NCBI RefSeq assembly: GCF_058153355.1
Contig: NZ_CM177019.1
Reading direction: 5' to 3' (one strand)
Length of the DNA: 64,000 nt
In this document: positions 1-64,000 of the stretch, in pieces
How the letters are laid out: each line of letters begins with the position of its first letter
Numbering within the stretch: the first letter of the stretch is position 1
Program-made: the position numbers and the translations under genes
Notes under the pieces: generated by a model
The model's input: only the letters and a program-made list of their open reading frames with translations
Database searches by the model: none
What the model was told of the DNA's origin: nothing

Positions 1-1
1 G

Positions 2-1915
2 ACCAGCAAAGAGACGATTTTGCCGCTGTTTGGCGCGTTGATTCTGGTCGGTTGCAGTATTTACTCACGCCGCTATTTCACCCGTTTTCTTGAACGTTCG
101 GCGGCGAAAGTCGGCAAAGTGACTCAGGATCACTTCTGGCTGACGTTGCGCACCCTTTTCTGGTCGATTCTCGTCGCATCACCGCTACCGGTGCTGTGGA
201 TGACGCTGGGTTACGGCTTGCGCGAGGCGTGGCCTTATCCGCTGGCGGTCGCAATTGGTGATGGCGTAACGGCCACCGTACCGCTGCTGTGGGTAGTGAT
301 GATTTGCGCCACCTTTGCCCGTCCGAACGGCTTGTTTATCGCTCATTTCGGCTGGCCACGCGAACGGGTTTCCCGTGGGATGCGTTACTACCTGATGAGC
401 ATCGGGCTTATTGTGCCGCTGATTATGGCGCTGATGATGTTCGATAACCTCGACGACCGTGAATTCTCCGGTTCGCTGGGACGGCTTTGTTTTATCCTCA
501 TTTGCGGTGCACTGGCGGTGGTCACCCTCAGCCTGAAAAAGGCCGGGATTCCGTTGTATCTCAACAAAGAAGGCAGCGGCGACAACATTACCAACCATAT
601 GCTGTGGAACATGATGATTGGCGCGCCGTTGGTAGCCATCCTGGCGTCGGCGGTGGGTTATCTGGCAACGGCGCAGGCACTGTTAGCAAGGCTTGAAACC
701 TCAGTTGCCATCTGGTTCCTACTATTAGTGGTTTATCACGTTATCCGCCGCTGGATGCTGATCCAACGCCGCAGGCTGGCGTTTGACCGGGCGAAGCATC
801 GCCGGGCAGAGATGTTAGCGCAGCGTGCGCGTGGCGAAGAGGAAGCGCATCATCACAGTAGCCCGGAAGGGGCAATTGAAGTCGATGAAAGTGAAGTCGA
901 TCTCGATGCCATCAGTGCACAATCCTTGCGGCTGGTGCGCTCAATCCTGATGTTGATCGCCCTACTTTCAGTCATTGTGCTGTGGTCAGAAATCCATTCC
1001 GCTTTCGGCTTCCTCGAAAATATTTCGCTGTGGGATGTCACTTCCACGGTACAGGGCGTGGAAAGCCTGGAGCCGATTACCCTCGGTGCGGTGCTAATTG
1101 CCATTCTGGTGTTTATCATCACCACGCAGCTGGTGCGCAACCTGCCCGCGCTGCTGGAACTGGCGATTTTACAGCACCTCGATTTAACGCCGGGTACCGG
1201 CTACGCCATCACCACCATCACCAAATATCTGCTGATGCTGATTGGCGGGCTGGTCGGCTTCTCAATGATTGGTATTGAGTGGTCGAAATTACAGTGGCTG
1301 GTCGCCGCGCTCGGTGTTGGTCTGGGCTTTGGTTTGCAGGAAATTTTCGCCAACTTTATCTCTGGCCTGATCATCCTGTTCGAAAAACCGATTCGTATTG
1401 GCGATACGGTGACGATCCGCGATCTCACCGGTAGCGTGACGAAAATTAACACCCGCGCCACCACCATCAGCGACTGGGACCGCAAAGAAATTATCGGGCC
1501 GAACAAGGCGTTTATTACCGAGCAGTTTATCAACTGGTCGCTCTCTGACTCGGTCACGCGCGTGGTGTTGACGATTCCGGCCCCTGCCGATGCCAACAGT
1601 GAAGAAGTGACGGAAATCCTGCTCACCGCAGCGCGTCGCTGCTCGCTGGTGATCGACAACCCGGCGCCGGAAGTCTTCCTGGTGGATCTGCAGCAGGGGA
1701 TTCAGATTTTCGAGCTGCGTATTTACGCCGCTGAGATGGGTCACCGTATGCCGCTACGCCATGAGATCCACCAGCTGATTCTGGCAGGATTCCATGCCCA
1801 CGGTATTGATATGCCATTCCCGCCCTTCCAGATGCGTCTGGAAAGCCTCAACGGTAAACAAACGGGGAGAACATTAACTTCTGCGGGCAAAGGTCGTCAG
1901 GCGGGAAGTTTGTAA
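2..1915 (+). CDS. mscM: Miniconductance mechanosensitive channel MscM (YjeP), C-terminal part; 5' end lies outside the window
   Basis: Frame open from window edge to stop at 1913-1915; MscS-type channel core (…GDTVTIRDLTGSVTKINTRATTISDWDRKEIIGPNKAF…); synteny with yjeO/yjeM/epmA. Confidence 0.85.
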   Translation, partial: TSKETILPLFGALILVGCSIYSRRYFTRFLERSAAKVGKVTQDHFWLTLRTLFWSILVASPLPVLWMTLGYGLREAWPYPLAVAIGDGVTATVPLLWVVMICATFARPNGLFIAHFGWPRERVSRGMRYYLMSIGLIVPLIMALMMFDNLDDREFSGSLGRLCFILICGALAVVTLSLKKAGIPLYLNKEGSGDNITNHMLWNMMIGAPLVAILASAVGYLATAQALLARLETSVAIWFLLLVVYHVIRRWMLIQRRRLAFDRAKHRRAEMLAQRARGEEEAHHHSSPEGAIEVDESEVDLDAISAQSLRLVRSILMLIALLSVIVLWSEIHSAFGFLENISLWDVTSTVQGVESLEPITLGAVLIAILVFIITTQLVRNLPALLELAILQHLDLTPGTGYAITTITKYLLMLIGGLVGFSMIGIEWSKLQWLVAALGVGLGFGLQEIFANFISGLIILFEKPIRIGDTVTIRDLTGSVTKINTRATTISDWDRKEIIGPNKAFITEQFINWSLSDSVTRVVLTIPAPADANSEEVTEILLTAARRCSLVIDNPAPEVFLVDLQQGIQIFELRIYAAEMGHRMPLRHEIHQLILAGFHAHGIDMPFPPFQMRLESLNGKQTGRTLTSAGKGRQAGSL

Positions 1916-1945
1916 GGTCTTTGTGGCCGGATGAACCCATCCGGC

Positions 1946-2260
1946 TCACAAGCAAAACTGATAGCGCAGAAAAAACTGCCACAACCAGTAGCCGAAAATA
2001 GCCAGCGCGGTGGCGTACATAAACCAGCCGCGTTTTTTTCGCCACAAAGCGAACCAGAGAAAAGGGAAAAAGAGCGGTAACGTTATTATCACACCGACAT
2101 CGCGAGTATCGTCATCTTCGAGATACATCAAAACATCACAGACGTTGTTAATCCCGCGTCCATCAATCATCCACTCTTTGTCCAGCGCGGAGGTAATGGT
2201 TATCCAGAGGAACGCCACAACAAACCAGATGCAGCACAAGACAAACATGCGCGCACTCAT
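1946..2260 (-). CDS. yjeO: Inner membrane protein YjeO (104 aa)
   Basis: 104-aa hydrophobic ORF MSARMFVLCCIWFVVAFLW…; position between mscM and yjeM. Confidence 0.8.
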   Translation of the reverse strand: MSARMFVLCCIWFVVAFLWITITSALDKEWMIDGRGINNVCDVLMYLEDDDTRDVGVIITLPLFFPFLWFALWRKKRGWFMYATALAIFGYWLWQFFLRYQFCL

Positions 2261-2357
2261 GAGATAATCGGTCGCTTAATTTCGCTATAGCGCATACGAA
2301 ATCCCGCTAATTCCCTGTCATTGCGCCCTATCGTCAGGCAGACGATAGGGCATCGGG

Positions 2358-3860
2358 TTATTCCACCGCCCACTGCGGATTTTTTGCCACTCTGCTGCAA
2401 TAGTTCTGGTAAATCGCCATCGCTAACAGCGAGAAGAAGACAGGGCCGCCAATCATCCACAATGTGCTGTCCCAGTCTCCGGCTTCAACCACAGGTTGAA
2501 TGATGGTGAAGACGTTCGCAAATGTCACCACCAGTACGACAACCACCGTCGCAATCATTGCCGACATACGCGTTTTGAAAATCACAAACGGTCTGTCGAG
2601 ATCCTGACGTGCTTTAAAGAATGGGAAAGCCAGCGCGAGGAACAAGTAAGGAAGCGTCATAGACACGTTCGCCATCAGCGTCAGCTTGTTAAAGAACGCC
2701 GATGCGGTACCGCCACCAAACGAAACCAGCAGGATGAAGACAGTAACCAACCCGCACTGCATCCACATCGCGATAGATGGCATGCCCATCGCATTCAGCC
2801 GCGTCATCGGTTCCGGCCACAACGCTTTCGGCGTCCCCTGGATGATAGCTTTCAACGGTGAATAGCAAAGCGTAAAGAACGCGCCAGTGTAAGCGAGGAA
2901 CATCGAAAGCCCGGTAATACGCGCAAACCATACACCCAGCGACAATGACGCTTCAGGTGACAAATGCAATGCGTTACCCAGCGTCAACCCGAGGCTCTTC
3001 ATCAGCACATAGGTAATATTGCCGAGGTTAACGGAACCATTACTTAATACCTGCTGCCAGTTTGTGCTGACGCCCCATAAAAATATTGCCAGCGAATAAC
3101 CGATTGAAATAACAATAGCGGCAAAAACAATACCTTTGGCAAAGTTCTTTTCTGGATTTTCCGTTTTATCGACCAGACCACCCACCGCTTCAATTCCGCC
3201 ATAGGCAAAAATGGCAAATACCACAAACGATAGCATCGCCAGACCGGATTGATATCCAGGGTTCGGTGATGCAAGGAAATTAATATCCTGCGCGAAATGC
3301 CCACCGTTTAATAACAAAATAGCAATGCTTACTAACAGCAATACTAAATTAAGACACATTACTGCAATACCGCCCACCGCAGTAATACGGGCAATTTTAT
3401 TAATCCCTTTTGAAGCAACGACGGTGACCAGAATCATCCATGCCACTGCCAGCAGACCAACTACCTGCGTAGGCTCCAGTCCGGCAATACGCCAGTGCTG
3501 GGTCATGTCGCTTCCATAGAGGAATGTTGAGAACGGTACCCAAACTTTAGCGGAGGTGCTCACCATCCAGATGATATAAGAGGAAAACCACATAAACGTA
3601 CCAATGAAGGCAAAACGTGGTCCGACACTATTATTCATCCAGGAATAGATACCGCCTTCTTCTTTGCGATACGCAGCGCCCATTTCAGCCATCATTAAGG
3701 CGAATGGAATAAAGAATAACAATGCAGAAAATATATAAAAGGGAATCGCACTATAACCCATTAAGTAATAAGCCGATGGGCTATTGGCAAATCCAAATAC
3801 GGAAGTAAAGATCATCAATATGAGTCCTATCAGACTCATCTTTTTTATCGTGTGAGGCAT
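2358..3860 (-). CDS. yjeM: APC-family inner membrane transporter YjeM (500 aa)
   Basis: ORF-track frame 2358..3902 trimmed to the Met preceded by AAGGA (MPHTIKKMSLIGLILM…); polytopic membrane protein. Confidence 0.85.
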   Translation of the reverse strand: MPHTIKKMSLIGLILMIFTSVFGFANSPSAYYLMGYSAIPFYIFSALLFFIPFALMMAEMGAAYRKEEGGIYSWMNNSVGPRFAFIGTFMWFSSYIIWMVSTSAKVWVPFSTFLYGSDMTQHWRIAGLEPTQVVGLLAVAWMILVTVVASKGINKIARITAVGGIAVMCLNLVLLLVSIAILLLNGGHFAQDINFLASPNPGYQSGLAMLSFVVFAIFAYGGIEAVGGLVDKTENPEKNFAKGIVFAAIVISIGYSLAIFLWGVSTNWQQVLSNGSVNLGNITYVLMKSLGLTLGNALHLSPEASLSLGVWFARITGLSMFLAYTGAFFTLCYSPLKAIIQGTPKALWPEPMTRLNAMGMPSIAMWMQCGLVTVFILLVSFGGGTASAFFNKLTLMANVSMTLPYLFLALAFPFFKARQDLDRPFVIFKTRMSAMIATVVVVLVVTFANVFTIIQPVVEAGDWDSTLWMIGGPVFFSLLAMAIYQNYCSRVAKNPQWAVE

Positions 3861-4078
3861 GAAACCATCCTTCATTTCAGCGCGTGTATAAAACGCGCCC
3901 ACTGAACTGCACCGCCCAACATTGAGCGGGCAGCGTAAAAACCAATACAGAATTGATACCTGGATGATATCAAATATCCAGTCTTAAATTGTGGCCTTTA
4001 GCGGAAAAATGAAAACATATGCTACAGAATGGCGCTCATCACGCCATTCTTCGCGGTTAATTCAGTAATTTTTCAGAA

Positions 4079-5056
4079 TTATGCCCGGTCAACGCTAAAG
4101 GCGATGACTTCAGCCAGTGTCTCCGCGCCCAGCGCCAACATCACCAGACGATCAACGCCTAATGCCACGCCGGAACAGTCAGGCATACCGACTTTCAAGG
4201 CTTCAATAAGATTCTGGTCAATGGGGTGCTGCGGCAAACCGCGCGCCGCGCGCTTACGGTTATCTTGTTCAAAACGTTGTTGCTGCTCACGGGCATCCGT
4301 CAATTCATGGAAACCATTCGCCAGCTCAATACCTTTATAATAAACCTCAAAGCGTTCAGCGACCCGATGATCTTCGGTACTGATTTGCGCCAGTGATGCC
4401 TGGCTGGCCGGAAAGTGGTACACAAAGGTCGGTTTTTCTTTGCCAATATTTGGCTCTACGCCAAAGGTAAACAGCAGTTGTAACAGCGTGTCGCGGTCTT
4501 CTTCGGTATCGGCAACGTTGCTCAAATCCAGTTTCGCTGCCACTTCCCGCAGTTGCGTTTTGTCGGCAGAGAGCGGGTCAATTTCCAGATAACGCAAGAA
4601 AGCTTGTTGATAAGAAAGACTTTCTGCTGCCGGGCAGTCCAGCACCTGTTGCAAGAGATCGTCCACCTCGTTCATCAACCGGTACATATCATAGTGCGGT
4701 CGATACCACTCCAGCATAGTGAATTCAGGGTTGTGATAACGCCCCATCTCTTCATTACGGAAGCTGCGACACAGCTGGAAAACCGGCCCACAACCGGCAA
4801 CCAGCAGGCGTTTCATATGGTATTCCGGGCTGGTCATTAACCAGAGATTCATCCCCTGCGAATGCCCGGGGCCAACGAAACGCGTCTCAAACGGGACCAA
4901 ATGAATATCGGTTACCGTCGCCTGGCTCATACAAGGCGTCTCCACCTCCAGCACTCCACGATCGGCAAAGAAACGACGGATCTCCGCCATAATCGCCGCG
5001 CGTTTTAATAAGTTAGGAATGGATGCGCTCGGCTGCCAGGATGCCGTTTCGCTCAT
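4079..5056 (-). CDS. epmA: EF-P lysine34 (R)-beta-lysine ligase EpmA (PoxA/YjeA), 325 aa
   Basis: [30 protein letters not shown]… class II LysRS-like catalytic core; ORF-track frame trimmed to the internal Met. Confidence 0.93.
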
Positions 5057-5228
5057 AGTTAAATCTCCATTTTTTGACAAGGGCACGAAGTCTACTCGCA
5101 ACGCGGCGGCGAGACAAATTTTACGCAGGTATCAATCAACGGTGGGCGGTGACTAAAAAAAGCACGATCTGATGGTTTAGTAATTAAATTAATCATCTTC
5201 AGTGATAATTTAGCCCTCTTGCGCACTA

Positions 5229-5277
5229 AAAAAATCGATCTCGTCAAATTTCAGACTTATCCATCAGACTATACTGT
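5229..5277 (+). promoter_or_regulatory. frdABCD promoter region with FNR-type half sites (ATCGAT-N4-GTCAAA) and candidate -10 TATACT
   Basis: aaaATCGATctcgTCAAAtt at 5229-5248 resembles the TTGAT-N4-ATCAA FNR consensus; TATACT at 5271-5276; about 100 bp upstream of frdA GTG start. Confidence 0.5.
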
Positions 5278-5380
5278 TGTACCTATAAAGGAGCAGTGGA
5301 ATAGCGTTCGCAGACCGTAACTTTCAGGCACTTACCCTGAAGTACGGGGCTGTGGGATAAAAACAATCTGGAGGAATGTC

Positions 5381-7181
5381 GTGCAAACCTTTCAAGCCGA
5401 TCTTGCCATTGTAGGCGCCGGTGGCGCGGGATTACGTGCTGCAATTGCTGCCGCGCAGGCAAATCCAAATGCAAAAATCGCACTAATCTCAAAAGTATAC
5501 CCTATGCGTAGCCATACCGTAGCTGCAGAAGGGGGCTCCGCCGCTGTCGCGCAGGATCATGACAGCTTCGAATATCACTTTCACGATACAGTAGCGGGTG
5601 GCGACTGGTTGTGTGAGCAGGATGTCGTGGATTATTTCGTCCACCACTGCCCAACCGAAATGACCCAACTGGAACTGTGGGGATGCCCATGGAGCCGTCG
5701 CCCGGATGGTAGCGTCAACGTACGTCGCTTCGGCGGCATGAAAATCGAGCGTACCTGGTTCGCCGCCGATAAAACCGGCTTCCATATGCTGCACACGCTG
5801 TTCCAGACCTCTCTGCAATTCCCGCAGATCCAGCGTTTTGACGAGCACTTCGTACTGGATATTCTGGTTGATGATGGTCATGTTCGCGGCCTGGTGGCAA
5901 TGAACATGATGGAAGGCACGCTGGTGCAGATCCGTGCTAACGCGGTCGTTATGGCTACCGGCGGTGCAGGTCGCGTTTATCGTTACAACACCAACGGCGG
6001 CATCGTTACCGGTGACGGTATGGGTATGGCGCTAAGCCACGGCGTTCCGCTGCGTGACATGGAATTCGTTCAGTATCACCCAACCGGTCTGCCAGGTTCC
6101 GGTATCCTGATGACCGAAGGCTGCCGCGGTGAAGGCGGTATTCTGGTCAACAAAAATGGCTACCGTTATCTGCAAGATTACGGCATGGGCCCGGAAACTC
6201 CGCTGGGCGAGCCGAAAAACAAATATATGGAACTGGGTCCACGCGACAAAGTTTCTCAGGCCTTCTGGCACGAATGGCGTAAAGGCAACACCATCTCCAC
6301 GCCGCGTGGCGATGTAGTTTATCTCGACCTGCGTCACCTCGGCGAGAAAAAACTGCATGAACGTCTGCCGTTCATCTGCGAACTGGCGAAAGCGTACGTT
6401 GGCGTCGATCCGGTTAAAGAACCGATTCCAGTACGTCCGACCGCACACTACACCATGGGCGGTATCGAAACCGATCAGAACTGTGAAACCCGCATTAAAG
6501 GTCTGTTCGCCGTCGGTGAATGTTCCTCTGTTGGTCTGCACGGCGCAAACCGTCTGGGCTCCAACTCCCTGGCGGAACTGGTGGTCTTCGGTCGTCTGGC
6601 CGGTGAACAAGCGACAGAACGTGCAGCAACTGCCGGTAATGGCAACGAAGCGGCAATTGAAGCGCAGGCTGCTGGCGTTGAACAACGTCTGAAAGATCTG
6701 GTTAACCAGGATGGCGGCGAAAACTGGGCGAAGATCCGCGACGAAATGGGCCTGGCTATGGAAGAAGGTTGCGGTATCTACCGTACGCCGGAACTGATGC
6801 AGAAAACCATCGACAAGCTGGCTGAGCTACAGGAACGCTTCAAGCGCGTGCGCATCACCGACACCTCCAGTGTGTTCAACACCGACCTGCTCTACACCAT
6901 TGAACTGGGCCACGGTCTGAACGTTGCTGAATGTATGGCGCACTCTGCAATGGCACGTAAAGAGTCTCGCGGCGCGCACCAGCGTCTGGACGAAGGTTGC
7001 ACCGAGCGTGACGACGTCAACTTCCTCAAACACACCCTCGCCTTCCGCGATGCTGATGGCACTACTCGCCTGGAGTACAGCGACGTGAAGATTACTACGC
7101 TGCCGCCAGCTAAACGCGTTTACGGTGGCGAAGCGGATGCAGCCGATAAGGCGGAAGCAGCCAATAAGAAGGAGAAGGCGA

Positions 7182-7189
<8 letters not shown>
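5381..7189 (+). CDS. frdA: Fumarate reductase flavoprotein subunit FrdA (GTG start)
   Basis: 602-aa [29 protein letters not shown]… with FAD-binding GxGxxG and the covalent-FAD motif [10 protein letters not shown]. Confidence 0.97.
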
Positions 7190-8322
<1,133 letters not shown>

Positions 8323-8332
8323 GGAGCCTGAG

Positions 8333-9888
<1,556 letters not shown>

Positions 9889-9897
9889 AATTTCATC

Positions 9898-9921
9898 GGG
9901 TCCGAATTTTCGGACCTTTTC
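9898..9921 (+). terminator. ampC rho-independent terminator
   Basis: GGGTCCGAA-TTTT-CGGACC hairpin followed by TTTTCT. Confidence 0.7.
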
Positions 9922-9976
9922 TCCGCTTTTCCTTGCTGTCATCTACACTTAGAAAAAAACCAGTAAGGAAACATTT

Positions 9977-10510
9977 ATGCGCCTGCTCCCTCTCGTTGCC
10001 GCAGCGACAGCTGCATTTCTGGTCGTTGCCTGCAGTTCTCCTACGCCGCCGCGTGGCGTGACAGTAGTGAATAATTTCGACGCCAAACGTTATCTCGGTA
10101 CCTGGTATGAGATTGCCCGTTTTGATCACCGCTTTGAACGTGGACTGGAAAAAGTCACCGCAACATACAGTCTGCGGGATGATGGCGGCCTGAATGTCAT
10201 TAATAAAGGCTATAATCCTGACAGAGAAATGTGGCAGCAGAGTGAAGGGAAAGCGTACTTTACCGGCGCACCAACTCGCGCTGCGCTGAAAGTGTCATTC
10301 TTTGGCCCTTTCTATGGCGGCTATAACGTCATTGCACTTGATCGGGAATACCGCCATGCGCTGGTTTGCGGCCCGGACCGCGACTACCTGTGGATACTCT
10401 CCCGCACGCCAACCATTTCTGACGAAGTGAAACAGGAGATGCTGGCAGTCGCGACCCGGGAAGGGTTTGATGTCAGTAAGTTTATTTGGGTACAGCAGCC
10501 CGGTAGTTAG
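9977..10510 (+). CDS. blc: Outer membrane lipoprotein Blc (bacterial lipocalin)
   Basis: 177-aa ORF with lipobox LVVAC|SS and lipocalin signature …[24 protein letters not shown]…. Confidence 0.95.
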
Positions 10511-10824
10511 TGAGTGCTGAGTTTCAGACCAATAATCCCCAATACGATTAACGCCAGGCTCGCCAGGCGCATCGGGTTAGCGGACTCACCGAGCAGCACA
10601 ATACCGGTGATGGCCGCGCCGACTGCGCCAATACCCGTCCACACGGCATAAGCCGTCCCTACCGGTAGCGATTTCATCGCCCAGGCAAGTAGCGCCATAC
10701 TGACAATCATCGCCGTCACGGTAATAACACTTGGCGTCAAACGACTAAAGCCGTGGGTATATTTCAGGCCAACGGCCCATACCACTTCCAGCAGGCCAGC
10801 AATAACTAAGATAATCCAGGACAT
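10507..10824 (-). CDS. gdx: SMR-family guanidinium exporter Gdx (SugE), 105 aa
   Basis: [26 protein letters not shown]… four-TM SMR protein; ORF-track frame trimmed to this Met. Confidence 0.93.
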
Positions 10825-10998
10825 ATCAGGCTCCGGAGAATTGGGGCCGTCCCCGGTGAAAAGAGGCGTTTGCAGGTCGTCCTGCAAAGCTGATGGTTGA
10901 ACGGGTATTTTGCCAGGTGGCAGGGGAATTTCAACTATTACCTTAGTGACTATCGCAAAAAAACAAACGGCACGACACAGCTGTCGTACCGTTATTGC

Positions 10999-11145
10999 TT
11001 ACTGCTGCGCTTTCGTTGCTGCGCCAGAAATCGCGTTACCGCCATCAGAAATGTCTTCACCAACGCCACGCGTGGTGTTGCAAGCAGTTAATACTGTTGA
11101 AAGCACCAGAACAGAAAAGATCGCTGCAATTGTCTTCTTCACCAT
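10999..11145 (-). CDS. ecnB: Entericidin B lipoprotein (48 aa)
   Basis: Hand-translated minus-strand [51 protein letters not shown]; lipobox LTAC; below the ORF-track size cutoff. Confidence 0.9.
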
Positions 11146-11255
11146 AACGTCTTCCTTTTAGGTAATGTTATTTATGTTTGCCTATAGCAAATTAATAATA
11201 GACAACATCGCCAAAAATGACGGAAATCTGATGATTTTTCGGAAGAGAAGAAAAA

Positions 11256-11381
11256 CTAGCTGGCAGCGCGGGAGATTGAGTTGCCGAGATGTTTGATATC
11301 TTCGCCGAAACCGCGAGCGGTATTACAGCCCGTGAGCAGCGTGCTGGCAAGCAAAACAAGAACGATAAGGCGTTTCATCAT
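11256..11381 (-). CDS. ecnA: Entericidin A lipoprotein (41 aa)
   Basis: Hand-translated minus-strand [44 protein letters not shown]; lipobox LTGC; paralogous to ecnB. Confidence 0.9.
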
Positions 11382-11432
11382 CTCTGACCAGAATAAGTGA
11401 TGGTGCAGCCAACAGGCCGCACCAAAACCGCA

Positions 11433-11999
11433 TTACTTCACGCGAGAGACGTATTCACCAGAGCGGGTATCCACTTTGATGACTTCTCCGATCTGTACGA
11501 ACAGCGGAACTTTAACCACTGCACCAGTAGACAGGGTAGCCGGTTTGCCGCCAGTACCTGCGGTATCCCCTTTCAGGCCTGGATCGGTATCAACGATTTC
11601 CAGTTCAACAAAGTTCGGCGGAGTAACGGAGATCGGCTGACCATTCCACAGAGTTACGATACACTCTGCCTGATCCAGCAACCATTTGGCGTTGTCGCCA
11701 ATTGCTTTTGCATCAGCAGACAGTTGCTCGAAAGTTTCGTTGTTCATGAAGTGCCAGAACTCACCGTCGTTGTACAGGTAAGTCAGGTTCATATCGACAA
11801 CATCAGCGCCTTCAGCGGAATCAGTAGATTTGAAGGTTTTTTCTACGCGAGTACCGGTCAGCAGACGACGCAGTTTAACGCGAGCAAATGCCTGGCCTTT
11901 ACCCGGTTTTACGAATTCACTCGCTTCAACCGCGTAAGGTTCGCCGTCTAACATGATTTTAAGACCAGCACGAAAATCGTTGCTATAGTACGTTGCCAT
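11433..11999 (-). CDS. efp: Translation elongation factor P
   Basis: 188-aa [45 protein letters not shown]… including the modified-lysine loop KPGKGQA. Confidence 0.97.
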
Positions 12000-12040
12000 A
12001 AGGCCCTCTGAAATTTGTTAATTGGTAGCTAAGCCACAAA

Positions 12041-13069
12041 ATGGCGCATATTGTAACCCTAAATACCCCATCCAGAGAAGATTGGTTAACGCAACTTGCC
12101 GATGTTGTGACCGATCCTGATGAACTTCTGCGTCTTTTGAATATAGACGCGGACGAAAAACTGTTGGCCGGACGCAGCGCCAAAAAGCTGTTTGCCCTGC
12201 GTGTGCCCCGCTCATTTATCGATCGCATGGAGAAAGGCAATCCGGACGATCCACTTTTGCGTCAGGTACTTACCTCGCAAGATGAGTTTGTCGTCGCGCC
12301 CGGATTCTCCACCGACCCGCTGGAAGAACAGCACAGCGTAGTGCCAGGTTTGTTGCATAAATACCACAACCGGGTGCTTTTGCTGGTCAAAGGCGGCTGC
12401 GCGGTAAATTGCCGCTATTGCTTTCGTCGCCATTTCCCGTATGCCGAAAATCAGGGCAACAAGCGTAACTGGCAGACTGCACTTGAGTATGTTGCTGCGC
12501 ATCCGGAACTGGACGAGATGATTTTCTCCGGCGGCGATCCGCTGATGGCGAAAGATCACGAGCTGGACTGGTTGCTTACACAACTGGAAGCCATCCCGCA
12601 TATCAAACGTCTGCGGATTCACAGCCGTCTGCCGATTGTGATCCCGGCACGCATCACAGATGCGCTGGTTGAACGCTTTTCACATTCTACGCTGCAAATC
12701 TTGCTGGTGAATCACATCAACCATGCCAATGAGGTAGATGAAACATTCCGCCAGGCGATGGCTAAGTTGCGCCGGGTAGGCGTTACTTTGCTGAACCAGA
12801 GCGTTCTGTTACGTGGTGTGAATGATAACGCACAAACGCTGGCAAACCTGAGTAATGCGTTGTTCGATGCGGGCGTGATGCCGTATTACCTGCATGTGCT
12901 CGATAAAGTACAGGGCGCGGCGCATTTTATGGTGAGTGATGACGAAGCACGGCAGATTATGCGTGAGCTGCTGACGCTGGTATCTGGATATATGGTGCCG
13001 AAACTGGCGCGCGAGATTGGCGGCGAACCCAGTAAAACGCCACTGGATCTCCAGCTACGTCAGCAGTAA
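12041..13069 (+). CDS. epmB: EF-P beta-lysylation protein EpmB (lysine 2,3-aminomutase-like radical SAM enzyme)
   Basis: 342-aa ORF; radical-SAM motif CAVNCRYCFRR; divergent from efp. Confidence 0.95.
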   Translation: MAHIVTLNTPSREDWLTQLADVVTDPDELLRLLNIDADEKLLAGRSAKKLFALRVPRSFIDRMEKGNPDDPLLRQVLTSQDEFVVAPGFSTDPLEEQHSVVPGLLHKYHNRVLLLVKGGCAVNCRYCFRRHFPYAENQGNKRNWQTALEYVAAHPELDEMIFSGGDPLMAKDHELDWLLTQLEAIPHIKRLRIHSRLPIVIPARITDALVERFSHSTLQILLVNHINHANEVDETFRQAMAKLRRVGVTLLNQSVLLRGVNDNAQTLANLSNALFDAGVMPYYLHVLDKVQGAAHFMVSDDEARQIMRELLTLVSGYMVPKLAREIGGEPSKTPLDLQLRQQ

Positions 13070-13303
13070 CTGATTAAACAGGGAAGTTTAATCTTTGCAC
13101 GTTGCATAACCTTTAATTATTCATATACATTGCTGTTATTACTTTTTATATAACCAACACCAATAATTAACCTTTCTTTTCTGTTTATATAGAGTGAGCA
13201 CGGCTATTTATGTTATTTTAACAACTATTACTACCAAGCCCATTTATCTGGCTTATAAATTAAAATTAATTATTTAATTGAGAAATGGTTAGGGAGAACC
13301 TAC

Positions 13304-14173
13304 ATGGCCATAAGCATCAAGGGAGTTAATACCGGTGTTATTCGCAAGAGTAATAATTTCATTGCACTGGCGCTGAAAATTAAAGAGCCTCGCAATAAAG
13401 AATCGTTGTTCTTTCTGTCTGTCATGGAACTGCGCGACCTGCTGATTGCGCTGGAAAGCCGTCTGCATCAAAAGCATAAACTGGATGCTGCAGCACGCCT
13501 TCAGTATGAGCAAGCTCGCGATAAAGTCATTAAGAAAATGGCAGAAAATATCCCAGAAATTCTGGTTGATGAGCTTAAAAATGCCGATATTAATCGTCGA
13601 GTTAACACGCTGGAACTTACCGATAATCAGGGTGAAAATCTTACCTTCGTATTAACGCTACATGACGGTAGCAAATGTGAGTTAGTCATCAATGAATTGC
13701 AGATTGAAATGCTGGCGCGAGCAATCATTCATGCAATTAATAATGCGGAAATGCGTGAACTGGCATTACGTATTACCTCACTGTTAGATTTCCTGCCGTT
13801 ATACGACGTTGACTGCCAGGACAATGGCAATCTGGAATATGACACCTATTCCCAACCGGAATGGAAACATAACTTGTTCAACCATTATCTGGCAGTGCTT
13901 TATCGCTTTAAAGATGAAAATGGCAAAGAACAATTTAGCGGCGCAGTGGTGAAAACGCGTGAAGCAACGCCGGGTAAAGAAGTGGAGGCGATCACTCGCC
14001 GAATGCTTGATTTCAGCCCACGACTGAAAAAACTCGCGGGTGTACCATGTCAGGTATATGTTCGCACCGTAGCAGCAAATAACGCCCAACCGCTAACCCA
14101 GGATCAATGCTTACGCGCGCTACATCACTTACGTGTTCAGTCCATCAGCAAAAGTGCACCACAAGCGAAATAA
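13304..14173 (+). CDS. yjeJ: Uncharacterized protein YjeJ (289 aa)
   Basis: ORF MAISIKGVNTGVIRKSNNFIALALKIK…; preceded by about 220 bp of very AT-rich DNA. Confidence 0.8.
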   Translation: MAISIKGVNTGVIRKSNNFIALALKIKEPRNKESLFFLSVMELRDLLIALESRLHQKHKLDAAARLQYEQARDKVIKKMAENIPEILVDELKNADINRRVNTLELTDNQGENLTFVLTLHDGSKCELVINELQIEMLARAIIHAINNAEMRELALRITSLLDFLPLYDVDCQDNGNLEYDTYSQPEWKHNLFNHYLAVLYRFKDENGKEQFSGAVVKTREATPGKEVEAITRRMLDFSPRLKKLAGVPCQVYVRTVAANNAQPLTQDQCLRALHHLRVQSISKSAPQAK

Positions 14174-14222
14174 TCTCATCTTTGCTAATGCGAGGCTGGA
14201 GTCATCCAGCCTCTGAATCACA

Positions 14223-14576
14223 TCAATTCGGGCACTTATATACCTGGCCGATAATCTGGCTATCCGTCGGGACAAAACTGGACAACATTCCCTGCGACGG
14301 GCTGCTGATACCATAAATCACGTTACCACCCATTGCCGCTGCCTGGTTGCGCAGATCGTTTGCCGCACCACGCATAGAACCGCCTTCTTCACCGTGTTGC
14401 CCGGAAAGCCAGTTACTTTGCTTACCTGTCGCAGTACCAATCAGCTGGCACTCTGCGCCTGGCTGCTCGTCCACAATGCGTACACTCTGACCGGCAGCAC
14501 TCAATTCGTTGCTGGAGCTACAACCCGCCATCAGTAGCGCGGCACCGACAATCCCTGCTAAGTATTTTACGTGCAT
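14223..14576 (-). CDS. yjeI: Lipoprotein YjeI (117 aa)
   Basis: MHVKYLAGIVGAALLMAGCSSS… lipobox; ORF-track frame trimmed to this Met. Confidence 0.85.
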   Translation of the reverse strand: MHVKYLAGIVGAALLMAGCSSSNELSAAGQSVRIVDEQPGAECQLIGTATGKQSNWLSGQHGEEGGSMRGAANDLRNQAAAMGGNVIYGISSPSQGMLSSFVPTDSQIIGQVYKCPN

Positions 14577-14654
14577 GTTATTCCCCATAATCAATGAGCT
14601 GGACGCCACTCGCGTCGTCCGTGTCTGAATCTTATACTAGAAAGATGACTAAAA

Positions 14655-14690
14655 GAAAAACCCCCAGACATTTCTGCCCGGGGGTTTGTT
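14655..14690 (-). terminator. groESL rho-independent terminator
   Basis: Minus-strand read gives a CCCCC…GGGGG stem followed by TTTTTCTTTT just downstream of groL stop. Confidence 0.6.
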
Positions 14691-14713
14691 TATTTCTGCG
14701 AGTTGCAGGGCAA

Positions 14714-16372
<1,659 letters not shown>

Positions 16373-16403
16373 TTAAATTCGTATGTTCAGTGTCGTGCGC
16401 GGA

Positions 16404-16748
<345 letters not shown>

Positions 16749-16774
16749 TTACGTGGTTTCCCGGCTGGTGACCA

Positions 16775-16810
16775 GAGAAATGGGGGTGAGGCTTCGCCCC
16801 TTCAAGGGGG
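16775..16810 (-). promoter_or_regulatory. sigma-32 heat-shock promoter of groESL
   Basis: Minus-strand read: CCCCCTTGAA (-35) … 14 nt … CCCCATTTCT (-10), matching the sigma-32 consensus CTTGAA / CCCCATnT. Confidence 0.8.
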
Positions 16811-16972
16811 AAAATGAAAAAAAATTCTGATCAGCACAAAATCGGGTGAAAACACTGATTCACCTCACATTTCATCGCAATTTATTCATCGCCGTCATAA
16901 GCGAATCTGATTGTGCTACCATCGAAAATCTACGCAGTTGCCCAAGATTTGGGCGCAATCGGACATCAACCC

Positions 16973-18229
16973 ATGAGTGGACTCAAACAAGAACTGGGGC
17001 TGGCCCAGGGCATCGGCCTGCTATCGACGTCATTATTAGGCACTGGCGTGTTTGCCGTTCCTGCGTTAGCTGCACTGGTAGCAGGCAATACCAGCCTGTG
17101 GGCATGGCCCGTTTTGATTATCTTAGTGTTCCCGATTGCAATTGTGTTTGCGATTCTGGGTCGCCACTATCCCAGTGCAGGCGGCGTCGCACACTTCGTC
17201 GGTATGGCGTTTGGTTCGCGGCTTGAGCGAGTCACCGGCTGGTTATTTTTATCGGTCATTCCCGTGGGTTTACCTGCCGCGCTACAAATTGCTGCCGGGT
17301 TCGGCCAGGCGATGTTTGGCTGGCATAGCTGGCAACTGTTGTTATCAGAACTCGGTACGCTGGCGTTGGTGTGGTATATCGGTACTCGCGGTGCCAGTTC
17401 CAGTGCTAATCTACAAACGGTCATTGCCGGGCTTATCGTCGCGCTGATTGTCGCTATCTGGTGGGCGGGCGATATCAAACCTGCGAATATCCCCTTCCCT
17501 GCACCTGGTAATATCGAACTTACCGGGTTATTTGCTGCGTTATCAGTGATGTTCTGGTGCTTTGTCGGTCTGGAAGCATTTGCCCATCTTGCCTCGGAAT
17601 TTAAAAATCCAGAGCGTGATTTTCCTCGCGCGTTGATGATTGGTCTGCTGCTGGCAGGATTAGTCTACTGGGGCTGTACGGTAGTCGTCTTACACTTCGA
17701 CGCCTACGGTGAAAAAATGGCAGCGGCAGCATCGCTTCCAAAAATTGTGGTGCAGCTGTTCGGTGTAGGGGCGTTATGGATTGCCTGCGTGATTGGCTAT
17801 CTGGCCTGCTTTGCCAGTCTCAACATTTATATACAGAGCTTCGCCCGCCTGGTCTGGTCGCAGGCGCAACATAATCCTGACCACTACCTGGCACGCCTCT
17901 CTTCTCGTCATATCCCGAATAATGCCCTCAATGCGGTGCTCGGCTGCTGCGTGGTGAGCACGTTGGTGATTCATGCTTTAGAGATCAATCTGGACGCACT
18001 TATCATCTATGCCAATGGCATCTTTATTATGATTTATCTGTTATGCATGCTGGCAGGTTGTAAATTATTGCAAGGACGTTATCGACTACTGGCGGTGGTT
18101 GGCGGGCTGTTATGCGTTCTGTTACTAGCAATGGTCGGCTGGAAAAGTCTCTATGCGCTGATCATGCTGGCGGGGTTATGGCTGTTTCTGCCAAAACGAA
18201 AAACGCCGGAAAATGGCATAACCACATAA
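16973..18229 (+). CDS. yjeH: APC-family amino acid (L-methionine) exporter YjeH (418 aa)
   Basis: MSGLKQELGLAQGIGLLSTSLLGTGVFAVPALAA…; ORF-track frame trimmed to this Met. Confidence 0.9.
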   Translation: MSGLKQELGLAQGIGLLSTSLLGTGVFAVPALAALVAGNTSLWAWPVLIILVFPIAIVFAILGRHYPSAGGVAHFVGMAFGSRLERVTGWLFLSVIPVGLPAALQIAAGFGQAMFGWHSWQLLLSELGTLALVWYIGTRGASSSANLQTVIAGLIVALIVAIWWAGDIKPANIPFPAPGNIELTGLFAALSVMFWCFVGLEAFAHLASEFKNPERDFPRALMIGLLLAGLVYWGCTVVVLHFDAYGEKMAAAASLPKIVVQLFGVGALWIACVIGYLACFASLNIYIQSFARLVWSQAQHNPDHYLARLSSRHIPNNALNAVLGCCVVSTLVIHALEINLDALIIYANGIFIMIYLLCMLAGCKLLQGRYRLLAVVGGLLCVLLLAMVGWKSLYALIMLAGLWLFLPKRKTPENGITT

Positions 18230-18244
18230 TCCGGCGTTTCGGCA

Positions 18245-18721
18245 TTAATCCTGGCGATCGTCTTTATGATCAAGGCGGTCGCGCTCATCATCCTTTCGCT
18301 GGTACTCACCATCAAAAGTATTACCGCCACCGGTCCCGGCGCTAAAACCGCCGCCTGGCATGCGAGAAAAGCGCAAATGCGGCATCAACTTCACTGTCAG
18401 ATGCTTTTGCACCGGCGGTAATAAAAGCAGAAGACCGAGGAAGTCGGTGAAAAAGCCCGGTAATAAAAGCAGCAAACCGGCAATGATCAGCGAAACACTT
18501 TTAATCATCTCCGCCGCTGGGTTTTCACCTGCCGCCATTTTTTGCTGCATCAGCACGAAATTCTTAAAGCCCTGGTTACGTACCAGTGACATACCAATAA
18601 CTGACGTGAATATAACCAGCACGAGGGTCAGCAATACCCCCAATACATGGGCAACCTGAATAAAGATTGAAATCTCAATATAGACATAAAGGAAAATGGC
18701 AATAAAAGGTAACCAGCGCAA
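18245..18721 (-). CDS. fxsA: Inner membrane protein FxsA (suppressor of F exclusion of phage T7)
   Basis: 158-aa ORF MRWLPFIAIFLYVYIEISIFIQVAHVLGVLL… with acidic C-terminal tail. Confidence 0.93.
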   Translation of the reverse strand: MRWLPFIAIFLYVYIEISIFIQVAHVLGVLLTLVLVIFTSVIGMSLVRNQGFKNFVLMQQKMAAGENPAAEMIKSVSLIIAGLLLLLPGFFTDFLGLLLLLPPVQKHLTVKLMPHLRFSRMPGGGFSAGTGGGNTFDGEYQRKDDERDRLDHKDDRQD

Positions 18722-19057
18722 AGGTTTCTCCTGTAATAGCAGCCGGTTAAACCCGGCTACCTGAATGGGTTGCGAATCGCGTTCAGCTTATATTGTGGTC
18801 ATTAGCAAAATTTCAAGATGTTTGCGCAACTATTTTTGGTAGTAATCCCAAAGCGGTGATCTATTTCACAAATTAATAATTAAGGGGTAAAAACCGACAC
18901 TTAAAGTGATCCAGATTACGGTAGAAATCCTCAAGCAGCATATGATCTCGGGTATTCGGTCGATGCAGGGGATAATCGTCGGTCGAAAAACATTCGAAAC
19001 CACATATATTCTGTGTGTTTAAAGCAAATCATTGGCAGCTTGAAAAAGAAGGTTCAC

Positions 19058-20494
19058 ATGTCAAACAACATTCGTATCGAAGAAGATCTGTTGGGTACCA
19101 GGGAAGTTCCAGCTGATGCCTACTATGGTGTTCACACTCTGAGAGCGATTGAAAACTTCTATATCAGCAACAACAAAATCAGTGATATTCCTGAATTTGT
19201 TCGCGGTATGGTAATGGTTAAAAAAGCCGCAGCTATGGCAAACAAAGAGCTGCAAACCATTCCTAAAAGTGTAGCGAATGCCATCATTGCCGCATGTGAT
19301 GAAGTCCTGAACAACGGAAAATGCATGGATCAGTTCCCGGTAGACGTCTACCAGGGCGGCGCAGGTACTTCCGTAAACATGAACACCAACGAAGTGCTGG
19401 CCAATATCGGTCTGGAACTGATGGGTCACCAGAAAGGTGAATATCAGTACCTGAACCCGAACGACCATGTTAACAAATGTCAGTCCACTAACGACGCCTA
19501 CCCGACCGGTTTCCGTATCGCAGTTTACTCTTCCCTGATTAAGCTGGTAGATGCGATTAACCAACTGCGTGAAGGCTTTGAACGTAAAGCTGTCGAATTC
19601 CAGGACATCCTGAAAATGGGTCGTACCCAGCTGCAGGACGCAGTACCGATGACCCTCGGTCAGGAATTCCGCGCTTTCAGCATCCTGCTGAAAGAAGAAG
19701 TGAAAAACATCCAACGTACCGCTGAACTGCTGCTGGAAGTTAACCTTGGCGCAACAGCAATCGGTACTGGTCTGAACACGCCGAAAGAGTACTCTCCGCT
19801 GGCAGTGAAAAAACTGGCTGAAGTCACTGGCTTCCCATGCGTACCGGCTGAAGACCTGATCGAAGCGACCTCTGACTGCGGCGCTTATGTTATGGTTCAC
19901 GGCGCGCTGAAACGCCTGGCTGTGAAGATGTCCAAAATCTGTAACGACCTGCGCTTGCTCTCTTCTGGTCCACGTGCCGGCCTGAACGAGATCAACCTGC
20001 CGGAACTGCAGGCGGGCTCTTCCATCATGCCAGCTAAAGTAAACCCGGTTGTTCCGGAAGTGGTTAACCAGGTATGCTTCAAAGTCATCGGTAACGACAC
20101 CACTGTTACCATGGCAGCAGAAGCAGGTCAGCTGCAGTTGAACGTTATGGAGCCGGTCATTGGCCAGGCTATGTTCGAATCCGTTCACATTCTGACCAAC
20201 GCTTGCTACAACCTGCTGGAAAAATGCATTAACGGCATCACTGCTAACAAAGAAGTGTGCGAAGGTTACGTTTACAACTCTATCGGTATCGTTACTTACT
20301 TGAACCCGTTCATCGGTCACCACAACGGTGACATCGTGGGTAAAATCTGTGCCGAAGCCGGTAAGAGTGTACGTGAAGTCGTTCTGGAACGCGGTCTGTT
20401 GACTGAAGCGGAACTTGACGATATTTTCTCCGTACAGAATCTGATGCACCCGGCTTACAAAGCAAAACGCTATACTGATGAAAGCGAACAGTAA
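19058..20494 (+). CDS. aspA: Aspartate ammonia-lyase AspA (478 aa)
   Basis: [30 protein letters not shown]…; fumarase/aspartase signature [10 protein letters not shown]. Confidence 0.98.
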
Positions 20495-20520
20495 TCGTAC
20501 AGGGTAGTACAAATAAAGAA

Positions 20521-20547
20521 GGCACGTCAGATGACGTGCCTTTTTTC
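20521..20547 (+). terminator. aspA rho-independent terminator
   Basis: GGCACGTCA-GA-TGACGTGCC hairpin followed by TTTTTTCTT. Confidence 0.85.
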
Positions 20548-20611
20548 TTGTGAGCAGTAACTTAAAAATAACAATCTAATATCAACTTGTTAAAAAACAA
20601 GGAAGGCTAAT

Positions 20612-21913
20612 ATGCTAGTTGTAGAACTCATCATAGTTTTGCTGGCGATCTTCTTGGGCGCCAGATTGGGGGGAATAGGTATTGGTTTTGCAGGCGGATT
20701 GGGGGTGCTGGTTCTTGCCGCTATTGGCGTTAAACCCGGTAACATCCCGTTCGATGTCATTTCCATTATCATGGCGGTTATCGCCGCTATTTCTGCCATG
20801 CAGGTTGCTGGCGGTCTGGACTATCTGGTTCATCAGACAGAAAAGCTGCTGCGCCGTAACCCGAAATACATCACGATCCTCGCACCGATCGTGACCTATT
20901 TCCTGACTATCTTTGCTGGTACTGGCAACATCTCTCTGGCGACACTGCCAGTTATCGCTGAAGTTGCGAAGGAACAAGGCGTTAAACCTTGCCGTCCGCT
21001 GTCTACTGCAGTGGTATCCGCGCAGATTGCGATCACCGCATCGCCAATCTCAGCAGCAGTGGTTTACATGTCTTCCGTGATGGAAGGTCATGGCATCAGC
21101 TACCTCCATCTGCTCTCCGTGGTCATCCCGTCCACCCTGCTGGCGGTTCTGGTGATGTCCTTCCTGGTCACTATGCTGTTCAACTCCAAACTCTCTGACG
21201 ATCCGATTTATCGCAAGCGTCTGGAAGAGGGCCTGGTTGAACTGCGCGGTGAAAAGCAGATTGAAATCAAATCCGGTGCAAAAACGTCCGTCTGGCTGTT
21301 CCTGCTGGGCGTAGTTGGCGTTGTTATCTATGCAATCATCAACAGCCCAAGCATGGGTCTGGTTGAAAAACCGCTGATGAACACCACCAACGCAATCCTG
21401 ATCATCATGCTCAGCGTTGCAACTCTGACCACCGTTATCTGTAAAGTCGATACCGACAACATCCTCAACTCCAGCACCTTCAAAGCAGGTATGAGCGCCT
21501 GTATTTGTATCCTGGGTGTTGCGTGGCTGGGCGATACTTTCGTTTCCAACAACATCGACTGGATCAAAGATACCGCTGGTGAAGTGATTCAGGGTCATCC
21601 GTGGCTGCTGGCCGTCATCTTCTTCTTTGCTTCTGCTCTGCTGTACTCTCAGGCTGCAACCGCAAAAGCACTGATGCCGATGGCTCTGGCACTGAACGTT
21701 TCTCCGCTGACCGCTGTTGCTTCTTTCGCTGCGGTGTCTGGTCTGTTCATTCTGCCGACCTACCCGACGCTGGTTGCTGCGGTACAGATGGATGACACGG
21801 GTACTACCCGTATCGGTAAATTCGTCTTCAACCATCCGTTCTTCATCCCGGGTACTCTGGGTGTTGCCCTGGCCGTTTGCTTCGGCTTCGTGCTGGGTAG
21901 CTTCATGCTGTAA
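20612..21913 (+). CDS. dcuA: Anaerobic C4-dicarboxylate transporter DcuA
   Basis: 433-aa ORF MLVVELIIVLLAIFLGARLGGIGIGFAGGLGV…; paralogous to dcuB at 41132. Confidence 0.97.
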   Translation: MLVVELIIVLLAIFLGARLGGIGIGFAGGLGVLVLAAIGVKPGNIPFDVISIIMAVIAAISAMQVAGGLDYLVHQTEKLLRRNPKYITILAPIVTYFLTIFAGTGNISLATLPVIAEVAKEQGVKPCRPLSTAVVSAQIAITASPISAAVVYMSSVMEGHGISYLHLLSVVIPSTLLAVLVMSFLVTMLFNSKLSDDPIYRKRLEEGLVELRGEKQIEIKSGAKTSVWLFLLGVVGVVIYAIINSPSMGLVEKPLMNTTNAILIIMLSVATLTTVICKVDTDNILNSSTFKAGMSACICILGVAWLGDTFVSNNIDWIKDTAGEVIQGHPWLLAVIFFFASALLYSQAATAKALMPMALALNVSPLTAVASFAAVSGLFILPTYPTLVAAVQMDDTGTTRIGKFVFNHPFFIPGTLGVALAVCFGFVLGSFML

Positions 21914-21922
21914 TGACCAATC

Positions 21923-21948
21923 GCGGGGCTTCAGGCCCCGCTTTCTTT
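21923..21948 (+). terminator. dcuA rho-independent terminator
   Basis: GCGGGGC-TTCAG-GCCCCGC hairpin followed by TTTCTTT. Confidence 0.8.
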
Positions 21949-22027
21949 CCCGCCGACTAACATCCTTCCCCCGTCCGTTGTATAGTGACCTCTCTCTTGC
22001 GGTTCCATCTGTTCTTGCGAGGTGTTT

Positions 22028-22366
22028 ATGCTTGATGAAAAAAGTTCGAATACCGTGTCTGTCGTGGTGCTATGTACCGCACCGGATGAAGCGACAGCCC
22101 AGGATTTAGCCGCCAAAGTGCTGGCGGAAAAACTGGCAGCCTGCGCGACCTTGATCCCCGGCGCGACCTCTCTCTATTACTGGGAAGGTAAGCTGGAGCA
22201 AGAATACGAAGTACAGATGATTTTAAAAACTACCGTATCTCACCAGCAGGCACTGCTGGAATGCCTGAAGTCTCATCATCCATATCAAACCCCGGAACTT
22301 CTGGTTTTACCTGTTACACACGGAGACACAGATTACCTCTCATGGCTCAACGCATCTTTACGCTGA
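22028..22366 (+). CDS. cutA: Divalent-cation tolerance protein CutA (112 aa)
   Basis: [54 protein letters not shown]…. Confidence 0.95.
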
Positions 22367-24039
22367 TCCTGCTACTTTGCAGCACTTCCGTTTTTGCCGG
22401 ATTATTCGACGCGCCGGGACGTTCGCAATTTGTCCCCGCGGATCAAGCCTTTGCTTTTGATTTTCAGCAAAACCAACATGACCTGAATCTGACCTGGCAG
22501 ATCAAAGACGGTTACTACCTCTACCGTAAACAGGTCCGTATTACGCCGGAACACGCGAAAATTGCCGACGTGCAGCTGCCGCAAGGCGTCTGGCATGAAG
22601 ATGAGTTTTACGGCAAAAGCGAGATTTACCGCGATCGGCTGACACTTCCCATAACCATCAACCAGGCGAGTGCAGGAGCGACGTTAACGGTGACCTACCA
22701 GGGCTGCGCTGATGCCGGTTTCTGTTATCCGCCAGAAACCAAAACCGTTCCGTTAAGCGAAGTGGTCGCCAACAACGCAGCGTCACAGCTTGTGTCTGTT
22801 CCGCAGCAAGAGCAGCCCACCGCGCAATTGCCCTTTTCCGCGCTCTGGGCGTTGTTGATCGGTATTGGTATCGCCTTTACGCCATGCGTGCTGCCAATGT
22901 ACCCACTGATTTCTGGCATCGTGCTGGGCGGTAAACAGCGGCTCTCCACTGCCAGAGCATTGTTGCTGACCTTTATTTATGTGCAGGGGATGGCGCTGAC
23001 TTACACGGCACTGGGTCTGGTGGTTGCCGCCGCAGGGTTACAGTTCCAGGCGGCGCTACAGCACCCATACGTGCTCATTGGCCTCGCTATCGTCTTTACC
23101 TTGCTGGCGATGTCAATGTTTGGCTTGTTTACCCTGCAACTCCCCTCTTCGCTGCAAACGCGCCTCACGCTGATGAGCAATCGCCAACAGGGCGGCTCAC
23201 CTGGCGGTGTGTTTGTTATGGGGGCGATTGCCGGACTGATCTGTTCACCATGCACCACCGCACCGCTTAGCGCGATTCTGCTGTATATCGCCCAAAGCGG
23301 GAACATGTGGCTGGGCGGCGGCACGCTTTATCTCTATGCGTTGGGCATGGGCCTGCCGCTGATGCTAATTACCGTCTTTGGTAACCGCTTGCTGCCGAAA
23401 AGCGGTCCGTGGATGGAACAAGTCAAAACCGCGTTTGGTTTTGTGATCCTCGCACTGCCGGTCTTCCTGCTGGAGCGAGTGATTGGTGATATATGGGGAT
23501 TACGCTTGTGGTCGGCGCTTGGCGTCGCGTTCTTTGGCTGGGCCTTTATCACCAGCTTACAGGCCAAACGTAGCTGGATGCGCATTGTACAAATTATTCT
23601 GCTGGCGGCGGCGCTGGTTAGCGTGCGCCCATTACAGGATTGGGCATTTGGTGCAACTAACATTGCGCAAACTCAGGCGCATCTCAACTTTACGCAAATC
23701 AAAACGGTGGATGAATTAAATCAGGCACTCGCCGAAGCCAAAGGTAAACCAGTGATGTTAGATCTCTATGCTGACTGGTGCGTCGCCTGTAAAGAGTTCG
23801 AGAAATACACCTTCAGCGACCCTCAGGTGCAAAAAGCGTTAGCAGACACGGTCTTACTTCAAGCCAACGTCACTGCCAACGACGCCCAAGATGTGGCGCT
23901 GTTAAAACATCTCAATGTCCTTGGCCTACCGACAATTCTCTTTTTTGACGGACAAGGCCAGGAGCATCCGCAAGCGCGTGTCACGGGCTTTATGGATGCT
24001 GAAACCTTCAGCGCACATTTGCGCGATCGCCAACCGTGA
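22342..24039 (+). CDS. dsbD: Thiol:disulfide interchange protein DsbD (565 aa)
   Basis: [20 protein letters not shown] signal peptide; C-terminal thioredoxin-like CVACK motif; overlaps cutA 3' end. Confidence 0.96.
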
Positions 24040-24051
24040 ACGACACTTGCA

Positions 24052-24651
24052 GTGGGAAAGACGGAGGAAAATAGCGTGCAACGTGAAGATGTACTGGGAG
24101 AAGCCCTGAAATTATTAGAATTACAAGGGATTGCCAACACCACGCTGGAGATGGTTGCTGAACGTGTGGATTATCCACTGGACGAGCTACGCCGCTTCTG
24201 GCCAGACAAAGAGGCAATCCTCTATGATGCGCTGCGCTATCTTAGCCAACAGATAGATGTCTGGCGTCGTCAGCTGATGCTGGACGAAACGCAAACCGCC
24301 GAACAAAAGCTGCTGGCACGTTATCAGGCGTTATCGGAGTGCGTTAAAAACAACCGCTATCCGGGCTGTCTGTTTATCGCTGCCTGTACGTTTTATCCCG
24401 ATCCTGGCCACCCTATTCATCAACTGGCCGATCAGCAAAAAAGCGCGGCCTACGATTTCACCCACGAACTGTTAACCACGCTGGAAGTTGACGATCCGGC
24501 GATGGTAGCAAAGCAGATGGAACTGGTGCTGGAAGGCTGTTTAAGCCGAATGCTGGTGAATCGTAGCCACGCGGATGTCGACACCGCACATCGGCTGGCA
24601 GAAGATATCCTGCGCTTCGCTCGCTGCCGCCAAGGTGGCGCACTGACCTGA
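24052..24651 (+). CDS. yjdC: TetR-family transcriptional regulator YjdC
   Basis: N-terminal HTH-like region …[46 protein letters not shown]…; the true start may be the GTG at 24076. Confidence 0.85.
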
Positions 24652-24757
24652 CAGAAACACAGAAAAGAAGCGATTTGCCGCAATCTTAAGCAGTTGAATC
24701 GCTTTTACTGAAATTAGGTTGACGAGATGTGCAGATTACGGTTTAATGCGCCCCGTT

Positions 24758-24833
24758 GCCCGGATAGCTCAGTCGGTAGAGCAGGGGATTGAAAATCCCC
24801 GTGTCCTTGGTTCGATTCCGAGTCCGGGCACCA
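24758..24833 (+). tRNA. pheU: tRNA-Phe (anticodon GAA)
   Basis: GCCCGGATAGCTCAGTCGGTAGAGCAGGGGATTGAAAATCCCCGTGTCCTTGGTTCGATTCCGAGTCCGGGCACCA; cloverleaf with GAA anticodon and encoded CCA. Confidence 0.98.
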
Positions 24834-24843
24834 AATTCATATA

Positions 24844-24870
24844 AACGGACCTCCACGGAGGTCCGTTTTT
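24844..24870 (+). terminator. pheU rho-independent terminator
   Basis: AACGGACCTCC-ACG-GAGGTCCGTT hairpin followed by TTTTCGTTT. Confidence 0.85.
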
Positions 24871-25464
24871 CGTTTCAGGACGCCATGTGATTTAAGCGTT
24901 CTGCCTTCAAATCATTTCTAACAATCTCAACCAAATTTTCCCACATCGCCAGCATGTTGCGGGTATACCCCAGCTCTGGGAAATTTATCCCTAAGCTATG
25001 AATGACTCTCACGAAATGTCGTGCGGCTGCGTGATGCAGTTGAAAATCAAATGATGTCATCAAGAGCTTAACGGTATCGTTGCCGATGACATATATAAAG
25101 CACAACCTCGGGCAGAACGCCGACTGATGAGATTTTCTGAATGAGAACAAAGAGAAATGTATCAGTCCGCTTGCTCATGCAAAGACTAACAATCCATTAA
25201 AATAGTAAGCGCTCCGGGCAATTTTCCATGGATTATTTTCTGCACATTTTTCTTTGGCAAAGATGATGAATAATGATGGTAAGGTAAATTACTTCTGGTG
25301 CTCATTAAACTCCTTTCGTAATACTATGTAATCAAGAAGTTTATGGCGGGTAAAAATAACGTCTTACATTCACCAATAATATGTAAATAAACCCATCTAT
25401 AGATGGTAAAAATAGGTCATGGCAATTATCATTGAACCATTCCCTTTTCGAATGAGTTTCTATT

Positions 25465-27003
25465 ATGCAACAACCTGTAGTTCGCGTTGGCGAATGGCTT
25501 GTTACTCCGTCCATAAACCAAATTAGCCGCAATGGGCGTCAACTTACCCTTGAGCCGAGATTAATCGATCTTCTGGTTTTCTTTGCTCAACACAGTGGCG
25601 AAGTACTTAGCAGGGATGAACTTATCGATAATGTCTGGAAGAGAAGTATTGTCACCAATCACGTTGTGACGCAGAGTATCTCAGAACTACGTAAGTCATT
25701 AAAAGATAATGATGAAGATAGTCCTGTCTATATCGCTACTGTACCAAAGCGCGGCTATAAATTAATGGTGCCGGTTATCTGGTACAGCGAAGAAGAGGGA
25801 GAGGAAATAATGCTATCTTCGCCTCCCCCTATACCAGAGGCGGTTCCTGACACAGATTCTCCCTCCCAAAGTCTTAACATTCAAAACACCGCAACACCAC
25901 CTGAACAATCCCCAGTTAAAAGCAAACGATTCACTACCTTTTGGGTATGGTTTTTTTTCCTGTTGTCGTTAGGTATCTGTGTAGCACTGGTAGCGTTTTC
26001 AAGTCTTGATACACGTCTTCCTATGAGCAAATCGCGTATTTTGCTCAATCCACGCGATATTGACATTAATATGGTAAATAAAAGTTGTAACAGCTGGAGT
26101 TCCCCGTATCAGCTCTCTTACGCGATAGGCGTGGGTGATTTGGTGGCGACATCACTTAACACCTTCTCCACCTTTATGGTGCATGACAAAATCAACTACA
26201 ACATTGATGAACCGAGCAGTTCCGGTAAAACATTATCTATTGCGTTTGTTAATCAGCGCCAATACCGTGCTCAACAATGCTTTATGTCGGTAAAATTGGT
26301 AGACAATGCAGATGGTTCAACCATGCTGGATAAACGTTATGTCATCACTAACGGTAATCAGCTGGCGATTCAAAATGATTTACTGGAGAGTTTATCAAAA
26401 GCGTTAAACCAACCGTGGCCACAACGAATGCAGGAGATGCTCCAGCAAATTTTGCCTCATCGTGGTGCGTTATTAACTAATTTTTATCAGGCACATGATT
26501 ATTTACTGCATGGCGATGATAAATCATTGAACCGTGCCAGTGAATTACTAGGTGAGATTGTTCAATCATCCCCCGAATTTACCTACGCGAGAGCAGAAAA
26601 AGCATTAGTTGATATCGTGCGCCATTCTCAACATCCTTTAGATGAAAAACAATTAGCAGCACTGAATACAGAAATAGATAACATTGTTACACTGCCGGAA
26701 TTGAACAACCTGTCCATTATATATCAAATAAAAGCGGTCAGTGCTCTGGTAAAAGGTAAAACAGATGAGTCTTACCAGGCGATAAATACTGGCATTGATC
26801 TTGAAATGTCCTGGCTAAATTATGTGTTGCTTGGCAAGGTTTATGAAATGAAGGGGATGAACCGGGAAGCAGCTGATGCATATCTCACCGCCTTTAATTT
26901 ACGCCCAGGGGCAAACACCCTTTACTGGATTGAAAATGGTATATTCCAGACTTCTGTTCCTTATGTTGTACCTTATCTCGACAAATTTCTCGCCTCAGAA
27001 TAA
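25465..27003 (+). CDS. cadC: Membrane-integrated pH-responsive transcriptional activator CadC (ToxR-like)
   Basis: 512-aa ORF MQQPVVRVGEWLVTPSINQISRNGRQLTLEPRLIDLLVFF… winged-helix OmpR-like N-domain, single TM, periplasmic sensor. Confidence 0.97.
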   Translation: MQQPVVRVGEWLVTPSINQISRNGRQLTLEPRLIDLLVFFAQHSGEVLSRDELIDNVWKRSIVTNHVVTQSISELRKSLKDNDEDSPVYIATVPKRGYKLMVPVIWYSEEEGEEIMLSSPPPIPEAVPDTDSPSQSLNIQNTATPPEQSPVKSKRFTTFWVWFFFLLSLGICVALVAFSSLDTRLPMSKSRILLNPRDIDINMVNKSCNSWSSPYQLSYAIGVGDLVATSLNTFSTFMVHDKINYNIDEPSSSGKTLSIAFVNQRQYRAQQCFMSVKLVDNADGSTMLDKRYVITNGNQLAIQNDLLESLSKALNQPWPQRMQEMLQQILPHRGALLTNFYQAHDYLLHGDDKSLNRASELLGEIVQSSPEFTYARAEKALVDIVRHSQHPLDEKQLAALNTEIDNIVTLPELNNLSIIYQIKAVSALVKGKTDESYQAINTGIDLEMSWLNYVLLGKVYEMKGMNREAADAYLTAFNLRPGANTLYWIENGIFQTSVPYVVPYLDKFLASE

Positions 27004-27129
27004 GTGACTCCCGGGTTGACTCATGCTCGAGAATATTTGTTGTTGATTTTTTGTATGTTATTGTTGGTATAATATGTTGCGGCAATTTATTTGCCGCATA
27101 ATTTTTATCACATAAATTTAACCATGGAA

Positions 27130-27340
27130 TATTCTGCAATCTATTGTAAACATTGAATGTTTATCTTTTCATGATATCAACTTGCGATCCTGATGTGTTA
27201 ATAAAAAACCTCAAGTTCTCACTTACAGAAACTTTTGTGTTATTTCACCTAATCTTTAGGATTAATCTTTTTTTTTGAGTAATCTTGTCGCCAGTTTGGT
27301 CTGGTCAGTAAATAGTTACGCATCATGACCCGGACTCCAA
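27130..27340 (+). promoter_or_regulatory. cadBA promoter (Pcad) region with expected CadC binding sites
   Basis: AT-rich intergenic region between cadC stop and cadB start; individual sites not resolved by eye. Confidence 0.4.
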
Positions 27341-27367
27341 ATTCAAAAATGAAATTAGGAGAAGAGC

Positions 27368-28702
27368 ATGAGTTCTGCCAAGAAGATCGGGCTATTTGCC
27401 TGTACCGGTGTTGTTGCCGGTAATATGATGGGGAGCGGCATTGCATTATTGCCTGCGAACCTTGCAAGTATCGGTGGTATTGCTATCTGGGGTTGGATTA
27501 TCTCTATTATTGGTGCAATGTCGTTGGCTTATGTATATGCCCGACTGGCAACAAAAAACCCGCAACAAGGTGGCCCAATTGCTTATGCCGGAGAAATTTC
27601 TCCTGCATTTGGTTTTCAGACAGGTGTTCTTTATTACCATGCTAACTGGATTGGTAACCTGGCGATTGGTATTACCGCTGTATCTTATCTTTCCACCTTC
27701 TTCCCTGTATTAAATGATCCTGTTCCGGCGGGTATCGCTTGTATTGCTATCGTCTGGGTATTTACCTTTGTAAATATGCTCGGCGGTACCTGGGTAAGCC
27801 GTTTAACCACTATTGGTCTGGTGCTGGTTCTTATTCCTGTAGTTATGACTGCTATTGTTGGCTGGCATTGGTTTGATGCTGCAACTTATGCTGCTAACTG
27901 GAATACCGCAGGTACTACTGATGGTCATGCGATCATTAAAAGTATTCTGCTCTGCCTGTGGGCCTTCGTGGGTGTTGAATCCGCAGCGGTAAGTACTGGT
28001 ATGGTTAAAAACCCGAAACGTACCGTTCCGCTGGCAACCATGCTGGGTACTGGTTTAGCAGGTATTGTTTACATCGCTGCGACTCAGGTGCTTTCCGGTA
28101 TGTATCCGTCTTCTGTAATGGCAGGCTCCGGTGCTCCGTTTGCAATCAGTGCTTCTACTATCCTGGGTAACTGGGCTGCGCCGATGGTTTCTGCATTCAC
28201 CGCTTTTGCGTGCCTGACTTCTCTGGGCTCCTGGATGATGCTGGTAGGTCAGGCAGGTGTGCGTGCCGCTAACGACGGTAACTTCCCGAAAGTTTATGGT
28301 GAAGTCGACAGCAACGGTATTCCGAAAAAAGGTCTGCTGCTGGCTGCAGTGAAAATGACTGCCCTGATGATCCTCATCACTCTGATGAACTCTGCCGGTG
28401 GTAAAGCATCTGACCTGTTCGGTGAACTGACCGGTATCGCAGTACTGCTGACTATGCTGCCGTACTTCTACTCTTGCGTTGACCTGATTCGTTTTGAAGG
28501 CGTTAACATCCGCAACTTTGTCAGCCTGATCTGCTCTGTACTGGGTTGCGTGTTCTGCTTCATCGCGCTAATGGGCGCAAGCTCCTTCGAGCTGGCAGGT
28601 ACCTTCATCGTCAGCCTGATTATCCTGATGTTCTACGCTCGCAAAATGCACGAGCGCCAGAGCCACTCAATGGATAACCACACAGCGTCTAACGCACATT
28701 AA
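27368..28702 (+). CDS. cadB: Lysine:cadaverine antiporter CadB
   Basis: 444-aa APC-family [37 protein letters not shown]…. Confidence 0.97.
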   Translation: MSSAKKIGLFACTGVVAGNMMGSGIALLPANLASIGGIAIWGWIISIIGAMSLAYVYARLATKNPQQGGPIAYAGEISPAFGFQTGVLYYHANWIGNLAIGITAVSYLSTFFPVLNDPVPAGIACIAIVWVFTFVNMLGGTWVSRLTTIGLVLVLIPVVMTAIVGWHWFDAATYAANWNTAGTTDGHAIIKSILLCLWAFVGVESAAVSTGMVKNPKRTVPLATMLGTGLAGIVYIAATQVLSGMYPSSVMAGSGAPFAISASTILGNWAAPMVSAFTAFACLTSLGSWMMLVGQAGVRAANDGNFPKVYGEVDSNGIPKKGLLLAAVKMTALMILITLMNSAGGKASDLFGELTGIAVLLTMLPYFYSCVDLIRFEGVNIRNFVSLICSVLGCVFCFIALMGASSFELAGTFIVSLIILMFYARKMHERQSHSMDNHTASNAH

Positions 28703-28781
28703 TTAAAAGTATTTTCCGAGGCTCCTCCTTTCATTTTGTCCCATGTGTTGGGAGGGGCCTTTTTTACCTGGAGATATGACT

Positions 28782-30929
28782 ATGAACGTTATTGCAATAT
28801 TGAATCACATGGGGGTTTATTTTAAAGAAGAACCCATCCGTGAACTTCATCGCGCGCTTGAACGTCTGAACTTCCAGATTGTTTACCCGAATGACCGTGA
28901 CGACTTATTAAAACTGATCGAAAACAATGCGCGTCTGTGCGGTGTTATTTTTGACTGGGATAAATATAATCTCGAGCTGTGCGAAGAAATTAGCAAAATG
29001 AACGAGAACCTGCCGTTGTACGCGTTCGCTAATACGTATTCCACTCTCGATGTCAGCCTGAATGACCTGCGTTTACAGATTAGCTTCTTTGAATATGCGC
29101 TGGGTGCTGCTGATGATATTGCTAACAAGATCAAGCAGACCACTGACGAATATATCAACACTATTCTGCCTCCGCTGACCAAAGCACTGTTTAAATATGT
29201 TCGTGAAGGTAAATATACTTTCTGTACTCCTGGTCACATGGGCGGTACTGCATTCCAGAAAAGCCCGGTAGGTAGCCTGTTCTATGATTTCTTTGGTCCG
29301 AACACCATGAAATCTGATATTTCCATTTCAGTATCTGAATTGGGTTCTCTGCTGGATCACAGCGGTCCGCACAAAGAAGCAGAACAGTACATCGCTCGCG
29401 TATTTAACGCAGATCGCAGCTACATGGTGACCAACGGTACTTCCACTGCGAACAAAATTGTTGGTATGTACTCTGCTCCGGCAGGCAGCACCATTCTGAT
29501 TGACCGTAACTGCCACAAATCGCTGACCCACCTGATGATGATGAGCGATGTTACGCCAATCTATTTCCGCCCGACCCGTAACGCTTACGGTATTCTTGGT
29601 GGTATCCCACAGAGTGAATTCCAGCACGCTACCATTGCTAAGCGCGTAAAAGAAACACCAAACGCGACCTGGCCGGTACATGCCGTAATTACTAACTCTA
29701 CCTATGATGGCCTGCTGTACAACACCGACTTCATCAAGAAAACACTGGATGTAAAATCCATCCACTTTGACTCCGCGTGGGTGCCTTACACCAACTTCTC
29801 ACCGATTTACGAAGGTAAATGCGGTATGAGCGGTGGCCGTGTAGAAGGGAAAGTGATTTACGAAACCCAGTCTACTCACAAACTGCTGGCGGCGTTCTCT
29901 CAGGCTTCCATGATCCACGTTAAAGGTGATGTAAACGAAGAAACCTTTAACGAAGCCTACATGATGCACACCACCACTTCTCCGCACTACGGTATCGTGG
30001 CGTCCACTGAAACCGCTGCGGCGATGATGAAAGGTAATGCTGGTAAGCGTCTGATCAACGGTTCCATTGAACGTGCGATCAAGTTCCGTAAAGAGATCAA
30101 ACGCCTGAGAACGGAATCTGATGGCTGGTTCTTTGATGTATGGCAGCCGGATCATATCGATACCACTGAATGCTGGCCGCTGCGTTCTGACAGCTCCTGG
30201 CACGGCTTCAAGAACATCGACAATGAGCACATGTATCTTGACCCGATTAAAGTCACCCTGCTGACCCCGGGGATGGAAAAAGACGGCACCATGAGCGACT
30301 TTGGTATTCCGGCCAGCATCGTGGCGAAATACCTCGACGAACATGGCATCGTTGTTGAGAAAACCGGCCCGTATAACCTGCTGTTCCTGTTCAGCATCGG
30401 TATTGATAAGACCAAAGCATTGAGCCTGCTGCGTGCTCTGACTGACTTCAAACGTGCGTTCGACCTGAACCTGCGTGTGAAAAACATGCTGCCGTCTCTG
30501 TATCGTGAAGATCCTGAATTCTATGAAGATATGCGTATTCAGGAACTGGCTCAGAATATCCACAAACTGATTGTTCACCACAATCTGCCGGATCTGATGT
30601 ATCGCGCATTTGAAGTTCTGCCGACAATGGTTATGACTCCGTATGCGGCGTTCCAGAAAGAGCTGCACGGTATGACCGAAGAAGTTTACCTCGACGAAAT
30701 GGTAGGTCGTATTAACGCCAATATGATCCTTCCGTATCCGCCGGGAGTTCCTCTGGTAATGCCGGGTGAAATGATCACCGAAGAAAGCCGTCCGGTGCTG
30801 GAGTTCCTGCAGATGCTGTGTGAAATCGGCGCTCACTATCCGGGCTTTGAAACCGATATTCACGGTGCATACCGTCAGGCTGATGGCCGCTATACCGTTA
30901 AGGTATTGAAAGAAGAAAGCAAAAAATAA
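28782..30929 (+). CDS. cadA: Inducible lysine decarboxylase CadA (715 aa)
   Basis: MNVIAILNHMGVYFKEEPIREL…; PLP-lysine motif STHKLL; ORF-track frame trimmed to this Met. Confidence 0.98.
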   Translation: MNVIAILNHMGVYFKEEPIRELHRALERLNFQIVYPNDRDDLLKLIENNARLCGVIFDWDKYNLELCEEISKMNENLPLYAFANTYSTLDVSLNDLRLQISFFEYALGAADDIANKIKQTTDEYINTILPPLTKALFKYVREGKYTFCTPGHMGGTAFQKSPVGSLFYDFFGPNTMKSDISISVSELGSLLDHSGPHKEAEQYIARVFNADRSYMVTNGTSTANKIVGMYSAPAGSTILIDRNCHKSLTHLMMMSDVTPIYFRPTRNAYGILGGIPQSEFQHATIAKRVKETPNATWPVHAVITNSTYDGLLYNTDFIKKTLDVKSIHFDSAWVPYTNFSPIYEGKCGMSGGRVEGKVIYETQSTHKLLAAFSQASMIHVKGDVNEETFNEAYMMHTTTSPHYGIVASTETAAAMMKGNAGKRLINGSIERAIKFRKEIKRLRTESDGWFFDVWQPDHIDTTECWPLRSDSSWHGFKNIDNEHMYLDPIKVTLLTPGMEKDGTMSDFGIPASIVAKYLDEHGIVVEKTGPYNLLFLFSIGIDKTKALSLLRALTDFKRAFDLNLRVKNMLPSLYREDPEFYEDMRIQELAQNIHKLIVHHNLPDLMYRAFEVLPTMVMTPYAAFQKELHGMTEEVYLDEMVGRINANMILPYPPGVPLVMPGEMITEESRPVLEFLQMLCEIGAHYPGFETDIHGAYRQADGRYTVKVLKEESKK

Positions 30930-30942
30930 TTAGCTCGTACAA

Positions 30943-30970
30943 GGGAAGTGGCTTGCCACTTCCCTTTTTT
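30943..30970 (+). terminator. cadBA rho-independent terminator
   Basis: GGGAAGTGGC-TTGC-CACTTCCC hairpin followed by TTTTTTG. Confidence 0.85.
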
Positions 30971-30987
30971 GCTCATAAGGAGAACAC

Positions 30988-32445
30988 ATGAAAACACCCT
31001 CACAGCCGCGCGCGATATACTATATCGTGGCGATCCAAATCTGGGAGTACTTCAGTTTTTACGGCATGCGTGCCTTACTCATTCTCTATCTCACCCATCA
31101 GCTTGGTTTTGATGATAACCATGCCATCAGCCTGTTCAGCGCATATGCATCTCTGGTTTACGTTACCCCTATTCTCGGCGGCTGGCTTGCCGACCGCCTG
31201 CTCGGCAATCGTACTGCGGTAATTGCCGGCGCGCTGTTAATGACCCTTGGCCATGTAGTGCTGGGCATTGATACAAATTCAACCTTTAGCCTGTATCTGG
31301 CGCTGGCAATCATTATTTGTGGCTACGGTTTATTCAAATCAAACATCAGCTGTTTGCTTGGCGAGCTCTACGACGAGAACGATCATCGACGTGATGGCGG
31401 TTTTTCGCTGCTGTATGCTGCGGGCAATATCGGTTCTATCGCAGCCCCCATCGCCTGCGGTCTGGCTGCTCAGTGGTATGGATGGCATGTTGGCTTTGCC
31501 CTTGCGGGTGGTGGCATGTTTATCGGTTTGTTGATTTTCTTAAGCGGTCATCGTCATTTCCAGTCAACGCGTAGTATGGATAAAAAAGCGCTCACTCGCG
31601 TGAAATTTGCCTTACCGGTATGGAGCTGGTTAGTGGTGATGCTCTGTTTAGCCCCAGTATTTTTTACCCTGCTGCTGGAGAACGACTGGTCCGGATATTT
31701 GCTGGCGATCGTTTGCCTTATTGCTGCACAAATCATTGCCCGCATGATGATCAAATTCCCCGAACACCGCCGTGCTCTTTGGCAAATTGTATTGTTGATG
31801 TTTGTCGGGACGTTGTTCTGGGTACTGGCACAACAGGGTGGCAGTACCATCAGCTTGTTTATCGATCGCTTTGTGAATCGTCAGGCATTCAATATTGAAG
31901 TACCTACTGCACTATTCCAGTCAGTGAACGCAATTGCGGTGATGCTCGCTGGGGTTGTTCTGGCCTGGCTGGCGTCGCCAGAAAGCCGCGGCAATTCAGC
32001 ATTGCGCGTCTGGCTGAAGTTTGCCTTTGGCTTACTGCTGATGGCTTGTGGCTTTATGTTGCTGGCATTTGATGCCCGACATGCAGCGGCTGGCGGTCAA
32101 GCGTCAATGGGCGTGATGATATCCGGGCTGGCGCTAATGGGCTTTGCTGAACTCTTTATTGACCCGGTGGCGATTGCGCAAATCACGCGTCTGAAAATGT
32201 CTGGCGTATTAACCGGTATTTATATGCTGGCAACAGGCGCGGTCGCCAACTGGCTGGCAGGCGTCGTGGCACAGCAGACGACAGAGTCGCAAATTAGCGG
32301 TATGGCAATTGCAGCTTACCAGCGATTCTTTTCTCAGATGGGAGAGTGGACGTTGGCTTGTGTCGCGATCATCGTGGTATTGGCCTTTGCTGTCCGTTTT
32401 CTGTTTAGCACGCCGACGAATATGATACAGGAGAGCAACGATTAA
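30988..32445 (+). CDS. dtpC: Dipeptide/tripeptide:H+ symporter DtpC (YjdL), POT family
   Basis: 485-aa [39 protein letters not shown]… (POT-family signature). Confidence 0.95.
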
Positions 32446-32681
32446 CTGTCGTAAAAACAATTGGTTATGAATAAATTAACTTTCAGTTTATCACACTAAT
32501 AAATCGAGATTAATAAGTCATTTAAACCATTTTGATGGTTATTTATTAGTGATATCAACTTGAGGTAAGCGTTAGTTTCGATAAGATAAACTGAGTTATT
32601 AATAGTCGAGGCAGATAATACAGTGTACCGATCTGTCTCTTTATCTACGCTAAATTGAAAGCTGGATTTAGAGGAACCAAA

Positions 32682-34199
32682 ATGTCTGAACGAGAAACAC
32701 GGGGAGCCAATGAGGCTATTGATTTTAACGATGAACTGAGAAATCGCCGCGAAAAACTGGCGGCACTGCGTCAGCAAGGTGTGGCGTTTCCTAATGATTT
32801 TCGCCGCGACCATACCTCTGACCAGTTGCACGAAGAGTTTGATGCGAAGGATAACCAGGAACTGGAATCCTTAAACATTGAAGTCTCGGTTGCTGGCCGA
32901 ATGATGACCCGTCGTATCATGGGGAAAGCCTCCTTTGTAACGTTGCAGGATGTCGGTGGCCGTATTCAACTGTACGTTGCACGAGATAGCCTGCCAGAAG
33001 GTGTTTATAACGATCAGTTTAAAAAATGGGACCTCGGCGACATTATCGGTGCCCGCGGTACGCTGTTTAAGACGCAAACTGGTGAGCTTTCCATTCACTG
33101 TACTGAGTTACGCCTGCTGACTAAGGCACTGCGTCCATTGCCGGATAAATTCCATGGCTTACAGGATCAGGAAGTCCGTTATCGTCAACGTTATCTGGAC
33201 CTCATCGCTAACGATAAATCCCGTCAAACGTTTGTTGTCCGTTCAAAAATTCTGGCCGCTATCCGTCAGTTCATGGTCGCTCGCGGTTTTATGGAAGTAG
33301 AAACCCCAATGATGCAGGTAATTCCAGGTGGGGCATCTGCTCGCCCGTTTATTACCCATCATAATGCTCTGGATTTGGATATGTACCTGCGTATTGCGCC
33401 GGAGCTATATCTGAAACGTCTGGTTGTAGGTGGTTTTGAACGGGTATTCGAAATCAACCGTAACTTCCGTAATGAAGGTATTTCTGTTCGTCATAATCCT
33501 GAGTTCACGATGATGGAACTCTACATGGCGTATGCGGATTACCACGATTTGATTGAACTGACGGAATCACTGTTCCGCACTCTGGCACAAGAGGTACTGG
33601 GTACCACTAAAGTCACTTATGGCGAGCATGTGTTTGATTTCGGCAAACCGTTTGAAAAACTCACCATGCGCGAAGCAATCAAAAAATATCGTCCAGAAAC
33701 CGATATGGCGGACCTGGATAATTTTGATGCTGCTAAAGCATTAGCTGAATCTATCGGAATTACGGTAGAGAAAAGCTGGGGGCTGGGACGCATTGTCACG
33801 GAGATCTTTGATGAAGTGGCAGAAGCACATCTGATTCAGCCAACCTTTATCACGGAATATCCGGCAGAAGTGTCACCGCTGGCGCGCCGTAATGATGTTA
33901 ACCCGGAAATCACCGACCGTTTTGAATTCTTCATCGGTGGTCGTGAAATCGGTAATGGTTTTAGCGAATTAAACGACGCAGAAGATCAGGCTGAACGTTT
34001 CCAGGAACAGGTTAACGCTAAAGCTGCAGGTGACGACGAAGCCATGTTCTATGACGAAGATTACGTGACTGCGCTGGAATATGGTCTGCCGCCAACCGCG
34101 GGTCTGGGTATTGGTATCGACCGAATGATTATGCTGTTTACTAACAGTCATACTATTCGCGACGTTATTCTCTTCCCGGCGATGCGTCCACAGAAATAA
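32682..34199 (+). CDS. lysU: Lysyl-tRNA synthetase, heat-inducible isoform LysU (505 aa)
   Basis: [33 protein letters not shown]…; class II aaRS motifs; assigned to lysU rather than lysS by synteny with cadA/dtpC. Confidence 0.95.
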
Positions 34200-34209
34200 A
34201 TTTCATTTT

Positions 34210-34244
34210 AACGAACGAAGCAGTCAGACGACTGCTTCGTTCGT
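34210..34244. terminator. Perfect 16-bp-stem hairpin between convergent lysU and ghoT; probable bidirectional terminator
   Basis: AACGAACGAAGCAGTC-AGA-CGACTGCTTCGTTCGT inverted repeat. Confidence 0.6.
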
Positions 34245-34317
34245 CGTTCCACAAATCCAGTTTCGAGGAGAGACGCTTCGTTTCAAGATAACCAGCGGGT
34301 CCACTCAACTACAGCTC

Positions 34318-34423
34318 CTAAAAGAGAGAAAAAAGTAATGCCACAGGCAGGCTCATTGGCCAGGTTATTCCGACCAGGAATGCACTAAGTAAACGAATAT
34401 GTGTTTTCTCATGTGAGATAAAC
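34318..34423 (-). pseudogene. ghoT: ghoT 3' fragment (codons ~24-57 plus stop) separated from its 5' part by the IS66-family insertion
   Basis: Minus-strand translation …SHEKTHIRLLSAFLVGITWPMSLPVALLFSLF* continues in frame from the fragment at 36893-36968 once the IS and one copy of the 8-bp duplication are removed. Confidence 0.85.
34416..34423. repeat. Target-site duplication AGATAAAC (left copy) of the IS66-family insertion
   Basis: Identical 8-mer directly flanks both ends of the element (34416-34423 and 36893-36900). Confidence 0.9.
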
Positions 34424-34498
34424 GTAAGCGTCTTATCAGGACCGTCTGGCAAATTCCCGATGCTTTGGACAAAGTATCCACCACTAAATTAATAGTGG

Positions 34499-34927
34499 GT
34501 GATAAAAATGTCAGATATACAAAAAAATGCCTCTCCGGGAAGGCCTAAAGGGTGCCTGAATTATCCTCCTGAATTCAAACAACGACTCATAGAAGCATCA
34601 TTCCAGCCAGGTGTTTCAATTTCCAGACTGGCCCTGGACAATGGTATTAATGCCAATCTGTTGTTCAAATGGCGTCAGAAATGGCGGCAGGGGAAGATAA
34701 AATTGCCATCATCAGAATCAGGCAGAGAATCTCAGTTAATTCCTGTCACTATTGATGCCCAACTCCCAACTGCTCCGGCTAATGAGCCACTGACCGCAAG
34801 ACCGTCAGTAACACCGGAAATACACAGCATCTCCTGTGAGATTACGTTCAGAAACGGCACCCTTCGGTTGAACGGGGCAGTGAATGAAAATCTGCTGTCC
34901 TTGCTTATACAGGAGCTGAGACGGTGA
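34499..34927 (+). CDS. tnpA: IS66-family accessory protein TnpA (OrfA)
   Basis: 142-aa ORF MIKMSDIQKNASPGRPKGCLNYPPEFKQRLIEASFQPGVSISRLALDNGINANLLFKWRQKWRQG… (HTH-like); the true start may be the Met at 34508. Confidence 0.85.
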   Translation: MIKMSDIQKNASPGRPKGCLNYPPEFKQRLIEASFQPGVSISRLALDNGINANLLFKWRQKWRQGKIKLPSSESGRESQLIPVTIDAQLPTAPANEPLTARPSVTPEIHSISCEITFRNGTLRLNGAVNENLLSLLIQELRR

Positions 34928-35271
34928 TATCTCTCCCTGCAGGTTCGCGTATCTGGCTGGTTGCAGGTATCACCGATATGCGAAATGGCTTTAACGGCCT
35001 GGCCTCAAAAGTTCAGAACGTCCTGAAGGATGACCCGTTCTCCGGGCATCTGTTCATCTTCCGCGGACGCCGGGGTGACCAGATAAAAGTGTTGTGGGCT
35101 GACAGTGACGGACTGTGCCTCTTCACCAGACGCCTGGAGCGGGGCCGCTTCGTCTGGCCGGTCACCCGTGACGGCAAGGTGCACCTTACTCCGGCCCAGT
35201 TATCCATGCTTCTTGAGGGCATCGACTGGAAACACCCGAAACGAACGGAACGCGCTGGCATCCGCATATAA
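34924..35271 (+). CDS. tnpB: IS66-family TnpB (OrfB)
   Basis: 115-aa ORF MISLPAGSRIWLVAGITDMRNGFNGLASKVQNVLKDDPFSGHLFIFRGRRGDQIKVLWADSDGLCLF…; GTG start overlapping tnpA stop by 4 bp. Confidence 0.85.
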   Translation: MISLPAGSRIWLVAGITDMRNGFNGLASKVQNVLKDDPFSGHLFIFRGRRGDQIKVLWADSDGLCLFTRRLERGRFVWPVTRDGKVHLTPAQLSMLLEGIDWKHPKRTERAGIRI

Positions 35272-35290
35272 CCCGTTGTAAAGTGAGGAT

Positions 35291-36862
35291 ATGGACACCT
35301 CACTTGCTCATGAGAATGCCCGCCTGCGGGCACTGTTGCAGACGCAACAGGACACCATCCGCCAGATGGCGAAATACAACCGCCTGCTCTCACAGCGGGT
35401 GGCGGCTTATGCTTCCGAAATCAACCGGCTGAAGGCGCTGGTTGCAAAACTGCAGCGCATGCAGTTCGGTAAAAGCTCAGAAAAACTTCGTGCAAAAACC
35501 GAACGGCAGATACAGGAAGCACAGGAGCGAATCAGCGCTCTTCAGGAAGAAATGGCGGAAACGCTGGGTGAGCAATATGACCCGGTACTGCCATCTCCCC
35601 TGCGCCAGTCTTCAGCCCGTAAACCGTTACCTGCCTCACTTCCCCGTGAAACCCGGGTCATCCGTCCGGAAGAGGAATGCTGCCCGGCCTGTGGTGGCGA
35701 ACTCAGTTCTCTGGGATGTGATGTGTCAGAGCAACTGGAGCTTATCAGCAGCGCCTTTAAGGTTATCGAAACACAACGTCCGAAACTGGCCTGTTGCCGG
35801 TGCGACCATATCGTGCAGGCTCCGGTGCCTTCAAAACCCATTGCACGCAGTTATGCCGGAGCGGGGCTTCTGGCCCATGTTGTCGCTGGAAAATATGCAG
35901 ACCATCTGCCGTTATACCGCCAGTCAGAAATATACCGTCGTCAGGGCGTGGAGCTGAGCCGTGCCACACTGGGGCGCTGGACAGGTGCTGTTGCTGAACT
36001 GCTGGAACCGCTGTATGACATCCTGCGCCAGTATGTGCTGATGCCCGGTAAAGTCCATGCCGATGATATCCCCGTTCCGGTCCAGGAGCCGGGCAGCGGT
36101 AAAACAAGGACTGCCCGGCTGTGGGTCTACGTTCGTGATGACCGTAACGCCGGTTCGGAAATGCCTCCGGCGGTCTGGTTCGCGTACAGCCCGGACCGGA
36201 AAGGTATCCATCCACAGAATCATCTGGCCGGTTACAGCGGAGTGCTTCAGGCCGATGCTTACGGTGGTTACCGGGCGTTGTACGAATCCGGCAGAATAAC
36301 GGAAGCCGCATGTATGGCTCATGCCCGGAGAAAAATCCACGATGTGCATGCAAGAGTGCCCACCGACATCACCACGGAAGCCCTGCAGCGTATCGGTGAA
36401 CTGTATGCCATCGAGGCAGAGGTCCGGGGCTGTTCAGCAGAACAGCGTCTGGCGGCAAGAAAAGCCAGAGCCGCGCCACTGATGCAGTCACTGTATGACT
36501 GGATACAGCAACAGATGAAAACACTGTCGCGTCACTCGGACACGGCAAAAGCGTTCGCATACCTGCTGAAACAGTGGGATGCACTGAACGTGTACTGCAG
36601 TAATGGCTGGGTGGAAATCGACAACAACATCGCAGAGAACGCCTTACGGGGAGTGGCCGTAGGCCGGAAAAACTGGCTCTTCGCGGGTTCTGACAGCGGT
36701 GGTGAACATGCTGCGGTGTTGTACTCGCTGATCGGCACATGCCGTCTGAACAATGTGGAGCCAGAAAAGTGGCTGCGTTACGTCATTGAACATATCCAGG
36801 ACTGGCCGGCAAACCGGGTACGCGATCTGTTGCCCTGGAAAGTTGATCTGAGCTCTCAGTAA
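35291..36862 (+). CDS. tnpC: IS66-family DDE transposase TnpC
   Basis: 523-aa ORF with N-terminal coiled-coil/leucine-zipper region, Cys pairs CPACGG…CCRCDH and a DDE-type core. Confidence 0.88.
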
Positions 36863-36892
36863 ATATCAATACGGTTCTGGCGAGCCGCTTAC

Positions 36893-36900
36893 AGATAAAC
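36893..36900. repeat. Target-site duplication AGATAAAC (right copy) of the IS66-family insertion
   Basis: Identical to 34416-34423. Confidence 0.9.
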
Positions 36901-36968
36901 CAGATAATGACAAAGTATATGTTCACACCAATCACATAAAAAATTAATATTTTAGAGAATAGTGCCAT
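36893..36968 (-). pseudogene. ghoT: ghoT 5' fragment (start codon plus about 25 codons) truncated by the IS66-family insertion
   Basis: Minus-strand ATG at 36966-36968; MALFSKILIFYVIGVNIYFVIIWFI then reads straight into the IS right inverted repeat. Confidence 0.85.
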
Positions 36969-36995
36969 TTTTTATGTTCTTCTTATCCTTCCTGA

Positions 36996-37292
36996 CTACT
37001 TGTAAAACTGACGGAAATAGTCATCAACTGTCATAATGTTGAGGTCAAAATCAATATCCGGTAAGTCTAAGCATTTGAGCCTGATTAAATCTTCGATTTC
37101 ACTTGCGGCTAACGATGTCGTTATTGCGAAGGAATTTTCATTCAATTGTCGTGGTATCCCATATTCATCAGCCACGATAGAGGAGAAATTCATATCATAC
37201 ATCAATGATCTTAACCTTAAGAACACTGAGGAATAAGATGATGGATAATCAAAAGAAACAACATAAGTATTGAACTTGTTTTTACCTTCCAT
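36996..37292 (-). CDS. ghoS: Type V antitoxin GhoS (YjdK), sequence-specific endoribonuclease, 98 aa
   Basis: MEGKNKFNTYVVSFDYPSSYSSVFLRLRSLMYDMNFSSIVADEYGIPRQLNENSF…; immediately upstream of ghoT on the same strand. Confidence 0.88.
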   Translation of the reverse strand: MEGKNKFNTYVVSFDYPSSYSSVFLRLRSLMYDMNFSSIVADEYGIPRQLNENSFAITTSLAASEIEDLIRLKCLDLPDIDFDLNIMTVDDYFRQFYK

Positions 37293-37518
37293 AATATGAC
37301 TCCTATCAATATTAAACGCTCTGGGGACGCACAACTTATTAACCCCGATCGATGATTCTCATATAGGAGATATTCTTTTTTTTGCTCAGTAAAGGGGATG
37401 ACTTGGGACAAGAAAACGCTCTCTCTGACCATTCTTTGTGCATCCCCCTACCCTTCAGATGCTCTCCTGCATCACACCGCGGAGAGCATGAAAAATATCG
37501 TGACTCTGTACTCTCCCA

Positions 37519-37791
37519 TCAACTGCGAATATCATCATACTCCCGTGTTTTATCAAATTCGTGTTTCGCAAATGGACATAATGGGATAATTTTTCGTTTT
37601 TCCCGACGCATTTTTTCCACGACTTTCGCAACCAGCTGTTTACCAATCCCTTGTCCTTTCAGGCTTTCATCGACATCGGTATGTTCGATAATCGCTAAAT
37701 TCTCTCCGGTCGGCACAAAGACAATTTCAGCGATTTGCTTGCCCTGTTCGTCATTAATGTAAAATTTATTGTGGCCTTCGTGTATTTCCAT
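37519..37791 (-). CDS. yjdJ: Putative GNAT-type acetyltransferase YjdJ (90 aa)
   Basis: [57 protein letters not shown]…. Confidence 0.85.
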
Positions 37792-37802
37792 TTTACCCTC
37801 GC

Positions 37803-38033
37803 TTATTTATGACGGTATTTCAGCGCGCCGCTCGGGCACGTATCAATCACTTTAACCACAGTGGCAACGTCGACTTCATCCGGCATGATCCACGGCTTTC
37901 GTTTGAGATTAAATAACTTGCCGTTGCCACGTACGCAATTGCCAGAATGCTGACATATCGCAGTGTTGAAATAGACATCGATCTTTTCGCCGGTATAACA
38001 GCGATAACCCCCGTCCAGTAGCGCCTGATCCAT
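37803..38033 (-). CDS. yjdI: Small cysteine-rich (putative Fe-S) protein YjdI (76 aa)
   Basis: [59 protein letters not shown]… with four conserved Cys. Confidence 0.85.
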
Positions 38034-38213
38034 GACCTTCCCTCTCTCATCAGTATGGTTTTCACTATAAGCATAGCCCTGGAATCTTCATACAGCACTG
38101 GCAGTTTCCGTTGCCAGAGTCTCTTCCCCTATATAGCCAATCATTCTTACTCCCTTTGAATTACCCGCCTCATCAGAGATAATGCTTAAGAAATTTGTCA
38201 CACAAGGAAGCTG

Positions 38214-39845
38214 ATGAGACATTCATTGCCCTACCGCATATTACGCAAACGTCCGATGAAATTGAGTACCACTGTGATCTTAATGGTCAGCGCGGTACTG
38301 TTCTCGGTGCTATTGGTGGTGCATCTGATTTACTTCTCGCAAATCAGTGATATGACGCGAGACGGGCTAGCCAACAAGGCACTGGCAGTGGCGCGTACTC
38401 TCGCCGACTCGCCGGAAATCCGTCAGGGCTTGCAGAAAAAACCGCAGGAGAGCGGCATCCAGGCCATCGCGGAAGCCGTGCGCAAACGCAACGATCTGCT
38501 GTTTATTGTCGTTACCGATATGCAAAGTCTTCGCTACTCGCATCCTGAAGCCCAGCGTATTGGTCAGCCATTTAAAGGTGATGACATCCTTAAAGCGCTG
38601 AATGGCGAAGAAAATGTCGCTATCAATCGCGGTTTTCTGGCGCAGGCTTTACGCGTATTTACCCCCATCTACGATGAAAATCATAAACAAATTGGCGTGG
38701 TGGCGATCGGCCTTGAGTTAAGTCGCGTGACCCAACAGATCAATGACAGTCGCTGGAGCATCATCTGGTCGGTATTATTTGGCATGCTGGTCGGGCTGAT
38801 TGGCACCTGCATTCTGGTTAAGGTACTGAAAAAAATCCTTTTCGGCCTGGAACCCTACGAAATCTCCACGCTGTTTGAGCAACGCCAGGCCATGTTGCAG
38901 TCGATCAAAGAAGGCGTCGTTGCCGTGGACGATCGCGGCGAGGTCACGCTGATCAACGATGCCGCACAAGAATTGCTGAATTACCGTAAGTCGCAGGACG
39001 ATGAGAAACTGTCGACGCTAAGCCACTCGTGGTCACAGGTGGTAGATGTCTCGGAAGTGTTACGCGACGGTACCCCGCGGCGCGACGAAGAGATTACGAT
39101 TAAAGACCGGCTATTACTGATCAACACCGTTCCGGTGCGCAGTAATGGCGTTATCATCGGTGCCATTTCAACCTTCAGGGACAAAACTGAAGTACGTAAA
39201 CTGATGCAGCGACTCGATGGTCTGGTCAACTATGCTGACGCACTTCGTGAACGATCCCACGAATTTATGAATAAATTGCATGTGATTCTCGGATTATTGC
39301 ATCTGAAGAGTTATAAGCAGTTGGAAGATTACATTCTCAAAACAGCCAATAACTATCAGGAAGAGATTGGCTCTCTGCTGGGTAAGATCAAATCTCCGGT
39401 TATCGCTGGTTTTTTAATCAGCAAGATTAACCGCGCGACCGATTTAGGCCATACGCTGATTTTAAACAGTGAAAGCCAGCTGCCAGACAGCGGCAGTGAG
39501 GACCAGGTCGCGACGCTGATTACCACGTTGGGAAATCTGATAGAAAACGCGCTGGAAGCATTAGGGCCGGAACCCGGTGGCGAAATTAGCGTAACATTGC
39601 ACTACCGTCACGGCTGGCTGCACTGTGAAGTTAACGATGATGGACCGGGGATCGCACCCGACAAAATCGATCACATTTTTGACAAAGGTGTCTCGACAAA
39701 AGGAAGCGAGCGAGGCGTCGGTTTAGCACTTGTCAAACAACAGGTAGAAAATCTCGGCGGCAACATCGCCGTGGAATCGGAACCCGGGATTTTCACACAA
39801 TTTTTTGTCCAGATACCCTGGGACGGGGAGAGGTCGAACAGATGA
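38214..39845 (+). CDS. dcuS: C4-dicarboxylate sensor histidine kinase DcuS
   Basis: 543-aa ORF; two TM segments, periplasmic PAS-like domain, H-box and ATPase motifs (…GLGLALVKQ…). Confidence 0.96.
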   Translation: MRHSLPYRILRKRPMKLSTTVILMVSAVLFSVLLVVHLIYFSQISDMTRDGLANKALAVARTLADSPEIRQGLQKKPQESGIQAIAEAVRKRNDLLFIVVTDMQSLRYSHPEAQRIGQPFKGDDILKALNGEENVAINRGFLAQALRVFTPIYDENHKQIGVVAIGLELSRVTQQINDSRWSIIWSVLFGMLVGLIGTCILVKVLKKILFGLEPYEISTLFEQRQAMLQSIKEGVVAVDDRGEVTLINDAAQELLNYRKSQDDEKLSTLSHSWSQVVDVSEVLRDGTPRRDEEITIKDRLLLINTVPVRSNGVIIGAISTFRDKTEVRKLMQRLDGLVNYADALRERSHEFMNKLHVILGLLHLKSYKQLEDYILKTANNYQEEIGSLLGKIKSPVIAGFLISKINRATDLGHTLILNSESQLPDSGSEDQVATLITTLGNLIENALEALGPEPGGEISVTLHYRHGWLHCEVNDDGPGIAPDKIDHIFDKGVSTKGSERGVGLALVKQQVENLGGNIAVESEPGIFTQFFVQIPWDGERSNR

Positions 39846-40561
39846 TCAATGTATTAATTATCGATGACGACGCAATGGTCGCGGAGCTGAATCGCCGATA
39901 CGTGGCACAAATCCCAGGCTTTCAATGCTGTGGAACAGCCTCGACGCTGGAGAAAGCCAAAGAGATTATCTTCAATAGCGATACGCCTATCGACCTGATA
40001 TTGCTCGATATCTATATGCAAAAAGAGAACGGGCTCGATTTACTGCCTGTCCTGCATAACGCGCGTTGCAAAAGTGATGTGATTGTCATCTCCTCCGCAG
40101 CCGATGCGGCAACCATTAAAGATTCGCTGCATTACGGTGTCGTGGATTACCTGATCAAACCCTTCCAGGCTTCCCGCTTTGAAGAGGCGCTCACCGGCTG
40201 GCGGCAAAAGAAAATGGCGCTGGAAAAACATCAGTATTATGACCAGGCCGAGCTTGATCAGCTAATCCACGGCAGCAGCTCCAACGAGCAGGATCCTCGT
40301 CGCTTGCCAAAAGGCTTAACGCCGCAGACGTTACGCACGCTGTGCCAGTGGATTGACGCGCATCAGGACTATGAGTTTTCAACCGACGAGCTGGCTAACG
40401 AGGTTAACATCTCGCGTGTTTCCTGCCGTAAATACCTCATTTGGCTGGTCAACTGCCACATCTTGTTCACCAGTATCCATTATGGCGTCACGGGGCGTCC
40501 AGTTTACCGTTACCGTATTCAGGCAGAACACTACTCACTACTGAAACAATATTGCCAATAA
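39842..40561 (+). CDS. dcuR: C4-dicarboxylate response regulator DcuR
   Basis: 239-aa ORF MINVLIIDDDAMVAELNRRYVAQIPGF… receiver domain plus HTH; start overlaps dcuS stop by 4 bp. Confidence 0.96.
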   Translation: MINVLIIDDDAMVAELNRRYVAQIPGFQCCGTASTLEKAKEIIFNSDTPIDLILLDIYMQKENGLDLLPVLHNARCKSDVIVISSAADAATIKDSLHYGVVDYLIKPFQASRFEEALTGWRQKKMALEKHQYYDQAELDQLIHGSSSNEQDPRRLPKGLTPQTLRTLCQWIDAHQDYEFSTDELANEVNISRVSCRKYLIWLVNCHILFTSIHYGVTGRPVYRYRIQAEHYSLLKQYCQ

Positions 40562-41131
40562 CGGATCGCTGGTTATCTGTAAGTAATAATTATTACCGTA
40601 ATGCAAAATACCCCTGGCACAAGTTACATCGTTCATCAGTAAAACTTGTGCCAGATCAAATATAATTATCCCTCCATCATCGCTAAAAATTAATATCTCT
40701 TCAGGTGAACGGTGTTTTTAATTTCAAAACGCTAACAAAAGTTAATTAACTATTATGTCACCCACATTATGTATATTTTTACCCACAAATGGGTAGATCA
40801 GATTAATCTATAAACCTAATGATATCTGCCCTGAGAACAAAAAACAGACCGATAAATATCAATAAGATAACAGCAAACAAAACATTAACATCTGCGTAGT
40901 ACAAACTATAAACCCATCGCCAGAGAGTATTTCTCTCTGAAAAAACCGCTTATCACAGTGCATAAATTTGCCGCTGCTTTAATCAGCCAATATTCACTGT
41001 GAGGTATTTACTCAAGCCGGTAACGACCAAACGGATATTTAGTCAAGCTCTGAAAACAGTTCATACAAAACAGAACGTGACTGTGATCTATTCAGCAAAA
41101 ATTTAAATAGGATTATCGCGAGGGTTTACAC

Positions 41132-42472
41132 ATGTTATTTACTATCCAACTTATCATAATACTGATATGTCTGTTTTATGGTGCCAGAAAGGGCGGTATC
41201 GCGCTGGGTTTATTAGGCGGTATCGGCCTGGTCATTCTGGTCTTCGTCTTCCACCTTCAGCCAGGTAAACCACCGGTTGATGTCATGCTGGTTATCATTG
41301 CGGTGGTGGCGGCCTCGGCGACCTTGCAAGCTTCGGGCGGTCTTGATGTCATGCTGCAAATTGCCGAGAAGCTGCTGCGCCGCAATCCGAAATATGTCTC
41401 CATTGTCGCACCGTTTGTAACCTGCACGCTGACCATTCTTTGCGGTACGGGCCACGTGGTTTACACCATTCTGCCGATCATCTACGACGTTGCTATTAAG
41501 AACAACATCCGTCCGGAACGTCCGATGGCGGCAAGTTCTATCGGTGCACAGATGGGGATTATCGCAAGCCCAGTGTCGGTTGCGGTCGTATCTCTGGTTG
41601 CGATGCTGGGTAATGTCACCTTTGATGGTCGCCATCTTGAGTTCCTCGACCTGCTGGCAATCACCATTCCATCGACGTTAATCGGTATCCTGGCGATCGG
41701 TATCTTCAGTTGGTTCCGCGGTAAAGATCTGGATAAAGATGAAGAGTTCCAGAAATTCATCTCCGTACCGGAAAACCGTGAGTATGTTTACGGTGATACC
41801 GCGACGCTGCTGGATAAAAAACTGCCGAAAAGCAACTGGCTGGCAATGTGGATCTTCCTCGGGGCAATCGCTGTAGTTGCACTTCTTGGTGCTGATTCGG
41901 ACCTGCGTCCATCCTTCGGTGGCAAACCGCTGTCGATGGTACTGGTTATTCAGATGTTTATGCTGCTAACCGGGGCGCTGATTATTATCCTGACCAAAAC
42001 CAATCCTGCGTCTATCTCAAAAAACGAAGTCTTCCGTTCCGGTATGATCGCCATCGTGGCGGTGTACGGTATCGCATGGATGGCGGAAACCATGTTCGGT
42101 GCGCATATGTCTGAAATTCAGGGCGTACTGGGTGAAATGGTGAAAGAGTATCCGTGGGCCTATGCCATTGTTCTGCTGCTGGTTTCCAAGTTTGTAAACT
42201 CTCAGGCCGCGGCGCTAGCGGCGATTGTTCCGGTCGCGCTGGCGATCGGCGTTGACCCGGCATACATCGTGGCTTCAGCACCGGCTTGCTATGGTTATTA
42301 CATCCTGCCGACTTATCCGAGCGACCTGGCAGCGATTCAGTTTGACCGTTCCGGCACCACCCACATCGGTCGCTTCGTCATCAACCACAGCTTTATTCTG
42401 CCGGGGTTGATTGGTGTGAGCGTATCGTGCGTCTTCGGCTGGATCTTCGCTGCGATGTACGGGTTCTTATAA
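41132..42472 (+). CDS. dcuB: Anaerobic C4-dicarboxylate (fumarate/succinate) antiporter DcuB
   Basis: 446-aa [36 protein letters not shown]…; about 570 bp of AT-rich regulatory DNA upstream. Confidence 0.97.
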
Positions 42473-42549
42473 ATGCACTTTGCGTGCCGCCCGTGACTGC
42501 GCGGCACGCCATTTTCGAATAACAAATACAGAGTTACAGGCTGGAAGCT

Positions 42550-44196
42550 ATGTCAAACAAACCCTTTATCTACCAGGCACCTTTCCCGATGGGGAAAGAC
42601 AATACCGAATACTATCTACTCACGTCCGATTACGTTAGCGTTGCCGACTTCGACGGCGAAACCATCCTGAAAGTGGAACCAGAAGCCCTGACCTTGCTGG
42701 CGCAGCAAGCCTTCCACGACGCTTCTTTCATGCTCCGCCCGGCACACCAGAAACAGGTCGCGGCTATTCTTCAAGATCCAGAAGCCAGCGAAAACGACAA
42801 GTACGTGGCGCTGCAATTCTTAAGAAACTCAGAAATCGCCGCCAAAGGCGTGCTGCCGACCTGCCAGGACACCGGCACCGCGATCATCGTCGGTAAAAAA
42901 GGTCAGCGCGTGTGGACCGGTGGCGGCGATGAAGAAGCGCTGTCGAAAGGTGTCTATAACACCTATATCGAAGATAACCTACGTTACTCACAAAACGCGC
43001 CGCTGGACATGTACAAAGAGGTCAACACCGGCACGAACCTGCCTGCGCAAATCGACCTGTACGCGGTAGATGGCGACGAATACAAATTCCTCTGCGTCGC
43101 CAAAGGCGGTGGCTCTGCCAATAAAACGTATCTCTACCAGGAAACCAAAGCTTTGCTGACTCCCGGCAAACTGAAAAACTTCCTCGTCGAGAAAATGCGT
43201 ACACTCGGTACTGCAGCCTGCCCGCCGTACCATATCGCGTTTGTGATTGGCGGTACGTCTGCGGAAACCAACCTGAAAACCGTCAAGTTAGCAAGCGCTC
43301 ACTATTACGATGAACTGCCGACCGAAGGGAACGAACATGGTCAGGCGTTCCGCGATGTCCAGCTGGAACAGGAACTGCTGGAAGAGGCCCAGAAACTCGG
43401 CCTTGGCGCGCAGTTTGGCGGTAAATACTTCGCGCACGACATCCGCGTGATCCGTCTGCCACGTCACGGCGCATCCTGCCCGGTAGGTATGGGCGTCTCC
43501 TGCTCCGCTGACCGTAACATTAAAGCGAAAATCAACCGCGAAGGTATCTGGATCGAAAAACTGGAACACAATCCAGGCCAGTACATTCCACAAGAACTGC
43601 GTCAGGCCGGTGAAGGCGAAGCGGTGAAAGTCGACCTTAACCGCCCGATGAAAGAGATCCTCGCCCAGCTTTCGCAATACCCGGTATCCACCCGCTTGTC
43701 GCTCACCGGCACTATTATCGTGGGTCGCGATATTGCACATGCCAAGCTGAAAGAGCTGATTGACGCCGGTAAAGAGCTGCCGCAGTACATCAAAGATCAC
43801 CCGATCTACTACGCGGGTCCGGCGAAAACGCCTGCCGGTTATCCATCAGGTTCACTTGGCCCAACCACCGCAGGTCGTATGGACTCCTACGTGGATCTGC
43901 TGCAATCCCACGGCGGCAGCATGATCATGCTGGCGAAAGGTAACCGCAGTCAGCAGGTTACCGACGCGTGTCATAAACACGGCGGCTTCTACCTCGGTAG
44001 TATCGGCGGCCCGGCGGCGGTACTGGCGCAGCAGAGCATCAAGCATCTGGAATGCGTCGCTTATCCGGAGCTGGGTATGGAAGCTATCTGGAAAATCGAA
44101 GTAGAAGATTTCCCGGCGTTTATCCTGGTCGATGACAAAGGCAACGACTTCTTCCAGCAAATCGTCAACAAACAGTGCGCGAACTGCACTAAGTAA
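42550..44196 (+). CDS. fumB: Class I (Fe-S) fumarate hydratase FumB
   Basis: 548-aa [58 protein letters not shown]…. Confidence 0.97.
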
Positions 44197-44318
44197 CCTC
44201 TTCGGCCCAGCGCCTGGCAGCATGCTGCCAGGTGATCCCCCTGGGCCACCTCTTTTGCGATTGTAATTTCACGCTTGCTGGTGAATAGTCAGTATTTTCC
44301 CTGACTTGCGAACTCACC

Positions 44319-44969
44319 ATGACCCGCACACTCAAGCCGTTAATTCTTAACACCGGCGCACTGGCGCTAACGTTAATCCTGATTTATACCGGCATTTCGG
44401 CCAATGACAAACTCACCTGGCTGATGGAAGTGACACCGGTGATTATTGTCGTGCCGCTACTGCTTGCCACCGCCAGACGTTACCCGTTAACGCCGCTGCT
44501 CTATACGCTCATTTTCTTTCATGCCATCATCCTGATGGTCGGCGGGCAATACACCTACGCGAAAGTCCCCGTTGGTTTTGAGGTGCAGGAATGGCTGGGG
44601 TTGAGCCGTAATCCGTATGACAAGCTGGGGCATTTTTTCCAGGGGCTGGTGCCTGCACTGGTGGCGCGAGAAATTCTCGTTCGCGGGATGTACGTGCACG
44701 GACGTAAAATGGTGGCGTTTCTGGTCTGCTGCGTGGCGCTGGCGATAAGCGCGATGTATGAATTAATCGAGTGGTGGGCAGCGCTGGCAATGGGTCAGGG
44801 AGCGGATGATTTTCTCGGCACCCAGGGCGACCAGTGGGACACACAATCCGATATGTTCTACGCGCTACTTGGTGCATTAACTACGGTGATATTCCTTGCT
44901 CGCTTTCATTGCCGCCAGCTACGGCGCTATGGCTTAATCACCAGAGCGCCGGAAGCGATTACCTCTTAA
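44319..44969 (+). CDS. yjdF: Inner membrane protein YjdF (DUF2238 family)
   Basis: 216-aa hydrophobic ORF MTRTLKPLILNTGALALTLILIYTG…; the 3' end abuts melA, so the C-terminus may be altered by the melB-removing event. Confidence 0.85.
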   Translation: MTRTLKPLILNTGALALTLILIYTGISANDKLTWLMEVTPVIIVVPLLLATARRYPLTPLLYTLIFFHAIILMVGGQYTYAKVPVGFEVQEWLGLSRNPYDKLGHFFQGLVPALVAREILVRGMYVHGRKMVAFLVCCVALAISAMYELIEWWAALAMGQGADDFLGTQGDQWDTQSDMFYALLGALTTVIFLARFHCRQLRRYGLITRAPEAITS

Positions 44970-46321
44970 CGGTGTAACCAGCCTGGCAGCCAGTCGCCGT
45001 GGGCGGCAATCAGGTCGTCAACAAGAGCATATATTTCGTCAATGCCCAGCACGGCGGCAGTATGCGGGTCCATCATCGCGGCGTGGTAAACACGGTCGCG
45101 ATTTTCTGTGAGAATGGCTTCCGTCAGCAGTGTCTGTACGTTGATATTGGTTTGCATCAGGGCGGCCAGATGCGAAGGTAGCGTACCGACTTTGGTCGGC
45201 TGAATGCCATTAGCATCAACCAGACAGGCCACTTCCACACAACATCCTTGTGGCAGGTTATCAATCAAACCATCGTTACGGACGTTGCCATAAATCACAC
45301 TCGGCTCGCCAGTCCAGATAGCGTTCATGATTGTGCTGGCATATTCCCGTGACGGTTTAATATCAATCCGGGAGGCGTTCTTATACTCCTCCAGCTCTTT
45401 ATGCCAGTTCGCCAGCTGCTCGACGCAGCGTTTCGGGTACTCATCCAGCGGTACTTTATAACGCTCAATCAAATCCTCACGACCTGGCTTAATAAACCAC
45501 GGTGTGTACTCAGCAAAATGTTCTGACGATTCCGTGACGAAGTAGCCCAGCTTTTTGAACATTTCGTAACGCACAATATTCTGGCAGCGAGTATTACCAT
45601 GAATATTTGGCTTCGGTGCCTGCCCTGCTTCATAAGCCGCCAGCAGTTCCGGGTAGAGATTCACGTAACTGCCGTCGGCGGTTTTGCGCTCCAGTTCCAG
45701 GTAAAACGCCATATGGTTGATACCCGCACAACGGTAACGCAGCGTAGCCGGGTCGATATTGAGGTCACGCGCCAGCTCTTCCGCCGTTCCCTGCACCGAA
45801 TGACACAGCCCTACCTGTTTGATATGCGGATAACGGGCATACATCGCCCAGGTATTCATCGCCATTGGGTTAACATAGTTGAGCATGGTGGCATCGGGGC
45901 AGACTTCCGTCATGTCCTCGCAAATTTGCCACAGGTGAGGAATGGTACGTAGCGCGCGCATAATACCGCCCGGCCCCAGCGTATCGGCAATGGTTTGTTC
46001 CAGACCGTGGCGCTTACAGACCTCGAAATCAGTCACCGTGCAAGGTTCATAACCGCCAATCTGAAATGCCACCACGACAAAATCGGCATCCTGTAAGGCT
46101 TCTTTCTGTTGGGTGTGGCAGGTGATTTTGCCGCTGGCCCCTGCTGAATCCATCAGCTTGCGCACCACAATATGCGACTCTTCCAGGCGGGTGGGATCAA
46201 TGTCCATCAGGGCAATATGCGCCGTTTTCAGCGCCTCGCGATGGAACACATCACCAAGAATATTTTTAACGAAAATCGTCGAACCAGCGCCGATAAATGT
46301 AATTTTGGGTGCAGACATCAT
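44966..46321 (-). CDS. melA: Alpha-galactosidase MelA (NAD/Mn-dependent GH4 family)
   Basis: 451-aa ORF MMSAPKITFIGAGSTIFVKNILGDVFHREAL… with Rossmann-type GxGS motif. Confidence 0.97.
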   Translation of the reverse strand: MMSAPKITFIGAGSTIFVKNILGDVFHREALKTAHIALMDIDPTRLEESHIVVRKLMDSAGASGKITCHTQQKEALQDADFVVVAFQIGGYEPCTVTDFEVCKRHGLEQTIADTLGPGGIMRALRTIPHLWQICEDMTEVCPDATMLNYVNPMAMNTWAMYARYPHIKQVGLCHSVQGTAEELARDLNIDPATLRYRCAGINHMAFYLELERKTADGSYVNLYPELLAAYEAGQAPKPNIHGNTRCQNIVRYEMFKKLGYFVTESSEHFAEYTPWFIKPGREDLIERYKVPLDEYPKRCVEQLANWHKELEEYKNASRIDIKPSREYASTIMNAIWTGEPSVIYGNVRNDGLIDNLPQGCCVEVACLVDANGIQPTKVGTLPSHLAALMQTNINVQTLLTEAILTENRDRVYHAAMMDPHTAAVLGIDEIYALVDDLIAAHGDWLPGWLHR

Positions 46322-46603
46322 GCAGATCTCCTGGCTTGCTTGAATAACTTCATCATGGCAGGCGAATCTGCAGAAAACCTCCGGCTTCCAGGTTGAGCAT
46401 TCCCATAAACTCAGATCCTGCGTGAAGTGTCAGTAAATCTGAGTTTATGGGAATAAATTACCTGAAAAGCAGAGTTTTCGGCCTCATGGTACTCGGATGA
46501 TCCCTTCGCCCCTCTGGCAAGAGGGCGAAAACCGTGCTCCCACTCGCAGTCATCCTCCCTCACTCCTGCCATAATTCTGATATTCCAGGAAAGAGAGTCA
46601 TCC

Positions 46604-47512
46604 ATGAATACAGATACGTTTATGTGCAGCAGCGACGAAAAACAGACCCGCAGCCCGCTGTCGCTGTATTCGGAATACCAGCGGATGGAGATTGAGTTTC
46701 GCGCACCGCATATCATGCCCACCAGCCACTGGCATGGTCAGGTCGAAGTGAATGTGCCTTTCGATGGCGATGTGGAATACCTGATCAACAATGAAAAAGT
46801 GAGTATCAATCAGGGACATATCACGCTGTTCTGGGCCTGTACACCGCACCAACTAACAGATACCGGAACCTGTCAGAGCATGGCGATTTTTAATCTGCCG
46901 ATGCATCTGTTTCTCTCCTGGCCGCTGGATAAAGACCTGATTAACCACGTCACTCACGGCATGGTGATCAAATCACTGGCGACACAGCAACTTAGCCCGT
47001 TTGAAGTGCGCCGCTGGCAGCAGGAATTGAACAGTCCGAACGAGCAAATTCGCCAGCTCGCCATTGATGAAATTGGCCTGATGCTCAAGCGATTTAGCCT
47101 CTCTGGCTGGGAACCGATTCTGGTCAATAAAACCTCGCGCACACACAAAAACAGCGTCTCGCGCCATGCGCAATTTTATGTCAGCCAGATGCTGGGCTTT
47201 ATTGCCGAAAACTATGATCAGGCGCTGACCATCAACGATGTGGCTGAGCACGTCAAACTTAACGCCAACTATGCAATGGGGATATTCCAGCGGGTCATGC
47301 AATTGACGATGAAACAGTACATTACTGCGATGCGCATCAACCACGTTCGTGCGTTACTGAGCGATACCGATAAAAGTATTCTCGATATTGCCCTGACGGC
47401 AGGCTTTCGTTCGAGTAGCCGTTTTTACAGCACGTTCGGCAAATATGTCGGCATGTCACCGCAACAATACCGCAAACTTAGCCAACAGCGCCGCCAGACG
47501 TTTCCCGGCTAA
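46604..47512 (+). CDS. melR: AraC-family melibiose operon activator MelR
   Basis: 302-aa ORF; C-terminal AraC-type HTH (…ILDIALTAGFRSSSRFYSTFGKYVGMSPQQYR…). Confidence 0.96.
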   Translation: MNTDTFMCSSDEKQTRSPLSLYSEYQRMEIEFRAPHIMPTSHWHGQVEVNVPFDGDVEYLINNEKVSINQGHITLFWACTPHQLTDTGTCQSMAIFNLPMHLFLSWPLDKDLINHVTHGMVIKSLATQQLSPFEVRRWQQELNSPNEQIRQLAIDEIGLMLKRFSLSGWEPILVNKTSRTHKNSVSRHAQFYVSQMLGFIAENYDQALTINDVAEHVKLNANYAMGIFQRVMQLTMKQYITAMRINHVRALLSDTDKSILDIALTAGFRSSSRFYSTFGKYVGMSPQQYRKLSQQRRQTFPG

Positions 47513-47710
47513 AGACGATATCAGTATCAGCCAAAAAAATAGTTTAGCCGTCGATAATAAGCAGTGAAAATAAATCAAAATAATCACATAACATATTGTT
47601 TATAAAAATGAATATTTAAAAAATGTTTGTTTTTCATGCGCTTTACAGCCCGAAAAGGCCGGAAGATACTTGCCCGCAACGAAGATTCCTTCATAACCGG
47701 GTAAGCAATG

Positions 47711-49978
47711 ATGAAAGTATTAATTGTTGAAAGCGAGTTTCTCCATCAGGACACCTGGGTCGGTAACGCCGTTGAGCGTCTGGCAGATGCTTTAAGCCAG
47801 CAAAATGTTACCGTGATTAAATCCACCTCCTTTGATGATGGCTTTGCCATTCTCTCTTCAAACGAAGCCATTGACTGCCTGATGTTCAGCTATCAAATGG
47901 AACATCCGGACGAACATCAAAACGTCAGACAATTGATCGGTAAGCTTCATGAGCGCCAACAAAACGTGCCGGTCTTCCTGTTGGGCGATCGGGAAAAAGC
48001 CCTCGCCGCAATAGACCGAGATCTGCTGGAGCTTGTCGATGAATTCGCCTGGATTCTGGAAGATACCGCCGACTTTATCGCCGGACGCGCCGTTGCCGCA
48101 ATGACCCGCTACCGCCAGCAGCTGTTGCCGCCACTGTTCAGCGCGCTGATGAAATATAGCGACATCCATGAATATTCCTGGGCAGCGCCAGGCCACCAGG
48201 GCGGCGTTGGCTTTACCAAAACACCCGCCGGACGTTTCTACCATGACTACTATGGTGAAAATCTGTTCCGCACCGACATGGGCATCGAACGGACTTCCCT
48301 CGGTTCTTTGCTTGACCATACTGGCGCATTTGGCGAAAGCGAAAAATATGCCGCACGCGTATTTGGTGCCGATCGCTCCTGGTCGGTAGTCGTCGGTACT
48401 TCCGGCTCTAACCGTACCATCATGCAGGCTTGCATGACCGATAACGATGTAGTGGTCGTTGACCGTAACTGCCATAAATCCATCGAACAAGGCTTGATGC
48501 TGACAGGCGCGAAACCGGTCTACATGGTGCCAAGCCGCAACCGCTACGGCATTATCGGGCCAATTTATCCGCAGGAAATGCAACCTGAAACCTTGCAGAA
48601 GAAAATCAGTGAAAGCCCGCTGACCAAAGACAAAGCCGGGCAAAAACCGTCTTACTGCGTGGTAACCAACTGCACCTATGACGGCGTGTGTTATAACGCT
48701 AAAGAAGCGCAGGATCTGCTGGAAAAAACTTCCGATCGTCTGCACTTTGACGAAGCCTGGTACGGCTATGCACGTTTCAACCCGATCTATGCCGATCACT
48801 ATGCCATGCGCGGTGAACCTGGCGATCACAACGGTCCTACCGTTTTCGCCACCCACTCAACCCACAAACTGCTGAATGCGCTGTCACAGGCCTCTTACAT
48901 TCATGTGCGTGAAGGTCGTGGGGCGATTAACTTCTCCCGCTTCAACCAGGCATACATGATGCATGCCACCACCTCCCCGCTGTATGCCATCTGTGCATCT
49001 AACGACGTGGCGGTGTCGATGATGGACGGCAACAGCGGCCTGTCACTGACCCAGGAAGTGATCGACGAAGCGGTTGATTTCCGTCAAGCGATGGCACGGC
49101 TGTATAAAGAGTTCACCCATGACGGTAGCTGGTTCTTCAAACCGTGGAACAAAGAAGTGGTCACCGATCCACAAACCGGCAAAACCTACGACTTTGCTGA
49201 CGCGCCAACCAAACTGCTGACCACCGTTCAGGACTGCTGGGTAATGCATCCGGGCGAAAGCTGGCACGGCTTCAAAGATATTCCGGATAACTGGAGTATG
49301 CTCGACCCAATTAAAGTCAGCATTCTCGCACCAGGAATGGGTGAAGATGGTGAACTGGAAGAAACCGGTGTTCCGGCGGCGCTGGTCACTGCCTGGCTTG
49401 GTCGCCACGGCATTGTGCCTACCCGCACCACTGACTTCCAAATTATGTTCCTGTTCTCTATGGGCGTAACCCGTGGGAAATGGGGAACTCTGGTTAACAC
49501 CCTTTGCTCCTTCAAACGCCACTACGACGCCAACACACCGCTGGCGCAGGTGATGCCGGAACTTGTTGAACAATATCCTGACACTTACGCGAATATGGGG
49601 ATTCACGATCTGGGTGACACCATGTTTGCCTGGCTAAAAGAAAATAACCCTGGCGCACGGTTGAACGAAGCCTATTCCGGCCTGCCGGTGGCGGAAATCA
49701 CCCCGCGTGAAGCGTACAACGCAATTGTCGATAACAATGTCGAACTGGTATCCATTGAAAATCTGCCTGGACGCATCGCGGCAAACTCAGTTATCCCGTA
49801 TCCGCCAGGAATCCCGATGCTACTGTCTGGTGAAAACTTCGGCGATAAAAACAGTCCACAGGTAAGTTATTTACGCTCCCTGCAATCCTGGGACCATCAT
49901 TTCCCTGGATTTGAACACGAAACTGAAGGGACTGAAATTATTGACGGTATTTACCACGTCATGTGTGTGAAAGCGTAA
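47711..49978 (+). CDS. adiA: Biodegradative (acid-inducible) arginine decarboxylase AdiA
   Basis: 755-aa ORF MKVLIVESEFLHQDTWVGNAVERLADAL…; PLP motif THSTHKLL; an extra in-frame Met one codon upstream (47708) is possible. Confidence 0.97.
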   Translation: MKVLIVESEFLHQDTWVGNAVERLADALSQQNVTVIKSTSFDDGFAILSSNEAIDCLMFSYQMEHPDEHQNVRQLIGKLHERQQNVPVFLLGDREKALAAIDRDLLELVDEFAWILEDTADFIAGRAVAAMTRYRQQLLPPLFSALMKYSDIHEYSWAAPGHQGGVGFTKTPAGRFYHDYYGENLFRTDMGIERTSLGSLLDHTGAFGESEKYAARVFGADRSWSVVVGTSGSNRTIMQACMTDNDVVVVDRNCHKSIEQGLMLTGAKPVYMVPSRNRYGIIGPIYPQEMQPETLQKKISESPLTKDKAGQKPSYCVVTNCTYDGVCYNAKEAQDLLEKTSDRLHFDEAWYGYARFNPIYADHYAMRGEPGDHNGPTVFATHSTHKLLNALSQASYIHVREGRGAINFSRFNQAYMMHATTSPLYAICASNDVAVSMMDGNSGLSLTQEVIDEAVDFRQAMARLYKEFTHDGSWFFKPWNKEVVTDPQTGKTYDFADAPTKLLTTVQDCWVMHPGESWHGFKDIPDNWSMLDPIKVSILAPGMGEDGELEETGVPAALVTAWLGRHGIVPTRTTDFQIMFLFSMGVTRGKWGTLVNTLCSFKRHYDANTPLAQVMPELVEQYPDTYANMGIHDLGDTMFAWLKENNPGARLNEAYSGLPVAEITPREAYNAIVDNNVELVSIENLPGRIAANSVIPYPPGIPMLLSGENFGDKNSPQVSYLRSLQSWDHHFPGFEHETEGTEIIDGIYHVMCVKA

Positions 49979-50301
49979 CCACTATTCCGCTGAAGGCGTA
50001 ATTGTTAAATAACATTACGCCGCCTGGCTTGAGGCCTTTTTAGTATGGCAACGTTTTCATAAAAATTGCTGCAAACAAAAATGTCATACTTTTTGCGCGG
50101 TCCCACCCCGCGCTTTTTTTCGCCTGTTATTTATCCTGTAAAAAAATATGTACATGAGAAATTACTATAAAAATTTGTAATATTAGTAAAACTCGTTATT
50201 TTTATGCATGTTTATATTCATCATACAATTATATAACCATTTCCCGGTATCGCTTTGCTTTAGCGAGAACTGGTCTTTTATTCGCACTCAGGAGTACATG
50301 T

Positions 50302-51063
50302 ATGAGGATTTGCAGCGACCAACCTTGTATTGTCTTATTGACTGAAAAAGATGTCTGGATAAGGGTGAATGGGAAAGAACCTATTAGCCTTAAAGCTAAC
50401 CATATGGCGTTATTAAATTGTGAAAATAATATTATCGACGTCTCCTCTCTTAATAACACTTTGGTTGCTCATATTAGTCACGACATCATCAAAGATTACC
50501 TCCGGTTTCTGAATAAAGATCTCTCGCAAATACCAGTATGGCAACGTAGTGCTACGCCCATCCTCACCCTGCCATGCCTGACGCCAGACGTCTTTCGCGT
50601 TGCCGCGCAACATAGCATGATGCCCGCTGAAACTGAGTCAGAAAAGGAACGAACACGTGCATTATTATTCACTGTGCTATCCCGTTTTCTCGACAGTAAA
50701 AAATTCCTTTCATTAATGATGTATATGTTACGTAATTGTGTAAGTGACAGCGTTTATCAAATTATTGAAAGCGATATCCACAAAGACTGGAATCTTAGTA
50801 TGGTAGCCAGTTGTTTATGTCTTAGCCCAAGTCTGTTAAAGAAAAAGCTGAAAAGCGAAAACACCAGTTATAGCCAAATAATCACCACCTGCCGCATGCG
50901 TTATGCCGTCAATGAATTAATGATGGACGGTAAAAATATCTCTCAGGTCTCACAGTCGTGTGGCTACAACAGTACGTCGTACTTTATTTCTGTCTTTAAA
51001 GACTTCTACGGTATGACGCCTCTGCATTATGTTAGTCAGCACAGAGAACGCACTGTCGCCTGA
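50302..51063 (+). CDS. adiY: AraC-family regulator AdiY
   Basis: 253-aa ORF MRICSDQPCIVLLTEKDVWIRVNGKEPI…; AT-rich upstream region. Confidence 0.95.
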   Translation: MRICSDQPCIVLLTEKDVWIRVNGKEPISLKANHMALLNCENNIIDVSSLNNTLVAHISHDIIKDYLRFLNKDLSQIPVWQRSATPILTLPCLTPDVFRVAAQHSMMPAETESEKERTRALLFTVLSRFLDSKKFLSLMMYMLRNCVSDSVYQIIESDIHKDWNLSMVASCLCLSPSLLKKKLKSENTSYSQIITTCRMRYAVNELMMDGKNISQVSQSCGYNSTSYFISVFKDFYGMTPLHYVSQHRERTVA

Positions 51064-51199
51064 TTTTTAACCTTAACGAAGAGCTATATTAATAACGGCA
51101 TCAGCGATAACCCGGTCGATAATAATTCAACTATCGAATGCAGGCGTATGATATGACGTAATTTATTGTCACGAAGCTCGCCTTCGCAGGAGTTTAATT

Positions 51200-52537
51200 A
51201 TGTCTTCGGATGCTGATGCTCACAAAGTGGGCTTAATCCCCGTCACCCTGATGGTGTCGGGGAATATTATGGGGTCAGGTGTTTTTCTGTTACCTGCAAA
51301 CCTGGCCTCCACTGGCGGGATTGCCATTTATGGATGGTTGGTGACGATTATCGGTGCGCTGGGGCTCTCGATGGTATACGCCAAAATGTCGTTCCTCGAC
51401 CCAAGTCCTGGTGGTTCTTACGCTTACGCCCGCCGCTGCTTTGGCCCGTTTCTCGGTTATCAAACCAACGTCCTCTACTGGCTGGCCTGCTGGATCGGCA
51501 ATATCGCCATGGTGGTCATTGGCGTTGGATATTTAAGTTACTTCTTCCCGATTCTGAAAGATCCACTGGTATTAACCATCACCTGCGTCGTGGTGCTGTG
51601 GATCTTCGTCCTGCTGAACATTGTCGGTCCGAAAATGATCACCCGCGTGCAGGCCGTTGCCACCGTGCTGGCGCTGATCCCCATCGTCGGGATTGCCGTA
51701 TTTGGCTGGTTCTGGTTCCGTGGTGAAACCTATATGGCGGCATGGAACGTCAGCGGCCTGGGCACCTTCGGCGCGATTCAAAGTACCCTTAACGTTACGC
51801 TGTGGTCGTTCATCGGTGTGGAAAGTGCCTCCGTTGCCGCAGGTGTGGTGAAAAACCCGAAACGCAACGTCCCTATCGCCACCATTGGTGGGGTATTGAT
51901 TGCCGCCGTTTGCTATGTGCTCTCCACCACCGCGATTATGGGGATGATCCCTAATGCCGCACTGCGCGTTTCTGCCTCGCCATTCGGTGATGCCGCACGG
52001 ATGGCGTTGGGTGACACCGCCGGGGCCATTGTTTCCTTCTGCGCAGCTGCGGGTTGCTTAGGTTCACTGGGCGGCTGGACGTTGCTGGCGGGTCAAACGG
52101 CGAAAGCCGCTGCCGATGACGGGCTGTTCCCACCGATTTTTGCCCGTGTAAACAAAGCGGGTACGCCAGTGGCAGGGCTGATTATCGTCGGTATTTTGAT
52201 GACCATCTTCCAGCTCAGTAGCATTTCGCCAAACGCGACTAAAGAGTTCGGTCTGGTTTCTTCCGTGTCGGTCATCTTTACACTGGTGCCATATCTTTAC
52301 ACCTGTGCGGCGTTACTGCTGCTCGGCCACGGTCACTTTGGTAAAGCACGCCGGGCATATCTGGCAGTTACTACCATTGCCTTCCTCTACTGCATCTGGG
52401 CCGTGGTGGGGTCCGGGGCGAAAGAGGTTATGTGGTCATTTGTCACCCTGATGGTCATCACCGCCATGTATGCGCTGAATTACAACCGGCTGCATAAAAA
52501 CCCGTATCCCTTAGATGCACCAATAAGCAAAGATTAA
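51200..52537 (+). CDS. adiC: Arginine:agmatine antiporter AdiC
   Basis: 445-aa APC-family [40 protein letters not shown]…; paralogous to cadB. Confidence 0.97.
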
Positions 52538-52577
52538 TTCCCCTTAATCCAGCAAACATAAAAGCCAACCTTAAGAA

Positions 52578-52594
52578 CTTAAGGTTGGCTTAAT
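52578..52594 (+). promoter_or_regulatory. PmrA (BasR) box upstream of eptA: CTTAAG-N5-CTTAAT
   Basis: CTTAAGGTTGGCTTAAT about 45 bp upstream of eptA start; a further CTTAAG half-site lies immediately upstream. Confidence 0.7.
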
Positions 52595-52640
52595 TTTGCT
52601 TTGCGAGCATATGCGCACTTTGTTCGATGGAAACACCGTG

Positions 52641-54284
52641 ATGTTGAAGCGCCTACTAAAAAGACCCTCTTTGAATTTACTCGCCTGGCTATTGTTGGCC
52701 GCTTTTTATATCTCTATCTGCCTGAATATTGCCTTTTTTAAACAGGTGTTGCAGGCGCTGCCGCTGGACTCGCTGCATAACGTACTGGTTTTCTTGTCGA
52801 TGCCGGTCGTCGCTTTCAGCGTGATTAATATTGTCCTGACACTAAGCTCTTTCTTATGGCTTAATCGACCGCTGGCCTGCCTGTTTATTCTGGTTGGCGC
52901 GGCTGCACAATATTTCATAATGACTTACGGCATCGTCATCGACCGCTCGATGATTGCCAATATTATTGATACCACCCCAGCAGAAAGTTATGCGCTGATG
53001 ACACCGCAAATGTTATTAACGCTGGGATTCAGCGGCGTGCTTGCTGCGCTGATTGCCTGCTGGATTAAAATCAAACCTGCCACCTCGCGCCTGCGCAGTG
53101 TTCTTTTCCGTGGAGCCAATATTCTGGTTTCTGTGCTCCTGATTCTGCTGGTCGCCGCACTGTTTTATAAAGACTACGCCTCGCTGTTTCGCAACAACAA
53201 AGAGCTGGTGAAGTCCTTAAGCCCCTCTAACAGCATTGTTGCCAGCTGGTCATGGTACTCCCATCAGCGACTGGCAAATCTGCCGCTGGTGCGAATTGGT
53301 GAAGACGCGCACCGCAACCCGTTAATGCAGAACGAGAAACGTAAAAATTTGACCATTTTGATTGTCGGCGAAACCTCGCGGGCGGAGAACTTCTCCCTCA
53401 ACGGCTACCCGCGTGAAACTAACCCGCGGCTGGCGAAAGATAACGTGGTCTATTTCCCTAATACCGCATCTTGCGGCACGGCAACGGCAGTTTCAGTACC
53501 GTGCATGTTCTCGGATATGCCGCGTGAGCATTACAAAGAAGAGTTGGCACAGCACCAGGAAGGCGTGCTGGATATCATTCAGCGAGCGGGCATCAACGTG
53601 CTGTGGAATGACAACGATGGTGGCTGCAAAGGTGCCTGCGATCGCGTGCCTCACCAGAACGTCACTGCGCTGAACCTGCCTGGTCAGTGTATCAACGGCG
53701 AATGTTATGACGAAGTGCTTTTCCACGGGCTGGAAGAGTACATCAATAACCTGCAAGGTGATGGCGTAATTGTCTTACACACCATCGGCAGTCACGGCCC
53801 GACCTATTACAATCGCTATCCGCCACAGTTCAGGAAATTTACCCCTACCTGCGACACCAACGAGATCCAGACCTGTACCCAAGAGCAACTGGTGAACACT
53901 TACGACAACACGCTGGTCTACGTCGACTATATTGTTGATAAAGCGATTAATCTACTGAAAGAACATCAGGATAAATTTACCACCAGCCTGGTTTATCTTT
54001 CTGACCACGGTGAATCGTTAGGTGAAAATGGCATCTATCTGCACGGTTTGCCTTATGCCATCGCCCCGGATAGCCAAAAACAGGTGCCGATGCTGCTGTG
54101 GCTGTCTGAGGATTATCAAAAACGGTATCAGGTTGACCAAAGTTGCCTACAGAAACAGGCGCAAACGCAACACTATTCACAAGACAATTTATTCTCCACG
54201 CTATTGGGATTAACTGGCGTTGAGACGAAGTATTACCAGGCTGCGGATGATATTCTGCAAACTTGCAGGAGAGTGAGTGAATGA
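52641..54284 (+). CDS. eptA: Lipid A phosphoethanolamine transferase EptA (PmrC), 547 aa
   Basis: [33 protein letters not shown]…; N-terminal TM domain plus sulfatase-like periplasmic domain. Confidence 0.96.
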
Positions 54285-54949
54285 AAATTCTGATTGTTGA
54301 AGACGATACGCTGTTATTGCAGGGATTGATTCTGGCGGCGCAAACCGAAGGCTACGCGTGCGATGGCGTGACAACCGCGCGGATGGCGGAACAAAGCCTT
54401 GAGACCGGTCATTACAGCCTGGTGGTACTGGATTTAGGGTTACCCGACGAAGATGGGCTGCATTTTCTCGCCCGAATCCGGCAGAAAAAATACACCCTGC
54501 CGGTGTTAATTCTCACCGCCCGCGATACCCTTACCGACAAAATCGCCGGGCTGGATGTCGGTGCCGATGACTACCTGGTGAAGCCTTTTGCGCTGGAAGA
54601 GTTACATGCCCGTATCCGCGCCCTGCTACGACGCCATAATAATCAGGGTGAAAGTGAGCTGATTGTTGGCAATCTGACGCTGAATATGGGTCGCCGTCAG
54701 GTATGGATGGGCAGTGAAGAGTTGATTCTGACGCCCAAAGAATATGCTCTGCTATCACGGTTAATGCTCAAAGCAGGCAGTCCGGTGCATCGGGAAATTC
54801 TCTACAACGACATCTATAACTGGGACAATGAACCCTCGACCAACACCCTGGAAGTGCATATCCACAATCTGCGCGACAAAGTGGGCAAAGCCCGTATCCG
54901 CACCGTGCGCGGCTTTGGCTATATGCTGGTCGCGAATGAGGAAAACTAA
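54281..54949 (+). CDS. basR: Response regulator BasR (PmrA)
   Basis: 222-aa OmpR-family [40 protein letters not shown]…; ATGA overlap with eptA stop. Confidence 0.97.
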
Positions 54950-54958
54950 TTGAATCTG

Positions 54959-56050
54959 ATGCGTTTTCTGCGCCGACCAATATCGCTGCGCCAACGGCTG
55001 ATATTGACCATCGGGGCCATTTTGTTGGTGTTTGAGCTGATCAGCGTCTTCTGGCTATGGCATGAAAGTACCGAGCAGATTCAGCTGTTTGAGCAGGCGC
55101 TACGCGACAATCGTAACAACGATCGCCACATCATGCGTGAGATCCGCGAGGCGGTCGCCAGCCTGATTGTCCCTGGCGTCTTTATGGTCAGCCTGACGCT
55201 ATTTATCTGCTATCAGGCGGTACGCCGCATCACCCGCCCGCTGGCGGAGCTGCAAAAAGAGCTGGAAGCGCGCACCGCCGACAACTTAACGCCCATTGCC
55301 ATTCACAGCGCCACCCTCGAAATCGAAGCGGTGGTTTCAGCGTTAAACGATCTGGTCAGTCGCCTGACCAACACGCTGGATAACGAAAGGTTGTTTACCG
55401 CTGACGTCGCGCACGAACTGCGAACGCCACTGGCGGGGGTGCGTTTGCATCTGGAACTGCTGGCGAAAACGCATCACATTGATGTAGCACCGTTAGTGGC
55501 ACGACTTGATCAGATGATGGAGAGTGTCTCCCAGCTACTGCAACTGGCGCGTGCCGGACAGTCATTTTCTTCCGGTAATTATCAACATGTAAAACTGCTG
55601 GAAGATGTCATTCTCCCCTCGTATGACGAACTCAGTACCATGCTCGACCAGCGCCAGCAAACCCTGCTATTGCCAGAGAGCGCCGCCGACATCACCGTTC
55701 AGGGTGATGCAACCCTGCTGCGGATGTTATTGCGAAACCTGGTAGAAAACGCCCATCGTTACAGCCCGCAAGGCAGCAACATTATGATTAAGCTGCAAGA
55801 CGATGGCGGAGCGGTCATGGCCGTTGAAGATGAAGGGCCGGGTATTGATGAGAGTAAATGTGGAGAGTTGAGTAAAGCGTTTGTACGAATGGACAGCCGT
55901 TATGGCGGGATTGGTCTGGGGTTAAGTATTGTCAGCCGCATTACACAGTTGCATCACGGGCAGTTTTTCCTGCAAAACCGGCAAGAGACTTCTGGCACAC
56001 GGGCCTGGATACGGCTGAAAAAAGATCAGTACGTGGCAAACCAGATATAA
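54959..56050 (+). CDS. basS: Sensor histidine kinase BasS (PmrB), 363 aa
   Basis: MRFLRRPISLRQRLILTIGAILLVFELISVFWLWHES…; H-box ADVAHELRTPL; the ORF track used an upstream TTG. Confidence 0.95.
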   Translation: MRFLRRPISLRQRLILTIGAILLVFELISVFWLWHESTEQIQLFEQALRDNRNNDRHIMREIREAVASLIVPGVFMVSLTLFICYQAVRRITRPLAELQKELEARTADNLTPIAIHSATLEIEAVVSALNDLVSRLTNTLDNERLFTADVAHELRTPLAGVRLHLELLAKTHHIDVAPLVARLDQMMESVSQLLQLARAGQSFSSGNYQHVKLLEDVILPSYDELSTMLDQRQQTLLLPESAADITVQGDATLLRMLLRNLVENAHRYSPQGSNIMIKLQDDGGAVMAVEDEGPGIDESKCGELSKAFVRMDSRYGGIGLGLSIVSRITQLHHGQFFLQNRQETSGTRAWIRLKKDQYVANQI

Positions 56051-56115
56051 AGAAAGCTGCTGACCACCAGCACGCTGAACACGGTAGTTAAACTTTCATA
56101 AACACGGTTTTTCAT
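56026..56115 (-). CDS. pmrR: Small membrane peptide PmrR (29 aa), antisense to and overlapping the basS 3' end
   Basis: Hand-translated minus-strand ORF MKNRVYESLTTVFSVLVVSSFLYIWFATY*; strong RBS GGAGGAG 7 nt upstream; PmrA box just upstream. Confidence 0.8.
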   Translation of the reverse strand: MKNRVYESLTTVFSVLVVSSFLYIWFATY

Positions 56116-56159
56116 TGCACTCTCCTCCGTTAACCTGGAGGAGAGTATGCGCGTCAGAG

Positions 56160-56176
56160 ATTAAGTGAACCTTAAG
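56160..56176 (-). promoter_or_regulatory. PmrA (BasR) box upstream of pmrR: CTTAAG-N5-CTTAAT on the minus strand
   Basis: Minus-strand read CTTAAGGTTCACTTAAT, about 45 bp upstream of the pmrR ATG. Confidence 0.7.
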
Positions 56177-56226
56177 AGTTCAATTGGCCTAATAAGACAG
56201 CGTCACATCAGGCCATCCGTTTCAGC

Positions 56227-57729
56227 TTATTCATCAATTCGCGGATGCTGCTGCACCAGGCGGGTACGTTTCGCCTGCAAATCGGCAATCTCGTGGTCAA
56301 TATCATCGATTTTCTGCTCGATATTATCGTAATGCTCGACGAGAATTTCCTTCGCTTCCTGTATATCTGACGCCGCCGGTGTCGCACCTTTCAACGGACG
56401 ATTCGCCGTCTCTTTCATGGTTACGCCGGTGATTAAACCAACCACCGCCACTACCATCAGGTAATAGGCAGGCATCATCAGATTCTGCGAGCTTTCGACC
56501 AGCCAGGCCGCCAACGTTGGCGTCAGACCGGCAACCAGCACCGAAATATTAAATGCCGCCGCCAGCGCGCTGTATCGGATATGCGTCGGGAACATCGCTG
56601 GCAAGGTAGAAGCCATAACGCCCGTAAAGCAGTTAAGGATCACCGCCAGCATCAGTAACCCGGCAAAAATCAGGCCGATGACGTTACTGTTAATCAGAAT
56701 AAACGCCGGGATCGCCAACACAAACAGTGCAACACTACCAAGTAGCACAAACGGACGACGGCCAAAACGGTCACTCAGCAAGCCCATCACCGGCTGGACA
56801 AACAGCATACCGATCATAATGGCGATAATAATCAGCACCCCGTGGTCTTCGGAGTAATGCAGGTTATGCGACAAATAACTCGGCATATAGGTCAGCAACA
56901 TGTAGTAAGTCACGTTGGTGGCAATTACCAGACCAATACATGTCAACAGGCTGCGCCAGTATTTAGTGGCAATCTCTTTAAACGAGACTTTCGGGCCATC
57001 CTGCAAACCTTCGCGGTCGCCCTGTTCCAGTTTATCAACATGCTGCTGGAACGCCGGAGTTTCTTCCAGCGCATGGCGCAGGTAAAGCCCGATAATCCCT
57101 AACGGCAGAGCAATAAAGAACGGAATACGCCAGCCCCAGTCGAGGAAGTTCGCTTCGCCGACAATGGTCGAAATTAACACCACCACGCCCGCACCCAGCA
57201 CAAACCCGGCAATAGAACCGAAGTCCAGCCAGCTGCCCATAAAGCCACGTTTACGGTCAGGGGAGTATTCCGCAACAAATATCGACGCCCCGGTATATTC
57301 ACCGCCGACCGAGAAACCTTGTGCCATCTTACAGATCAACAGCAGAATCGGTGCCCAAATACCAATCGTGTCGTAGGACGGTATTAAGCCAATACAGAAC
57401 GTACTGATCGACATAATCACAATAGTGATAGCGAGGATCTTCTGGCGACCATATTTATCGCCCAACATACCAAAGAAGAGTCCGCCAAGCGGTCGAATCA
57501 GAAAGGGAACGGAGAAAGTGGCAAGTGCAGCAACCATCTGCACGCTGGGGTCAGCCCCCGGGAAAAAAACTTTACCTAATGCGTAAGCAACAAAACCATA
57601 AACACCAAAATCGAACCATTCCATTGCATTACCCAGTGATGCTGCGGTAATGGCTTTACGCAGTTTACCGTCATCAATAATAGTGACATCACGAAGGGTA
57701 ATCGGTTTTACTTTTTTCCTTTTCAGCAT
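56227..57729 (-). CDS. proP: Osmosensing proline/glycine betaine:H+ symporter ProP (500 aa)
   Basis: MLKRKKVKPITLRDVTIIDDGKLRKAITAASLGNAMEWFDFGVYG…; MFS with C-terminal coiled coil (…IDDIDHEIADLQAKRTRLVQQHPRIDE). Confidence 0.96.
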   Translation of the reverse strand: MLKRKKVKPITLRDVTIIDDGKLRKAITAASLGNAMEWFDFGVYGFVAYALGKVFFPGADPSVQMVAALATFSVPFLIRPLGGLFFGMLGDKYGRQKILAITIVIMSISTFCIGLIPSYDTIGIWAPILLLICKMAQGFSVGGEYTGASIFVAEYSPDRKRGFMGSWLDFGSIAGFVLGAGVVVLISTIVGEANFLDWGWRIPFFIALPLGIIGLYLRHALEETPAFQQHVDKLEQGDREGLQDGPKVSFKEIATKYWRSLLTCIGLVIATNVTYYMLLTYMPSYLSHNLHYSEDHGVLIIIAIMIGMLFVQPVMGLLSDRFGRRPFVLLGSVALFVLAIPAFILINSNVIGLIFAGLLMLAVILNCFTGVMASTLPAMFPTHIRYSALAAAFNISVLVAGLTPTLAAWLVESSQNLMMPAYYLMVVAVVGLITGVTMKETANRPLKGATPAASDIQEAKEILVEHYDNIEQKIDDIDHEIADLQAKRTRLVQQHPRIDE

Positions 57730-57992
57730 AGCTTTCCTCGCAGAGTTGGCCCATTTCCGCAAACGCCAGAAAAATCAGCGCGACGGCCGCAAAAGGGGAG
57801 CGGGAATTGCAGGATGCAATCTCTGTAACAAGCGTAGCGGGTTTGCTTACACCCTCCGGTTAAGGAATGTACAATCAAACCAGTTGACGCCTGAATTGGG
57901 CAGTTAATGAGCTTTTTACCCTACCAGTGTTTAAATTTGTGATCAACTTCACACATGATTTTCGTTTAGGAGTCATTGATGTAACTGATTAT

Positions 57993-58871
57993 TTACACCA
58001 AATTTACAGAGAAGATTTCCTCGACCATTGCCCCCGCCAGACGCTGCGCTGAACAGAGTCGTGGCATCCCCAGTGCGACAGTTTGCCAGCGTTGGGTCAC
58101 TGACCAGCAAACGGGTTGTTTATCTGCCGTGGTCCACTTTCCCAGCCAACTTAAAAAATCAGCATGATCCCCACCCGTCGGGGCGGTTGAATAGGTAAAC
58201 CACTGATGGTAATAGTGACGAGTGGTCGTTGCCGCATTAATACTCTCTGCCAGATGTTGTGTCGCTTTCACGCGCAAATCATCAAGCAACAACGCCACCG
58301 CTTGCGGGCTTCCCAGACGGCAGGCATCGCCAAATGCCCCCCAGCGCAACTCCTCCAGAACGATAAAACAGCGCCCAGGCAACGACCAGGCGTTATACGC
58401 CCCAGCACGCCAGCGGGTAAAAATTTGCTCACTCTGATCACCGGCCTGTACCAGTAATCCTCGTTGCGTTAACGCCTTTTCCTTCCAGCGACAACGGGCT
58501 GAAAACAACTCATACAAGGCGGCAATTTGCTGGGGGAGCTCCGGGAAAGCAGAGTGCTGGCGGTGATCCATTTTTTGCAACAGCGCCAAATGTTGCGCGA
58601 TCTGCGTCAGCGCCAGATGACCGGGATCCAGCATCGACGCCAGTTTTTCCACCAATGTCAGACGCAGGCTAAGCGGCGCATTTAACATGCCGCCGTTCGT
58701 CCATGCCTGAAGCTGCACGCGCGCAAGAAGTTCCTGCATCAGTCGTTCACGAAACTGCTGCTGATGGGCTTGTGGATGGCGGGCATCATCGCCCTGCGCC
58801 AGATCCACTAAAAAGCGGGAATGAATCGACTCCAGCACGCGACCGGGGCCGTCCAGTAACGTCTTGGTCAA
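57993..58871 (-). CDS. yjcZ: Uncharacterized protein YjcZ (292 aa)
   Basis: ORF MTKTLLDGPGRVLESIHSRFLVDLAQGDDARHP…; 4-bp overlap with crfC stop suggests co-transcription. Confidence 0.85.
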   Translation of the reverse strand: MTKTLLDGPGRVLESIHSRFLVDLAQGDDARHPQAHQQQFRERLMQELLARVQLQAWTNGGMLNAPLSLRLTLVEKLASMLDPGHLALTQIAQHLALLQKMDHRQHSAFPELPQQIAALYELFSARCRWKEKALTQRGLLVQAGDQSEQIFTRWRAGAYNAWSLPGRCFIVLEELRWGAFGDACRLGSPQAVALLLDDLRVKATQHLAESINAATTTRHYYHQWFTYSTAPTGGDHADFLSWLGKWTTADKQPVCWSVTQRWQTVALGMPRLCSAQRLAGAMVEEIFSVNLV

Positions 58872-61096
58872 TATCGTTCTGCCGTGAAAAGTGTTTGAAT
58901 ATCATCGCGTAACAGCTGAGCGTCGATGTAAATCCAGCCATGAGTCATCACAGTCTGCTGCAATTGCTGCTGCATCAGCCTGACCACCGATTCATTTTGT
59001 TGACGCAGAGCCAGACTTTCGCGTAAACGCGTCTGTAATTCCGTCAAACATGAAGCGAACTCAGCGAAAAAAGTATTCATGCCTGCCGTAACAGATTCAT
59101 CGACCTGCTCTGCCAGAACTTTAGCCATTTGTTGGCAATAAAGATCGACTTCTGCGCTTAATGCTCGTTGCAACGCACTGTAATCAACCGTCTCTATCGG
59201 GGATTTCTCATTTCCCCGTCCCCAGTCGGGCTGATTCAACCAGCGCGAAAAAGTCTCACGCACAACGCCTAAACGCGTGCTCTGCTCGTCCATTGCGTCC
59301 TGGCGCGAAATGACTTCACTGAACAGCTGGCGAGTGTTGAAGTGGGGAACTGCGCCGTGAAAAACAGGAAAATGAAACCCAGGACGAAACCCTGACTCGC
59401 TCAATTCCATTTTGACTTGTTGCTCAATGGGCCGAATAACATCGGTTAACACCCGGCAAAGAGTGGATTCAAGCTCGGCAAAACGCAGCGTAAAGTCGCG
59501 ACTGATGGTGTTCTGCGCCGTCTGTAACAGTGTCTCACAGCAGGTACGAATCTCGCTTAATGACCCCGAATCATCCTGAAACAACGCGGCTAACTGGGCA
59601 TTCACCGCATCTTGCTGTTGACGCAGAAAGAGGTTGGCGGAGGTCAGGGCCAGCTCGATTTCATGTTTAATCTCGCCGCTCACCTGAGCCTGATTGAGTT
59701 GAAATAGCTGCAAACTTTCTTCGATCTGGTGGATATTTTGCCGCAATTGTTCACAAGCGACGTTTAACCCGTGCGCACGAAAATCCAGGTATTCCCGCGC
59801 CTGCTGCGCGTAATTCAACAGTTTATGCGCGGCAGATCGCAGAGCATACAACGAGGCGTTAGCGTAAGCGGCATGAAGCAACGCCTGAATTGGCTGGGCG
59901 AACAGCGAATCTTCCCACAACTGATCGGCAGCATGACGAATATGTTCGAGGTCCGCCAGGTCGGCATGACGCCAGCGCCTGCCGAGCGCGGCATGGGCAA
60001 AATCCTCCACCCAGCGTTGTTGCTCTGGCGCGGGTAACTTACCGTTGTTGGCTAACTCATTACGCGCCCGATTCGCCAGGTAGCCCCACATCGACGACAC
60101 TGGAAATATCTGCTGTGGCGTAATACAGCCTTTCATCAGCGTCCCGGAAATCAGTGCCCGCACCTGGTCGGCGTCGTCACTGTTACGATCCTGTTGATCG
60201 AACTTATTGACCAGCACATACAGCGGCACCGATTGCCCCACCGCCAAAATCGCCTCACGGACCTCTTCATCGGAGATCGATTTCAGTTGCGTATAATCCA
60301 GCACCGCCAGTACCGCCGAGGCGCGAGCCAGCTGCTGGTTAAGCATTTTTTGCAGATGCGGTTGCCCGGCTTCATTTGGCCCAGGGGTATCCAGTAACGT
60401 CAACTGACCGGGATAACTCTCCAGCCCCGCCAGATGGACAAACTCCACTTCAATCACGGGAATATGCTCAATGGCGGCGTAAGCAGAAAAAGGAAAATCG
60501 ACGTCCAGCGCCTTCGCCAGTCGCACCAAATCATTCAAACTTTTCAGACAATGAAAAATAGGCTGGGCACCCAGATAATATTTTTCGAAAGCGACGCCAT
60601 TTTCGATCCGCAGCATAAGCGCACGCATATCTTTATCTATTTCCAGCACATCGGTCAGATGCTTAATATCGCAGTCACGCAGGCGCTGTTGTAATTGTTG
60701 AATTAAACAGTCGATTGGCGCGACATGTGAAAAATGCAGTACCGGTTCTTTTTGCCCGGGCGTATGGCGAATAAGCGTCGGCAGCGCAGTCATTGGGCGA
60801 TTGCGATTAGGCAGAACCTCCGTACCAACAATGGCATTAATGGTGGTTGATTTCCCTGCTTTCATAGTACCGACAATCGCCAGCACCATTTCCAGTCGGG
60901 AAATTTTACGCAACTCATTATTCAGCATCGCGTGACGTTCGGCGATATTAGGCTGACTCCAGGGTAAAGCCAGTTGTGGCGCATCGTCTCCGGGTACAGA
61001 GAGAGGCATTTTTTCCAGTAACTGCAACTGTTGGCGAGAAAGCTGTAACAGGCGTTCAGCCTCCTGACTTAACTCATACAGGGTCTGTGTGTACAT
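58868..61096 (-). CDS. crfC: Dynamin-like GTPase CrfC (YjdA)
   Basis: 742-aa ORF with P-loop GTMKAGKST and DTPG motif; MYTQTLYELSQEAERLLQLSRQQLQLLEKMP…. Confidence 0.93.
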   Translation of the reverse strand: MYTQTLYELSQEAERLLQLSRQQLQLLEKMPLSVPGDDAPQLALPWSQPNIAERHAMLNNELRKISRLEMVLAIVGTMKAGKSTTINAIVGTEVLPNRNRPMTALPTLIRHTPGQKEPVLHFSHVAPIDCLIQQLQQRLRDCDIKHLTDVLEIDKDMRALMLRIENGVAFEKYYLGAQPIFHCLKSLNDLVRLAKALDVDFPFSAYAAIEHIPVIEVEFVHLAGLESYPGQLTLLDTPGPNEAGQPHLQKMLNQQLARASAVLAVLDYTQLKSISDEEVREAILAVGQSVPLYVLVNKFDQQDRNSDDADQVRALISGTLMKGCITPQQIFPVSSMWGYLANRARNELANNGKLPAPEQQRWVEDFAHAALGRRWRHADLADLEHIRHAADQLWEDSLFAQPIQALLHAAYANASLYALRSAAHKLLNYAQQAREYLDFRAHGLNVACEQLRQNIHQIEESLQLFQLNQAQVSGEIKHEIELALTSANLFLRQQQDAVNAQLAALFQDDSGSLSEIRTCCETLLQTAQNTISRDFTLRFAELESTLCRVLTDVIRPIEQQVKMELSESGFRPGFHFPVFHGAVPHFNTRQLFSEVISRQDAMDEQSTRLGVVRETFSRWLNQPDWGRGNEKSPIETVDYSALQRALSAEVDLYCQQMAKVLAEQVDESVTAGMNTFFAEFASCLTELQTRLRESLALRQQNESVVRLMQQQLQQTVMTHGWIYIDAQLLRDDIQTLFTAERY

Positions 61097-61497
61097 AGAA
61101 AATTTTTCCTTAAAGCAAATTTTATTACTTTTATTTAGCCAGATTGTTTTTGAGTTCTGTTTTCGGCTTTTATAATTACTGCAAGAAATAATTTTATATT
61201 TAGAGTGTTGTTTTTTATTAGAATAAATAACGTCTTCCGATACGTTTAAAATGTCAGAAAGATAAAAATATCATTTGAATTAAAAAAAGAACAAGTAGAG
61301 CATTAACCTTATCTTAAATAATAAATGGAGGCAAAAAGATTATTTTCTTTTTGCGTTTCCTTTCAAATGAAAACGATCGTCGTCTAAAATCAGCAGTACC
61401 CCCGACAAACTCAGGGATTTTGTGTATAATTGCGGCCTTTTTCGGCAATCTGCCGTTTTTTGGCGCTTTTGCCCTGCTGACTTTTGAGGAAATCCAC

Positions 61498-61833
61498 ATG
61501 TCATTACCACACTGCCCAAAATGCAACTCCGAATACACCTACGAAGATAACGGCATGTACATCTGCCCGGAATGTGCCTACGAATGGAACGACGCAGAAC
61601 CTGCACAGGAAAGCGATGAACTGATCGTTAAAGATGCAAACGGCAATCTTCTGGCTGATGGCGACAGCGTTACCATCATTAAAGATCTGAAGGTGAAAGG
61701 TAGCTCTTCGATGCTGAAGATCGGTACCAAAGTGAAAAACATTCGCCTGGTTGAAGGCGACCACAACATCGATTGCAAAATCGACGGTTTTGGTCCGATG
61801 AAACTGAAATCTGAGTTTGTGAAAAAGAACTGA
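61498..61833 (+). CDS. phnA: Zinc-ribbon protein PhnA (YjdM), 111 aa
   Basis: [30 protein letters not shown]… with CxxC…CxxC zinc ribbon; ORF-track frame trimmed to this Met. Confidence 0.93.
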
Positions 61834-61865
61834 TTGTATTGCTCAATGTAATATTGGCACATGAT

Positions 61866-63170
<1,305 letters not shown>

Positions 63171-63200
63171 CATGCCTGCAATCTGGGAAACCGGGGTAGA

Positions 63201-63292
<92 letters not shown>

Positions 63293-63352
63293 GCTCATCT
63301 GTATAATTTTCGAACTACACTTAACTGGCTTCTCTTAACTGAGGTCACCATC

Positions 63353-63796
63353 ATGCCGTTAAGTCCCTACCTCTCTTTTGCCGGTAACTGTTCCGACGCG
63401 ATTGCCTATTATCAACGTACGTTGGGCGCGGAACTGCTCTATAAAATCAGCTTCGGCGAAATGCCGAAATCAGCGCAGGACAGCGCCGAGAACTGCCCTT
63501 CCGGTATGCAATTTCCCGATACCGCTATCGCCCATGCTAACGTGCGTATTGCCGGAAGCGATATCATGATGAGCGATGCCATACCGTCAGGAAAAGCCAG
63601 CTACTCCGGTTTTACACTGGTACTCGATTCGCAACAGGTCGAAGAAGGAAAACGCTGGTTTGACAACCTTGCCGCTAACGGAAAAATCGAAATGGCCTGG
63701 CAGGAAACTTTCTGGGCGCATGGCTTCGGCAAAGTCACCGATAAATTTGGCGTACCGTGGATGATTAATGTCGTCAAACAACAACCAACGCACTAA
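63353..63796 (+). CDS. phnB: PhnB (YjdN), glyoxalase/bleomycin-resistance-fold protein
   Basis: 147-aa ORF MPLSPYLSFAGNCSDAIAYYQRTLGAELLYKISFGEMPKSAQDSAEN…. Confidence 0.93.
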   Translation: MPLSPYLSFAGNCSDAIAYYQRTLGAELLYKISFGEMPKSAQDSAENCPSGMQFPDTAIAHANVRIAGSDIMMSDAIPSGKASYSGFTLVLDSQQVEEGKRWFDNLAANGKIEMAWQETFWAHGFGKVTDKFGVPWMINVVKQQPTH

Positions 63797-63928
63797 CCCG
63801 CCGGGAGGCCCGCCCTCCCGCACTGTCATCGAATTCCCGTTAACTCTTCATCTGTTAGTCACTTTTAGTTAACAAAATCGTCACGATAATCCGCCACGAT
63901 GGAGCCACTTTTTTAGGGAGGCTGCATC

Positions 63929-64000
63929 ATGCAAACGATTATCCGTGTCGAGAAGCTCGCCAAAACCTTCAATCAGCATCAGGCGCTGCACGCGGTTGAT
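63929..64000 (+). CDS. phnC: Phosphonate ABC transporter ATP-binding protein PhnC, N-terminal 24 codons (3' end outside window)
   Basis: ATG at 63929; MQTIIRVEKLAKTFNQHQALHAVD…; GGAGG RBS upstream. Confidence 0.8.
   Translation, partial: MQTIIRVEKLAKTFNQHQALHAVD

Follow-up and report, generated by a model that had tools for sequence, protein, structure and literature searches.

Two tandem, very small lipoprotein genes below an open reading frame size cutoff, very probably the chromosomal entericidin locus ecnAB of Escherichia coli

Type I systems such as hok/sok combine a small envelope-damaging membrane peptide with a neighboring neutralizing gene, and an arrangement of the same kind has been proposed for the entericidin genes ecnA and ecnB. 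The 1998 study of Bishop and coworkers reportedly also described plasmid maintenance by post-segregational killing. In the summary of that work given in PMC7296081, overproduction of EcnB is bacteriolytic and ecnA expressed in cis counteracts this effect (Bishop et al. 1998). Both genes have been known since their description in 1998, and standard pipelines annotate them in virtually all E. coli genomes. "Toxin/antidote" is the accepted annotation of the pair, but the functional claim behind it comes from one 1998 overexpression study and was questioned later (PMC7296081, PMC12529367). EcnB itself is among the most commonly detected small proteins and has been seen repeatedly by mass spectrometry (PMC12529367).

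The locus described here lies in a 64,000-nucleotide stretch of DNA (the window, whose first letter is position 1). Enumeration of the open reading frames (ORFs) down to 20 amino acids (aa) in positions 10300-12300 recovered two tandem minus-strand frames of 41 codons (ecnA; 11256..11381, with an alternative start at the second ATG, 11378) and 48 codons (ecnB; 10999..11145), exactly where the original prediction had placed an entericidin pair. The identification with EcnA and EcnB that it had proposed is borne out by the family models. EcnA scores 114.9 bits against the NCBIfam equivalog NF007319 ("lipoprotein antitoxin entericidin A"; cutoff, 86) over its full length (1-41 of 41), and EcnB scores 121.9 bits against the equivalog NF007487 ("lipoprotein toxin entericidin B"; cutoff, 94), likewise over its full length (1-48 of 48). 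The cross-scores are low (EcnB on NF007319, 46.5 bits; EcnA on NF007487, 44.5 bits). Both peptides also pass the gathering threshold (23.3) of the Pfam Entericidin model PF08085, with 26.4 bits for EcnA (residues 21-40) and 30.2 bits for EcnB (residues 24-43), and both contain the core CNT(A/T)RG(F/V)GEDI, as had been written of them. Aligned with each other, they are identical at 24 of 44 positions (55%; E = 4e-14) and are therefore tandem paralogues. Their sequences match exactly those of RefSeq proteins WP_000977757.1 and WP_000239596.1, annotated as ecnA and ecnB in the closest E. coli genome (NZ_AP027764.1; 99.3% identity), whose annotated ecnB and ecnA map exactly onto window positions 10999-11145 and 11256-11381. 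The identity of the two genes is essentially certain, and we regard it as highly probable that the locus as a whole is the chromosomal entericidin locus ecnAB of E. coli, with its tandem paralogues, each encoding a very small lipoprotein.

The lipobox that had been claimed for each peptide was recovered with the pattern [LVI][ASTVI][GAS]C. In EcnA an 18-aa signal peptide leads to the lipobox LTGC, with Cys19 as the first residue of a 23-aa mature peptide; in EcnB a 21-aa signal peptide leads to LTAC, with Cys22 as the first residue of a 27-aa mature peptide. The n-region of each carries two basic residues, and the h-regions have mean Kyte-Doolittle values of 2.8 (EcnA) and 2.6 (EcnB). The lipobox and its Cys are kept in Salmonella and Klebsiella. 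Scores against the Pfam lipoprotein-attachment model LPAM_1 are 16.4 bits (EcnA) and 10.8 bits (EcnB), against a cutoff of 20. In UniProt the lipidation of EcnB at C22 is a curator's assertion, and top-down mass spectrometry did not detect the intact protein (PMC12529367). By established lipoprotein biology, the precursors would be exported by Sec and processed by Lgt, LspA, and Lnt, with a lipid placed on the lipobox Cys and cleavage by signal peptidase II, and the Lol pathway would then deliver EcnA and EcnB to the outer membrane. Sorting to the outer membrane by Lol is predicted because residue +2 is Asn, not Asp, in both peptides. The products would be lipid-anchored amphipathic peptides of 23 (EcnA) and 27 (EcnB) residues. 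Their hydrophobic moments at 100 degrees are 0.62 for EcnA and 0.43 for EcnB, values matched by 0 and 1 of 5,000 shuffles, respectively, so that the mature peptides, if helical, are calculated to be significantly amphipathic.

The 110-bp spacer between the two genes (11146..11255, minus strand) probably holds the control region of ecnB. In a within-species alignment of seven genomes (the window and six E. coli genomes sampled across the ranking), only 2 of its 110 columns vary; for comparison, 7 to 9.5% of the columns vary in the efp 3' end, the efp-ecnA spacer, and ecnA. Conservation suggests an extended -10 element of the sigma-S type at 11202-11195 (minus strand), with the sequence TCTATTAT; the segment TTGTCTAT..TTA is kept in both Salmonella and Klebsiella. 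The element is conserved in Salmonella and reads TCTATGCTT in Klebsiella. This is the sigma-S extended -10 consensus. A good Shine-Dalgarno match, AAGGAAG, stands at 11157-11151 (minus strand), upstream of the ecnB start.

The literature on the ecnB promoter agrees with the assignment of the spacer as its control region. Sigma-38 RNA polymerase transcribes from it, sigma-70 only faintly. Soon after initiation the polymerase pauses at +17/+18, owing to a -10-like motif in the initially transcribed region, and this pause site overlaps the site of the repressor OmpR. Through RpoS, expression goes up in stationary-phase cells at high osmolarity, and OmpR represses it (PMC5389655). EcnB levels are also higher in a clpP mutant, which agrees with control by RpoS (PMC12529367). 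We placed the ecnB transcription start and the OmpR site on window coordinates from the text of PMC5389655 together with conservation. The putative pause element, TGCTATAGG at 11189-11181 (minus strand), fits the published motif, and the candidate transcription start (+1) was therefore put near 11187 on the same strand. An A/T-rich stretch of ACAT repeats at about 11180-11161 (minus strand) is the expected place of the published OmpR site. In the mechanism that we propose, ecnB would be transcribed from its own sigma-S-dependent promoter in the conserved spacer up to a strong terminator, with OmpR repressing the gene and the small RNA MicA repressing its mRNA, as described in the literature.

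This intrinsic terminator, 3' of ecnB (10956..10993, minus strand), has a 12-bp stem, a 4-nt loop, and a T-run (in the terminator scan, 12 pairs followed by TGTTTTTTTG), and the surrounding 49-nt segment folds at -20.5 kcal/mol. Among the aligned E. coli strains its two variable sites, 10980 and 10978, both fall in the loop, leaving the stem invariant. A second, G+C-rich hairpin (11401..11424, minus strand), with a 10-bp stem, a 4-nt loop, and no U-tract, stands between the efp stop and the ecnA start; the surrounding 51-nt segment folds at -22.5 kcal/mol, and the variable sites 11412 and 11411 again lie in the loop. It probably acts as a partial terminator or as a stabilizer of the efp mRNA, and ecnA would then probably be transcribed by read-through or from another promoter. 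A search of the minus strand in 11380-12100 found no sigma-70-like promoter for ecnA.

MicA lowers ecnB mRNA in E. coli (PMC3551931), and RNAduplex predicts a pairing site for the MicA 5' end over the ecnB start codon and first 10 codons (11114..11144, minus strand). With the MicA sequence verified by Rfam model RF00078 (83.9 bits) and by its position between luxS and gshA, MicA nucleotides 1-28 pair with ecnB 11144-11114 at a computed -24.2 kcal/mol; 500 shuffled targets gave -12.2 ± 2.7, and 1 of the 500 reached the observed value. The exact pairing is a prediction.

A 701-bp query covering the locus matched 5,425 of 5,426 complete E. coli genomes, the locus being flanked in every case by sugE and efp, and the features annotated under the matches are sugE, ecnB, ecnA, and efp. 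The order sugE-ecnB-ecnA-efp-epmB is common to E. coli, Salmonella, and Klebsiella. The locus belongs to the core genome and is not mobile. Strain IAI39 carries an IS1 copy within the ecnA-ecnB spacer (2814-3511 of the extracted IAI39 locus), and both genes are intact; ecnB can therefore be retained when it is physically separated from ecnA and its promoter region is disturbed. We also considered a plasmid-borne or mobile entericidin module and rejected it: none of the 13 matches labeled "plasmid" supports a mobile toxin-antitoxin cassette, most of them being records of 0.37 to 5.4 Mb that resemble mislabeled chromosome pieces. One match, on the conjugative IncHI2A megaplasmid pPJT1-452kb of Salmonella sp., lies in a block of chromosomal type (1-3421) with a lipocalin gene, sugE, a gene for a LuxR-type regulator, ecnB, ecnA, efp, and epmB, which suggests a captured chromosomal segment or a misassembly.

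What the two lipoproteins do is less firmly established than what they are. In the model that we favor, EcnB at high dose would be a membrane-active amphipathic lipopeptide, and its paralogue EcnA would neutralize it in the membrane, either by mixing with it or as a competitor. We give the toxin/antidote mechanism only about an even chance of being physiologically real, because cells survive the deletion of ecnA, a family member is nonlytic, EcnB is abundant, and the two intact genes are split by IS1 in IAI39. The ecnA deletion is present in the Keio collection, where the deletion of a true antitoxin should not be obtainable, and the entericidin-family protein Atu8019 causes neither lysis nor disruption of liposomes (PMC7296081); in minimal medium, a cell contains about 70,000 copies of EcnB and is not killed (PMC12529367).

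The main alternative, a substantial possibility if a little on the doubtful side of even, is that ecnA and ecnB are not a cellular toxin-antitoxin pair at all. In this reading they would encode envelope lipoproteins that are abundant, induced by stress, and controlled by sigma-S, OmpR, and MicA/sigma-E; their role would be structural, vesicle related, or at the surface, and the lysis would be an artifact of an overloaded lipoprotein pathway or membrane. The viable deletion and the EcnB copy number just cited speak for such a role, as does Atu8019, a lipoprotein of the surface and of outer membrane vesicles (OMVs) that has no lytic activity (PMC7296081). The very strong purifying selection on EcnB across genera, with the mature peptide identical in E. 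coli and Klebsiella, fits a housekeeping envelope component better than an addiction toxin, and the core, nonmobile nature of the locus points the same way. Set against this are the plasmid maintenance mentioned at the outset, the lysis by EcnB, and its neutralization in cis by ecnA (Bishop et al. 1998, as reported through PMC7296081), together with a secreted EcnB homologue of Enterobacter C6-6 that, in the citation given in PMC7296081, is bacteriolytic to Flavobacterium. The calculated amphipathicity of both mature peptides also tells against this reading, since it is what membrane-active peptides should have.

A more specific form of the envelope-lipoprotein interpretation would make "entericidin" a misnomer in E. 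coli. EcnB would be a very abundant, extremely conserved, sigma-S/MicA-controlled envelope lipopeptide with a positive role, and EcnA a modulator of it, not an antidote. We advance this tentatively, as possible though on balance rather doubtful, and extend the same reserve to its combined particulars, namely, that the role of EcnB might be, for example, membrane or vesicle remodeling in stationary phase and that EcnA is the faster-evolving paralogue. It fits because mature EcnB is near-invariant across genera, the locus is core and nonmobile, and the pair is split by IS1, with both genes intact, in one strain.

It is improbable that EcnB is mainly an exported, bacteriocin-like peptide directed against competitors, with EcnA as the immunity protein of the producer. 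The secreted EcnB homologue, a 3-kDa product of Enterobacter sp. C6-6 for which PMC7296081 cites reported activity against Flavobacterium psychrophilum (Schubiger et al. 2015), favors such a use, and a small toxin gene beside a paralogous protector might be seen to resemble bacteriocin/immunity pairs. The locus, however, holds no gene for export or release, its neighbors being sugE, efp, and epmB; the lipid anchor should keep EcnB in the envelope; and ecnB is universal and nearly invariant in the species and would therefore give no advantage against close relatives.

The weakest alternative denies that the two frames are genes. Short ORFs are frequent here (35 of at least 20 aa in 2 kb), and length by itself is therefore no proof of a gene; moreover, two plus-strand ORFs over ecnB, of 64 aa (10897..11091) and 83 aa (10910..11161), exceed the proposed genes in length. 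The reality of the two frames rests on the family scores given above and on the pattern of substitutions. Among the seven aligned E. coli genomes, 14 of the 15 variable coding sites fall at codon position 3 of the minus-strand frames (11 of 12 in ecnA and all 3 in ecnB), the sole exception, Thr/Ala, being in the signal peptide of EcnA. Between genera, ecnB shows 19 to 23 synonymous codon differences against 2 to 6 amino acid changes (Salmonella and Klebsiella), with 46 of 48 EcnB residues in Salmonella and 44 of 48 in Klebsiella identical to those of E. coli, and the mature EcnB of E. coli and Klebsiella is identical despite 23 synonymous codon changes. Substitutions are almost confined to third codon positions, and both frames are therefore under purifying selection. 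That they are chance ORFs of an intergenic gap, or that the true gene is one of the longer plus-strand ORFs, is extremely improbable, being ruled out by the family scores above the curated cutoffs, by the third-position pattern in the minus-strand frames, and by the antisense ORFs having no Pfam match, with the detection of EcnB peptides by mass spectrometry (PMC12529367) counting further against it. A structured RNA in place of the genes was also considered and rejected; an Rfam scan of 10400-12100 (E up to 1) returned only a guanidine-II riboswitch, which lies outside ecnAB.

The ORF list on which the original prediction drew has a cutoff of 60 aa, and its contention that real genes are hidden by this cutoff holds for ecnA (41 aa) and ecnB (48 aa) and also for pmrR (29 aa) and a split ghoT (57 aa). 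One detail departs from its statement that the gap has no listed ORF: a mechanical list of ORFs of at least 60 aa includes there the two plus-strand ORFs antisense to ecnB, which are best treated as spurious. The cutoff hides real, expressed genes and lists spurious antisense ORFs, and the locus is useful as a control for such scans. As a discovery its value is small, and the physiological standing of the toxin/antidote label is a matter for the family, not for this window. The size of the gap depends on the gene start that is used: it is 545 bp from the over-extended sugE ORF and 608 bp from the annotated sugE start (10824) to the efp stop (11433). The mechanical sugE ORF (10507..10887, 126 aa) runs through the guanidine-II riboswitch, and the annotated start gives a protein of 105 aa. 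The riboswitch (mini-ykkC, Rfam RF01068; 10842-10888, minus strand) scores 50.4 bits against a gathering threshold of 32 and is directly upstream of sugE/gdx.

Other features of the window were recorded in passing. The annotated pmrR gene ("LpxT activity modulator PmrR"; 56026-56115, minus strand) is intact and overlaps the pmrB 3' end. The gene for the 57-aa type V toxin, ghoT, is split by the insertion of a 2.47-kb IS66-family element (about 34423-36893), its 5' part lying in the minus-strand ORF 36783..36968 and its 3' part ending at 34321. The element has ORFs of 142, 115, and 523 aa (Pfam HTH_Tnp_1, TnpB_IS66, and DDE_Tnp_IS66); its first ~500 bp are unlike the ISCro1-like copies that match the remainder, and at least 80% of it in one piece was found in none of the 5,426 complete E. 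coli genomes. Relative to the closest genome, the window also has a 1.28-kb insertion (about 61948-63227) encoding a 326-aa IS110-family transposase (62141..63121, plus strand; Pfam DEDD_Tnp_IS110 and Transposase_20). Matching copies, of which there are up to 28 per genome, are annotated as "IS110-like element IS621 family transposase." About 276 bp of the closest genome near the yjeN/yjeM junction is absent from the window, at about 2295-2395.

Compared with the described E. coli ecnAB (Bishop et al. 1998; EcnB, UniProt P0ADB7), the locus has the same protein sequences, the same position between sugE and efp, the same 110-bp spacer, and the same terminator, and it shows no substantial difference, carrying a few synonymous and loop-position changes. 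Its DNA is about 97% identical to that of most E. coli strains and 99.4% identical to that of strain 2017-02-2CC. The ecnAB loci of Salmonella and Klebsiella keep the EcnA core CNTARG(F/V)GEDI, the lipobox, and the -10 region of the ecnB promoter. The Salmonella locus has, between sugE and ecnB, an extra gene of the LuxR family (usually called ecnR) that the window lacks. EcnA is the more divergent in these comparisons with the window: that of Salmonella has 3 additional residues and 8 differences in 41 aligned positions, and that of Klebsiella has 2 additional residues and 13 differences in 40.

Beyond these loci, Atu8019 of Agrobacterium tumefaciens is, like EcnA and EcnB, a small (53-aa) lipoprotein with a lipobox and an entericidin domain, and we set it beside them by description; unlike them it is the product of a single gene, and it is reported to be surface exposed, associated with OMVs, involved in vesicle docking, and nonlytic (PMC7296081). 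Among toxin-antitoxin systems, the type V ghoST system, whose toxin gene is present in the same window, likewise has a small membrane-directed peptide that damages the envelope when overproduced and a neighboring neutralizing gene. EcnB differs from toxins of the ghoST and hok/sok kinds in that it is predicted to be exported by Sec and lipid anchored on the periplasmic side, where those insert into the cytoplasmic membrane. The antidote proposed for ecnAB is a paralogous protein, as opposed to the antisense RNA or RNase of the small membrane-toxin systems, and the locus is a core one, not a mobile one.

Follow-up and report, generated by a model that had tools for sequence, protein, structure and literature searches.

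Partial repression of AT-rich promoter regions by H-NS is common in E. coli. Among the described systems of this kind (cadBA, proU, bgl, hdeAB), the cad locus is an accepted H-NS target, and it also lies in the stretch of DNA that we analyse here, a 64,000-nucleotide segment of an Escherichia coli chromosome (hereafter the window, with positions counted from its first letter). We ask how a second site in the same window, the AT-rich spacer between epmB and yjeJ, compares with such systems. The reading that we favour, and hold to be reasonably probable, is that this block serves yjeJ as promoter and untranslated leader, that it is partly repressed by H-NS, and that it is an old resident of the chromosome and not a recent import.

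The genes of the region run in the order blc, sugE, ecnBA, efp, epmB, yjeJ, yjeI, groL, groS, yjeH, with efp (11433-11999) and groL (14714-16360) both on the minus strand. Upstream of the block lies epmB (yjeK; 12041-13069, plus strand), a core gene of normal GC content identified by its open reading frame (ORF), its Radical_SAM domain and the annotation of matching E. coli genomes; its stop codon (13067-13069) is the left edge of the block. The spacer between this stop codon and the ATG of yjeJ at 13304 measures 234 bp (13070-13303). The ORF at 13304-14173 (plus strand, 289 aa) is yjeJ, a GC-poor and fast-evolving gene recognised by a full-length match to the YjeJ family (Pfam PF15922, E = 8.9e-174). 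On the right the unit is bounded by the convergent yjeI (14223-14609, minus strand), GC-normal and lipoprotein-like by its ORF and DUF4156 domain match. The strain itself differs by about 1.2% from the closest complete genome of the collection and by 2-3.5% from K-12, efp and epmB included; these distances indicate that its lineage is thinly represented, that is, poorly sampled, among complete E. coli genomes.

A sequence-only reading of this DNA had proposed that the block upstream of yjeJ is roughly 80% A+T, that this signature is typical of H-NS-silenced or horizontally acquired DNA, and that the surrounding core genes are more GC-rich. The block is real, although its A+T content had been overstated: we measure 71.9% over 13080-13300 and 71.8% over the whole spacer. 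The A+T-rich string which that reading quoted begins at 13117. The richest 50-bp window of the spacer (13242-13291) reaches 84% A+T and the richest windows of 100-150 bp reach 75-76%. Compared with all 221-bp windows of the 64 kb (mean 50.1% A+T, sd 6.0), the block stands at z = 3.6, in the top 0.34%, and the spacer ranks first among the 34 intergenic regions with a length of 60 bp or more, followed by spacers of 69.5, 69.1 and 67.0%. A+T contents of at least 70% occur at four other places in the window as well (near 27030, 32440, 40684 and 61100), and the peak near 61100, at 77%, exceeds that of the block. The block is thus the top of a continuum and no outlier. The density of TpA steps is three-fold that of the whole window (0.142 vs 0.048). 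Three of the other AT-rich places extend over approximately 61040-61434 (the one that reaches 77% near 61100), 32440-32685 and 40650-40912, and a second GC-poor ORF, at 41% GC, lies at 50302-51063.

The gene shares this tendency in milder form. The GC content of yjeJ is 44.4%, and its GC content at third codon positions (GC3) is 43.1%, compared with 51.1 ± 3.4% and 56.3 ± 6.0% for the 48 ORFs of the window; both values are about 2 sd low. The flanking genes are indeed more GC-rich (epmB 52.7%, yjeI 54.1% GC). Codon usage is core-like in one respect and not in the other: against a reference set made of the local groL, groS and efp, the codon adaptation index (CAI) of yjeJ is 0.37, equal to the window mean of 0.37 and 31st from the bottom among 45 genes, whereas GC3 is low.

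Next we consider the evidence for regulation by H-NS. Published RNA measurements in K-12 show that yjeJ rises in a delta-hns strain relative to wild type with a log2 fold change of +2.32 (logCPM 6.5, P = 8.7e-9), while the neighbouring epmB does not change (-0.20; Forrest et al. 2022, PMC8894471, Supplementary Data 2). The same table shows hdeAB, bglG, gadE, csgD, proVWX and cadBC moving in the same direction as yjeJ, contains mal, tna and mgl genes that are altered indirectly, and lists yjeJ as 55% A+T and 'horizontally acquired: no' (PMC8894471). A+T content is above average over both promoter and gene, at 71.8% for the spacer and 55.6% for the gene body compared with 50.1% for the window. 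The dependence of yjeJ on H-NS that the sequence-only reading had suggested is therefore borne out at the RNA level, at about 5-fold, but the word 'silenced' is too strong: because YjeJ protein is quantified in wild-type K-12 grown in LB (PMC9508795), the gene is damped and not silent. A separate study names yjeJ as a Nac-regulated gene whose expression falls under prolonged nitrogen starvation (PMC7417836), and genomic SELEX of minor sigma factors places a holoenzyme-binding peak inside yjeJ, at K-12 coordinate 4371850, in the heat-shock sigma section (PMC5493296).

The cad locus serves as a positive control inside the window. This second AT-rich region of the window, cadC together with the cadC-cadB spacer (25465-27367), resembles the yjeJ unit in composition, with 58% A+T in cadC and 67% in the spacer; deletion of hns derepresses cadB and cadC, and SELEX marks the cadBA spacer for H-NS. 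Near-matches to the high-affinity nucleation motif of H-NS, TCGATAAATT, cluster in cadC (about 11), and there is no match at up to two mismatches in 13070-13303. A published list of 987 H-NS SELEX sites likewise marks the cadBA spacer and leaves the epmB-yjeJ spacer unmarked (Shimada et al. 2014, PMC3946193). In the accessible portions of H-NS supplementary tables (Srinivasan 2015, Higashi 2016, Freddolino 2021, Cooper 2024 and a 2025 bridging preprint) yjeJ does not appear, and a search of the full-text literature for b4145 returned unrelated papers only.

These comparisons leave room for a different account of the same expression data, in which the block is an ordinary AT-rich promoter that H-NS does not bind directly and the delta-hns effect is secondary, passing through released regulators such as LeuO or RpoS-linked factors. 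The missing SELEX mark and motif match speak for it, as do the small size of the block (just 234 bp) and the modest 55.6% A+T of the gene, the presence of YjeJ in wild-type cells, the three other spacers of the window that are almost equally AT-rich, and the indirect changes of mal, tna and mgl in the very table that reports yjeJ. The derepression could be indirect. Against this, the unaffected expression of epmB makes the effect local to the yjeJ unit, which in both composition and TpA density resembles the window's cad locus. We regard this secondary route as doubtful, and take direct contact of H-NS with the yjeJ unit to be a plausible inference.

The origin of the block is a separate question, which we address through its distribution. 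Of 5426 complete E. coli genomes, 5425 match a 1.4-kb query that spans the 3' end of epmB, the spacer, yjeJ and the 3' end of yjeI, and in 5381 the match covers 80% of the query or more, so that within the species yjeJ is as good as universal. The divergence of the block and yjeJ from K-12-like, O157 and MFDS1022581 genomes is 0-3.5%, equal to that of efp, epmB, yjeI and groL; the distance from K-12 and O157 is 2-3.5%, again the same as for the flanks, and MFDS1022581 has the block with 100% identity. Because this divergence equals that of the flanks, the block and yjeJ share the history of the strain. Insertions do occur at the borders of the unit: aligning K-12 to the window reveals a 160-bp REP/BIME insertion directly after the epmB stop codon, and in K-12-type strains REP/BIME-like insertions flank the AT block plus yjeJ on both sides (+160 bp after the epmB stop, +153 bp after the yjeJ stop). 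O157 has an insertion after the yjeJ stop only (+143 bp), and the window strain and MFDS1022581 have neither. The second insertion point, on the 3' side of yjeJ, corresponds to 14173-14222 in the window.

Beyond the species, we scanned one genome per species with a profile built from 8 sequences and found 45 loci. The order efp-epmB-yjeJ-yjeI-groL-groS holds in all 44 that are long enough to display the flanks; the 45th, a 1.4-kb contig filed under Bacillus, stands outside this count. The syntenic loci come from at least 12 genera: Escherichia, Citrobacter, Pseudocitrobacter, Kluyvera, Superficieibacter, Salmonella, Trabulsiella, Intestinirhabdus, Yokenella, Kosakonia, Phytobacter and Pluralibacter. 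A YjeJ of 59% identity is present in Salmonella enterica subsp. enterica and subsp. houtenae. Taken as a comparison of sequences and gene order, this indicates that yjeJ was resident between epmB and yjeI before the lineages of Escherichia, Citrobacter, Salmonella and Kluyvera split. We also looked for transfer of yjeJ between genera, and found no pair of loci with low EpmB and high YjeJ identity; the only incongruence is an allele in two Citrobacter strains, NCU1 and Awk4, described below. Loci of E. coli-like or enterobacterial type turn up in assemblies labelled Bacillus coahuilensis, a Bacteroidales MAG and Chryseobacterium sp., and such out-of-group records are probably contamination or mislabelling in public databases.

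Within Enterobacterales the composition and surroundings of yjeJ vary. The gene stays GC-poor in Escherichia, the C. freundii group, Salmonella, Kosakonia and Phytobacter, and it has a normal GC content of 50-54% in Kluyvera, C. sedlakii, Yokenella and Intestinirhabdus, so low GC is no fixed trait of the family. A deeply divergent second allele class, seen in five fetched loci, occupies the same slot with a short leader, about 50% GC and a spacer that is not AT-rich; in the short-leader group the A+T content upstream of the gene is just 43-54%. The YjeI of Citrobacter sp. NCU1 and Awk4 is 96-97% identical to that of other Citrobacter, while their YjeJ is only 41-42% identical and is closest to that of Enterobacteriaceae RIT691 (63%), a pattern that could reflect allele replacement or ancient polymorphism. 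The family is Enterobacterales-only and small: 1.84 billion proteins contain 99 clusters of it at 50% identity, with members in Budvicia, Atlantibacter, Klebsiella and Kosakonia as well as on plasmids of Serratia. Plasmids of E. coli of about 30 kb (e.g. pLAU-OXA4) carry a 163-aa version directly behind genes for a ParF-like ATPase and ParG, and in Serratia MOBP plasmids of 46-57 kb a full-length copy adjoins a Tn3 transposase. What the epmB-yjeI interval contains varies among other genera: an MCP gene separates yjeJ from yjeI in Kosakonia and Phytobacter, a DUF4132 gene separates epmB from yjeJ in C. youngae, and in Klebsiella (Klebsiella pneumoniae) yjeJ is surrounded by a wHTH gene, a gene for a peptidase-ABC transporter and a fimbrial operon.

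These observations bear on whether the block and yjeJ are the remnant of an ancient horizontally acquired cassette that an ancestor of the Enterobacteriaceae took up between epmB and yjeI and that has retained its AT-richness, possibly under the cover of H-NS. Such an origin is compatible with our preferred reading and differs from it on origin alone. It is consistent with the GC and GC3 of yjeJ (44% and 43%, compared with 51% and 56% in the window), with the recurrence of low GC from Escherichia, the C. freundii group and Salmonella to Kosakonia and Phytobacter, with the tiny Enterobacterales-only family and its plasmid-borne relatives in Serratia and E. coli, and with an interval that accepts other accessory genes (MCP, DUF4132, ABC transporter and fimbrial). 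However, the CAI of yjeJ is exactly average, the gene has normal GC in Kluyvera, C. sedlakii, Yokenella and Intestinirhabdus, the locus is free of mobility genes, tRNA and border repeats, and no donor lineage was found outside Enterobacterales. An ancient acquisition is possible, and we treat this account of the origin as tentative and somewhat unlikely.

A much younger origin, in which the block and yjeJ form a recently acquired and strain-variable genomic islet, is very improbable: the contrast in base composition with the flanks is all that suggests it, and the distribution, the synteny across at least 12 genera, the flank-like divergence with complete identity to MFDS1022581, and the published classification of yjeJ as not horizontally acquired (PMC8894471) contradict it. 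The surroundings bear no mark of mobility either, with no tRNA in 9000-19000, no flanking direct repeats around the AT block and yjeJ, and no integrase or mobility-gene ORFs near yjeJ in the ORF list of the window. Since the unit is near-universal in E. coli, syntenic, diverged like its flanks and devoid of such marks, the comparative data exclude recent acquisition, and horizontal acquisition, as the sequence-only reading had raised it, does not hold as a recent event.

What the block does as an old resident is best seen from the parts of it that are conserved. In an alignment of 16 taxa the spacer is mostly unalignable between genera, and two conserved islands survive. The first, of the form T(A/G)TG-n-TAyTTTA, is TGTTATTTT at 13211-13219 (plus strand); it reads TG-T-TATTTT, combines TGn with a -10 hexamer that has A2 and T6, and is likely, as an extended -10 element, to be the core promoter of yjeJ. 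Scanning 36 loci for the pattern TGnTAyTTy, we find it in 27, counting both leader groups together. The element lies 85-105 nt upstream of the start codon in most genera. The pattern occurs once, with its first base 91-104 nt ahead of the ATG, in Escherichia, Citrobacter, Pseudocitrobacter, Kluyvera, Trabulsiella, Yokenella, Kosakonia and Phytobacter; in the short-leader group it starts 36-56 nt before the ATG; Salmonella, Superficieibacter and Intestinirhabdus show no match to it. The second island, GGTTAGGGAGAACC (13287-13300, plus strand), is the ribosome-binding context; it lies 3-4 nt before the ATG and is nearly invariant across genera while the remaining leader diverges. Judged by the position of the extended -10 element, transcription would start near 13226, giving a predicted AT-rich leader of about 78 nt (13226-13303, plus strand). 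This leader folds at -16.4 kcal/mol, with z = 0.03 against shuffled sequences, that is, with no significant RNA structure.

A different promoter had been proposed for the same spacer. An RpoD-holoenzyme SELEX-chip peak lies between epmB and yjeJ, with yjeJ listed among 'constitutive promoters' (Shimada et al. 2014, PMC3946193), and Table 2 of that study predicts the sigma-70 promoter TTAACC-17-TAGAGT, which is found within the peak at 13167-13195 (plus strand; TTAACC at 13167, TAGAGT at 13190). The peak shows that the holoenzyme binds without an activator, at a resolution that cannot separate the two candidate promoters (PMC3946193). Because the spacer alignment shows the pair TTAACC-17-TAGAGT to be kept within Escherichia only, we consider the extended -10 element the more likely core promoter of the two. 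A generic promoter and terminator scan reported no promoter site of at least 9/12 in the spacer.

Several smaller elements complete the description of the spacer. A perfect 8-bp AU-rich inverted repeat, GATTAAAC-N6-GTTTAATC followed by TTTG, occupies 13072-13093 (plus strand) and may be a weak terminator of epmB; the terminator scan did not call it. Two ATA-N9-TAT patterns, with the spacing of Nac-type sites, lie at 13106-13120 and 13125-13139 (no strand assigned). They are 2 of the 10 matches in the window, in a place where we estimate about 0.5 from local composition; in such AT-rich DNA they are no more than a weak lead towards Nac, which may bind at the yjeJ promoter. A 27-codon ORF with a GTG start (13194-13277) overlaps the promoter. 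We considered the small ORFs of the block as genes and rejected them, as they are not conserved across genera, and we also dropped the idea of a hairpin at the Shine-Dalgarno sequence (GGTT/AACC), to which the minimum-free-energy fold gave no support. A search of 12000-15000 against Rfam at E <= 1 gave no relevant match. That the block hides a small RNA, a small protein or a mobile repeat in place of a promoter is hardly credible: the GTG ORF and several short AT-rich inverted repeats hint at it, whereas that ORF sits across the promoter in sequence that is unalignable between genera, Rfam is silent, the leader folds no better than its shuffles and the REP/BIME elements of K-12 are absent from the window.

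Now we assemble the preferred reading, that of a partly H-NS-repressed promoter and leader of a resident gene, into a possible sequence of events. Sigma-70 RNA polymerase would bind the epmB-yjeJ spacer without helper factors and would begin transcription near 13226 from the extended -10 element; the resulting leader of about 78 nt would end in the conserved Shine-Dalgarno context. The TpA-rich DNA at the promoter and on its upstream side, along with the moderately AT-rich gene body (55.6% A+T), would make the 1.1-kb unit a plausible substrate for H-NS, which would cut yjeJ mRNA about 5-fold without silencing the gene. Nac may contribute nitrogen-dependent control.

The product of the gene offers a further, looser lead. 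Outside Escherichia, YjeJ is 40-76% identical between genera, compared with 83-94% for EpmB and 96-99% for GroL, which indicates that YjeJ evolves much faster than its neighbours. An AlphaFold model from a 25-sequence alignment is confident (pLDDT 93.5, pTM 0.88) and predicts repeated modules of four strands plus a helix. Foldseek places PURA entries at the top in probability, with all E-values at or above 0.03, high rmsd and none significant. The family profile has no match in the PDB at E <= 1, PADLOC assigns YjeJ to no defence family, PHROGs yield one weak partial match (E = 0.008), and a fold search of BFVD returns nothing significant. The modelled fold is a lead towards nucleic-acid binding and gives no classification. 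One could speculate that YjeJ is a nucleic-acid-binding protein of PUR/Whirly-like repeats limited to Enterobacterales, an accessory DNA- or RNA-handling factor under an AT-rich promoter sensitive to H-NS and Nac, given its fast evolution, its deeply divergent alleles in a single chromosomal slot and the short plasmid paralogues behind parF/parG; this proposal is unlikely as it stands, and if it were true the yjeJ promoter would govern, for example, a factor that interacts with plasmids or foreign DNA and no housekeeping protein.

Taken together, the epmB-yjeJ region is an ordinary regulatory region that is largely catalogued in published SELEX and RNA-seq tables, and it carries little weight for genome biology at large. 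The main gain is a correction: base composition by itself hinted at foreign DNA, and yjeJ proves to be an old resident by its distribution, synteny and divergence. For the study of yjeJ itself there are two leads, namely a phylogenetically conserved extended -10 element that differs from the published prediction, and a structural model of high confidence that comes closest, though weakly, to PUR/Whirly nucleic-acid binders.

It remains to set the locus beside the known systems that it recalls. Genomic islands and xenogeneic DNA are like yjeJ in that its GC and GC3 fall below those of the flanks, its family is narrow, copies occur on plasmids and the interval is variable in other genera; they are unlike it in that yjeJ comes without tRNA, integrase or border repeats, is present in essentially all E. 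coli, combines synteny and divergence that point to long vertical descent, and has average codon adaptation. The candidate likeness of YjeJ to PUR-alpha and Whirly folds comes from the model; YjeJ lacks sequence similarity to them and is roughly double a PUR domain in size. A closer comparison is with extended -10 (TGn) sigma-70 promoters. As in these promoters, the yjeJ element has a TG one base upstream of a TAnnnT hexamer and no recognisable -35 element at 17 bp, and within the upstream spacer it is the only conserved block; unlike them, its hexamer TATTTT agrees with the consensus at 4 of 6 positions, and the published prediction had picked another -35/-10 pair. In comparison with H-NS-repressed promoters such as cadBA, proU, bgl and hdeAB, the yjeJ block differs in being short (234 bp) beside a gene that is only mildly AT-rich, and in having neither a high-affinity motif match nor an H-NS SELEX mark; its repression is about 5-fold with protein present in wild type, and the gene is conserved and syntenic, not strain-specific. 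Like these promoters, that of yjeJ is rich in AT and TpA and stands beside a GC-poor gene, RNA polymerase binds it unaided, and its mRNA rises when hns is deleted.

Follow-up and report, generated by a model that had tools for sequence, protein, structure and literature searches.

The stretch of DNA analysed here (the window, 64,000 nucleotides) belongs to the chromosome of E. coli, in the 93-94 min region, and is about 97.6% identical to K-12 by alignment. When searched against 5,426 complete E. coli genomes, a 2.2-kb stretch around cadC matches 5,292, at up to 99.5%, and the gene calls of the window agree gene for gene with the RefSeq annotation of the nearest (99.5%) E. coli genome. The features that matter for the present discussion are as follows.

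4079-5056, minus strand: epmA (yjeA/poxA), EF-P-(R)-beta-lysine ligase (NF006828, 604 bits against a cut-off of 264)
11433-11999, minus strand: efp, elongation factor P, an intact ORF (TIGR00038, 253.6 bits against a cut-off of 185.8)
12041-13069, plus strand: epmB (yjeK), the lysine 2,3-aminomutase that makes (R)-beta-lysine (TIGR03821, 533 bits against 369)
14223-24651, no strand assigned: conserved block yjeI-groL-groS-yjeH-fxsA-aspA-dcuA-cutA-dsbD-dicD, between epmB/efp and pheU
24758-24833, plus strand: tRNA-Phe (pheU), by ARAGORN and the Rfam tRNA family; the synteny breakpoint
25465-27003, plus strand: cadC, a 512-aa ORF encoding the ToxR-like, membrane-integrated pH sensor that activates cadBA
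25822-25836, plus strand: PPPIP stall motif, codons 120-124 of cadC (CCT CCC CCT ATA CCA), preceded by Ser119 (TCG)
25897-25902, plus strand: second linker diproline, TPPE, codons 145-146 of cadC
27368-28702, plus strand: cadB, cadaverine/lysine antiporter (NCBIfam, 916 bits), in the operon targeted by CadC
28782-30929, plus strand: cadA, lysine decarboxylase (NCBIfam, 1627 bits), in the same target operon
30988-32445, plus strand: dtpC, from the annotation of the nearest genome
32682-34199, plus strand: lysU, from the annotation of the nearest genome (LysRS, 1203 bits)

The product of cadC matches the NCBIfam equivalog NF007540 at 754 bits (cut-off 400) over residues 1-509, i.e., at full length, and the Pfam families PF00486 and PF18500 are precomputed on near-identical (99% identity) cluster representatives of the protein. 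As many as 507 of the 512 residues are identical to K-12 CadC, and none of the five substitutions (A129D and H135Q in the linker, I276V, T325M and K328Q) falls within the motif. The products of cadB, cadA and lysU likewise score above the NCBIfam cut-offs. In the window, cadC lies directly upstream of cadB-cadA, an order that is kept in most of the cadC loci examined.

The proline run of CadC and its translation factor

An earlier note on this DNA had pointed to the string SSPPPIPEAVP at codons 118-128 of cadC, which the translation bears out. The nucleotides given there, 25822-25836, fit PPPIP only; the full string occupies 25816-25848, and the span 25819-25839 translates to SPPPIPE. The three prolines of codons 120-122 are in frame with the cadC ORF and form a run of at least three consecutive prolines. 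Codon for codon, TCG CCT CCC CCT ATA CCA is the K-12 allele, so the description of the motif as one that stalls ribosomes in the absence of EF-P corresponds to a published arrest motif. The TPPE diproline, some way down the same linker, was absent from the earlier note. On the minus strand, no ORF of at least 80 aa overlaps the motif site at 25.8 kb. The Rfam gathering matches in the window are confined to tRNA-Phe, a guanidine-II riboswitch, STnc630 and naRNA4, none of which places a structured RNA over the PPPIP motif.

The response of this protein to EF-P is well documented. As PMC5936718 summarises Ude et al. (2013), the polyproline stretch makes the translation of CadC stall, and EF-P in its beta-lysylated form relieves this. 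Two motifs of consecutive prolines are known in the unstructured linker of CadC, with EF-P alleviating the stalling (PMC5936718, PMC5811046). The motif is read from CCU-CCC-CCU after a TCG serine codon, and this choice of codons sets the CadC copy number; the acid response loses its regulation when the prolines are silently recoded as 3 x CCG (PMC8129111). In PMC5936718, which again draws on Ude et al. (2013), the CadC-PPPIP/AAAIS variant is described as independent of EF-P and as rising from 3-5 to 11-14 copies per cell, about three-fold. As CadC is then out of balance with LysP, this variant activates PcadBA aberrantly (PMC5936718, after Ude et al. 2013). Thus, the dependence of CadC copy number, and with it of cadBA, on modified EF-P is published for the K-12 allele (PMC6544042, PMC5936718). 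A CadC reporter experiment in an efp mutant, which had been suggested as a check, also exists already: the expression of PcadBA::lacZ is low in an efp deletion strain rather than unaffected, and the fusion serves as a standard reporter of EF-P activity (PMC6544042). Since 2013, the CadC polyproline with its need for beta-lysylated EF-P has served as a standard reporter system. That CadC depends on EF-P was published by Ude et al. (2013) and in later work, and nothing found here contradicts the known mechanism.

The three genes placed in the window by the earlier note, efp at 11433-11999, epmB at 12041-13069 and epmA at 4079-5056, are intact, correctly delimited and above the NCBIfam cut-offs. 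EF-P is identical to the K-12 protein at 188 of 188 residues, with Lys34 present in the KPGKGQA loop (beta3-beta4). EpmA is likewise identical to its K-12 counterpart, and EpmB carries 9 substitutions. The epmB gene is divergent from the adjacent efp, and epmA is separated from efp by 6.4 kb and by nine unrelated genes (frdABCD, ampC, blc, gdx and ecnAB). It is known that most PPP proteins are less abundant in strains deleted for efp, yjeA or yjeK but not in a yfcM deletion, and that EpmC is dispensable for EF-P activity (PMC4176338).

The set had been described as the entire EF-P rescue machinery, and this is overstated, since EpmC and EfpL lie outside the window. A tblastn search of the window with K-12 EpmC gives no match at E < 1, and neither the EF-P paralogue EfpL nor any second EF-P-like gene is found by tblastn. 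In K-12, cadC, efp and epmA are located at 4.36-4.38 Mb and epmC at 2.444 Mb, about 1.9 Mb from the efp region. EfpL also contributes to the Cad phenotype (PMC11611912).

Conservation of the motif and composition of the linker

The conservation of PPPIP across CadC orthologues, which the earlier note suggested checking, was computed directly. When 16 diverse CadC proteins are aligned, residues 110-160 contain not one column that is invariant or nearly so. K-12, the window, EC42405, two cryptic Escherichia clades and E. whittamii share PPPIP down to its codons, and the cluster representatives of CadC, which stand for more than 9,000 member sequences, all carry PPPIP with a few rare variants. 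A divergent E. coli CadC has CCC CCC CCT at the proline codons. At the motif site of E. albertii, CCA ACC TCT encodes PTS and the run is lost, while a CadC named by its source as E. fergusonii reads SPPALP at this site and TPPPQ at the second one. PPPIP is thus lineage-specific, being restricted to E. coli and the species nearest to it.

Runs that are not homologous to it are found in other linkers, such as SPPPPI in Salmonella, APPPA in K. pneumoniae and PPPP in Edwardsiella. Their frequency was compared with composition-preserving shuffles of each linker. The linkers of 47 of 69 species contain PP, against 49.6 expected. For PPP, 18 of the 69 were observed against 11.1 expected, with a nominal p of about 0.02 that is uncorrected and ignores relatedness; outside Escherichia, the figures are 13 and 10.0. 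In the proline-rich linker, PPP arises in 18% of such shuffles. Most of the polyproline in CadC linkers is thus accounted for by the composition of a disordered segment rich in proline.

It could also be imagined that linker polyproline is gained and lost repeatedly across Enterobacterales as a lineage-specific dial of CadC copy number, a proposal that is rather doubtful at present. The weak excess of PPP (18 vs 11.1) gives this reading no strong support. Even if it were true, the efp neighbourhood would still be irrelevant to it.

Gene neighbourhood, chance and the pheU breakpoint

The distances from the start of cadC are 13.5 kb for efp, 12.4 kb for epmB and 20.4 kb for epmA. The statement that client and machinery lie within about 20 kb of each other hence holds as a measurement (12.4-20.4 kb), but the significance that it implied does not, as the proximity is at chance level and limited to Escherichia. 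The chance level was estimated from the 96 E. coli proteins with PPP (PMC4176338) spread over 4.64 Mb, which makes one in about every 48 kb. At this density, 64 kb should contain 1.32 PPP genes, and the probability of at least one is 0.73. Exactly one, CadC, was observed among the 50 of 52 listed genes that were scanned (ecnA and ecnB, which encode tiny lipoproteins and have no material bearing on the count, were left out), so the proximity of cadC to the EF-P genes does not exceed chance. Similarly, PP is present in 17 of the 52 listed genes of the window, which fits the published estimate that about one in three E. coli proteins has a polyproline motif (PMC5811046). Between epmB and cadC lie a tRNA and no fewer than 12 unrelated genes, with some on either strand, and cadC shares neither a transcription unit nor a contiguous arrangement with the EF-P genes in the window.

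The neighbourhood of cadC was further followed in 76 cadC loci on one-genome-per-species contigs, which were searched with the window's proteins over flanks of 10 kb on each side. The order cadC-cadB-cadA-dtpC, often followed by lysU, is conserved across Enterobacterales in most of the 76 loci. The upstream series dicD-dsbD-cutA-dcuA-aspA-fxsA-yjeH, on the other hand, was seen among these loci in Escherichia only (E. coli, a cryptic clade and E. whittamii). Neither efp nor epmB lies within 10 kb of cadC in any of the 76. By family search, cadC is preceded by glyA-hmp in Salmonella, by a fimbrial usher and an lpxL-like gene in K. pneumoniae, by dnaE-accA in Serratia rubidaea, by putA-putP in Yersinia ruckeri and by purH in a Vibrio. 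In Edwardsiella anguillarum, two upstream ORFs match those of Serratia in size and are probably dnaE-accA as well. The cadCBA-dtpC module thus has at least five other contexts outside Escherichia, and a linkage of cadC with the EF-P genes is not conserved across independent lineages, being found in Escherichia only.

The view from the efp side is complementary. The block from yjeI to dicD keeps the same order in other Escherichia and in the contigs of Salmonella (L082) and Trabulsiella (L083) that contain the DicD orthologue. A tRNA-Phe gene follows dicD in Escherichia, Salmonella and Trabulsiella alike, while the DNA beyond its 3' end differs completely between the genera. Past this tRNA, Salmonella has an integrase-core fragment, an S6 autotransporter and K88-type fimbriae, and Trabulsiella has a phage ASH gene and a wza-wzb-wzc-like set; no cad genes follow dicD-tRNA-Phe in these two contigs. 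An efp gene at 10-20 kb from cadC, beyond the flanks covered, is argued against in other genera by the wholly different neighbours of cadC and by these cad-less blocks of Salmonella and Trabulsiella.

The synteny thus breaks exactly at pheU, 631 nt upstream of cadC. The K-12 annotation places a pseudogene, yjdQ, between pheU and cadC, which may derive from a P4-like integrase. The pheU-cadC spacer of the window (24834-25464) was looked at as a possible integrase remnant and is, by eye, too degraded to call. In E. albertii, a 612-aa ORF directly upstream of cadC resembles a P4-type primase by eye only and is a putative mobile-element gene. Together with the yjdQ pseudogene and the variable content, the breakpoint suggests that the cad module was inserted at pheU, or that a rearrangement there brought it to its present place. 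In Escherichia, the module would accordingly occupy the side of pheU that is variable and prone to islands, and its nearness to efp would follow from this position. Among Enterobacterales, the cadCBA-dtpC(-lysU) module is positionally mobile, with the E. coli copy on the variable side of pheU.

Interpretation and comparison with known systems

Very probably, the locus combines a known EF-P-dependent motif with an incidental linkage to efp that comes from the layout of the Escherichia chromosome. The sequence, the gene identities, the chance expectation and the non-conservation of motif and linkage were computed here, and the stalling, the EF-P dependence and the copy-number effect are taken from the literature. 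On this reading, PPPIP (codons 120-124) in the disordered cytoplasmic linker of CadC is the published EF-P-dependent site of ribosome arrest. EpmB makes the beta-lysyl group and EpmA attaches it at Lys34 of EF-P. The EF-P so modified relieves the pause only partly, so that CadC stays at a few molecules per cell; this low number balances CadC against the inhibitor LysP and shapes the induction of cadBA. As the cad module would lie on the variable side of the pheU integration site and adjoin the conserved groESL-epmB-efp neighbourhood, the proximity is best seen as a by-product.

A different explanation is that the co-location was selected, through co-regulation, a shared gene dosage near the origin or the passing on of client and rescue system together. 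It is true that cadC, efp, epmB and epmA all lie within 23 kb, that the clustering of efp, yjeK and yjeA in many bacteria is functionally meaningful (PMC2821294), and that the arrangement is kept in every sampled Escherichia lineage with enough flank (L006, L008 and L015) and is stable across E. coli, cryptic clades and E. whittamii, which would allow a benefit particular to this lineage. However, the unrelated genes on both strands between epmB and cadC argue against a shared transcript, the count of PPP genes is that expected by chance, and EpmC and EfpL are located elsewhere. None of the other genera examined shows the linkage; the cad module occurs there in its other contexts, and Salmonella and Trabulsiella keep the efp-side block but have no cad genes with it. 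Since EF-P acts in trans, as an abundant, soluble and diffusible protein (about 40,000 copies per cell, PMC11611912) with many other clients among the mRNAs, including those of the 96 PPP proteins (PMC4176338) and of the third of the proteome with polyproline motifs (PMC5811046), the proximity of the genes plays no part in the mechanism. The selected co-location is thus largely refuted by the synteny data and is hardly credible. The Escherichia-only linkage and the chance-level PPP count are the reasons for which the proximity is not read as functional.

Another possibility concerns the motif itself, namely that the PPP run merely reflects the composition of a disordered linker that is rich in proline and evolves fast, with the EF-P dependence being a side effect and not a tuned device. 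The lack of a conserved column in residues 110-160 of the 16 proteins agrees with this, as do the near-expected frequency of PP (47 vs 49.6 in 69 species), the small difference in PPP outside Escherichia (13 vs 10.0) and the PTS and PPA found at the motif site in E. albertii and in the source-named E. fergusonii. Furthermore, the serine at position -1 belongs to a class that weakens stalling (PMC4176338). Against it stands the physiology of E. coli, in which removal of the motif raises the copy number about three-fold and deregulates PcadBA (PMC5936718), and in which even the silent 3 x CCG recoding deregulates the response (PMC8129111). The PPP runs are also nominally above expectation overall (18 vs 11.1, uncorrected p of about 0.02). 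K-12, the window, the two cryptic clades and E. whittamii all retain the slow codons CCT CCC CCT, although CadC is 96-97% identical there, so that this retention is weak evidence. On balance, a mere by-product is distinctly unlikely, and the known EF-P-dependent motif with an incidental efp linkage is the preferred reading. The verdict is one of known biology in a coincidental neighbourhood. Its useful outcome is a negative one, in that the cluster of client plus machinery should not be taken as functional.

The locus can be set beside three known systems. The motif is a member of the known CadC/EF-P case and does not constitute a new kind of cluster. It agrees with the PPPIP of K-12 CadC (Ude et al. 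2013, Science 339:82; PMC4176338, PMC8129111, PMC5936718) in its position at aa 120-124, in its codons, in the preceding TCG and in the cadBA genes downstream. The differences are at the level of the strain only (5 in CadC and 9 in EpmB) and leave the motif untouched.

The second comparison is with the efp/yjeK/yjeA cluster of Bailly and de Crecy-Lagard (2010, PMC2821294). These genes cluster in many bacteria, an arrangement that was used in 2010 to predict the pathway, and E. coli was listed there as a case in which only efp and yjeK are clustered. The window resembles this cluster in the adjacent and divergent efp and epmB, in the nearby epmA and in Lys34; it is unlike it in that epmA is 6.4 kb and epmC about 1.9 Mb away. 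The cadC gene stands outside the conserved cluster in every non-Escherichia genus examined.

The third is with the variable island sites linked to tRNA genes, of the pheU/pheV type. The tRNA-Phe, the genus-variable DNA at its 3' side, yjdQ and the mobile-like ORF of E. albertii are all in keeping with such a site. In contrast to typical islands, cadCBA-dtpC-lysU stands in the window without an integrase or demonstrated flanking repeats, and its island status is, therefore, putative.

The tRNA-Phe site upstream of cadC

The gene for tRNA-Phe, pheU, marks a variable site (window 24758-25464). In K-12, the pseudogene yjdQ is annotated between pheU and cadC. In E. albertii, putative mobile-element genes are present upstream of cadC (L027, the E. 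albertii locus, 1-4263), and a 612-aa ORF in this upstream stretch was judged by eye to be P4-type primase-like. The same tRNA-Phe is found in Salmonella and Trabulsiella (L082 and L083, respectively, 10.6-20 kb), where it is then followed by unrelated island genes. On the other side of the tRNA, a 671-aa ORF is inserted between dicD and tRNA-Phe in a cryptic Escherichia clade (L006, 7179-9194), and it is absent from the window. The dicD-to-tRNA distance is enlarged in the same manner in E. whittamii (L008).

Insertions and absent genes in the window

Two insertion elements were observed, the first inserted 3' of lysU and the second between yjdM and yjdN, where it is adjoined by a small RNA match.

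Insertion elements and adjoining RNA (window positions)
34424-36892: IS66-family element, 3 ORFs
34499-34927: IS66-element ORF 1, HTH_Tnp_1
34924-35271: IS66-element ORF 2, TnpB_IS66
35291-36862: IS66-element ORF 3, DDE_Tnp_IS66
61871-61947: naRNA4 (CssrE), Rfam match
62141-63121, +: IS110-family transposase, 326 aa, DEDD_Tnp_IS110 and Transposase_20 domains

Comparison with both K-12 and the strain EC42405, 99.5% identical around cadC, showed that the IS66-family element after lysU is missing from each of them; the IS110-family transposase is not at the yjdM-yjdN position in EC42405. Some K-12 genes are also absent from the window. In K-12, melB lies between yjdF and melA; the window lacks melB, about 1.67 kb, and leaves no gap between yjdF (44319-44969) and the end of melA (44966-46321, - strand). 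This absence is common to the window and EC42405. The window likewise lacks yjeN (region 2260-2360), a gene that K-12 carries between yjeM and yjeO, and at this site the K-12 alignment is interrupted at 2301-2310, with about 270 bp missing.

The EF-P genes and gdx

EF-P and EpmA are the K-12 proteins without differences, and EpmB (12041-13069, + strand) differs from its K-12 counterpart at 9 positions, including a run at 212-215 (C212R, A214S, R215H). EF-P (efp, 11433-11999, - strand) itself contains TPPN at residues 127-129, and PPN is among the strong arrest triplets (PMC5811046). A riboswitch lies upstream of gdx/sugE, as is normal for this gene.

10842-10888, -: guanidine-II (mini-ykkC) riboswitch, 50.4 bits (gathering score 32)

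Possible origin and movement of the cad module

The CadC of E. coli shares 65-69% with the Klebsiella/Raoultella proteins (L009-L014 and L021) and 58% with that of Salmonella (L035), and a downstream lysU is common to the E. coli and Klebsiella/Raoultella loci only, not to Salmonella (L035). This pattern contradicts the species tree, and a horizontal movement of the cad module would be compatible with it. Family searches placed the cad operon of Serratia rubidaea directly 3' of dnaE-accA (L066, 4903-9363), and in Edwardsiella anguillarum (L069), ORFs of 1162 and 319 aa occupy the same place, resembling those of Serratia rubidaea by size only. The position after dnaE-accA is the one where E. 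coli carries its second lysine decarboxylase gene, ldcC, and this correspondence hints that the locus for lysine decarboxylase may have had an earlier site here.

Follow-up and report, generated by a model that had tools for sequence, protein, structure and literature searches.

An insertion sequence (IS) interrupts the toxin gene ghoT in the ghoST operon of this Escherichia coli strain, which raises the question of what remains of the toxin, of its antitoxin GhoS and of the stress cascade to which both belong. GhoT and GhoS of E. coli K-12 reportedly form a type V toxin-antitoxin (TA) system (Wang et al. 2012). The locus was analysed within a window of 64 kb (the whole stretch of DNA considered here), for which a preliminary description had proposed that an IS66-family element splits ghoT and leaves ghoS intact. 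Judging from the sequence, it is highly probable that a single transposition of this element into the chromosomal ghoST locus severed and inactivated the toxin while ghoS was kept, and that the event was near-neutral and recent.

If ghoT was split by transposition, removal of the IS and of one copy of the target-site duplication (TSD) is expected to restore the reading frame, as had been claimed. This is indeed observed: joining 36968..36901 to 34423..34318 yields an open reading frame (ORF) of 174 nt and 57 amino acids. When aligned to K-12 ghoT (b4559), this ORF is identical at 172/174 nucleotides and 56/57 residues, the single substitution being S18Y, and its product matches Pfam PF10753 (Toxin_GhoT_OrtT) at 5.9e-25 over model positions 1-55 of 55. 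Both results uphold the earlier identification of the split gene as ghoT. NCBIfam holds no HMM for GhoT or GhoS and Pfam was used instead; a sub-threshold match to the NCBIfam family SA1362_fam was rejected. The full-length PF10753 match depends on computational removal of the IS; as it stands today, the sequence lacks an uninterrupted ORF of about 57 codons with two transmembrane (TM) segments including F38. The reconstructed empty site (823 bp) aligns end to end, at 98-99.6% identity, in 5,252 of the 5,426 complete E. coli genomes, where the aligned DNA is annotated as ghoS, ghoT and lysU. Because of this widespread alignment, the reconstruction is not a product of chance.

Elements of the IS66 family generate 8-bp TSDs and carry terminal inverted repeats beginning GTAAGCG. 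The 2,469-bp element inside ghoT exhibits both features, together with consecutive tnpA, tnpB and tnpC genes and an IS66-type DDE transposase, and its TnpA, TnpB and TnpC all score above the respective NCBIfam cut-offs (Table 1). The termini, GTAAGCG...CGCTTAC, are imperfect inverted repeats that agree throughout the first 7 nt and at 17 of the first 22. The TSD AGATAAAC, which reads GTTTATCT in the orientation of ghoT, is found on both sides of the element and occurs exactly twice within 34000-37400, once per flank. Full-length copies of the IS are known from E. albertii plasmids and from one draft assembly (L003). The plasmid copy is 95.9% identical and the draft copy 99.8% identical, and both have the same ends as the ghoT element and an 8-bp TSD of their own (GAATAAGG and CACCGGAC, respectively). 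Since two other copies share identical ends, each with its own duplication, the boundaries assigned to the IS are considered real. Within the element, the GTG start of tnpB overlaps the tnpA stop (GGTGA), and the mechanical ORF of tnpA begins upstream of the assigned start, with a GTG at 34499. A protein identical to TnpC carries the Pfam domains LZ_Tnp_IS66, zf-IS66, DDE_Tnp_IS66 and DDE_Tnp_IS66_C. An identical 139-aa TnpA is also called on L003 and L004. Beyond the ghoT locus, exact matches to TnpC and TnpA were confined to GCA_047897835.1 and one Logan contig, where they lie at a different locus beside a SPATE autotransporter gene.

Table 1 Features of the interrupted ghoST locus (window coordinates).
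Feature	Position	Strand	Remarks
ghoT 3' fragment, nt 69-174 including the duplicated 8 bp; TM2 with F38, native stop	34318..34423	-	
44-aa ORF, TTG start inside the IS left end	34318..34452	-	11 residues from IS end and TSD copy, then GhoT 25-57
Left TSD copy AGATAAAC, 8 bp	34416..34423	.	ghoT nt 69-76
IS66-family insertion sequence	34424..36892	+	Assigned from ends, TSD and related copies; its genes run opposite to ghoST
tnpA, IS66-like accessory protein, 139 aa	34508..34927	+	NCBIfam NF047595, 88.8 bits (cut-off 74)
tnpB, IS66 accessory protein, 115 aa	34924..35271	+	NCBIfam NF033819, 127.8 bits (cut-off 50)
tnpC, IS66-family DDE transposase, 523 aa, intact	35291..36862	+	NCBIfam NF033517, 479.3 bits (cut-off 180)
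61-aa chimeric ORF	36783..36968	-	GhoT residues 1-25, then 36 residues from the antisense strand of the IS right end
Right TSD copy AGATAAAC, 8 bp	36893..36900	.	
ghoT 5' fragment, nt 1-76; TM1	36893..36968	-	
ghoS, type V antitoxin endoribonuclease, 98 aa, intact	36996..37292	-	Pfam PF11080, 7e-41

On the minus strand, the ATG at 36968 opens MALFSKILIFYVIGVNIYFVIIWFI and the frame then enters the IS right end, in agreement with the preliminary description. The disruption, which had been placed at codon 25, lies after ghoT nt 76, that is, after 25 complete codons plus 1 nt, and codon 26 is a ghoT/IS hybrid (TGT, Cys). For the related toxin OrtT, TM1 and TM2 were predicted at residues 6-26 and 34-54, 'like GhoT' (PMC4344625). 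The toxin reading frame is severed between these two predicted helices, with F38 on the far side of the IS. The fusion ORF of 61 codons that had been noted at this end does exist; it sits behind the native ghoT translation start and keeps one hydrophobic segment, the second segment lying across the IS. A reciprocal 44-aa ORF at the other end was overlooked in the first reading of the sequence. Because the toxin ORF is broken after codon 25 and TM1 and TM2 are 2.5 kb apart on different ORFs, ghoT is best classed here as a pseudogene of the GhoT/OrtT family and not as a functional member. The native ribosome-binding site would now direct only the 61-aa chimera, composed of TM1 and an IS-derived tail. 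Since this product is without TM2 and F38, the membrane-damaging toxin would be inactivated; the strain has almost certainly lost active GhoT, although its antitoxin gene persists.

The encoded GhoS protein is 100% identical to K-12 GhoS (b4128) and to PDB 2LLZ (YjdK; residues 1-98, 7.8e-62), confirming that ghoS is intact. The locus retains the order lysU - ghoT - ghoS - yjdJ - yjdI - dcuS, as in K-12, and the antitoxin gene comes first in a bicistronic arrangement with a 27-nt ghoS-ghoT spacer, also matching K-12. Both this spacer and the region upstream of ghoS are collinear with K-12, with scattered SNPs only. Since ghoS is untouched and its upstream region is retained, GhoS production is expected to persist. 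ghoT mRNA is cleaved by GhoS, a stable protein whose own mRNA is degraded by MqsR (PMC3997798, PMC3905216). By analogy with the literature on the identical K-12 protein, GhoS is predicted to cleave toxin mRNA here as well. The locus would continue to yield a stable endoribonuclease with no cognate toxin left to control, and the stress cascade leading from MqsR through ghoS mRNA to GhoT would lose its final step. No second ghoT is present within the 64-kb window. The earlier designation of ghoS as an orphan antitoxin is upheld for that window, and its extension beyond the window is not retained. A second ghoT elsewhere in the genome is improbable: extra ghoT places number 14 among 5,283 complete genomes, and some of these are halves of split genes.

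The ghoT::IS allele is defined by the junction k-mers TTCTCATGTGAGATAAACGTAAGCGTC and GCCGCTTACAGATAAACCAGATAATG. Both IS-ghoT junctions are absent from the 5,426 complete E. coli genomes; the left junction was not found in GTDB representative genomes, nor the right junction in JGI metagenomes. The insertion is judged recent and strain-specific on the basis of its perfect TSD, its three undamaged ORFs and the absence of the allele from every collection searched. In a single event, an intact IS66-family element would have jumped into ghoST on the chromosome of an E. coli strain, landing at ghoT nt 69-76 and duplicating those 8 bp. The S18Y allele is found intact on a few contigs, which were considered as near-isogenic 'before' states and rejected, since their identity over the flanks (97.4-98.0%) is below that of the best complete genome (99.0%). 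S18Y is a rare natural polymorphism, recurrent or recombined and carried by unrelated contigs, and is therefore uninformative about decay after inactivation.

The insertion could also affect expression of ghoS. On the plus strand, tnpC ends at 36862, 134 nt from the ghoS stop and convergent with ghoS, and no plus-strand terminator-like site was reported between the two genes. Read-out from tnpC would give antisense RNA against both ghoS and the 5' fragment of ghoT; moreover, with the native 3' end of the operon lost, the ghoS transcript would enter 2.5 kb of antisense IS RNA containing 39 GCU (MqsR) sites. The whole module might be silenced in this manner, in which case GhoS output would also fall and the strain would effectively be without GhoST. 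However, ghoS is undamaged in both its coding sequence and its upstream region, and IS transposase genes are usually transcribed weakly, so that silencing of the module is considered unlikely.

Alternatively, loss of GhoT may have been adaptive in the niche of this strain, for example by ending self-inflicted membrane damage or a persistence response, and the insertion positively selected. Among complete E. coli genomes, 10 carry a partial ghoT and 143 have no ghoT match, and ghoT has been lost independently through an IS1 truncation (strain ES3, the weakest match of the 10 partial genomes), through a nonsense codon (allele G41*) and with contig breaks that recur at nt 115-122 in many draft assemblies. 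Although such repeated losses are consistent with selection, ghoT is full-length in 97.2% of complete genomes, and purifying retention is the rule; furthermore, the allele was met only once, and ghoT is a small, A+T-rich target. Positive selection is thus improbable, and the insertion, seen as one allele, is most likely neutral or nearly so. Toxin-first is the expected direction of TA decay because loss of the toxin is safe and loss of the antitoxin is not. The locus is a strain-specific case of ordinary IS pseudogenisation, with decay in that direction.

With its native start and a complete hydrophobic helix, the 61-aa chimera may possess some residual membrane activity. Residues 1-25 form a strongly hydrophobic helix (mean KD >2 in 15-aa windows) translated from the native start context, the first 76 nt of the chimera are 74% A+T, a type of region cleaved by GhoS (PMC3997798), and the 44-aa ORF reads through TM2 in the native frame. 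The toxin might in that case be incompletely neutralised, with the TM1 chimera, or the 61-aa and 44-aa products as a pair, being membrane-damaging or dominant-negative, and the locus would encode an altered small membrane protein still controlled by GhoS. However, the F38R substitution in TM2 is by itself enough to abolish the toxicity of GhoT, which is thought to be stabilised by an interhelical contact of Phe38 with Ile21 (PMC4344625). In addition, the 44-aa ORF has a TTG start in a weak upstream context with no convincing Shine-Dalgarno sequence, and no minus-strand promoter-like site that could drive the 3' ghoT fragment was found at the IS ends, the overall count of such sites being at shuffle level. 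Neither the exact 61-aa chimera nor the exact 44-aa protein is present in a collection of 15 billion proteins. Incomplete neutralisation is consequently very doubtful. It is more doubtful still that the chimera, GhoT TM1 with a positively charged tail of 36 residues, is a new GhoS-regulated small membrane protein that acts as a dominant-negative on OrtT or has another membrane role; if true, the insertion would have made a new regulator out of a dead toxin. Least credible is an assembly artefact, with an IS copy misplaced into ghoT by the assembler: Escherichia genomes carry this IS as a repeat, a copy at a different site in a different genome is 99.8% identical to it, and short-read assemblies often break at ghoT, but the perfect 8-bp target duplication and the clean termini matching two other copies are a signature of transposition and not of mis-joining.

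Inactivation of the toxin by one IS66-family insertion, with ghoS kept, matters little except for annotation: the proper entry is a ghoT pseudogene, disrupted by an IS66-family element, next to an intact ghoS. The strain should not be scored as GhoST-functional in TA surveys or in persistence or stress studies. GhoST is the only well-studied type V TA system, and the strain provides a clean natural case of its decay with the toxin lost first. It also offers a natural ghoT-null, ghoS-positive background for the action of GhoS on its other reported mRNA targets.

With respect to known elements, the ghoT IS is related to ISCro1 and ISCro1-like elements, which are common on E. coli chromosomes and plasmids and have the same 8-bp TSD and GTAAGCG termini. 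Over IS nt 502-2469 (tnpB, tnpC and the right end), the identity is ~97%. In contrast, the first 501 nt (the left end and tnpA) do not align significantly with an ISCro1-type copy at the nucleotide level, nor was a match covering them found in complete E. coli genomes. TnpA is 139 aa in length in the ghoT IS and 216 aa in ISCro1-type copies, with 37.5% identity. An isoform of ISCro1 would be expected to show high nucleotide identity over the whole element, whereas here only nt 502-2469 align. Compared with an ISCro1-type copy, the ghoT IS thus appears to be a mosaic related to ISCro1 rather than an isoform of it. A minor curiosity is this make-up, in which tnpB and tnpC of ISCro1-like type apparently adjoin an unrelated left end and tnpA; such modularity is a small point for IS classification.

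A similar loss is seen in E. coli ES3 (NZ_CM184350.1), in which ghoT is truncated by IS1 and called a pseudogene by PGAP, and ghoS is intact and annotated, as here. The two loci differ in the element involved (IS1, not IS66) and in the break, which lies at about nt 102 in ES3 and at nt 76 here. Furthermore, the 3' part of ghoT is missing in ES3 (there is one matching place, followed by several IS copies), whereas both halves and the TSD are present at the locus described here. ghoT pseudogenes are therefore already annotated in RefSeq, and loss of ghoT is in itself known; the exact allele appears to be found nowhere else.

Relative to GhoST of K-12, the strain has the same locus, the same synteny and an identical GhoS, but ghoT is split after nt 76 and the antitoxin half alone is intact. 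OrtT (YdcX), a GhoT paralogue with 63% identity that is normally present in E. coli, is likewise a Toxin_GhoT_OrtT protein of 57 aa with two TM helices, and it is not neutralised by GhoS (PMC4344625). A GhoT-like toxin is thus probably still present in the strain in the form of OrtT. OrtT is a toxin without an antitoxin, and the interrupted ghoST locus is its mirror image, an antitoxin without its toxin.

Simple transposition with a perfect target-site duplication severed ghoT. When the region 34100-37500 was reread and all of its open reading frames (ORFs) were listed, AGATAAAC was found in exactly two copies, enclosing a 2,469-bp segment with inverted repeats at its ends (GTAAGCG is the same at both, and 17 of 22 terminal nucleotides agree). 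A minus-strand ATG starts MALFSKILIFYVIGVNIYFVIIWFI and continues into the IS, whereas joining the two ghoT parts in silico restores a 174-nt ORF coding MALFSKILIFYVIGVNIYFVIIWFISHEKTHIRLLSAFLVGITWPMSLPVALLFSLF. The break lies 3' of ghoT nucleotide 76 (25 codons plus one base), with nucleotides 69-76 duplicated, and the IS genes run antiparallel to ghoST, parting codons 1-25 from codons 26-57. The preliminary description had proposed an IS66-family element that interrupts ghoT at codon 25 and creates a 61-aa fusion ORF, and the coordinates and sequences that it gave are all correct.

Coordinates of features at and around the ghoST locus
Feature	Position	Strand	Remark
44-aa ORF	34318-34452	minus	reciprocal fusion
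ghoT, 3' part	34423..34318	minus
Duplication, first copy	34416-34423
IS66-family element	34424-36892		2,469 bp; genes on plus strand
IS, left end and tnpA	34424-34924		IS nt 1-501
IS, tnpB, tnpC and right end	34925-36892		IS nt 502-2469
61-aa ORF	36783-36968	minus	ATG at 36968
Duplication, second copy	36893-36900
ghoT, 5' part	36968..36901	minus
S18Y substitution	36916		TCC to TAC, ghoT nt 53, codon 18
ghoS	36996-37292	minus
Flank compared among genomes	37300-49300		12 kb
yjdF	44319-44969
Site of missing melB	44966-44969		melA abuts yjdF
melA	44966-46321	minus

Both genes were compared with the annotated K-12 MG1655 locus (ghoS b4128 and ghoT b4559). Reconstructed ghoT differs from its K-12 counterpart at 2 of 174 nucleotides, with one amino-acid change (S18Y), and its product covers the whole Pfam model Toxin_GhoT_OrtT (PF10753, 5.9e-25), bearing out its earlier recognition as GhoT. 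The antitoxin gene is intact, as had also been claimed: ghoS has two synonymous differences and encodes a protein identical to K-12 GhoS, which matches GhoS (PF11080, 7e-41) and, over residues 1-98, the solved structure 2LLZ (YjdK). Apart from scattered SNPs, the sequence upstream of ghoS, the 27-nt spacer between ghoS and ghoT, and the stretch to lysU are collinear with their K-12 counterparts, and the K-12 gene order is kept around the site (cadCBA, dtpC, lysU / ghoT, ghoS, yjdJ, yjdI, dcuSR, dcuB, fumB). Since the intact S18Y protein occurs in only 4-5 contigs of the protein collection, in backgrounds (97.4-98.0% identical to the window) no closer than other E. coli, S18Y appears to be a rare polymorphism that has recurred, rather than a sign of post-inactivation decay.

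Along its entire 823 bp, the reconstructed empty site aligned with DNA annotated as ghoS/ghoT/lysU in 5,252 complete E. coli genomes out of 5,426, and neither 300-bp junction was covered to at least 80% in any of them. The junction was not found in GTDB representative genomes or JGI metagenome contigs, nor were the chimeric peptides found in a 15-billion-protein collection; this ghoT allele is unique among the collections searched. With ghoT alone as query, the complete genomes yielded full-length matches in 5,273, partial matches in 10 and none in 143, and extra copies were rare (14 additional places in total). The one partial case inspected out of these 10 was strain ES3 (NZ_CM184350.1, 4014-4829), where IS1 cuts ghoT at about nucleotide 102, leaving ghoS intact; IS1 and IS200/IS605 fragments cluster beyond the break, and ghoT is a pseudogene per PGAP annotation. 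This disruption is independent of the one described here. Draft data contain a nonsense allele, G121T (Gly41 to stop; contig L009, 4121), and many draft contigs, some of them NCBI isolate contigs of >100 kb, stop at ghoT nucleotides 115-122 (ends of L010-L019). Two truncated GhoT products from these ends are indexed in 107 and 146 blocks. Such contig ends suggest recurrent repeat-element insertions there in some lineages.

GhoT and its E. coli paralogue OrtT, each 57 aa long, are peptides of the inner membrane for which two transmembrane helices are predicted (about residues 6-26 and 34-54); OrtT is not neutralised by GhoS, and GhoT toxicity is abolished by F38R, a Phe38-Ile21 contact being thought to stabilise the protein (PMC4344625). 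As the 61-aa chimera keeps only the first helix by hydropathy and lacks F38, the toxin is expected to be dead. GhoS is a stable endoribonuclease that cuts ghoT mRNA at A/U-rich regions and, on overproduction, reduces the levels of about 20 further transcripts; ghoS mRNA is degraded by MqsR, and ghoT is without a GCU target (PMC3997798, PMC3905216). The GCU counts of reconstructed ghoT (0) and ghoS (3) agree with this published targeting, and antisense-IS RNA, into which the operon transcript would now extend, contains 39. With GhoS presumably still made and GhoT dead, the MqsR-GhoS-GhoT cascade would now be without an effector at its end.

Selection for loss of ghoT is possible, given that losses are recurrent and independent. 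However, a toxin-antitoxin pair is expected to decay toxin first, because prior loss of the antitoxin would do harm, so that selection is not needed as an explanation. It could also be that ghoS is itself down-regulated, through loss of the operon 3' end and convergent read-out from tnpC, and no plus-strand terminator-like site was found between tnpC and ghoS, although the ghoS gene and the sequence upstream of it are undamaged. Finally, the chimera could still be active, as could two GhoT halves made separately: the 44-aa ORF places MPDGPDKTLTF (IS left end plus a duplication copy) in frame with GhoT residues 25-57, including the second helix and F38, but its start is a TTG in the IS left end with a poor Shine-Dalgarno sequence, and no promoter-like site was found upstream. 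This ORF was absent from the preliminary description. An assembly artefact at the junctions is very unlikely, given the exact duplication and canonical IS termini.

The inserted element carries three intact plus-strand ORFs, each above the NCBIfam curated cut-off for IS66 TnpA, TnpB or TnpC, with the tnpA stop overlapped by the tnpB start. Its boundaries are independently supported by two copies with duplications of their own: a full-length 2,469-bp copy in GCA_047897835.1 (99.8% identical, same termini, 8-bp duplication CACCGGAC) and one in E. albertii plasmid pESA134_1 (1501-3969, 95.9% identical, duplication GAATAAGG) that interrupts a Tn3-family transposase gene. One protein accession is annotated on both flanks of the plasmid copy. 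In the former assembly (contig ABXYKR010000031.1, 608-7485), the IS lies ~300 bp downstream of a gene for a 1,363-aa SPATE-type serine-protease autotransporter and is followed by more transposase genes, surroundings that look like a virulence plasmid or island. ISCro1-type copies, abundant in E. coli, are ~97% identical to the tnpB, tnpC and right-end part but do not significantly match, at the nucleotide level, the first 501 nt (left end/IRL and tnpA), which no match among the 5,426 complete genomes included; the 139-aa TnpA shares only 37.5% identity with the 216-aa TnpA of those copies. The element is a modular mosaic whose two parts meet exactly at the tnpA/tnpB junction.

Across the 12-kb flank, the nearest complete genomes are ~99.0-99.1% identical, with none closer among 5,426; the window's lineage is thus poorly represented there. 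Intact cadCBA argues against a Shigella/EIEC-type background. Whereas about 1.67 kb including melB separates melA and yjdF in K-12, melB is missing here; since contig L006 and the complete genomes nearest to the window are arranged likewise, its absence is a trait of the lineage that has nothing to do with the IS.

The observation is confirmed, and the sequence data support its interpretation. Its use lies in annotation and in offering a natural ghoT-null, ghoS-positive background. An IS has made a pseudogene of a known toxin gene in a strain-specific event, giving a new allele of an unsurprising and known type; losing ghoT while keeping ghoS is uncommon but recurrent, and already annotated.

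Follow-up and report, generated by a model that had tools for sequence, protein, structure and literature searches.

The window analysed here, a 64,000-nt stretch of contig NZ_CM177019.1 (assembly GCF_058153355.1), carries a complete IS66-family insertion sequence of 2,469 bp at positions 34424–36892. The element inserted cleanly into ghoT, the gene for the membrane toxin (57 aa) of the type V pair GhoT/GhoS, and splits this gene after codon 25. Its relationship to ISCro1 is modular. The transposition was real, recent and ordinary, and was carried out by an uncommon ISCro1 relative. Taken as a whole, the account that a complete, probably active IS66 element entered ghoT by ordinary transposition, that the toxin is predicted to be inactive and that the element is a modular relative of ISCro1 is very probably correct.

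Extent and coding capacity of the element

The boundaries of the element are fixed by three independent insertions, namely those in the window, in another E. coli contig (L004) and in an E. albertii plasmid (L002), because they share identical termini and the same length while their perfect 8-bp duplications all differ (AGATAAAC, CACCGGAC and GAATAAGG). The features of the element are as follows.

34424–36892, plus strand: complete insertion sequence, IS66 family, ISCro1 relative with a distinct left module; boundaries from the three insertions, segment missing from the collinear E. coli EC42405
34416–34423, no strand: target-site duplication, left copy, AGATAAAC, 8 bp; corresponds to the single copy at 20232–20239 of the EC42405 locus (L007)
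36893–36900, no strand: target-site duplication, right copy, AGATAAAC, 8 bp; from the sequence and the EC42405 alignment
34424–34445, plus strand: left inverted repeat (IRL), GTAAGCGTCTTATCAGGACCGT, 22 bp; identical in the copies L004, L002 and L003
36871–36892, minus strand: right inverted repeat (IRR), 22 bp, reverse complement GTAAGCGGCTCGCCAGAACCGT; from its pairing with IRL
34508–34927, plus strand: tnpA, helix-turn-helix accessory protein, 139 aa from ATG (142 aa with GTG 34499 as start codon)
34924–35271, plus strand: tnpB, accessory protein of the IS66 type, 115 aa; 4-bp overlap (GTGA) of its start with the tnpA stop
35291–36862, plus strand: tnpC, DDE transposase, 523 aa, reading frame uninterrupted

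Exact alignment of IRL with IRR gave agreement at 17 of 22 positions, the first seven (GTAAGCG) being identical; an agreement of at least 17/22 has a chance probability of about 4e-7. The corresponding value for the 8/8 agreement of the flanks is about 1.5e-5, and this match is exactly 8 bp long since the ninth base differs. An 8-bp target duplication, as present here, is a signature of IS66 (PMC6778807). A promoter and terminator scan over the element and its junctions yielded nothing above shuffled controls. The family consensus comprises imperfect inverted repeats of about 20–30 bp starting with GTAAGCG, and the ends of the element have this form.

All three proteins scored above the curated NCBIfam cut-offs: TnpA reached 88.8 bits against NF047595 (IS66-like accessory protein TnpA; cut-off 74), TnpB 127.8 bits against NF033819 (IS66_TnpB; cut-off 50) and TnpC 479 bits against NF033517 (transpos_IS66; cut-off 180), the latter over profile positions 4–386 of 387. 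The proteins of the L004 copy, which are identical to those of the window, matched PF01527 (HTH_Tnp_1) for TnpA, PF05717 for TnpB, and PF13007, PF13005, PF03050 and PF13817 for TnpC. The element therefore has what defines an IS66 member, i.e., tnpA, tnpB and tnpC on one strand with a stop/start overlap, an IS66-type DDE transposase recognised by profile, and IS66-type TnpA and TnpB proteins. The original prediction, made from the letters alone, had described an IS66-family element with these coordinates, imperfect 22-bp inverted repeats starting with GTAAGCG, a perfect 8-bp repeat at 34416–34423 and 36893–36900 and an open tnpC frame of 523 aa, all of which was reproduced. Its gene triplet, the 4-bp overlap and the sizes of tnpB and tnpC stood as well, but the 142-aa tnpA has to be shortened: in public annotations, the identical protein begins at ATG 34508 (139 aa), and a Shine–Dalgarno-like GGTGA motif can be read from the sequence 5 nt upstream of this codon. 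Judged by its sequence, the element is complete and probably still able to transpose; copies of it are found at several sites with fresh duplications and with 99.8% identity between them.

Insertion into ghoT and its predicted consequences

Alignment blocks between the window and EC42405 end at 34423 and resume at 36893, with a subject overlap of exactly 8 bp that lies inside the annotated ghoT gene. With the element and one copy of the repeat removed, the window gave a single continuous alignment to EC42405 over 40,451 bp. The uninterrupted site was found in 5,255 of 5,426 complete E. coli genomes, among them K-12 MG1655 (H136), and was annotated ghoT/ghoS/lysS in 5,251–5,255 of the 5,426. 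The element entered the E. coli chromosome by ordinary transposition, in which target cuts staggered by 8 bp and filled in after joining left AGATAAAC on each side. The comparison with MG1655 confirmed that the element is absent from the K-12 locus, as had been proposed. The original prediction had also named the lysU–ghoS region as the site; the region was right, but the insertion is not intergenic, the ghoT coding sequence having been overlooked as the target. The annotation we suggest for the locus is therefore ghoT::IS, with the toxin gene marked as a pseudogene and ghoS as an orphan, rather than an intergenic insertion. The genes at the site are listed below.

32682–34199, plus strand: lysU (annotated lysS, lysine–tRNA ligase), intact left neighbour; from the open reading frame and the annotation of related loci
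34318–34423, minus strand: ghoT 3′ fragment, codon 23/24 to stop, including the duplicated 8 bp and the whole predicted transmembrane helix 2
36893–36968, minus strand: ghoT 5′ fragment, codons 1–25 and one base; continues into element sequence, forming a mechanical open reading frame of 61 aa (36783–36968)
36996–37292, minus strand: ghoS, intact gene of the type V antitoxin endoribonuclease (98 aa); product identical to EC42405 GhoS (WP_000398619.1)

The order lysU / ghoT-ghoS / yjdJ is collinear with annotated genomes, with ghoT following ghoS directly and converging on lysU. Joining the two ghoT fragments without one repeat copy restored a 57-aa GhoT in which S18Y is the only difference from the common allele. 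This exact protein is on record elsewhere with a match to PF10753, and the 98-aa ghoS products of related loci matched PF11080; no NCBIfam model matched GhoT or GhoS. The locus accordingly has the type V layout, i.e., a 98-aa ghoS (PF11080) upstream of a 57-aa ghoT (PF10753) beside lysU, with the difference that the toxin frame in the window is no longer intact. Four contigs carry the S18Y protein, but their flanks are only 97.4–98.0% identical to the window, and they are therefore not close relatives of it.

The 57-aa toxin GhoT, for which two transmembrane helices are predicted, damages membranes, and the exchange F38R in helix 2 abolishes its toxicity; GhoS acts by cleaving the ghoT mRNA (PMC4344625). 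Since the cut after codon 25 separates helix 2 from helix 1, the split allele is predicted from its sequence to have lost toxicity. The fusion product consists of GhoT residues 1–25 followed by 36 element-encoded residues and keeps a hydrophobic helix. Single-helix peptides can be membrane-active, and some residual toxicity of the GhoT(1–25) fusion may thus persist. An exact-protein look-up returned no record of this 61-aa chimera, and the ghoT/IRL junction had 0 matches in metagenome contigs. The insertion left ghoS and its upstream region untouched. It would be tolerated because the toxin is lost while the antitoxin is kept, which is the harmless direction of toxin–antitoxin decay, and we infer that it was selectively neutral.

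One might instead suppose that the loss of ghoT was positively selected, e.g., as the removal of a self-damaging membrane toxin, and was not a neutral accident. Such a view would fit the interruption of the toxin and the sparing of the antitoxin, i.e., the tolerated direction, as well as the small minority of genomes in which the ghoT locus is not contiguous (37 partial and at most 19 split out of 5,292), which shows that ghoT loss recurs at low frequency. However, about 97% of complete genomes have an uninterrupted ghoT, which argues for retention rather than repeated selected loss; no obvious sequence preference is common to the four known targets of the element and ISCro1, and selection cannot be shown from a single event. 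We consider positive selection rather unlikely and retain the neutral reading. The insertion leaves the current understanding unchanged, being an ordinary event at a target of mild interest. It nevertheless provides a clean natural example of toxin–antitoxin decay in the tolerated direction, and the strain is a natural ghoT knock-out for work on GhoT-dependent stress and persistence phenotypes, the published phenotype concerning metabolism and persistence under carbenicillin or cefoxitin.

Age and distribution

The insertion is recent, as indicated by the 99.8% identity to the L004 copy, the intact open reading frames and duplication, and the absence of the insertion from the genomes searched. 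The early proposal of a recent event, based on intact genes and an intact duplication, was thereby borne out and gained the L004 comparison and the clean alignment to EC42405. The protein LysU identical to that of the window is extremely common; 157 contigs were read, and in all 10 neighbourhoods shown the insertion was missing and ghoT was intact. An old insertion fixed in an E. coli lineage would be conceivable in so far as the collections searched include neither the source genome nor its relatives, which leaves room for lineage-wide presence. We regard this as unlikely: the duplication is perfect, the three open reading frames are intact, a copy at an unrelated site is 99.8% identical, and apart from one polymorphism, which intact alleles share, the ghoT fragments are undecayed. 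Furthermore, the closest genomes (99.2–99.6% identity) have the empty site, and the 5,426 complete E. coli genomes contain no full-length copy of the element.

A recent arrival is thus the reading we adopt for an element whose intact copies are rare: they were found on one other E. coli contig (L004, 99.8% identical) and on E. albertii plasmids (96%). The element-specific tnpA/tnpB seam had 0 matches in species-representative genomes and 0 in metagenome contigs. The flanks of one E. albertii copy (L046) could not be matched to each other, which shows that some copies are something other than simple insertions. The TnpA variants P0002 and P0003, which occur on many contigs, were considered as additional active copies and rejected, since all of them trace to a single decayed remnant next to a type IVb pilus operon.

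Relation to ISCro1

ISCro1 is an IS66-family element that was first named in Citrobacter rodentium and is frequent in E. coli. At the DNA level, an identity to ISCro1 of about 97% extends over bases 502–2469 of the element, a stretch that comprises tnpB, tnpC and the right end; TnpB and TnpC are each 98.3% identical as proteins and equal in length, and the tnpC genes of annotated ISCro1-family copies are 96–97% identical to that of the element. An 8-bp duplication (TTACGGAT) was seen at one ISCro1 copy as well, and by hand count the two IRRs agree at 20 of 22 positions. In contrast, the IRLs agree at only 15 of 22 positions (hand count), and bases 1–501, which hold IRL and tnpA, could not be aligned with ISCro1 at megablast sensitivity in 5,426 genomes. 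The TnpA of ISCro1 has 225 aa, compared with 139 aa here, and the two are 47% identical; ISCro1 measures 2,699 bp instead of 2,469 bp, and its tnpB starts with ATG instead of GTG. The ends of ISCro1 start with GTAACCG and GTAAGCG. The similarity switches exactly at the overlap of the tnpA stop with the tnpB start. An ISCro1-like tnpB, tnpC and right end combined with a different left end and tnpA define the element as a modular relative of ISCro1, and not as ISCro1, ISEc8 or ISEc23. The next-closest tnpC relative (H179, about 85%) is truncated and lacks tnpA.

According to the ISfinder convention, isoforms share at least about 95% DNA identity over their full length and at least 98% transposase identity. 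The transposase value of 98.3% might suggest that the element is a mere copy or isoform of ISCro1 with nothing to distinguish it, all the more as TnpB is equally close and NCBI annotation applies the label 'IS66-like element ISCro1 family transposase' to the close relatives of TnpC. The near-identity does not extend over the whole element, though, and the unalignable first 501 bases, the divergent IRL, the short TnpA and the difference in total length together make this interpretation very improbable. The modular relative may already carry a name in ISfinder; names were compared here via genome annotations. That it represents an as yet unnamed IS66 member, formed by a natural module swap and still transposing, is a tentative proposal that we find possible but would not favour. 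If it were true, an IS66 transposase could function with a TnpA and a left end that are heterologous to it, and the element and ISCro1 would form a natural pair for finding out what the poorly understood TnpA recognises. Identity comparisons hint that the long TnpA of ISCro1 may be the outlier in such a swap. By itself, the sharp module boundary offers a modest but useful hint that left end and TnpA move as a unit in the IS66 family.

It is extremely improbable that the junctions are an assembly artefact with a repeat misplaced in the lysU–ghoS interval: misassembly is often due to insertion sequences, but a misjoin would not give an exact 8-bp target repeat, and its removal would not restore the ghoT frame together with a single 40-kb alignment.

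Comparison with known systems

The element that transposed into ghoT has the architecture of IS66 and IS679, the founding and best-characterised members of the family, with which it shares the tnpA-tnpB-tnpC layout, the GTAAGCG inverted repeats and the 8-bp duplication; this comparison covered layout, ends and target duplication. Transposition of IS679 reportedly needs all three open reading frames. ISEc8, ISEc22 and ISEc23 have in common with the element the family, the gene layout and a short TnpA of about 133–141 aa. They differ from it in sequence: the tnpC DNA of ISEc8-family copies is about 68% identical and that of ISEc22 about 69%, while ISEc23-family copies reach about 65% over 19% of the gene, with 38% identity for TnpA and 69% for TnpB. 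An ISEc8/ISEc23-like identity, which had been guessed in the original prediction, was rejected on the basis of these tnpC values (about 68%, and about 65% with partial coverage, against 96–97% for the ISCro1 family), and both labels should be avoided in annotation. As for the target, the pair corresponds to GhoT/GhoS of K-12 in its locus, in a GhoS identical to the annotated protein and in the 57 aa of the rebuilt GhoT. It differs in that the ghoT frame of the window is interrupted after codon 25, leaving ghoS as an orphan antitoxin gene.

An IS66-family insertion in the toxin gene ghoT

The toxin gene ghoT, of the type V toxin–antitoxin pair ghoT/ghoS, harbours a complete IS66-family element whose genes and ends are all intact, together with a fresh 8-bp duplication. 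The features are:

34318–34423, remainder of ghoT
34499 or 34508 to 34927, tnpA, open ORF
34924–35271, tnpB, open ORF overlapping tnpA by GTGA
35291–36862, tnpC, open ORF, 523 aa
36893–36968, minus strand, ghoT codons 1–25, continuing into the element to form a 61-aa ORF
36996–37292, minus strand, ghoS, intact, encoding exactly the annotated antitoxin

The direct repeat AGATAAAC (34416–34423 and 36893–36900) is exactly 8 bp long (the ninth base differs), and the element ends, read inward as GTAAGCGTCTTATCAGGACCGT and GTAAGCGGCTCGCCAGAACCGT, agree at 17 of 22 positions, the first seven among them. Chance expectations for these matches are ~1.5e-5 and ~4e-7, respectively. Both the perfect direct repeat and the imperfect 22-bp inverted repeats of the original prediction were thus confirmed, as were tnpB, the uninterrupted tnpC frame and the tnpA/tnpB overlap. 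The predicted 142-aa TnpA needed correction: an identical protein in public annotation starts at ATG 34508 (139 aa), 5 nt downstream of a GGTGA motif, indicating that 142 aa is a mechanical maximum and not the likely product.

The element is a real insertion. Over its full 64 kb, the window aligns collinearly with the E. coli EC42405 chromosome (~99% identity), with only two structural differences. At the first, the alignment breaks off at 34423 and restarts at 36893, the two blocks sharing exactly 8 bp of reference (L007 20232–20239). In silico deletion of the element and one repeat copy replaced both blocks with a single 40,451-bp alignment. Among 5,426 complete E. coli genomes, the rebuilt empty site was contiguous in 5,251 (1-kb query) or 5,255 (448-bp query), the latter including K-12 MG1655 (H136), where this locus had been claimed to lack the element. 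Clean empty site, intact ORFs, ends and duplication support the core interpretation of an IS insertion.

The only other structural difference from EC42405 was a 1,278-bp insertion (61949–63226) between REP-like sequences in the yjdM–yjdN intergenic region, with a junction overlap of 2 bp. Its 326-aa ORF (62141–63121, plus strand) matched NF033542, 'IS110 family RNA-guided transposase', with 253 bits, and its DNA is 97.7–99.6% identical to copies annotated as IS621-family.

Consequences for ghoT

The duplicated 8 bp fall within annotated ghoT (L007 20134–20307, minus strand; likewise in L001). The 'lysU–ghoS region' named originally was the right neighbourhood, but the ghoT coding gene had been overlooked as the target. 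Rebuilding the site restored a 57-aa ORF, MALFSKILIFYVIGVNIYFVIIWFISHEKTHIRLLSAFLVGITWPMSLPVALLFSLF, differing from common GhoT (WP_001173343.1) solely by S18Y; this exact sequence was found intact elsewhere, with a match to PF10753 (Toxin_GhoT_OrtT). S18Y (codon 18, 36915–36917, minus strand) also occurs in intact ghoT on four unrelated contigs, and hence is a polymorphism rather than a sign that the gene decayed once inactivated.

In the window, ghoT is interrupted after codon 25. GhoT, a protein of 57 aa for which two transmembrane helices are predicted, damages membranes and is neutralised by GhoS, which cleaves ghoT mRNA (PMC4344625). Since F38R, a single change in the second helix, abolishes toxicity (PMC4344625), removal of the whole of helix 2 should inactivate the protein. 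The single-helix fusion peptide could retain some membrane activity. The event was presumably tolerated because the antitoxin was kept. tnpABC and ghoST are convergent, and a scan of the element and junctions revealed no promoter or terminator signals above background, giving no support for read-through effects. Look-ups of the 61-aa chimeric ORF and of ten neighbourhoods with an identical LysU, and a junction scan of metagenome contigs, yielded no second ghoT::IS junction. We infer that the insertion is recent and strain-specific.

Family assignment, independent copies and distribution

In NCBIfam profile searches all three proteins exceeded the curated cut-offs (TnpA, NF047595, 88.8 vs 74 bits; TnpB, NF033819, 127.8 vs 50; TnpC, NF033517, 479 vs 180), in agreement with the predicted IS66 membership. 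The identical proteins of L004, an E. coli draft contig (GCA_047897835.1), carry PF01527 (TnpA), PF05717 (TnpB) and PF13007/PF13005/PF03050/PF13817 (TnpC). The reported IS66 target duplication is likewise 8 bp (PMC6778807). The L004 copy (99.8% identical, beside a serine-protease autotransporter gene) and that on E. albertii plasmid pESA135_1 (L002, 95.9%) share termini and length with the window element and have perfect 8-bp duplications of their own (CACCGGAC and GAATAAGG, respectively), thus confirming the boundaries independently. On pESA135_1, two inverted copies of the Tn3-family transposase gene WP_204620305.1 flank the element (L002 1–2448, 5632–8469). A copy beside ccdAB on pESA135_2 (L046 1501–3969) has the same termini and unmatched 8-bp flanks (ATTTAACC vs TTATGGGT), which suggests that it was rearranged after insertion, presumably by recombination or deletion; its tnpC is annotated slightly longer (1,590 bp).

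Intact copies are rare: the 5,426 complete E. coli genomes contained none, only one other contig encodes the exact TnpC, and the element-specific tnpA/tnpB seam was not found in species-representative genomes or metagenome contigs. Most public TnpA relatives represent one decayed, IS3-interrupted remnant on ~100 kb E. coli plasmids (L006 4001–5389; L023–L042 around 4001–4420), directly downstream of a type IVb pilus operon (cofI annotated in L006; PF21874 CofJ; prepilin peptidase), with which it was evidently inherited. A further relative is a truncated chromosomal copy (L003).

Mechanism and relationship to ISCro1

From what is established for DDE transposons and the IS66 family, TnpC, helped by TnpA and TnpB, would have attached both ends of the element to an 8-bp staggered cut in the target, whose repair would have created the duplication. 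This is ordinary transposition by a known family and of low general interest; its main use lies in correct annotation, and it offers a modest natural test case for IS66 modularity and for toxin–antitoxin decay.

The tnpC gene is 96–97% identical to copies annotated as ISCro1-family, compared with ~69% for ISEc22, 68% for ISEc8 and, across one fifth of tnpC, 65% for ISEc23, ruling out the ISEc8/ISEc23-like identity guessed originally. ISCro1 itself was rejected as well: in ETEC H10407 it measures 2,699 bp (L005 1270–3968; duplication TTACGGAT) with a 225-aa TnpA, and every strong match to our element in the 5,426 genomes covers bases 502–2469 only. TnpB and TnpC are 98.3% identical to those of ISCro1, whereas TnpA reaches just 47% over 117 residues. 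Homology starts with base 2 of the tnpB start codon (...GAGACGGTGATATCTC in the element vs ...CCACTGATGATATCTC in ISCro1). TnpA and TnpB identities to other IS66 elements move together (69%/76% and 38%/71%), so that the incongruence is confined to the comparison with ISCro1. For the right module, identity to ISCro1 (96.95%) slightly exceeds that to the full-length E. albertii homologue (95.4%). All five differences between window and L004 lie inside 94 bp of tnpB (35046–35139) and leave the protein unchanged; at every one of these sites, either the window's or L004's allele is shared with ISCro1 or the E. albertii copy. The cluster resembles a short patch of gene conversion between IS66 copies rather than scattered point mutations and, with the right-module identities, hints at ongoing exchange among co-resident copies. 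In sum, the element is an uncommon modular relative of ISCro1, and neither ISEc8 nor ISEc23.

Follow-up and report, generated by a model that had tools for sequence, protein, structure and literature searches.

A common natural melB-less allele of the Escherichia mel locus and its probable origin in an ancient deletion

The melB-less junction between yjdF and melA is an already known, common natural polymorphism that is ordinary for Escherichia coli, and its difference from K-12 is not in itself an anomaly, as the arrangement is normal for roughly a quarter of E. coli. We analyzed one example in a 64-kb stretch of DNA (here called the window), and we consider it highly likely, with a probability of roughly 0.9, that the mel locus of the window is a deletion allele of natural and ancient origin. 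Under this explanation, one deletion would have extended from within the melA-melB spacer, whose distal part it removed, through the whole of melB and the REP-containing melB-yjdF spacer into yjdF, which lost its final two codons, and a filler of ~23 nt would be all that was left. The yjdF reading frame would then run through the filler to the complement of the melA stop codon, which would give YjdF a tail longer by seven residues. The allele would have persisted in phylogroup B2 (including the species type strain), in the two clade I strains closest to the window, and in several other Escherichia lineages, while melA and melR would have stayed functional and under selection.

Layout of the locus and structure of the junction

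The window carries dcuB, fumB, yjdF, melA, melR, and adiA, in the reverse of the K-12 order, and melA is the sole, and hence the last, gene left in its mel operon. The features of the locus, in window coordinates, are as follows.

44319..44969, plus strand: yjdF, encoding a DUF2238 inner-membrane protein, in a long allele of 216 aa (651 nt) with its TAA stop at 44967-44969 (open reading frame [ORF] list and translation)
Last 7 to 8 codons of yjdF: RAPEAITS, read out of the deletion filler
44922..44951: GC-rich hairpin across the junction (repeat search and RNA folds)
44943..44965: junction filler of 23 nt (AGAGCGCCGGAAGCGATTACCTC), which replaces 1668 bp of K-12 (MG1655 alignment)
44966..44969: TTAA common to the convergent yjdF and melA ORFs, the melA stop being the complement of 44966-44968
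44966..46321, minus strand: melA, encoding an alpha-galactosidase (GH4), intact, 451 aa (ORF list and translation)
46322..46603: divergent regulatory region between melR and melA (five-sequence alignment)
46604..47512, plus strand: melR, encoding an AraC-family activator, intact, 302 aa (ORF list)

A preliminary description of this DNA had reported that melB is missing, that melA and yjdF end on overlapping stop codons, and that melR and melA look intact, and we can confirm each of these observations. A tblastn search of the 64-kb window with K-12 MelB found no homologue (best E = 1.4; nothing at 1e-10), and alignment with MG1655 shows the loss relative to K-12. The TTAA shared by the two stops at 44966-44969 was verified from the sequence and the ORF list. 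Both melR and melA are full-length ORFs, and their proteins differ from those of K-12 at one and two residues, respectively. Set against the K-12 melRAB-yjdF region (MG1655 b4118-b4121), the window thus shares the order and orientation dcuB-fumB-yjdF ... melA-melR-adiA and has nearly identical MelA and MelR proteins, but it has 23 nt where K-12 has 1668 bp (two spacers and melB) and a YjdF of 216 aa where K-12 has one of 209 aa.

The alignment with the MG1655 melAB-yjdF region that had been proposed as a check maps the deletion endpoints at 44942 and 44966. On the yjdF side, homology with MG1655 breaks at 44942, 6 nt before the end of K-12 yjdF, and it restarts at 44966, precisely at the melA stop. 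Between these breakpoints the 1668 bp of K-12 consist of the 102-bp melA-melB spacer, melB itself (1422 bp), the 138-bp melB-yjdF spacer, which contains REP sequences, and the final two codons of yjdF. The K-12 YjdF (209 aa, 630 nt) ends in ...LITG, immediately before the stop, whereas the window YjdF ends in ...LITRAPEAITS. Since the YjdF proteins of melB+ E. coli and of melB+ Citrobacter amalonaticus both end in ...LI(T/A)G, the short end is ancestral, and the earlier suspicion that the longer C terminus is a by-product of the deletion junction is borne out. For the purposes of annotation, the 216-aa YjdF is a junction artifact turned stable allele.

The melA-melB spacer is conserved among E. 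coli, Citrobacter, and Kluyvera, and the filler has AGAG...CGCCGGAA...GCG in common with it, in the same order; the filler is probably a degraded relic of this intergenic region. Across Escherichia species its first 12 nt are conserved and its last 11 to 12 nt drift. Comparison of the K-12 sites with the window junction turned up no convincing microhomology at the endpoints; the motif CCGGA(A)TAA, which occurs at both K-12 sites, was considered as a recombining repeat and rejected because deletion between its copies would not yield the observed junction. The origin of the filler is not, in our judgment, cleanly reconstructable, and a second small loss within the spacer hairpin would have to be assumed.

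A repeat search revealed that the junction lies within a GC-rich hairpin (arms 44922-44932 and 44941-44951; 11 bp, 8-nt loop) that forms between the original coding end of yjdF and the deletion filler. The hairpin folds on both strands (z-scores of -1.0 to -2.8), has a perfect stem in ATCC 11775, and is kept in B2, E. whittamii, and Escherichia sp. E1V33; its right arm, which spells the codons R-A-P-E, is conserved across species, and the next 12 nt vary freely. A consensus scan found no rho-independent terminator at the junction: the stem-loop is there, but no U tract follows it on either strand, and the convergent overlap leaves a terminator no room at this site. The junction region matched no Rfam family. 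The hairpin may act as a 3'-end structure stabilizing both convergent mRNAs.

Distribution of the junction and age of the deletion

Of 5426 complete E. coli genomes, 1267 gave a full-length match to the 2.1-kb region and 1264 to a 151-nt junction probe, and K-12 melB is present in 4136. The junction probe hit 5400 genomes in all, exactly the sum of 1264 and 4136, so that the junction set and the melB set are complementary, with ~23% of these genomes melB-less and ~76% melB+. The absence of melB is not special to this strain, as the same arrangement is found in 23% of complete E. coli genomes, the species type strain included. The countervailing possibility raised there, that typical E. coli have the same yjdF/melA arrangement, holds for this 23%, for the type strain, and for other Escherichia, but K-12 differs.

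Nine aligned E. coli examples share their endpoints and show small substitutions in the filler, and the window junction agrees base for base with those of eight E. coli carriers and three other Escherichia lineages, from which it differs by point substitutions only. A 651-nt yjdF with a 4-nt melA overlap is annotated in EC42405, MFDS1022581, EC65, AZ153, STEFF_1, CMZE087, O166:H15, and ATCC 11775, and it is present in every melB-less E. coli carrier that we fetched. The last of these strains, ATCC 11775 (= DSM 30083T), is the B2 type strain of the species. Phylogroup spread within E. coli is known here from named strains.

Previous genomic studies have pointed to B2 in this respect. Touchon et al. 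(2009) counted melB as one of the genes that no B2 strain has (PMC2617782), and Touchon et al. (2020) found B2 to be negatively associated with the degradation of melibiose (PMC7314097). The gene and the locus are the same as here, and the window junction matches that of B2, including ATCC 11775, filler substitutions aside; in their passages on melB and melibiose, these two papers give gene absence and do not describe the junction, its occurrence in other species, or selection on melA. Unlike the B2 strains of those studies, the closest relatives of the window belong to cryptic clade I (EC42405, 99.0 to 99.2%). Over the junction region the best match to the window is EC42405, at 99.0% identity, and over the surrounding ~25 kb EC42405 and MFDS1022581 are both about 99.2% identical to it. 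The melB-less allele is carried by both EC42405 and 2013C-4282, which belong to cryptic clade I (PMC10100065). The window probably comes from a lineage of the cryptic clade I type.

Beyond E. coli in the strict sense, a genome scan with YjdF recovered the same junction in Escherichia sp. E1V33, "E. coli" SCPM-O-B-8794, and E. whittamii. This survey was one scan of species-representative genomes and was not exhaustive, as it missed the representative of E. coli itself; its failure to return E. fergusonii, E. marmotae, and E. ruysiae is no evidence that the junction is absent from these species. A protein search with YjdF for further Escherichia species yielded E. coli and Citrobacter clusters only. 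One 231-aa YjdF match was considered as another species and proved to be an allele of E. coli lengthened by an internal duplication of 45 bp: in assembly GCA_903976085.1 (L073, 5001-5696), AISAMYELIEWWAAL is repeated in tandem within yjdF of a melB-less allele.

The E. albertii type strain (L014, 4625-4690) has the junction and the extended yjdF, followed by 34 nt of the melA 3' end and then by the last 11 nt of melR. We read this sequence as the product of a second deletion, superimposed on the first, that took the rest of melA, the promoter region, and nearly all of melR, in keeping with E. albertii being melibiose-negative as a rule (PMC9145129). The flanks of the carriers from other species diverge from the window by 4 to 9% in fumB and by 6 to 13% in yjdF. 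These values are species-typical, and together with the drift of the filler they indicate that the allele was inherited rather than recently transferred. As part of the explanation favored here, a single deletion event would very probably have preceded the split between E. albertii and E. coli, an age that rests mainly on E. albertii and E. whittamii.

Loss of melB also has a counterpart in Citrobacter. In C. youngae, Citrobacter sp. wls619, Cu233, and MGH106, melB is gone but melA and melR remain, and yjdF lies next to melA in convergent orientation, as in the window. The Citrobacter junction (L016 to L019, at about 4620-4690) differs, however, in that yjdF keeps its own stop and a spacer of ~60 bp with a REP-like hairpin remains, and the Citrobacter losses are therefore separate events. 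Judging from these junctions, loss of melB with retention of melA is recurrent. In C. werkmanii (L015) and C. amalonaticus AUH (L020), melR, melA, and melB are all absent from the site.

Low diversity of melB and alternative origins

A striking feature of the melB+ class is how little melB varies relative to its neighbors. In 4127 of the 4136 genomes that carry it, melB is at least 99% identical to that of K-12, a level that melA and fumB reach in only about 2920. K-12 and the divergent Escherichia sp. MOD1-EC7003 differ by 0.49% in melB and at 0 of 102 positions in the melA-melB spacer, whereas their flanks differ by 3.3% (melA), 4.0% (yjdF), and 3.4% (fumB), with sharp boundaries. Synonymous divergence gives the same picture: among five melB+ E. 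coli, dS is 0.023 for melB, 0.054 for melA, and 0.080 for yjdF, and against MOD1-EC7003 the respective values are 0.014, 0.117, and 0.162. We conclude from these comparisons that the melB segment moves by homologous recombination, and its low diversity relative to the flanks suggests that melB spread, or was regained, by this route. In the comparison of K-12 with MOD1-EC7003, the recombination tract is confined to melB and the melA-melB spacer (L013, 4769-6293, against L001, 5268-6791).

The flanks of melB+ and melB-less strains show no fixed differences except in the last ~6 nt of yjdF, where one melB-less strain has the melB+ type, which implies that recombination shuffles the two states. 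A deep haplotype split between the flanks of the two classes was considered and is absent beyond these ~6 nt. In the melB-less strain CMZE087 (about 1060-1090 of the L008 locus), the melB+ type TTGATAACC stands just before the junction and TTAG replaces TTAA, a pattern that indicates that the two classes of allele have recombined no more than a few bases from the indel.

These data raise the possibility, which we hold tentatively, that the melB-less junction is the original Escherichia state and that the melB of K-12 and most E. coli was brought back, or swept recently, by homologous recombination in the conserved flanking sequences of melA and yjdF. The reference arrangement would then be derived within E. 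coli, and the window allele would still have begun as a deletion. In an equally tentative extension, melB would be young, low in diversity, and still moving between lineages, for example into MOD1-EC7003, and melA and melR would have been kept for a role independent of MelB. The junction common to E. albertii, E. whittamii, and two other lineages speaks for such a history, as do the near uniformity of melB across the complete genomes, the sharply bounded MOD1-EC7003 tract, the lower dS of melB in both comparisons, and the scarcity of fixed flank differences. Within E. coli proper, however, melB falls short in diversity by a factor of only about two; adiA and melR are also low (dS of 0.042), so that regional variation could explain part of the deficit; no donor emerged from the comparisons; and the detailed comparison comprises only six melB+ genomes. 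An ancestral polymorphism kept through speciation, followed by a recent sweep of one melB+ haplotype, fits the data equally well.

Two further origins for the allele can be dismissed. A laboratory-made deletion of melB, be it a recombineering scar or a scarless design, has only the tidy junction with its stops overlapping on TTAA to recommend it and is extremely improbable, because the junction carries neither an FRT site nor any other scar, the filler agrees with the natural spacer, the endpoints ignore the boundaries of the melB ORF and sit inside yjdF and the melA-melB spacer, and the identical junction recurs in other species as well as in 1264 genomes of wild and clinical origin, with a filler that has diverged among them; the early suggestion that the junction might have been constructed is thereby set aside. 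A recent spontaneous or insertion sequence (IS)-mediated deletion private to this strain or clone, for which the two insertion sequences elsewhere in the window might argue as a sign of active mobile elements in the genome, is just as remote, since scans of sequence and repeats over 44700-45200 found no IS remnant, IS end, or target duplication at the junction, and since the junction is common to lineages whose flanks differ by up to 13%.

The elements themselves deserve a brief description. An IS66-family element (34424-36892; tnpA, 34499-34927; tnpB, 34924-35271; tnpC, 35291-36862) lies in the toxin gene ghoT of the type V ghoST toxin-antitoxin system, with an 8-bp target duplication relative to EC42405, and leaves ghoS apparently untouched. 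An IS110-family element (61949-63226; transposase, 62141-63121) lies between yjdM and yjdN and is absent from EC42405 and MFDS1022581. In single strains, mel genes are themselves interrupted, with melB split by ISEc35 in strain 3090 and melA by ISApl1 in strain SC516, which represent further recent routes to loss of mel function.

Retention of melA and melR without the permease

Between melB-less lineages, melA has a dN/dS of 0.010 to 0.015 at a dS of 0.28 to 0.45, and melR has a dN/dS of 0.017 to 0.042. In the control region between the two genes, the central inverted blocks, which we take to be candidate sites of MelR binding, are invariant among the window, K-12, ATCC 11775, Escherichia sp. 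E1V33, and E. whittamii. The low dN/dS values and the conserved control region imply that the alpha-galactosidase and its activator have long been kept by strong purifying selection in the absence of MelB.

The preliminary description had predicted a defect in melibiose uptake, but at least one carrier shows no corresponding defect in growth. The melB-less type strain DSM 30083T is melibiose-positive by Biolog, by API 20E, and on M9 (PMC4334874), and LacY transports melibiose (PMC6091025). A melibiose-negative phenotype thus does not follow from the absence of melB, because a type strain that has none grows on the sugar. The standard transport-null host, melA+ delta-melB delta-lacZY (PMC6091025), offers an instructive comparison. 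This host, DW2, has melA and no melB, like the natural carriers, but it is engineered and also devoid of lacY, which makes it transport-null, whereas natural carriers can keep lacY. Uptake of melibiose in carriers is likely to proceed via LacY. As lacY lies outside the window, we infer the uptake route in this particular strain. Alpha-galactosides would enter by another carrier, most plausibly LacY, and carriers of the allele would not need to be melibiose-negative; melibiose brought in via LacY or another carrier would then activate MelR, which would drive a monocistronic melA message. The textbook statement, cited in PMC11546641, that melibiose is fermented by 75% of E. coli invites the thought that the 23% of melB-less genomes account for the remainder, but the agreement is probably a coincidence, since the melB-less type strain is melibiose-positive.

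Several implications follow for the biology of this locus. Whether a strain has melB should not be taken as a direct indicator of its melibiose phenotype. E. albertii would represent a second step of decay on a deletion old enough to be common to Escherichia species. The low diversity of melB may be a new result, and it is possibly a small case of a gene-specific sweep or regain. The long selection on melA and melR without their cognate permease, finally, argues for an alpha-galactosidase that is fed by other carriers.

Follow-up and report, generated by a model that had tools for sequence, protein, structure and literature searches.

A BasR (PmrA) box in front of eptA-basR-basS in Escherichia coli and a putative adiC terminator superimposed on it

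The window, meaning the whole stretch of 64,000 nucleotides that was analysed, is a piece of an Escherichia coli chromosome in which adiA, adiY, adiC, eptA, basR, and basS follow each other on the plus strand; the minus strand carries pmrR and proP. The arginine:agmatine antiporter is encoded by adiC (51200–52537, +). It is followed in the same orientation by eptA (also pmrC or yjdB; 52641–54284, +), which encodes a lipid A phosphoethanolamine transferase of 547 residues, by basR (pmrA; 54281–54949, +), encoding a response regulator of 222 residues, and by basS (pmrB; 54950–56050, +), encoding the sensor kinase and starting either at TTG 54950 (366 residues) or at ATG 54959 (363 residues). The gene pmrR (56026–56115, −) encodes a 29-residue LpxT modulator identical to that of K-12; it is convergent with basS and overlaps its 3′ end. 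The ATG of eptA at 52641 is the start called by PGAP in a genome with 99.8% identity as well as in K-12, and the TTG at 52596 in the list of open reading frames only extends the same frame upstream. Between adiC and eptA, the sequence does not differ from that of K-12 MG1655; hence, the K-12 literature is directly applicable.

Within this intergenic region, which reads AAAAGCCAACCTTAAGAACTTAAGGTTGGCTTAATTTTGCTTTGCGAGCATATGCGCAC...GTGATG around the element, CTTAAGGTTGGCTTAAT is found at exactly 52578–52594 on the plus strand. The original prediction of a PmrA box at this place, with an extra CTTAAG upstream, is thus right to the base. The box is a direct repeat, CTTAAG-GTTGG-CTTAAT, with half-sites at 52578–52583 and 52589–52594 and, hence, a period of 11 bp. 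Its end lies 46 nt from the eptA ATG, where about 45 bp had been predicted. The experimentally derived PmrA box is CTTAAG-N5-xTTAAT (PMC3973317), and the site matches it exactly; the consensus YTTAAK-N5-YTTAAK is also given in bioRxiv 10.1101/2023.04.06.535820. A scan of the 64-kb window with this consensus pattern yields two exact matches, compared with 0.19 expected, and the same two sites are still the only ones if one mismatch to CTTAAK-N5-CTTAAT is permitted. The second is CTTAAGGTTCACTTAAT at 56160–56176 (−), 44 nt before the ATG of pmrR. Both matches are therefore located 44–46 nt 5′ of genes known to be regulated by BasR, and the proposal that the two BasR-controlled promoters of the window have the box in common holds. 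For E. coli, binding of phosphorylated BasR to the eptA promoter has been reported (PMC9396075), and the constitutive alleles basS A20D and basR G53V induce an eptA-lacZ fusion (PMC8151780). Taken together, this supports the assignment of the 17-bp element as the BasR (PmrA) box of the eptA-basR-basS promoter, a site that is already known; judged by its sequence, it is the E. coli ortholog of the PmrA box of Salmonella pmrCAB.

A second, box-like tandem, ATTAAT-tccc-CTTAAT, is situated at 52533–52548 and overlaps the adiC stop; its spacer has 4 bp, not 5. The equivalent in Escherichia sp. E1V33, ATTAAG-TCCCC-CTTAAT, has the canonical 5-bp spacing. This tandem may be either a weak BasR site further upstream or a chance occurrence.

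The downstream side of the box shows a constant geometry. A predicted extended −10 element, TGcGAGCAT, spans 52602–52610 (+), with the hexamer at 52605–52610. When the loci are anchored on the box without gaps, a hexamer nAnnAT appears exactly 10 nt 3′ of it in 54 of 57 loci, usually with TGn directly 5′, its form being GAGCAT in E. coli, GAGGAT in Citrobacter, CACGAT in Salmonella, and CAGCAT in Klebsiella and Kluyvera. The invariant columns in an alignment of 56 sequences comprise box positions together with A52606 and T52610 (12 and 16 nt past the box), and A52609 and G52603 are conserved to at least 90%. The E. coli hexamer GAGCAT agrees with only three of the six consensus −10 positions, and no TTGACA-like −35 is present at the eptA promoter. 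A generic sigma-70 scan detected no promoter at the eptA spacer; a match is not expected, because the promoter is presumably activator-dependent and lacks a −35. The order of box, 10 nt, and hexamer is common to pmrR (CATACT) and K-12 arnB (TAAAAT). These alignments support the view that the box takes the place of the −35, the classical signature of a promoter dependent on phosphorylated BasR. From the −10 hexamer, we infer a transcription start of eptA near 52617 (52616–52618, +), approximately 7 nt past the hexamer, with a 5′ UTR of approximately 24 nt. The box would hence occupy about −39 to −23, in agreement with the segment of about −38 to −20 in which a structure comparison of PmrA–DNA complexes places the pmra-box (PMC10570014). 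The same work describes the box as overlapping the −35 of the pbgP, ugd, and pmrCAB promoters and presents a cryo-EM complex of the dimer with RNA polymerase. Hence, every sequence-level feature of a pmra-box promoter is found at this locus, the predicted binding being taken from the literature and the start site from the position of the −10.

For comparison across genera, the upstream regions of 60 loci with EptA relatives were collected from species-representative genomes; 56 of them are orthologous eptA/pmrC upstream regions from approximately 10 genera, ranging from Escherichia to Tatumella. The box lies 44–48 nt from the ATG in 54 of the 56 scored loci. These include Escherichia, Salmonella, Citrobacter, Klebsiella, Raoultella, Kluyvera, Enterobacter, and Intestinirhabdus, as well as most Pantoea and Tatumella morbirosei. 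In Tatumella saanichensis (L046), the distance is 50 nt, and in Pantoea sp. RIT (L043), the top-scoring match is located 244 nt upstream, with a box-like ATTAAGGTTCACTTAAC at 46 nt. The upstream region of the distant Zooshikella locus (L060) contains no box. Hardly any variation is seen in half-site 1 (CTTAAG) or in the GTT after it. Half-site 2 reads CTTAAT or CTTAAC in Escherichia, Citrobacter, and Salmonella, and the Klebsiella/Kluyvera group has CTTAAA instead. The neighboring gene varies: adiC precedes eptA only in Escherichia, Salmonella, and most Citrobacter, and a CofD-family gene takes this position in Klebsiella, Kluyvera, and related genera. Since the box is kept where the CofD-family gene replaces adiC, it belongs to eptA and not to adiC. 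Conservation in orthologous eptA promoters, on which the original prediction had staked the motif, is thus found with and without the adiC neighbor, and the identity of the PmrA box follows from the exact consensus, the fixed distance to the ATG across genera, and the conserved −10.

Within E. coli, two segments were compared, namely the promoter with the hairpin described below (52550–52645) and the 1 kb around it (52100–53100). Of 5411 genomes, 4786 have the 96-bp promoter segment at 99% identity or more; over the surrounding 1 kb, only 97 of 5412 genomes reach this level, and 984 lie in the band of 90–95%. The coding sequence is, hence, unusually divergent among E. coli, and the near-invariance of the promoter segment indicates strong purifying selection. 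These data also bear on the reading of the box as a chance motif in AT-rich intergenic DNA without any regulatory role. It draws on the finding that 2 of 100 shuffles of the 64-kb window likewise gave two consensus matches, but both real matches are positioned 44–46 nt upstream of the window's two known BasR-regulated genes, and the box is conserved across genera and nearly invariant among approximately 5400 E. coli genomes. We regard the probability of a chance motif as practically negligible; it is rejected because of statistics, placement, and conservation and is effectively refuted by the conservation data.

One strain displays a disruption of the locus. E. coli strain 1506 (NZ_CP059288.1, locus at 3550–4320) carries an IS1 element directly 3′ of the PmrA box and has lost the −10 region together with the 5′ end of eptA, which has the annotation of a pseudogene in this strain. 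Its basR and pmrB are intact but cut off from the BasR-dependent promoter.

The box is at the same time part of a second structure. A perfect 13-bp inverted repeat, AAGCCAACCTTAA-GAAC-TTAAGGTTGGCTT, extends over 52562–52591 (+); it starts 25 nt past the stop of adiC and overlaps the box with its 3′ arm. The stem of 13 bp contains five G-C pairs and is closed by a 4-nt loop, with the tail AAUUUUGCUU. The U-rich tail AATTTTGCTTT at 52592–52602 (+) is also the spacer between the box and the −10; two A residues separate the stem from the U-tract, a point that speaks against termination. The stem-loop folds as RNA with −18.8 kcal/mol (z = −5.0; none of 200 shuffles is as stable) and with −23.2 kcal/mol in a longer context. 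A terminator scan finds the hairpin on both strands, and it is the only hairpin in the adiC–eptA spacer of Escherichia, which measures 103–105 nt. The same bases thus serve as BasR box and as one half of a terminator-like hairpin, a circumstance missed in the first reading of the sequence.

As in intrinsic terminators, a stem-loop and a U-rich tract are found 3′ of the stop of a co-oriented gene, and we consider the hairpin to be probably the intrinsic terminator of adiC in Escherichia and some Citrobacter. Acid and anaerobiosis induce adiC, which is not expressed in aerobic LB or M63. The K-12 Term-seq tables, which derive from aerobic cultures in LB or M63 (Adams et al. 2021), list neither an adiC nor an eptA 3′ end; because adiC is uninduced in those media, the absence of its 3′ end is uninformative. 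Across species, the hairpin is strong, with −16 to −28 kcal/mol over a 57-nt test segment, in Escherichia and in some lineages of Citrobacter (C. amalonaticus, C. sedlakii, C. werkmanii, and C. gillenii). Salmonella (z = 0.24) and the C. freundii complex have a weak hairpin or none at this place, and their longer spacers of 131–147 nt contain another, GC-rich hairpin; in Klebsiella, the hairpin on the box is weak. The candidate of a universal promoter feature is hence rejected for the hairpin, given its absence in Salmonella and its weakness in Klebsiella. A REP-like repeated or mobile element was likewise considered for the palindrome and rejected, as it is single-copy (median of one place per E. 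coli genome) and without a match in Rfam.

Covariation of the stem is no more than moderate and is confounded by phylogeny. In the pair count, 76% of the cells are paired, and some double changes are seen that are tied to lineage. The outer three pairs exist in only approximately 40–60% of the sequences, and the inner four pairs are formed by TTAA, which is self-complementary and nearly invariant and, thus, carries little covariation information. A suggestive compensatory change occurs in three Citrobacter loci (L014, L016, and L054), where a G-to-T change in the box, giving CTTAAT as half-site 1, is accompanied by a C-to-A change upstream; this restores a pair that is an A-G mismatch in relatives. 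As a separate observation, the palindrome is extended in three loci of C. amalonaticus and C. gillenii (L007, L010, and L019) such that, 30 nt upstream, the minus strand reads as a full PmrA box (CTTAATGTTGGCTTAAT in L007), which makes two overlapping, divergent boxes. The minus-strand copy in E. coli comprises half-site 1 only.

The stability, perfection, and correct placement of the hairpin after adiC, together with the lack of a generic sigma-70 promoter in the spacer, could also be read such that the palindrome is the adiC intrinsic terminator only, its likeness to a PmrA box being incidental and eptA being driven from elsewhere. This is very improbable. Salmonella keeps the box at equal distance from eptA without the hairpin, Klebsiella, Kluyvera, and Raoultella keep it without an adiC neighbor, the conserved −10 has the spacing of arnB and pmrR, and a pmra-box is described for the pmrCAB promoter in the literature (PMC10570014). 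A BasR-box promoter with a probable adiC terminator superimposed on it is, as a whole, the best explanation of the locus, and we hold it to be highly probable.

Compared with known systems, the closest is the orthologous site of Salmonella enterica pmrCAB, CTTAAG-GTTCA-CTTAAT (L008 and L009), with identical hexamers and a 5-bp spacer. It shares with the window the 46 nt to the ATG, the 10 nt between box and −10, and an equivalent downstream operon. Differences concern the box spacer (GTTGG in the window, GTTCA or GTTTG in Salmonella), the length of the adiC–pmrC spacer (131 nt as opposed to 103 nt), and the hairpin, as Salmonella has a separate GC-rich hairpin and, unlike the window, no stable one built on the box. 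The arnB/pbgP promoter, known from a crystal structure (4S05) and cryo-EM and with its activation mechanism described (PMC10570014), likewise has a tandem of two hexamers, with a period of 11 bp, in place of the −35. In K-12, the arnB box CTTAAGGTTAAGTTAAT is followed by 10 nt and TAAAAT, a spacing like that of the window. However, the −10 of arnB is near consensus and the GAGCAT of eptA is weak, and arnB, unlike eptA, has no overlapping terminator hairpin. The half-sites of Klebsiella pbgP are CTTAAT and CCTAAG. With regard to the hairpin, Rho-independent terminators that overlap the next promoter where intergenic regions are compact offer a parallel, as they also consist of a stem-loop and U-tract just after a stop codon, with a U-rich or AT-rich tail that is reused as promoter. 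In the window, by comparison, the reused part is a transcription factor–binding site that serves as the whole 3′ arm, and the terminator is putative.

The extra CTTAAG noted upstream of the box is indeed present at 52570–52575 (+), separated from the box by AA and forming the inner part of the 5′ arm of the hairpin. It does not, however, qualify as a canonical third half-site, since its spacing is 8 bp as opposed to 11. Its TTAA core (52571–52574), 3 nt before the box, is found in all 27 adiC-linked loci and in 25 of 30 others (52 of 57), the loci without it belonging to Pantoea and Tatumella. The sequence just 5′ of this TTAA is unconserved. At the same offset, arnB and pmrR have ATTAGT and ATTGAA, respectively. 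The family-wide footprint thus reads TTAA-N3-CTTAAGGTTGkCTTAAw, with 24 bp compared with the canonical 17, and it is also seen without adiC or an extended hairpin. A QseB site was considered for the third TTAA and rejected, as the QseB consensus G(C/T)(G/A)ACAAT(A/T)A-N4-TT is dissimilar.

One conceivable account is a larger unit, in which the promoter would depend on the upstream TTAA (predicted at −46 to −43). This TTAA might act in docking of the alpha-CTD in an UP-like manner or by accommodating an additional or repositioned BasR domain, or the inverted-repeat symmetry ACCTTAA-N4-TTAAGGT could matter at the level of DNA. The occurrence of TTAA at the exact offset in 52 of 57 loci, 25 of them without adiC or the extended hairpin, is in line with this, as are the ATTAGT and ATTGAA of arnB and pmrR at equal offset, although these matches are imperfect. 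Furthermore, the DNA-binding domains of PmrA shift approximately 3 bp upstream in the activation complex, and an upstream AT-rich segment is part of the scaffold of that complex (PMC10570014). Conversely, the 8-bp spacing misfits the 11-bp period of tandem binding in the OmpR/PhoB family, Pantoea and Tatumella do without the element, and TTAA is self-complementary, so that any such element resembles an inverted repeat. A required element is, on balance, somewhat unlikely. Likewise unlikely is a wider reading, in which this 24-bp unit and the hairpin built on the box would together make up an additional layer of control. The preferred reading stays with the 17-bp box as promoter element and a probable adiC terminator superimposed on it.

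Downstream of the promoter, the gene layout agrees with an operon, since eptA, basR, and basS are co-oriented and tightly linked and a promoter of their own regulator lies upstream. The predicted ATGA overlap of the eptA stop and the basR start is found at 54281–54284. The predicted 9-bp gap between basR and basS is equally found, as 9 nt between the basR stop at 54949 and the K-12–style ATG at 54959; with the PGAP start at TTG 54950, no gap remains after basR. GAGGAA is located 5 nt upstream of this TTG, and the choice of the basS start shifts the residue numbering for resistance substitutions. On the plus strand from the eptA start to the basS stop, no terminator-like site is found past the first 60 nt of eptA, which hold the sole match, a weak 6-bp stem. 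Promoter-like matches inside the operon are at chance level in a consensus scan. The order eptA-basR-basS is kept in almost all orthologous loci. Reportedly, a weaker internal pmrAB promoter is located inside pmrC of Salmonella (Gunn and Miller; Wosten and Groisman). Of the single autoregulated operon that had been proposed, the tight linkage and the lack of a strong internal terminator thus stand, and the word single is unproven.

The proteins encoded differ little from those of K-12. BasR shows S29G, A42T, and G145S; BasS shows H2R, S138N, E281D, D283G, and V351I; and EptA shows the three substitutions D348G, K414Q, and N501S. Among the positions that experiments associate with colistin resistance are G53 of BasR and L10 and A159 of BasS (PMC7067592), and A20 of BasS is tied to colistin resistance as well (PMC8151780). 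In the comparison of basR and basS with K-12, no substitution falls on any of these four positions. We read the differences in BasR and BasS as probable lineage polymorphisms.

The pmrR promoter resembles that of eptA in its hexamers, in CTTAAGGTT, which both have in common, and in the 10 nt between box and hexamer (here CATACT), with 44 nt to the ATG. It has no upstream complementary arm; instead, a hairpin of 9–10 bp is present in the 5′ UTR and includes the Shine-Dalgarno sequence. This hairpin is formed by a perfect 9-bp inverted repeat, CTCTCCTCC-aggttaac-GGAGGAGAG, within 56115–56160 (−), between the −10–like hexamer and the ATG; its predicted fold has 10 pairs and −19.9 kcal/mol (z = −3.6). 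Just past it, at the first base of the pmrR ATG, K-12 Term-seq shows a 3′ end at 4332116(+) (Adams 2021, supplementary file 1). This suggests a short pmrR 5′-UTR RNA or premature termination or processing. In addition, the Rfam family STnc630, an enterobacterial "sRNA," matches 56019–56184 (−) with 182 bits and covers the promoter, the 5′ UTR, and the coding region of pmrR; the sRNA appears to be the pmrR mRNA. A REP-like element, GGCCTGATGTGACGCTGTCTTATTAGGCC, is located at 56186–56214 (−), just 3′ of the proP stop and directly 5′ of the pmrR box. In a 2021 study (PMC8004244), colistin resistance of BL21(DE3) was found to depend critically on the region 3′ of pmrB, and pmrR is discussed there. 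The primers DS126 and DS134 of its deletion series end exactly on the pmrR PmrA box (56160–56176), and a text search of the study gave no match to "PmrA box" or "PmrA-binding."

Combining these data with what the literature provides on BasR/PmrA binding, on the overlap of the box with the −35, and on head-to-tail recognition, the locus would work as follows. A dimer of phosphorylated BasR would bind the CTTAAG/CTTAAT direct repeat with its DNA-binding domains in head-to-tail arrangement. Since a −35 is missing and the box stands in its position, BasR would contact region 4 of sigma-70 and the beta/beta′ subunits, and these contacts would let RNA polymerase use the weak extended −10 TGcGAGCAT 10 nt downstream. 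Transcription would then run from about 52617 through eptA, basR, and basS, the output being positive autoregulation and phosphoethanolamine modification of lipid A. The identical arrangement on the other strand would drive pmrR. In Escherichia and some Citrobacter, 52562–52575 forms a perfect complement of the box, so that the adiC transcript would fold into the 13-bp hairpin followed by the U-rich tract. Most probably, the hairpin would end adiC transcription and shield eptA-basRS from adiC read-through.

The site controls the chromosomal phosphoethanolamine modification of lipid A as well as the level of BasRS, and the pathway underlies non-mcr colistin resistance in E. coli. Its confirmation adds nothing new to the known regulation and demonstrates that a real regulatory site can be recognized from sequence alone. 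Modest additions, which would not surprise specialists, are the overlap with a terminator-like hairpin and the conservation of a third TTAA. They have a practical side for promoter engineering or mutation, since alterations within 52562–52575 may disturb adiC termination, and any change to the box will also change the hairpin. If the third TTAA were a required contact of the alpha-CTD or of a shifted BasR domain, or if BasR occupancy and adiC termination interacted, this would represent an undescribed layer of control. Arginine-dependent acid resistance would then be linked to lipid A remodelling, two systems that are both acid-responsive.
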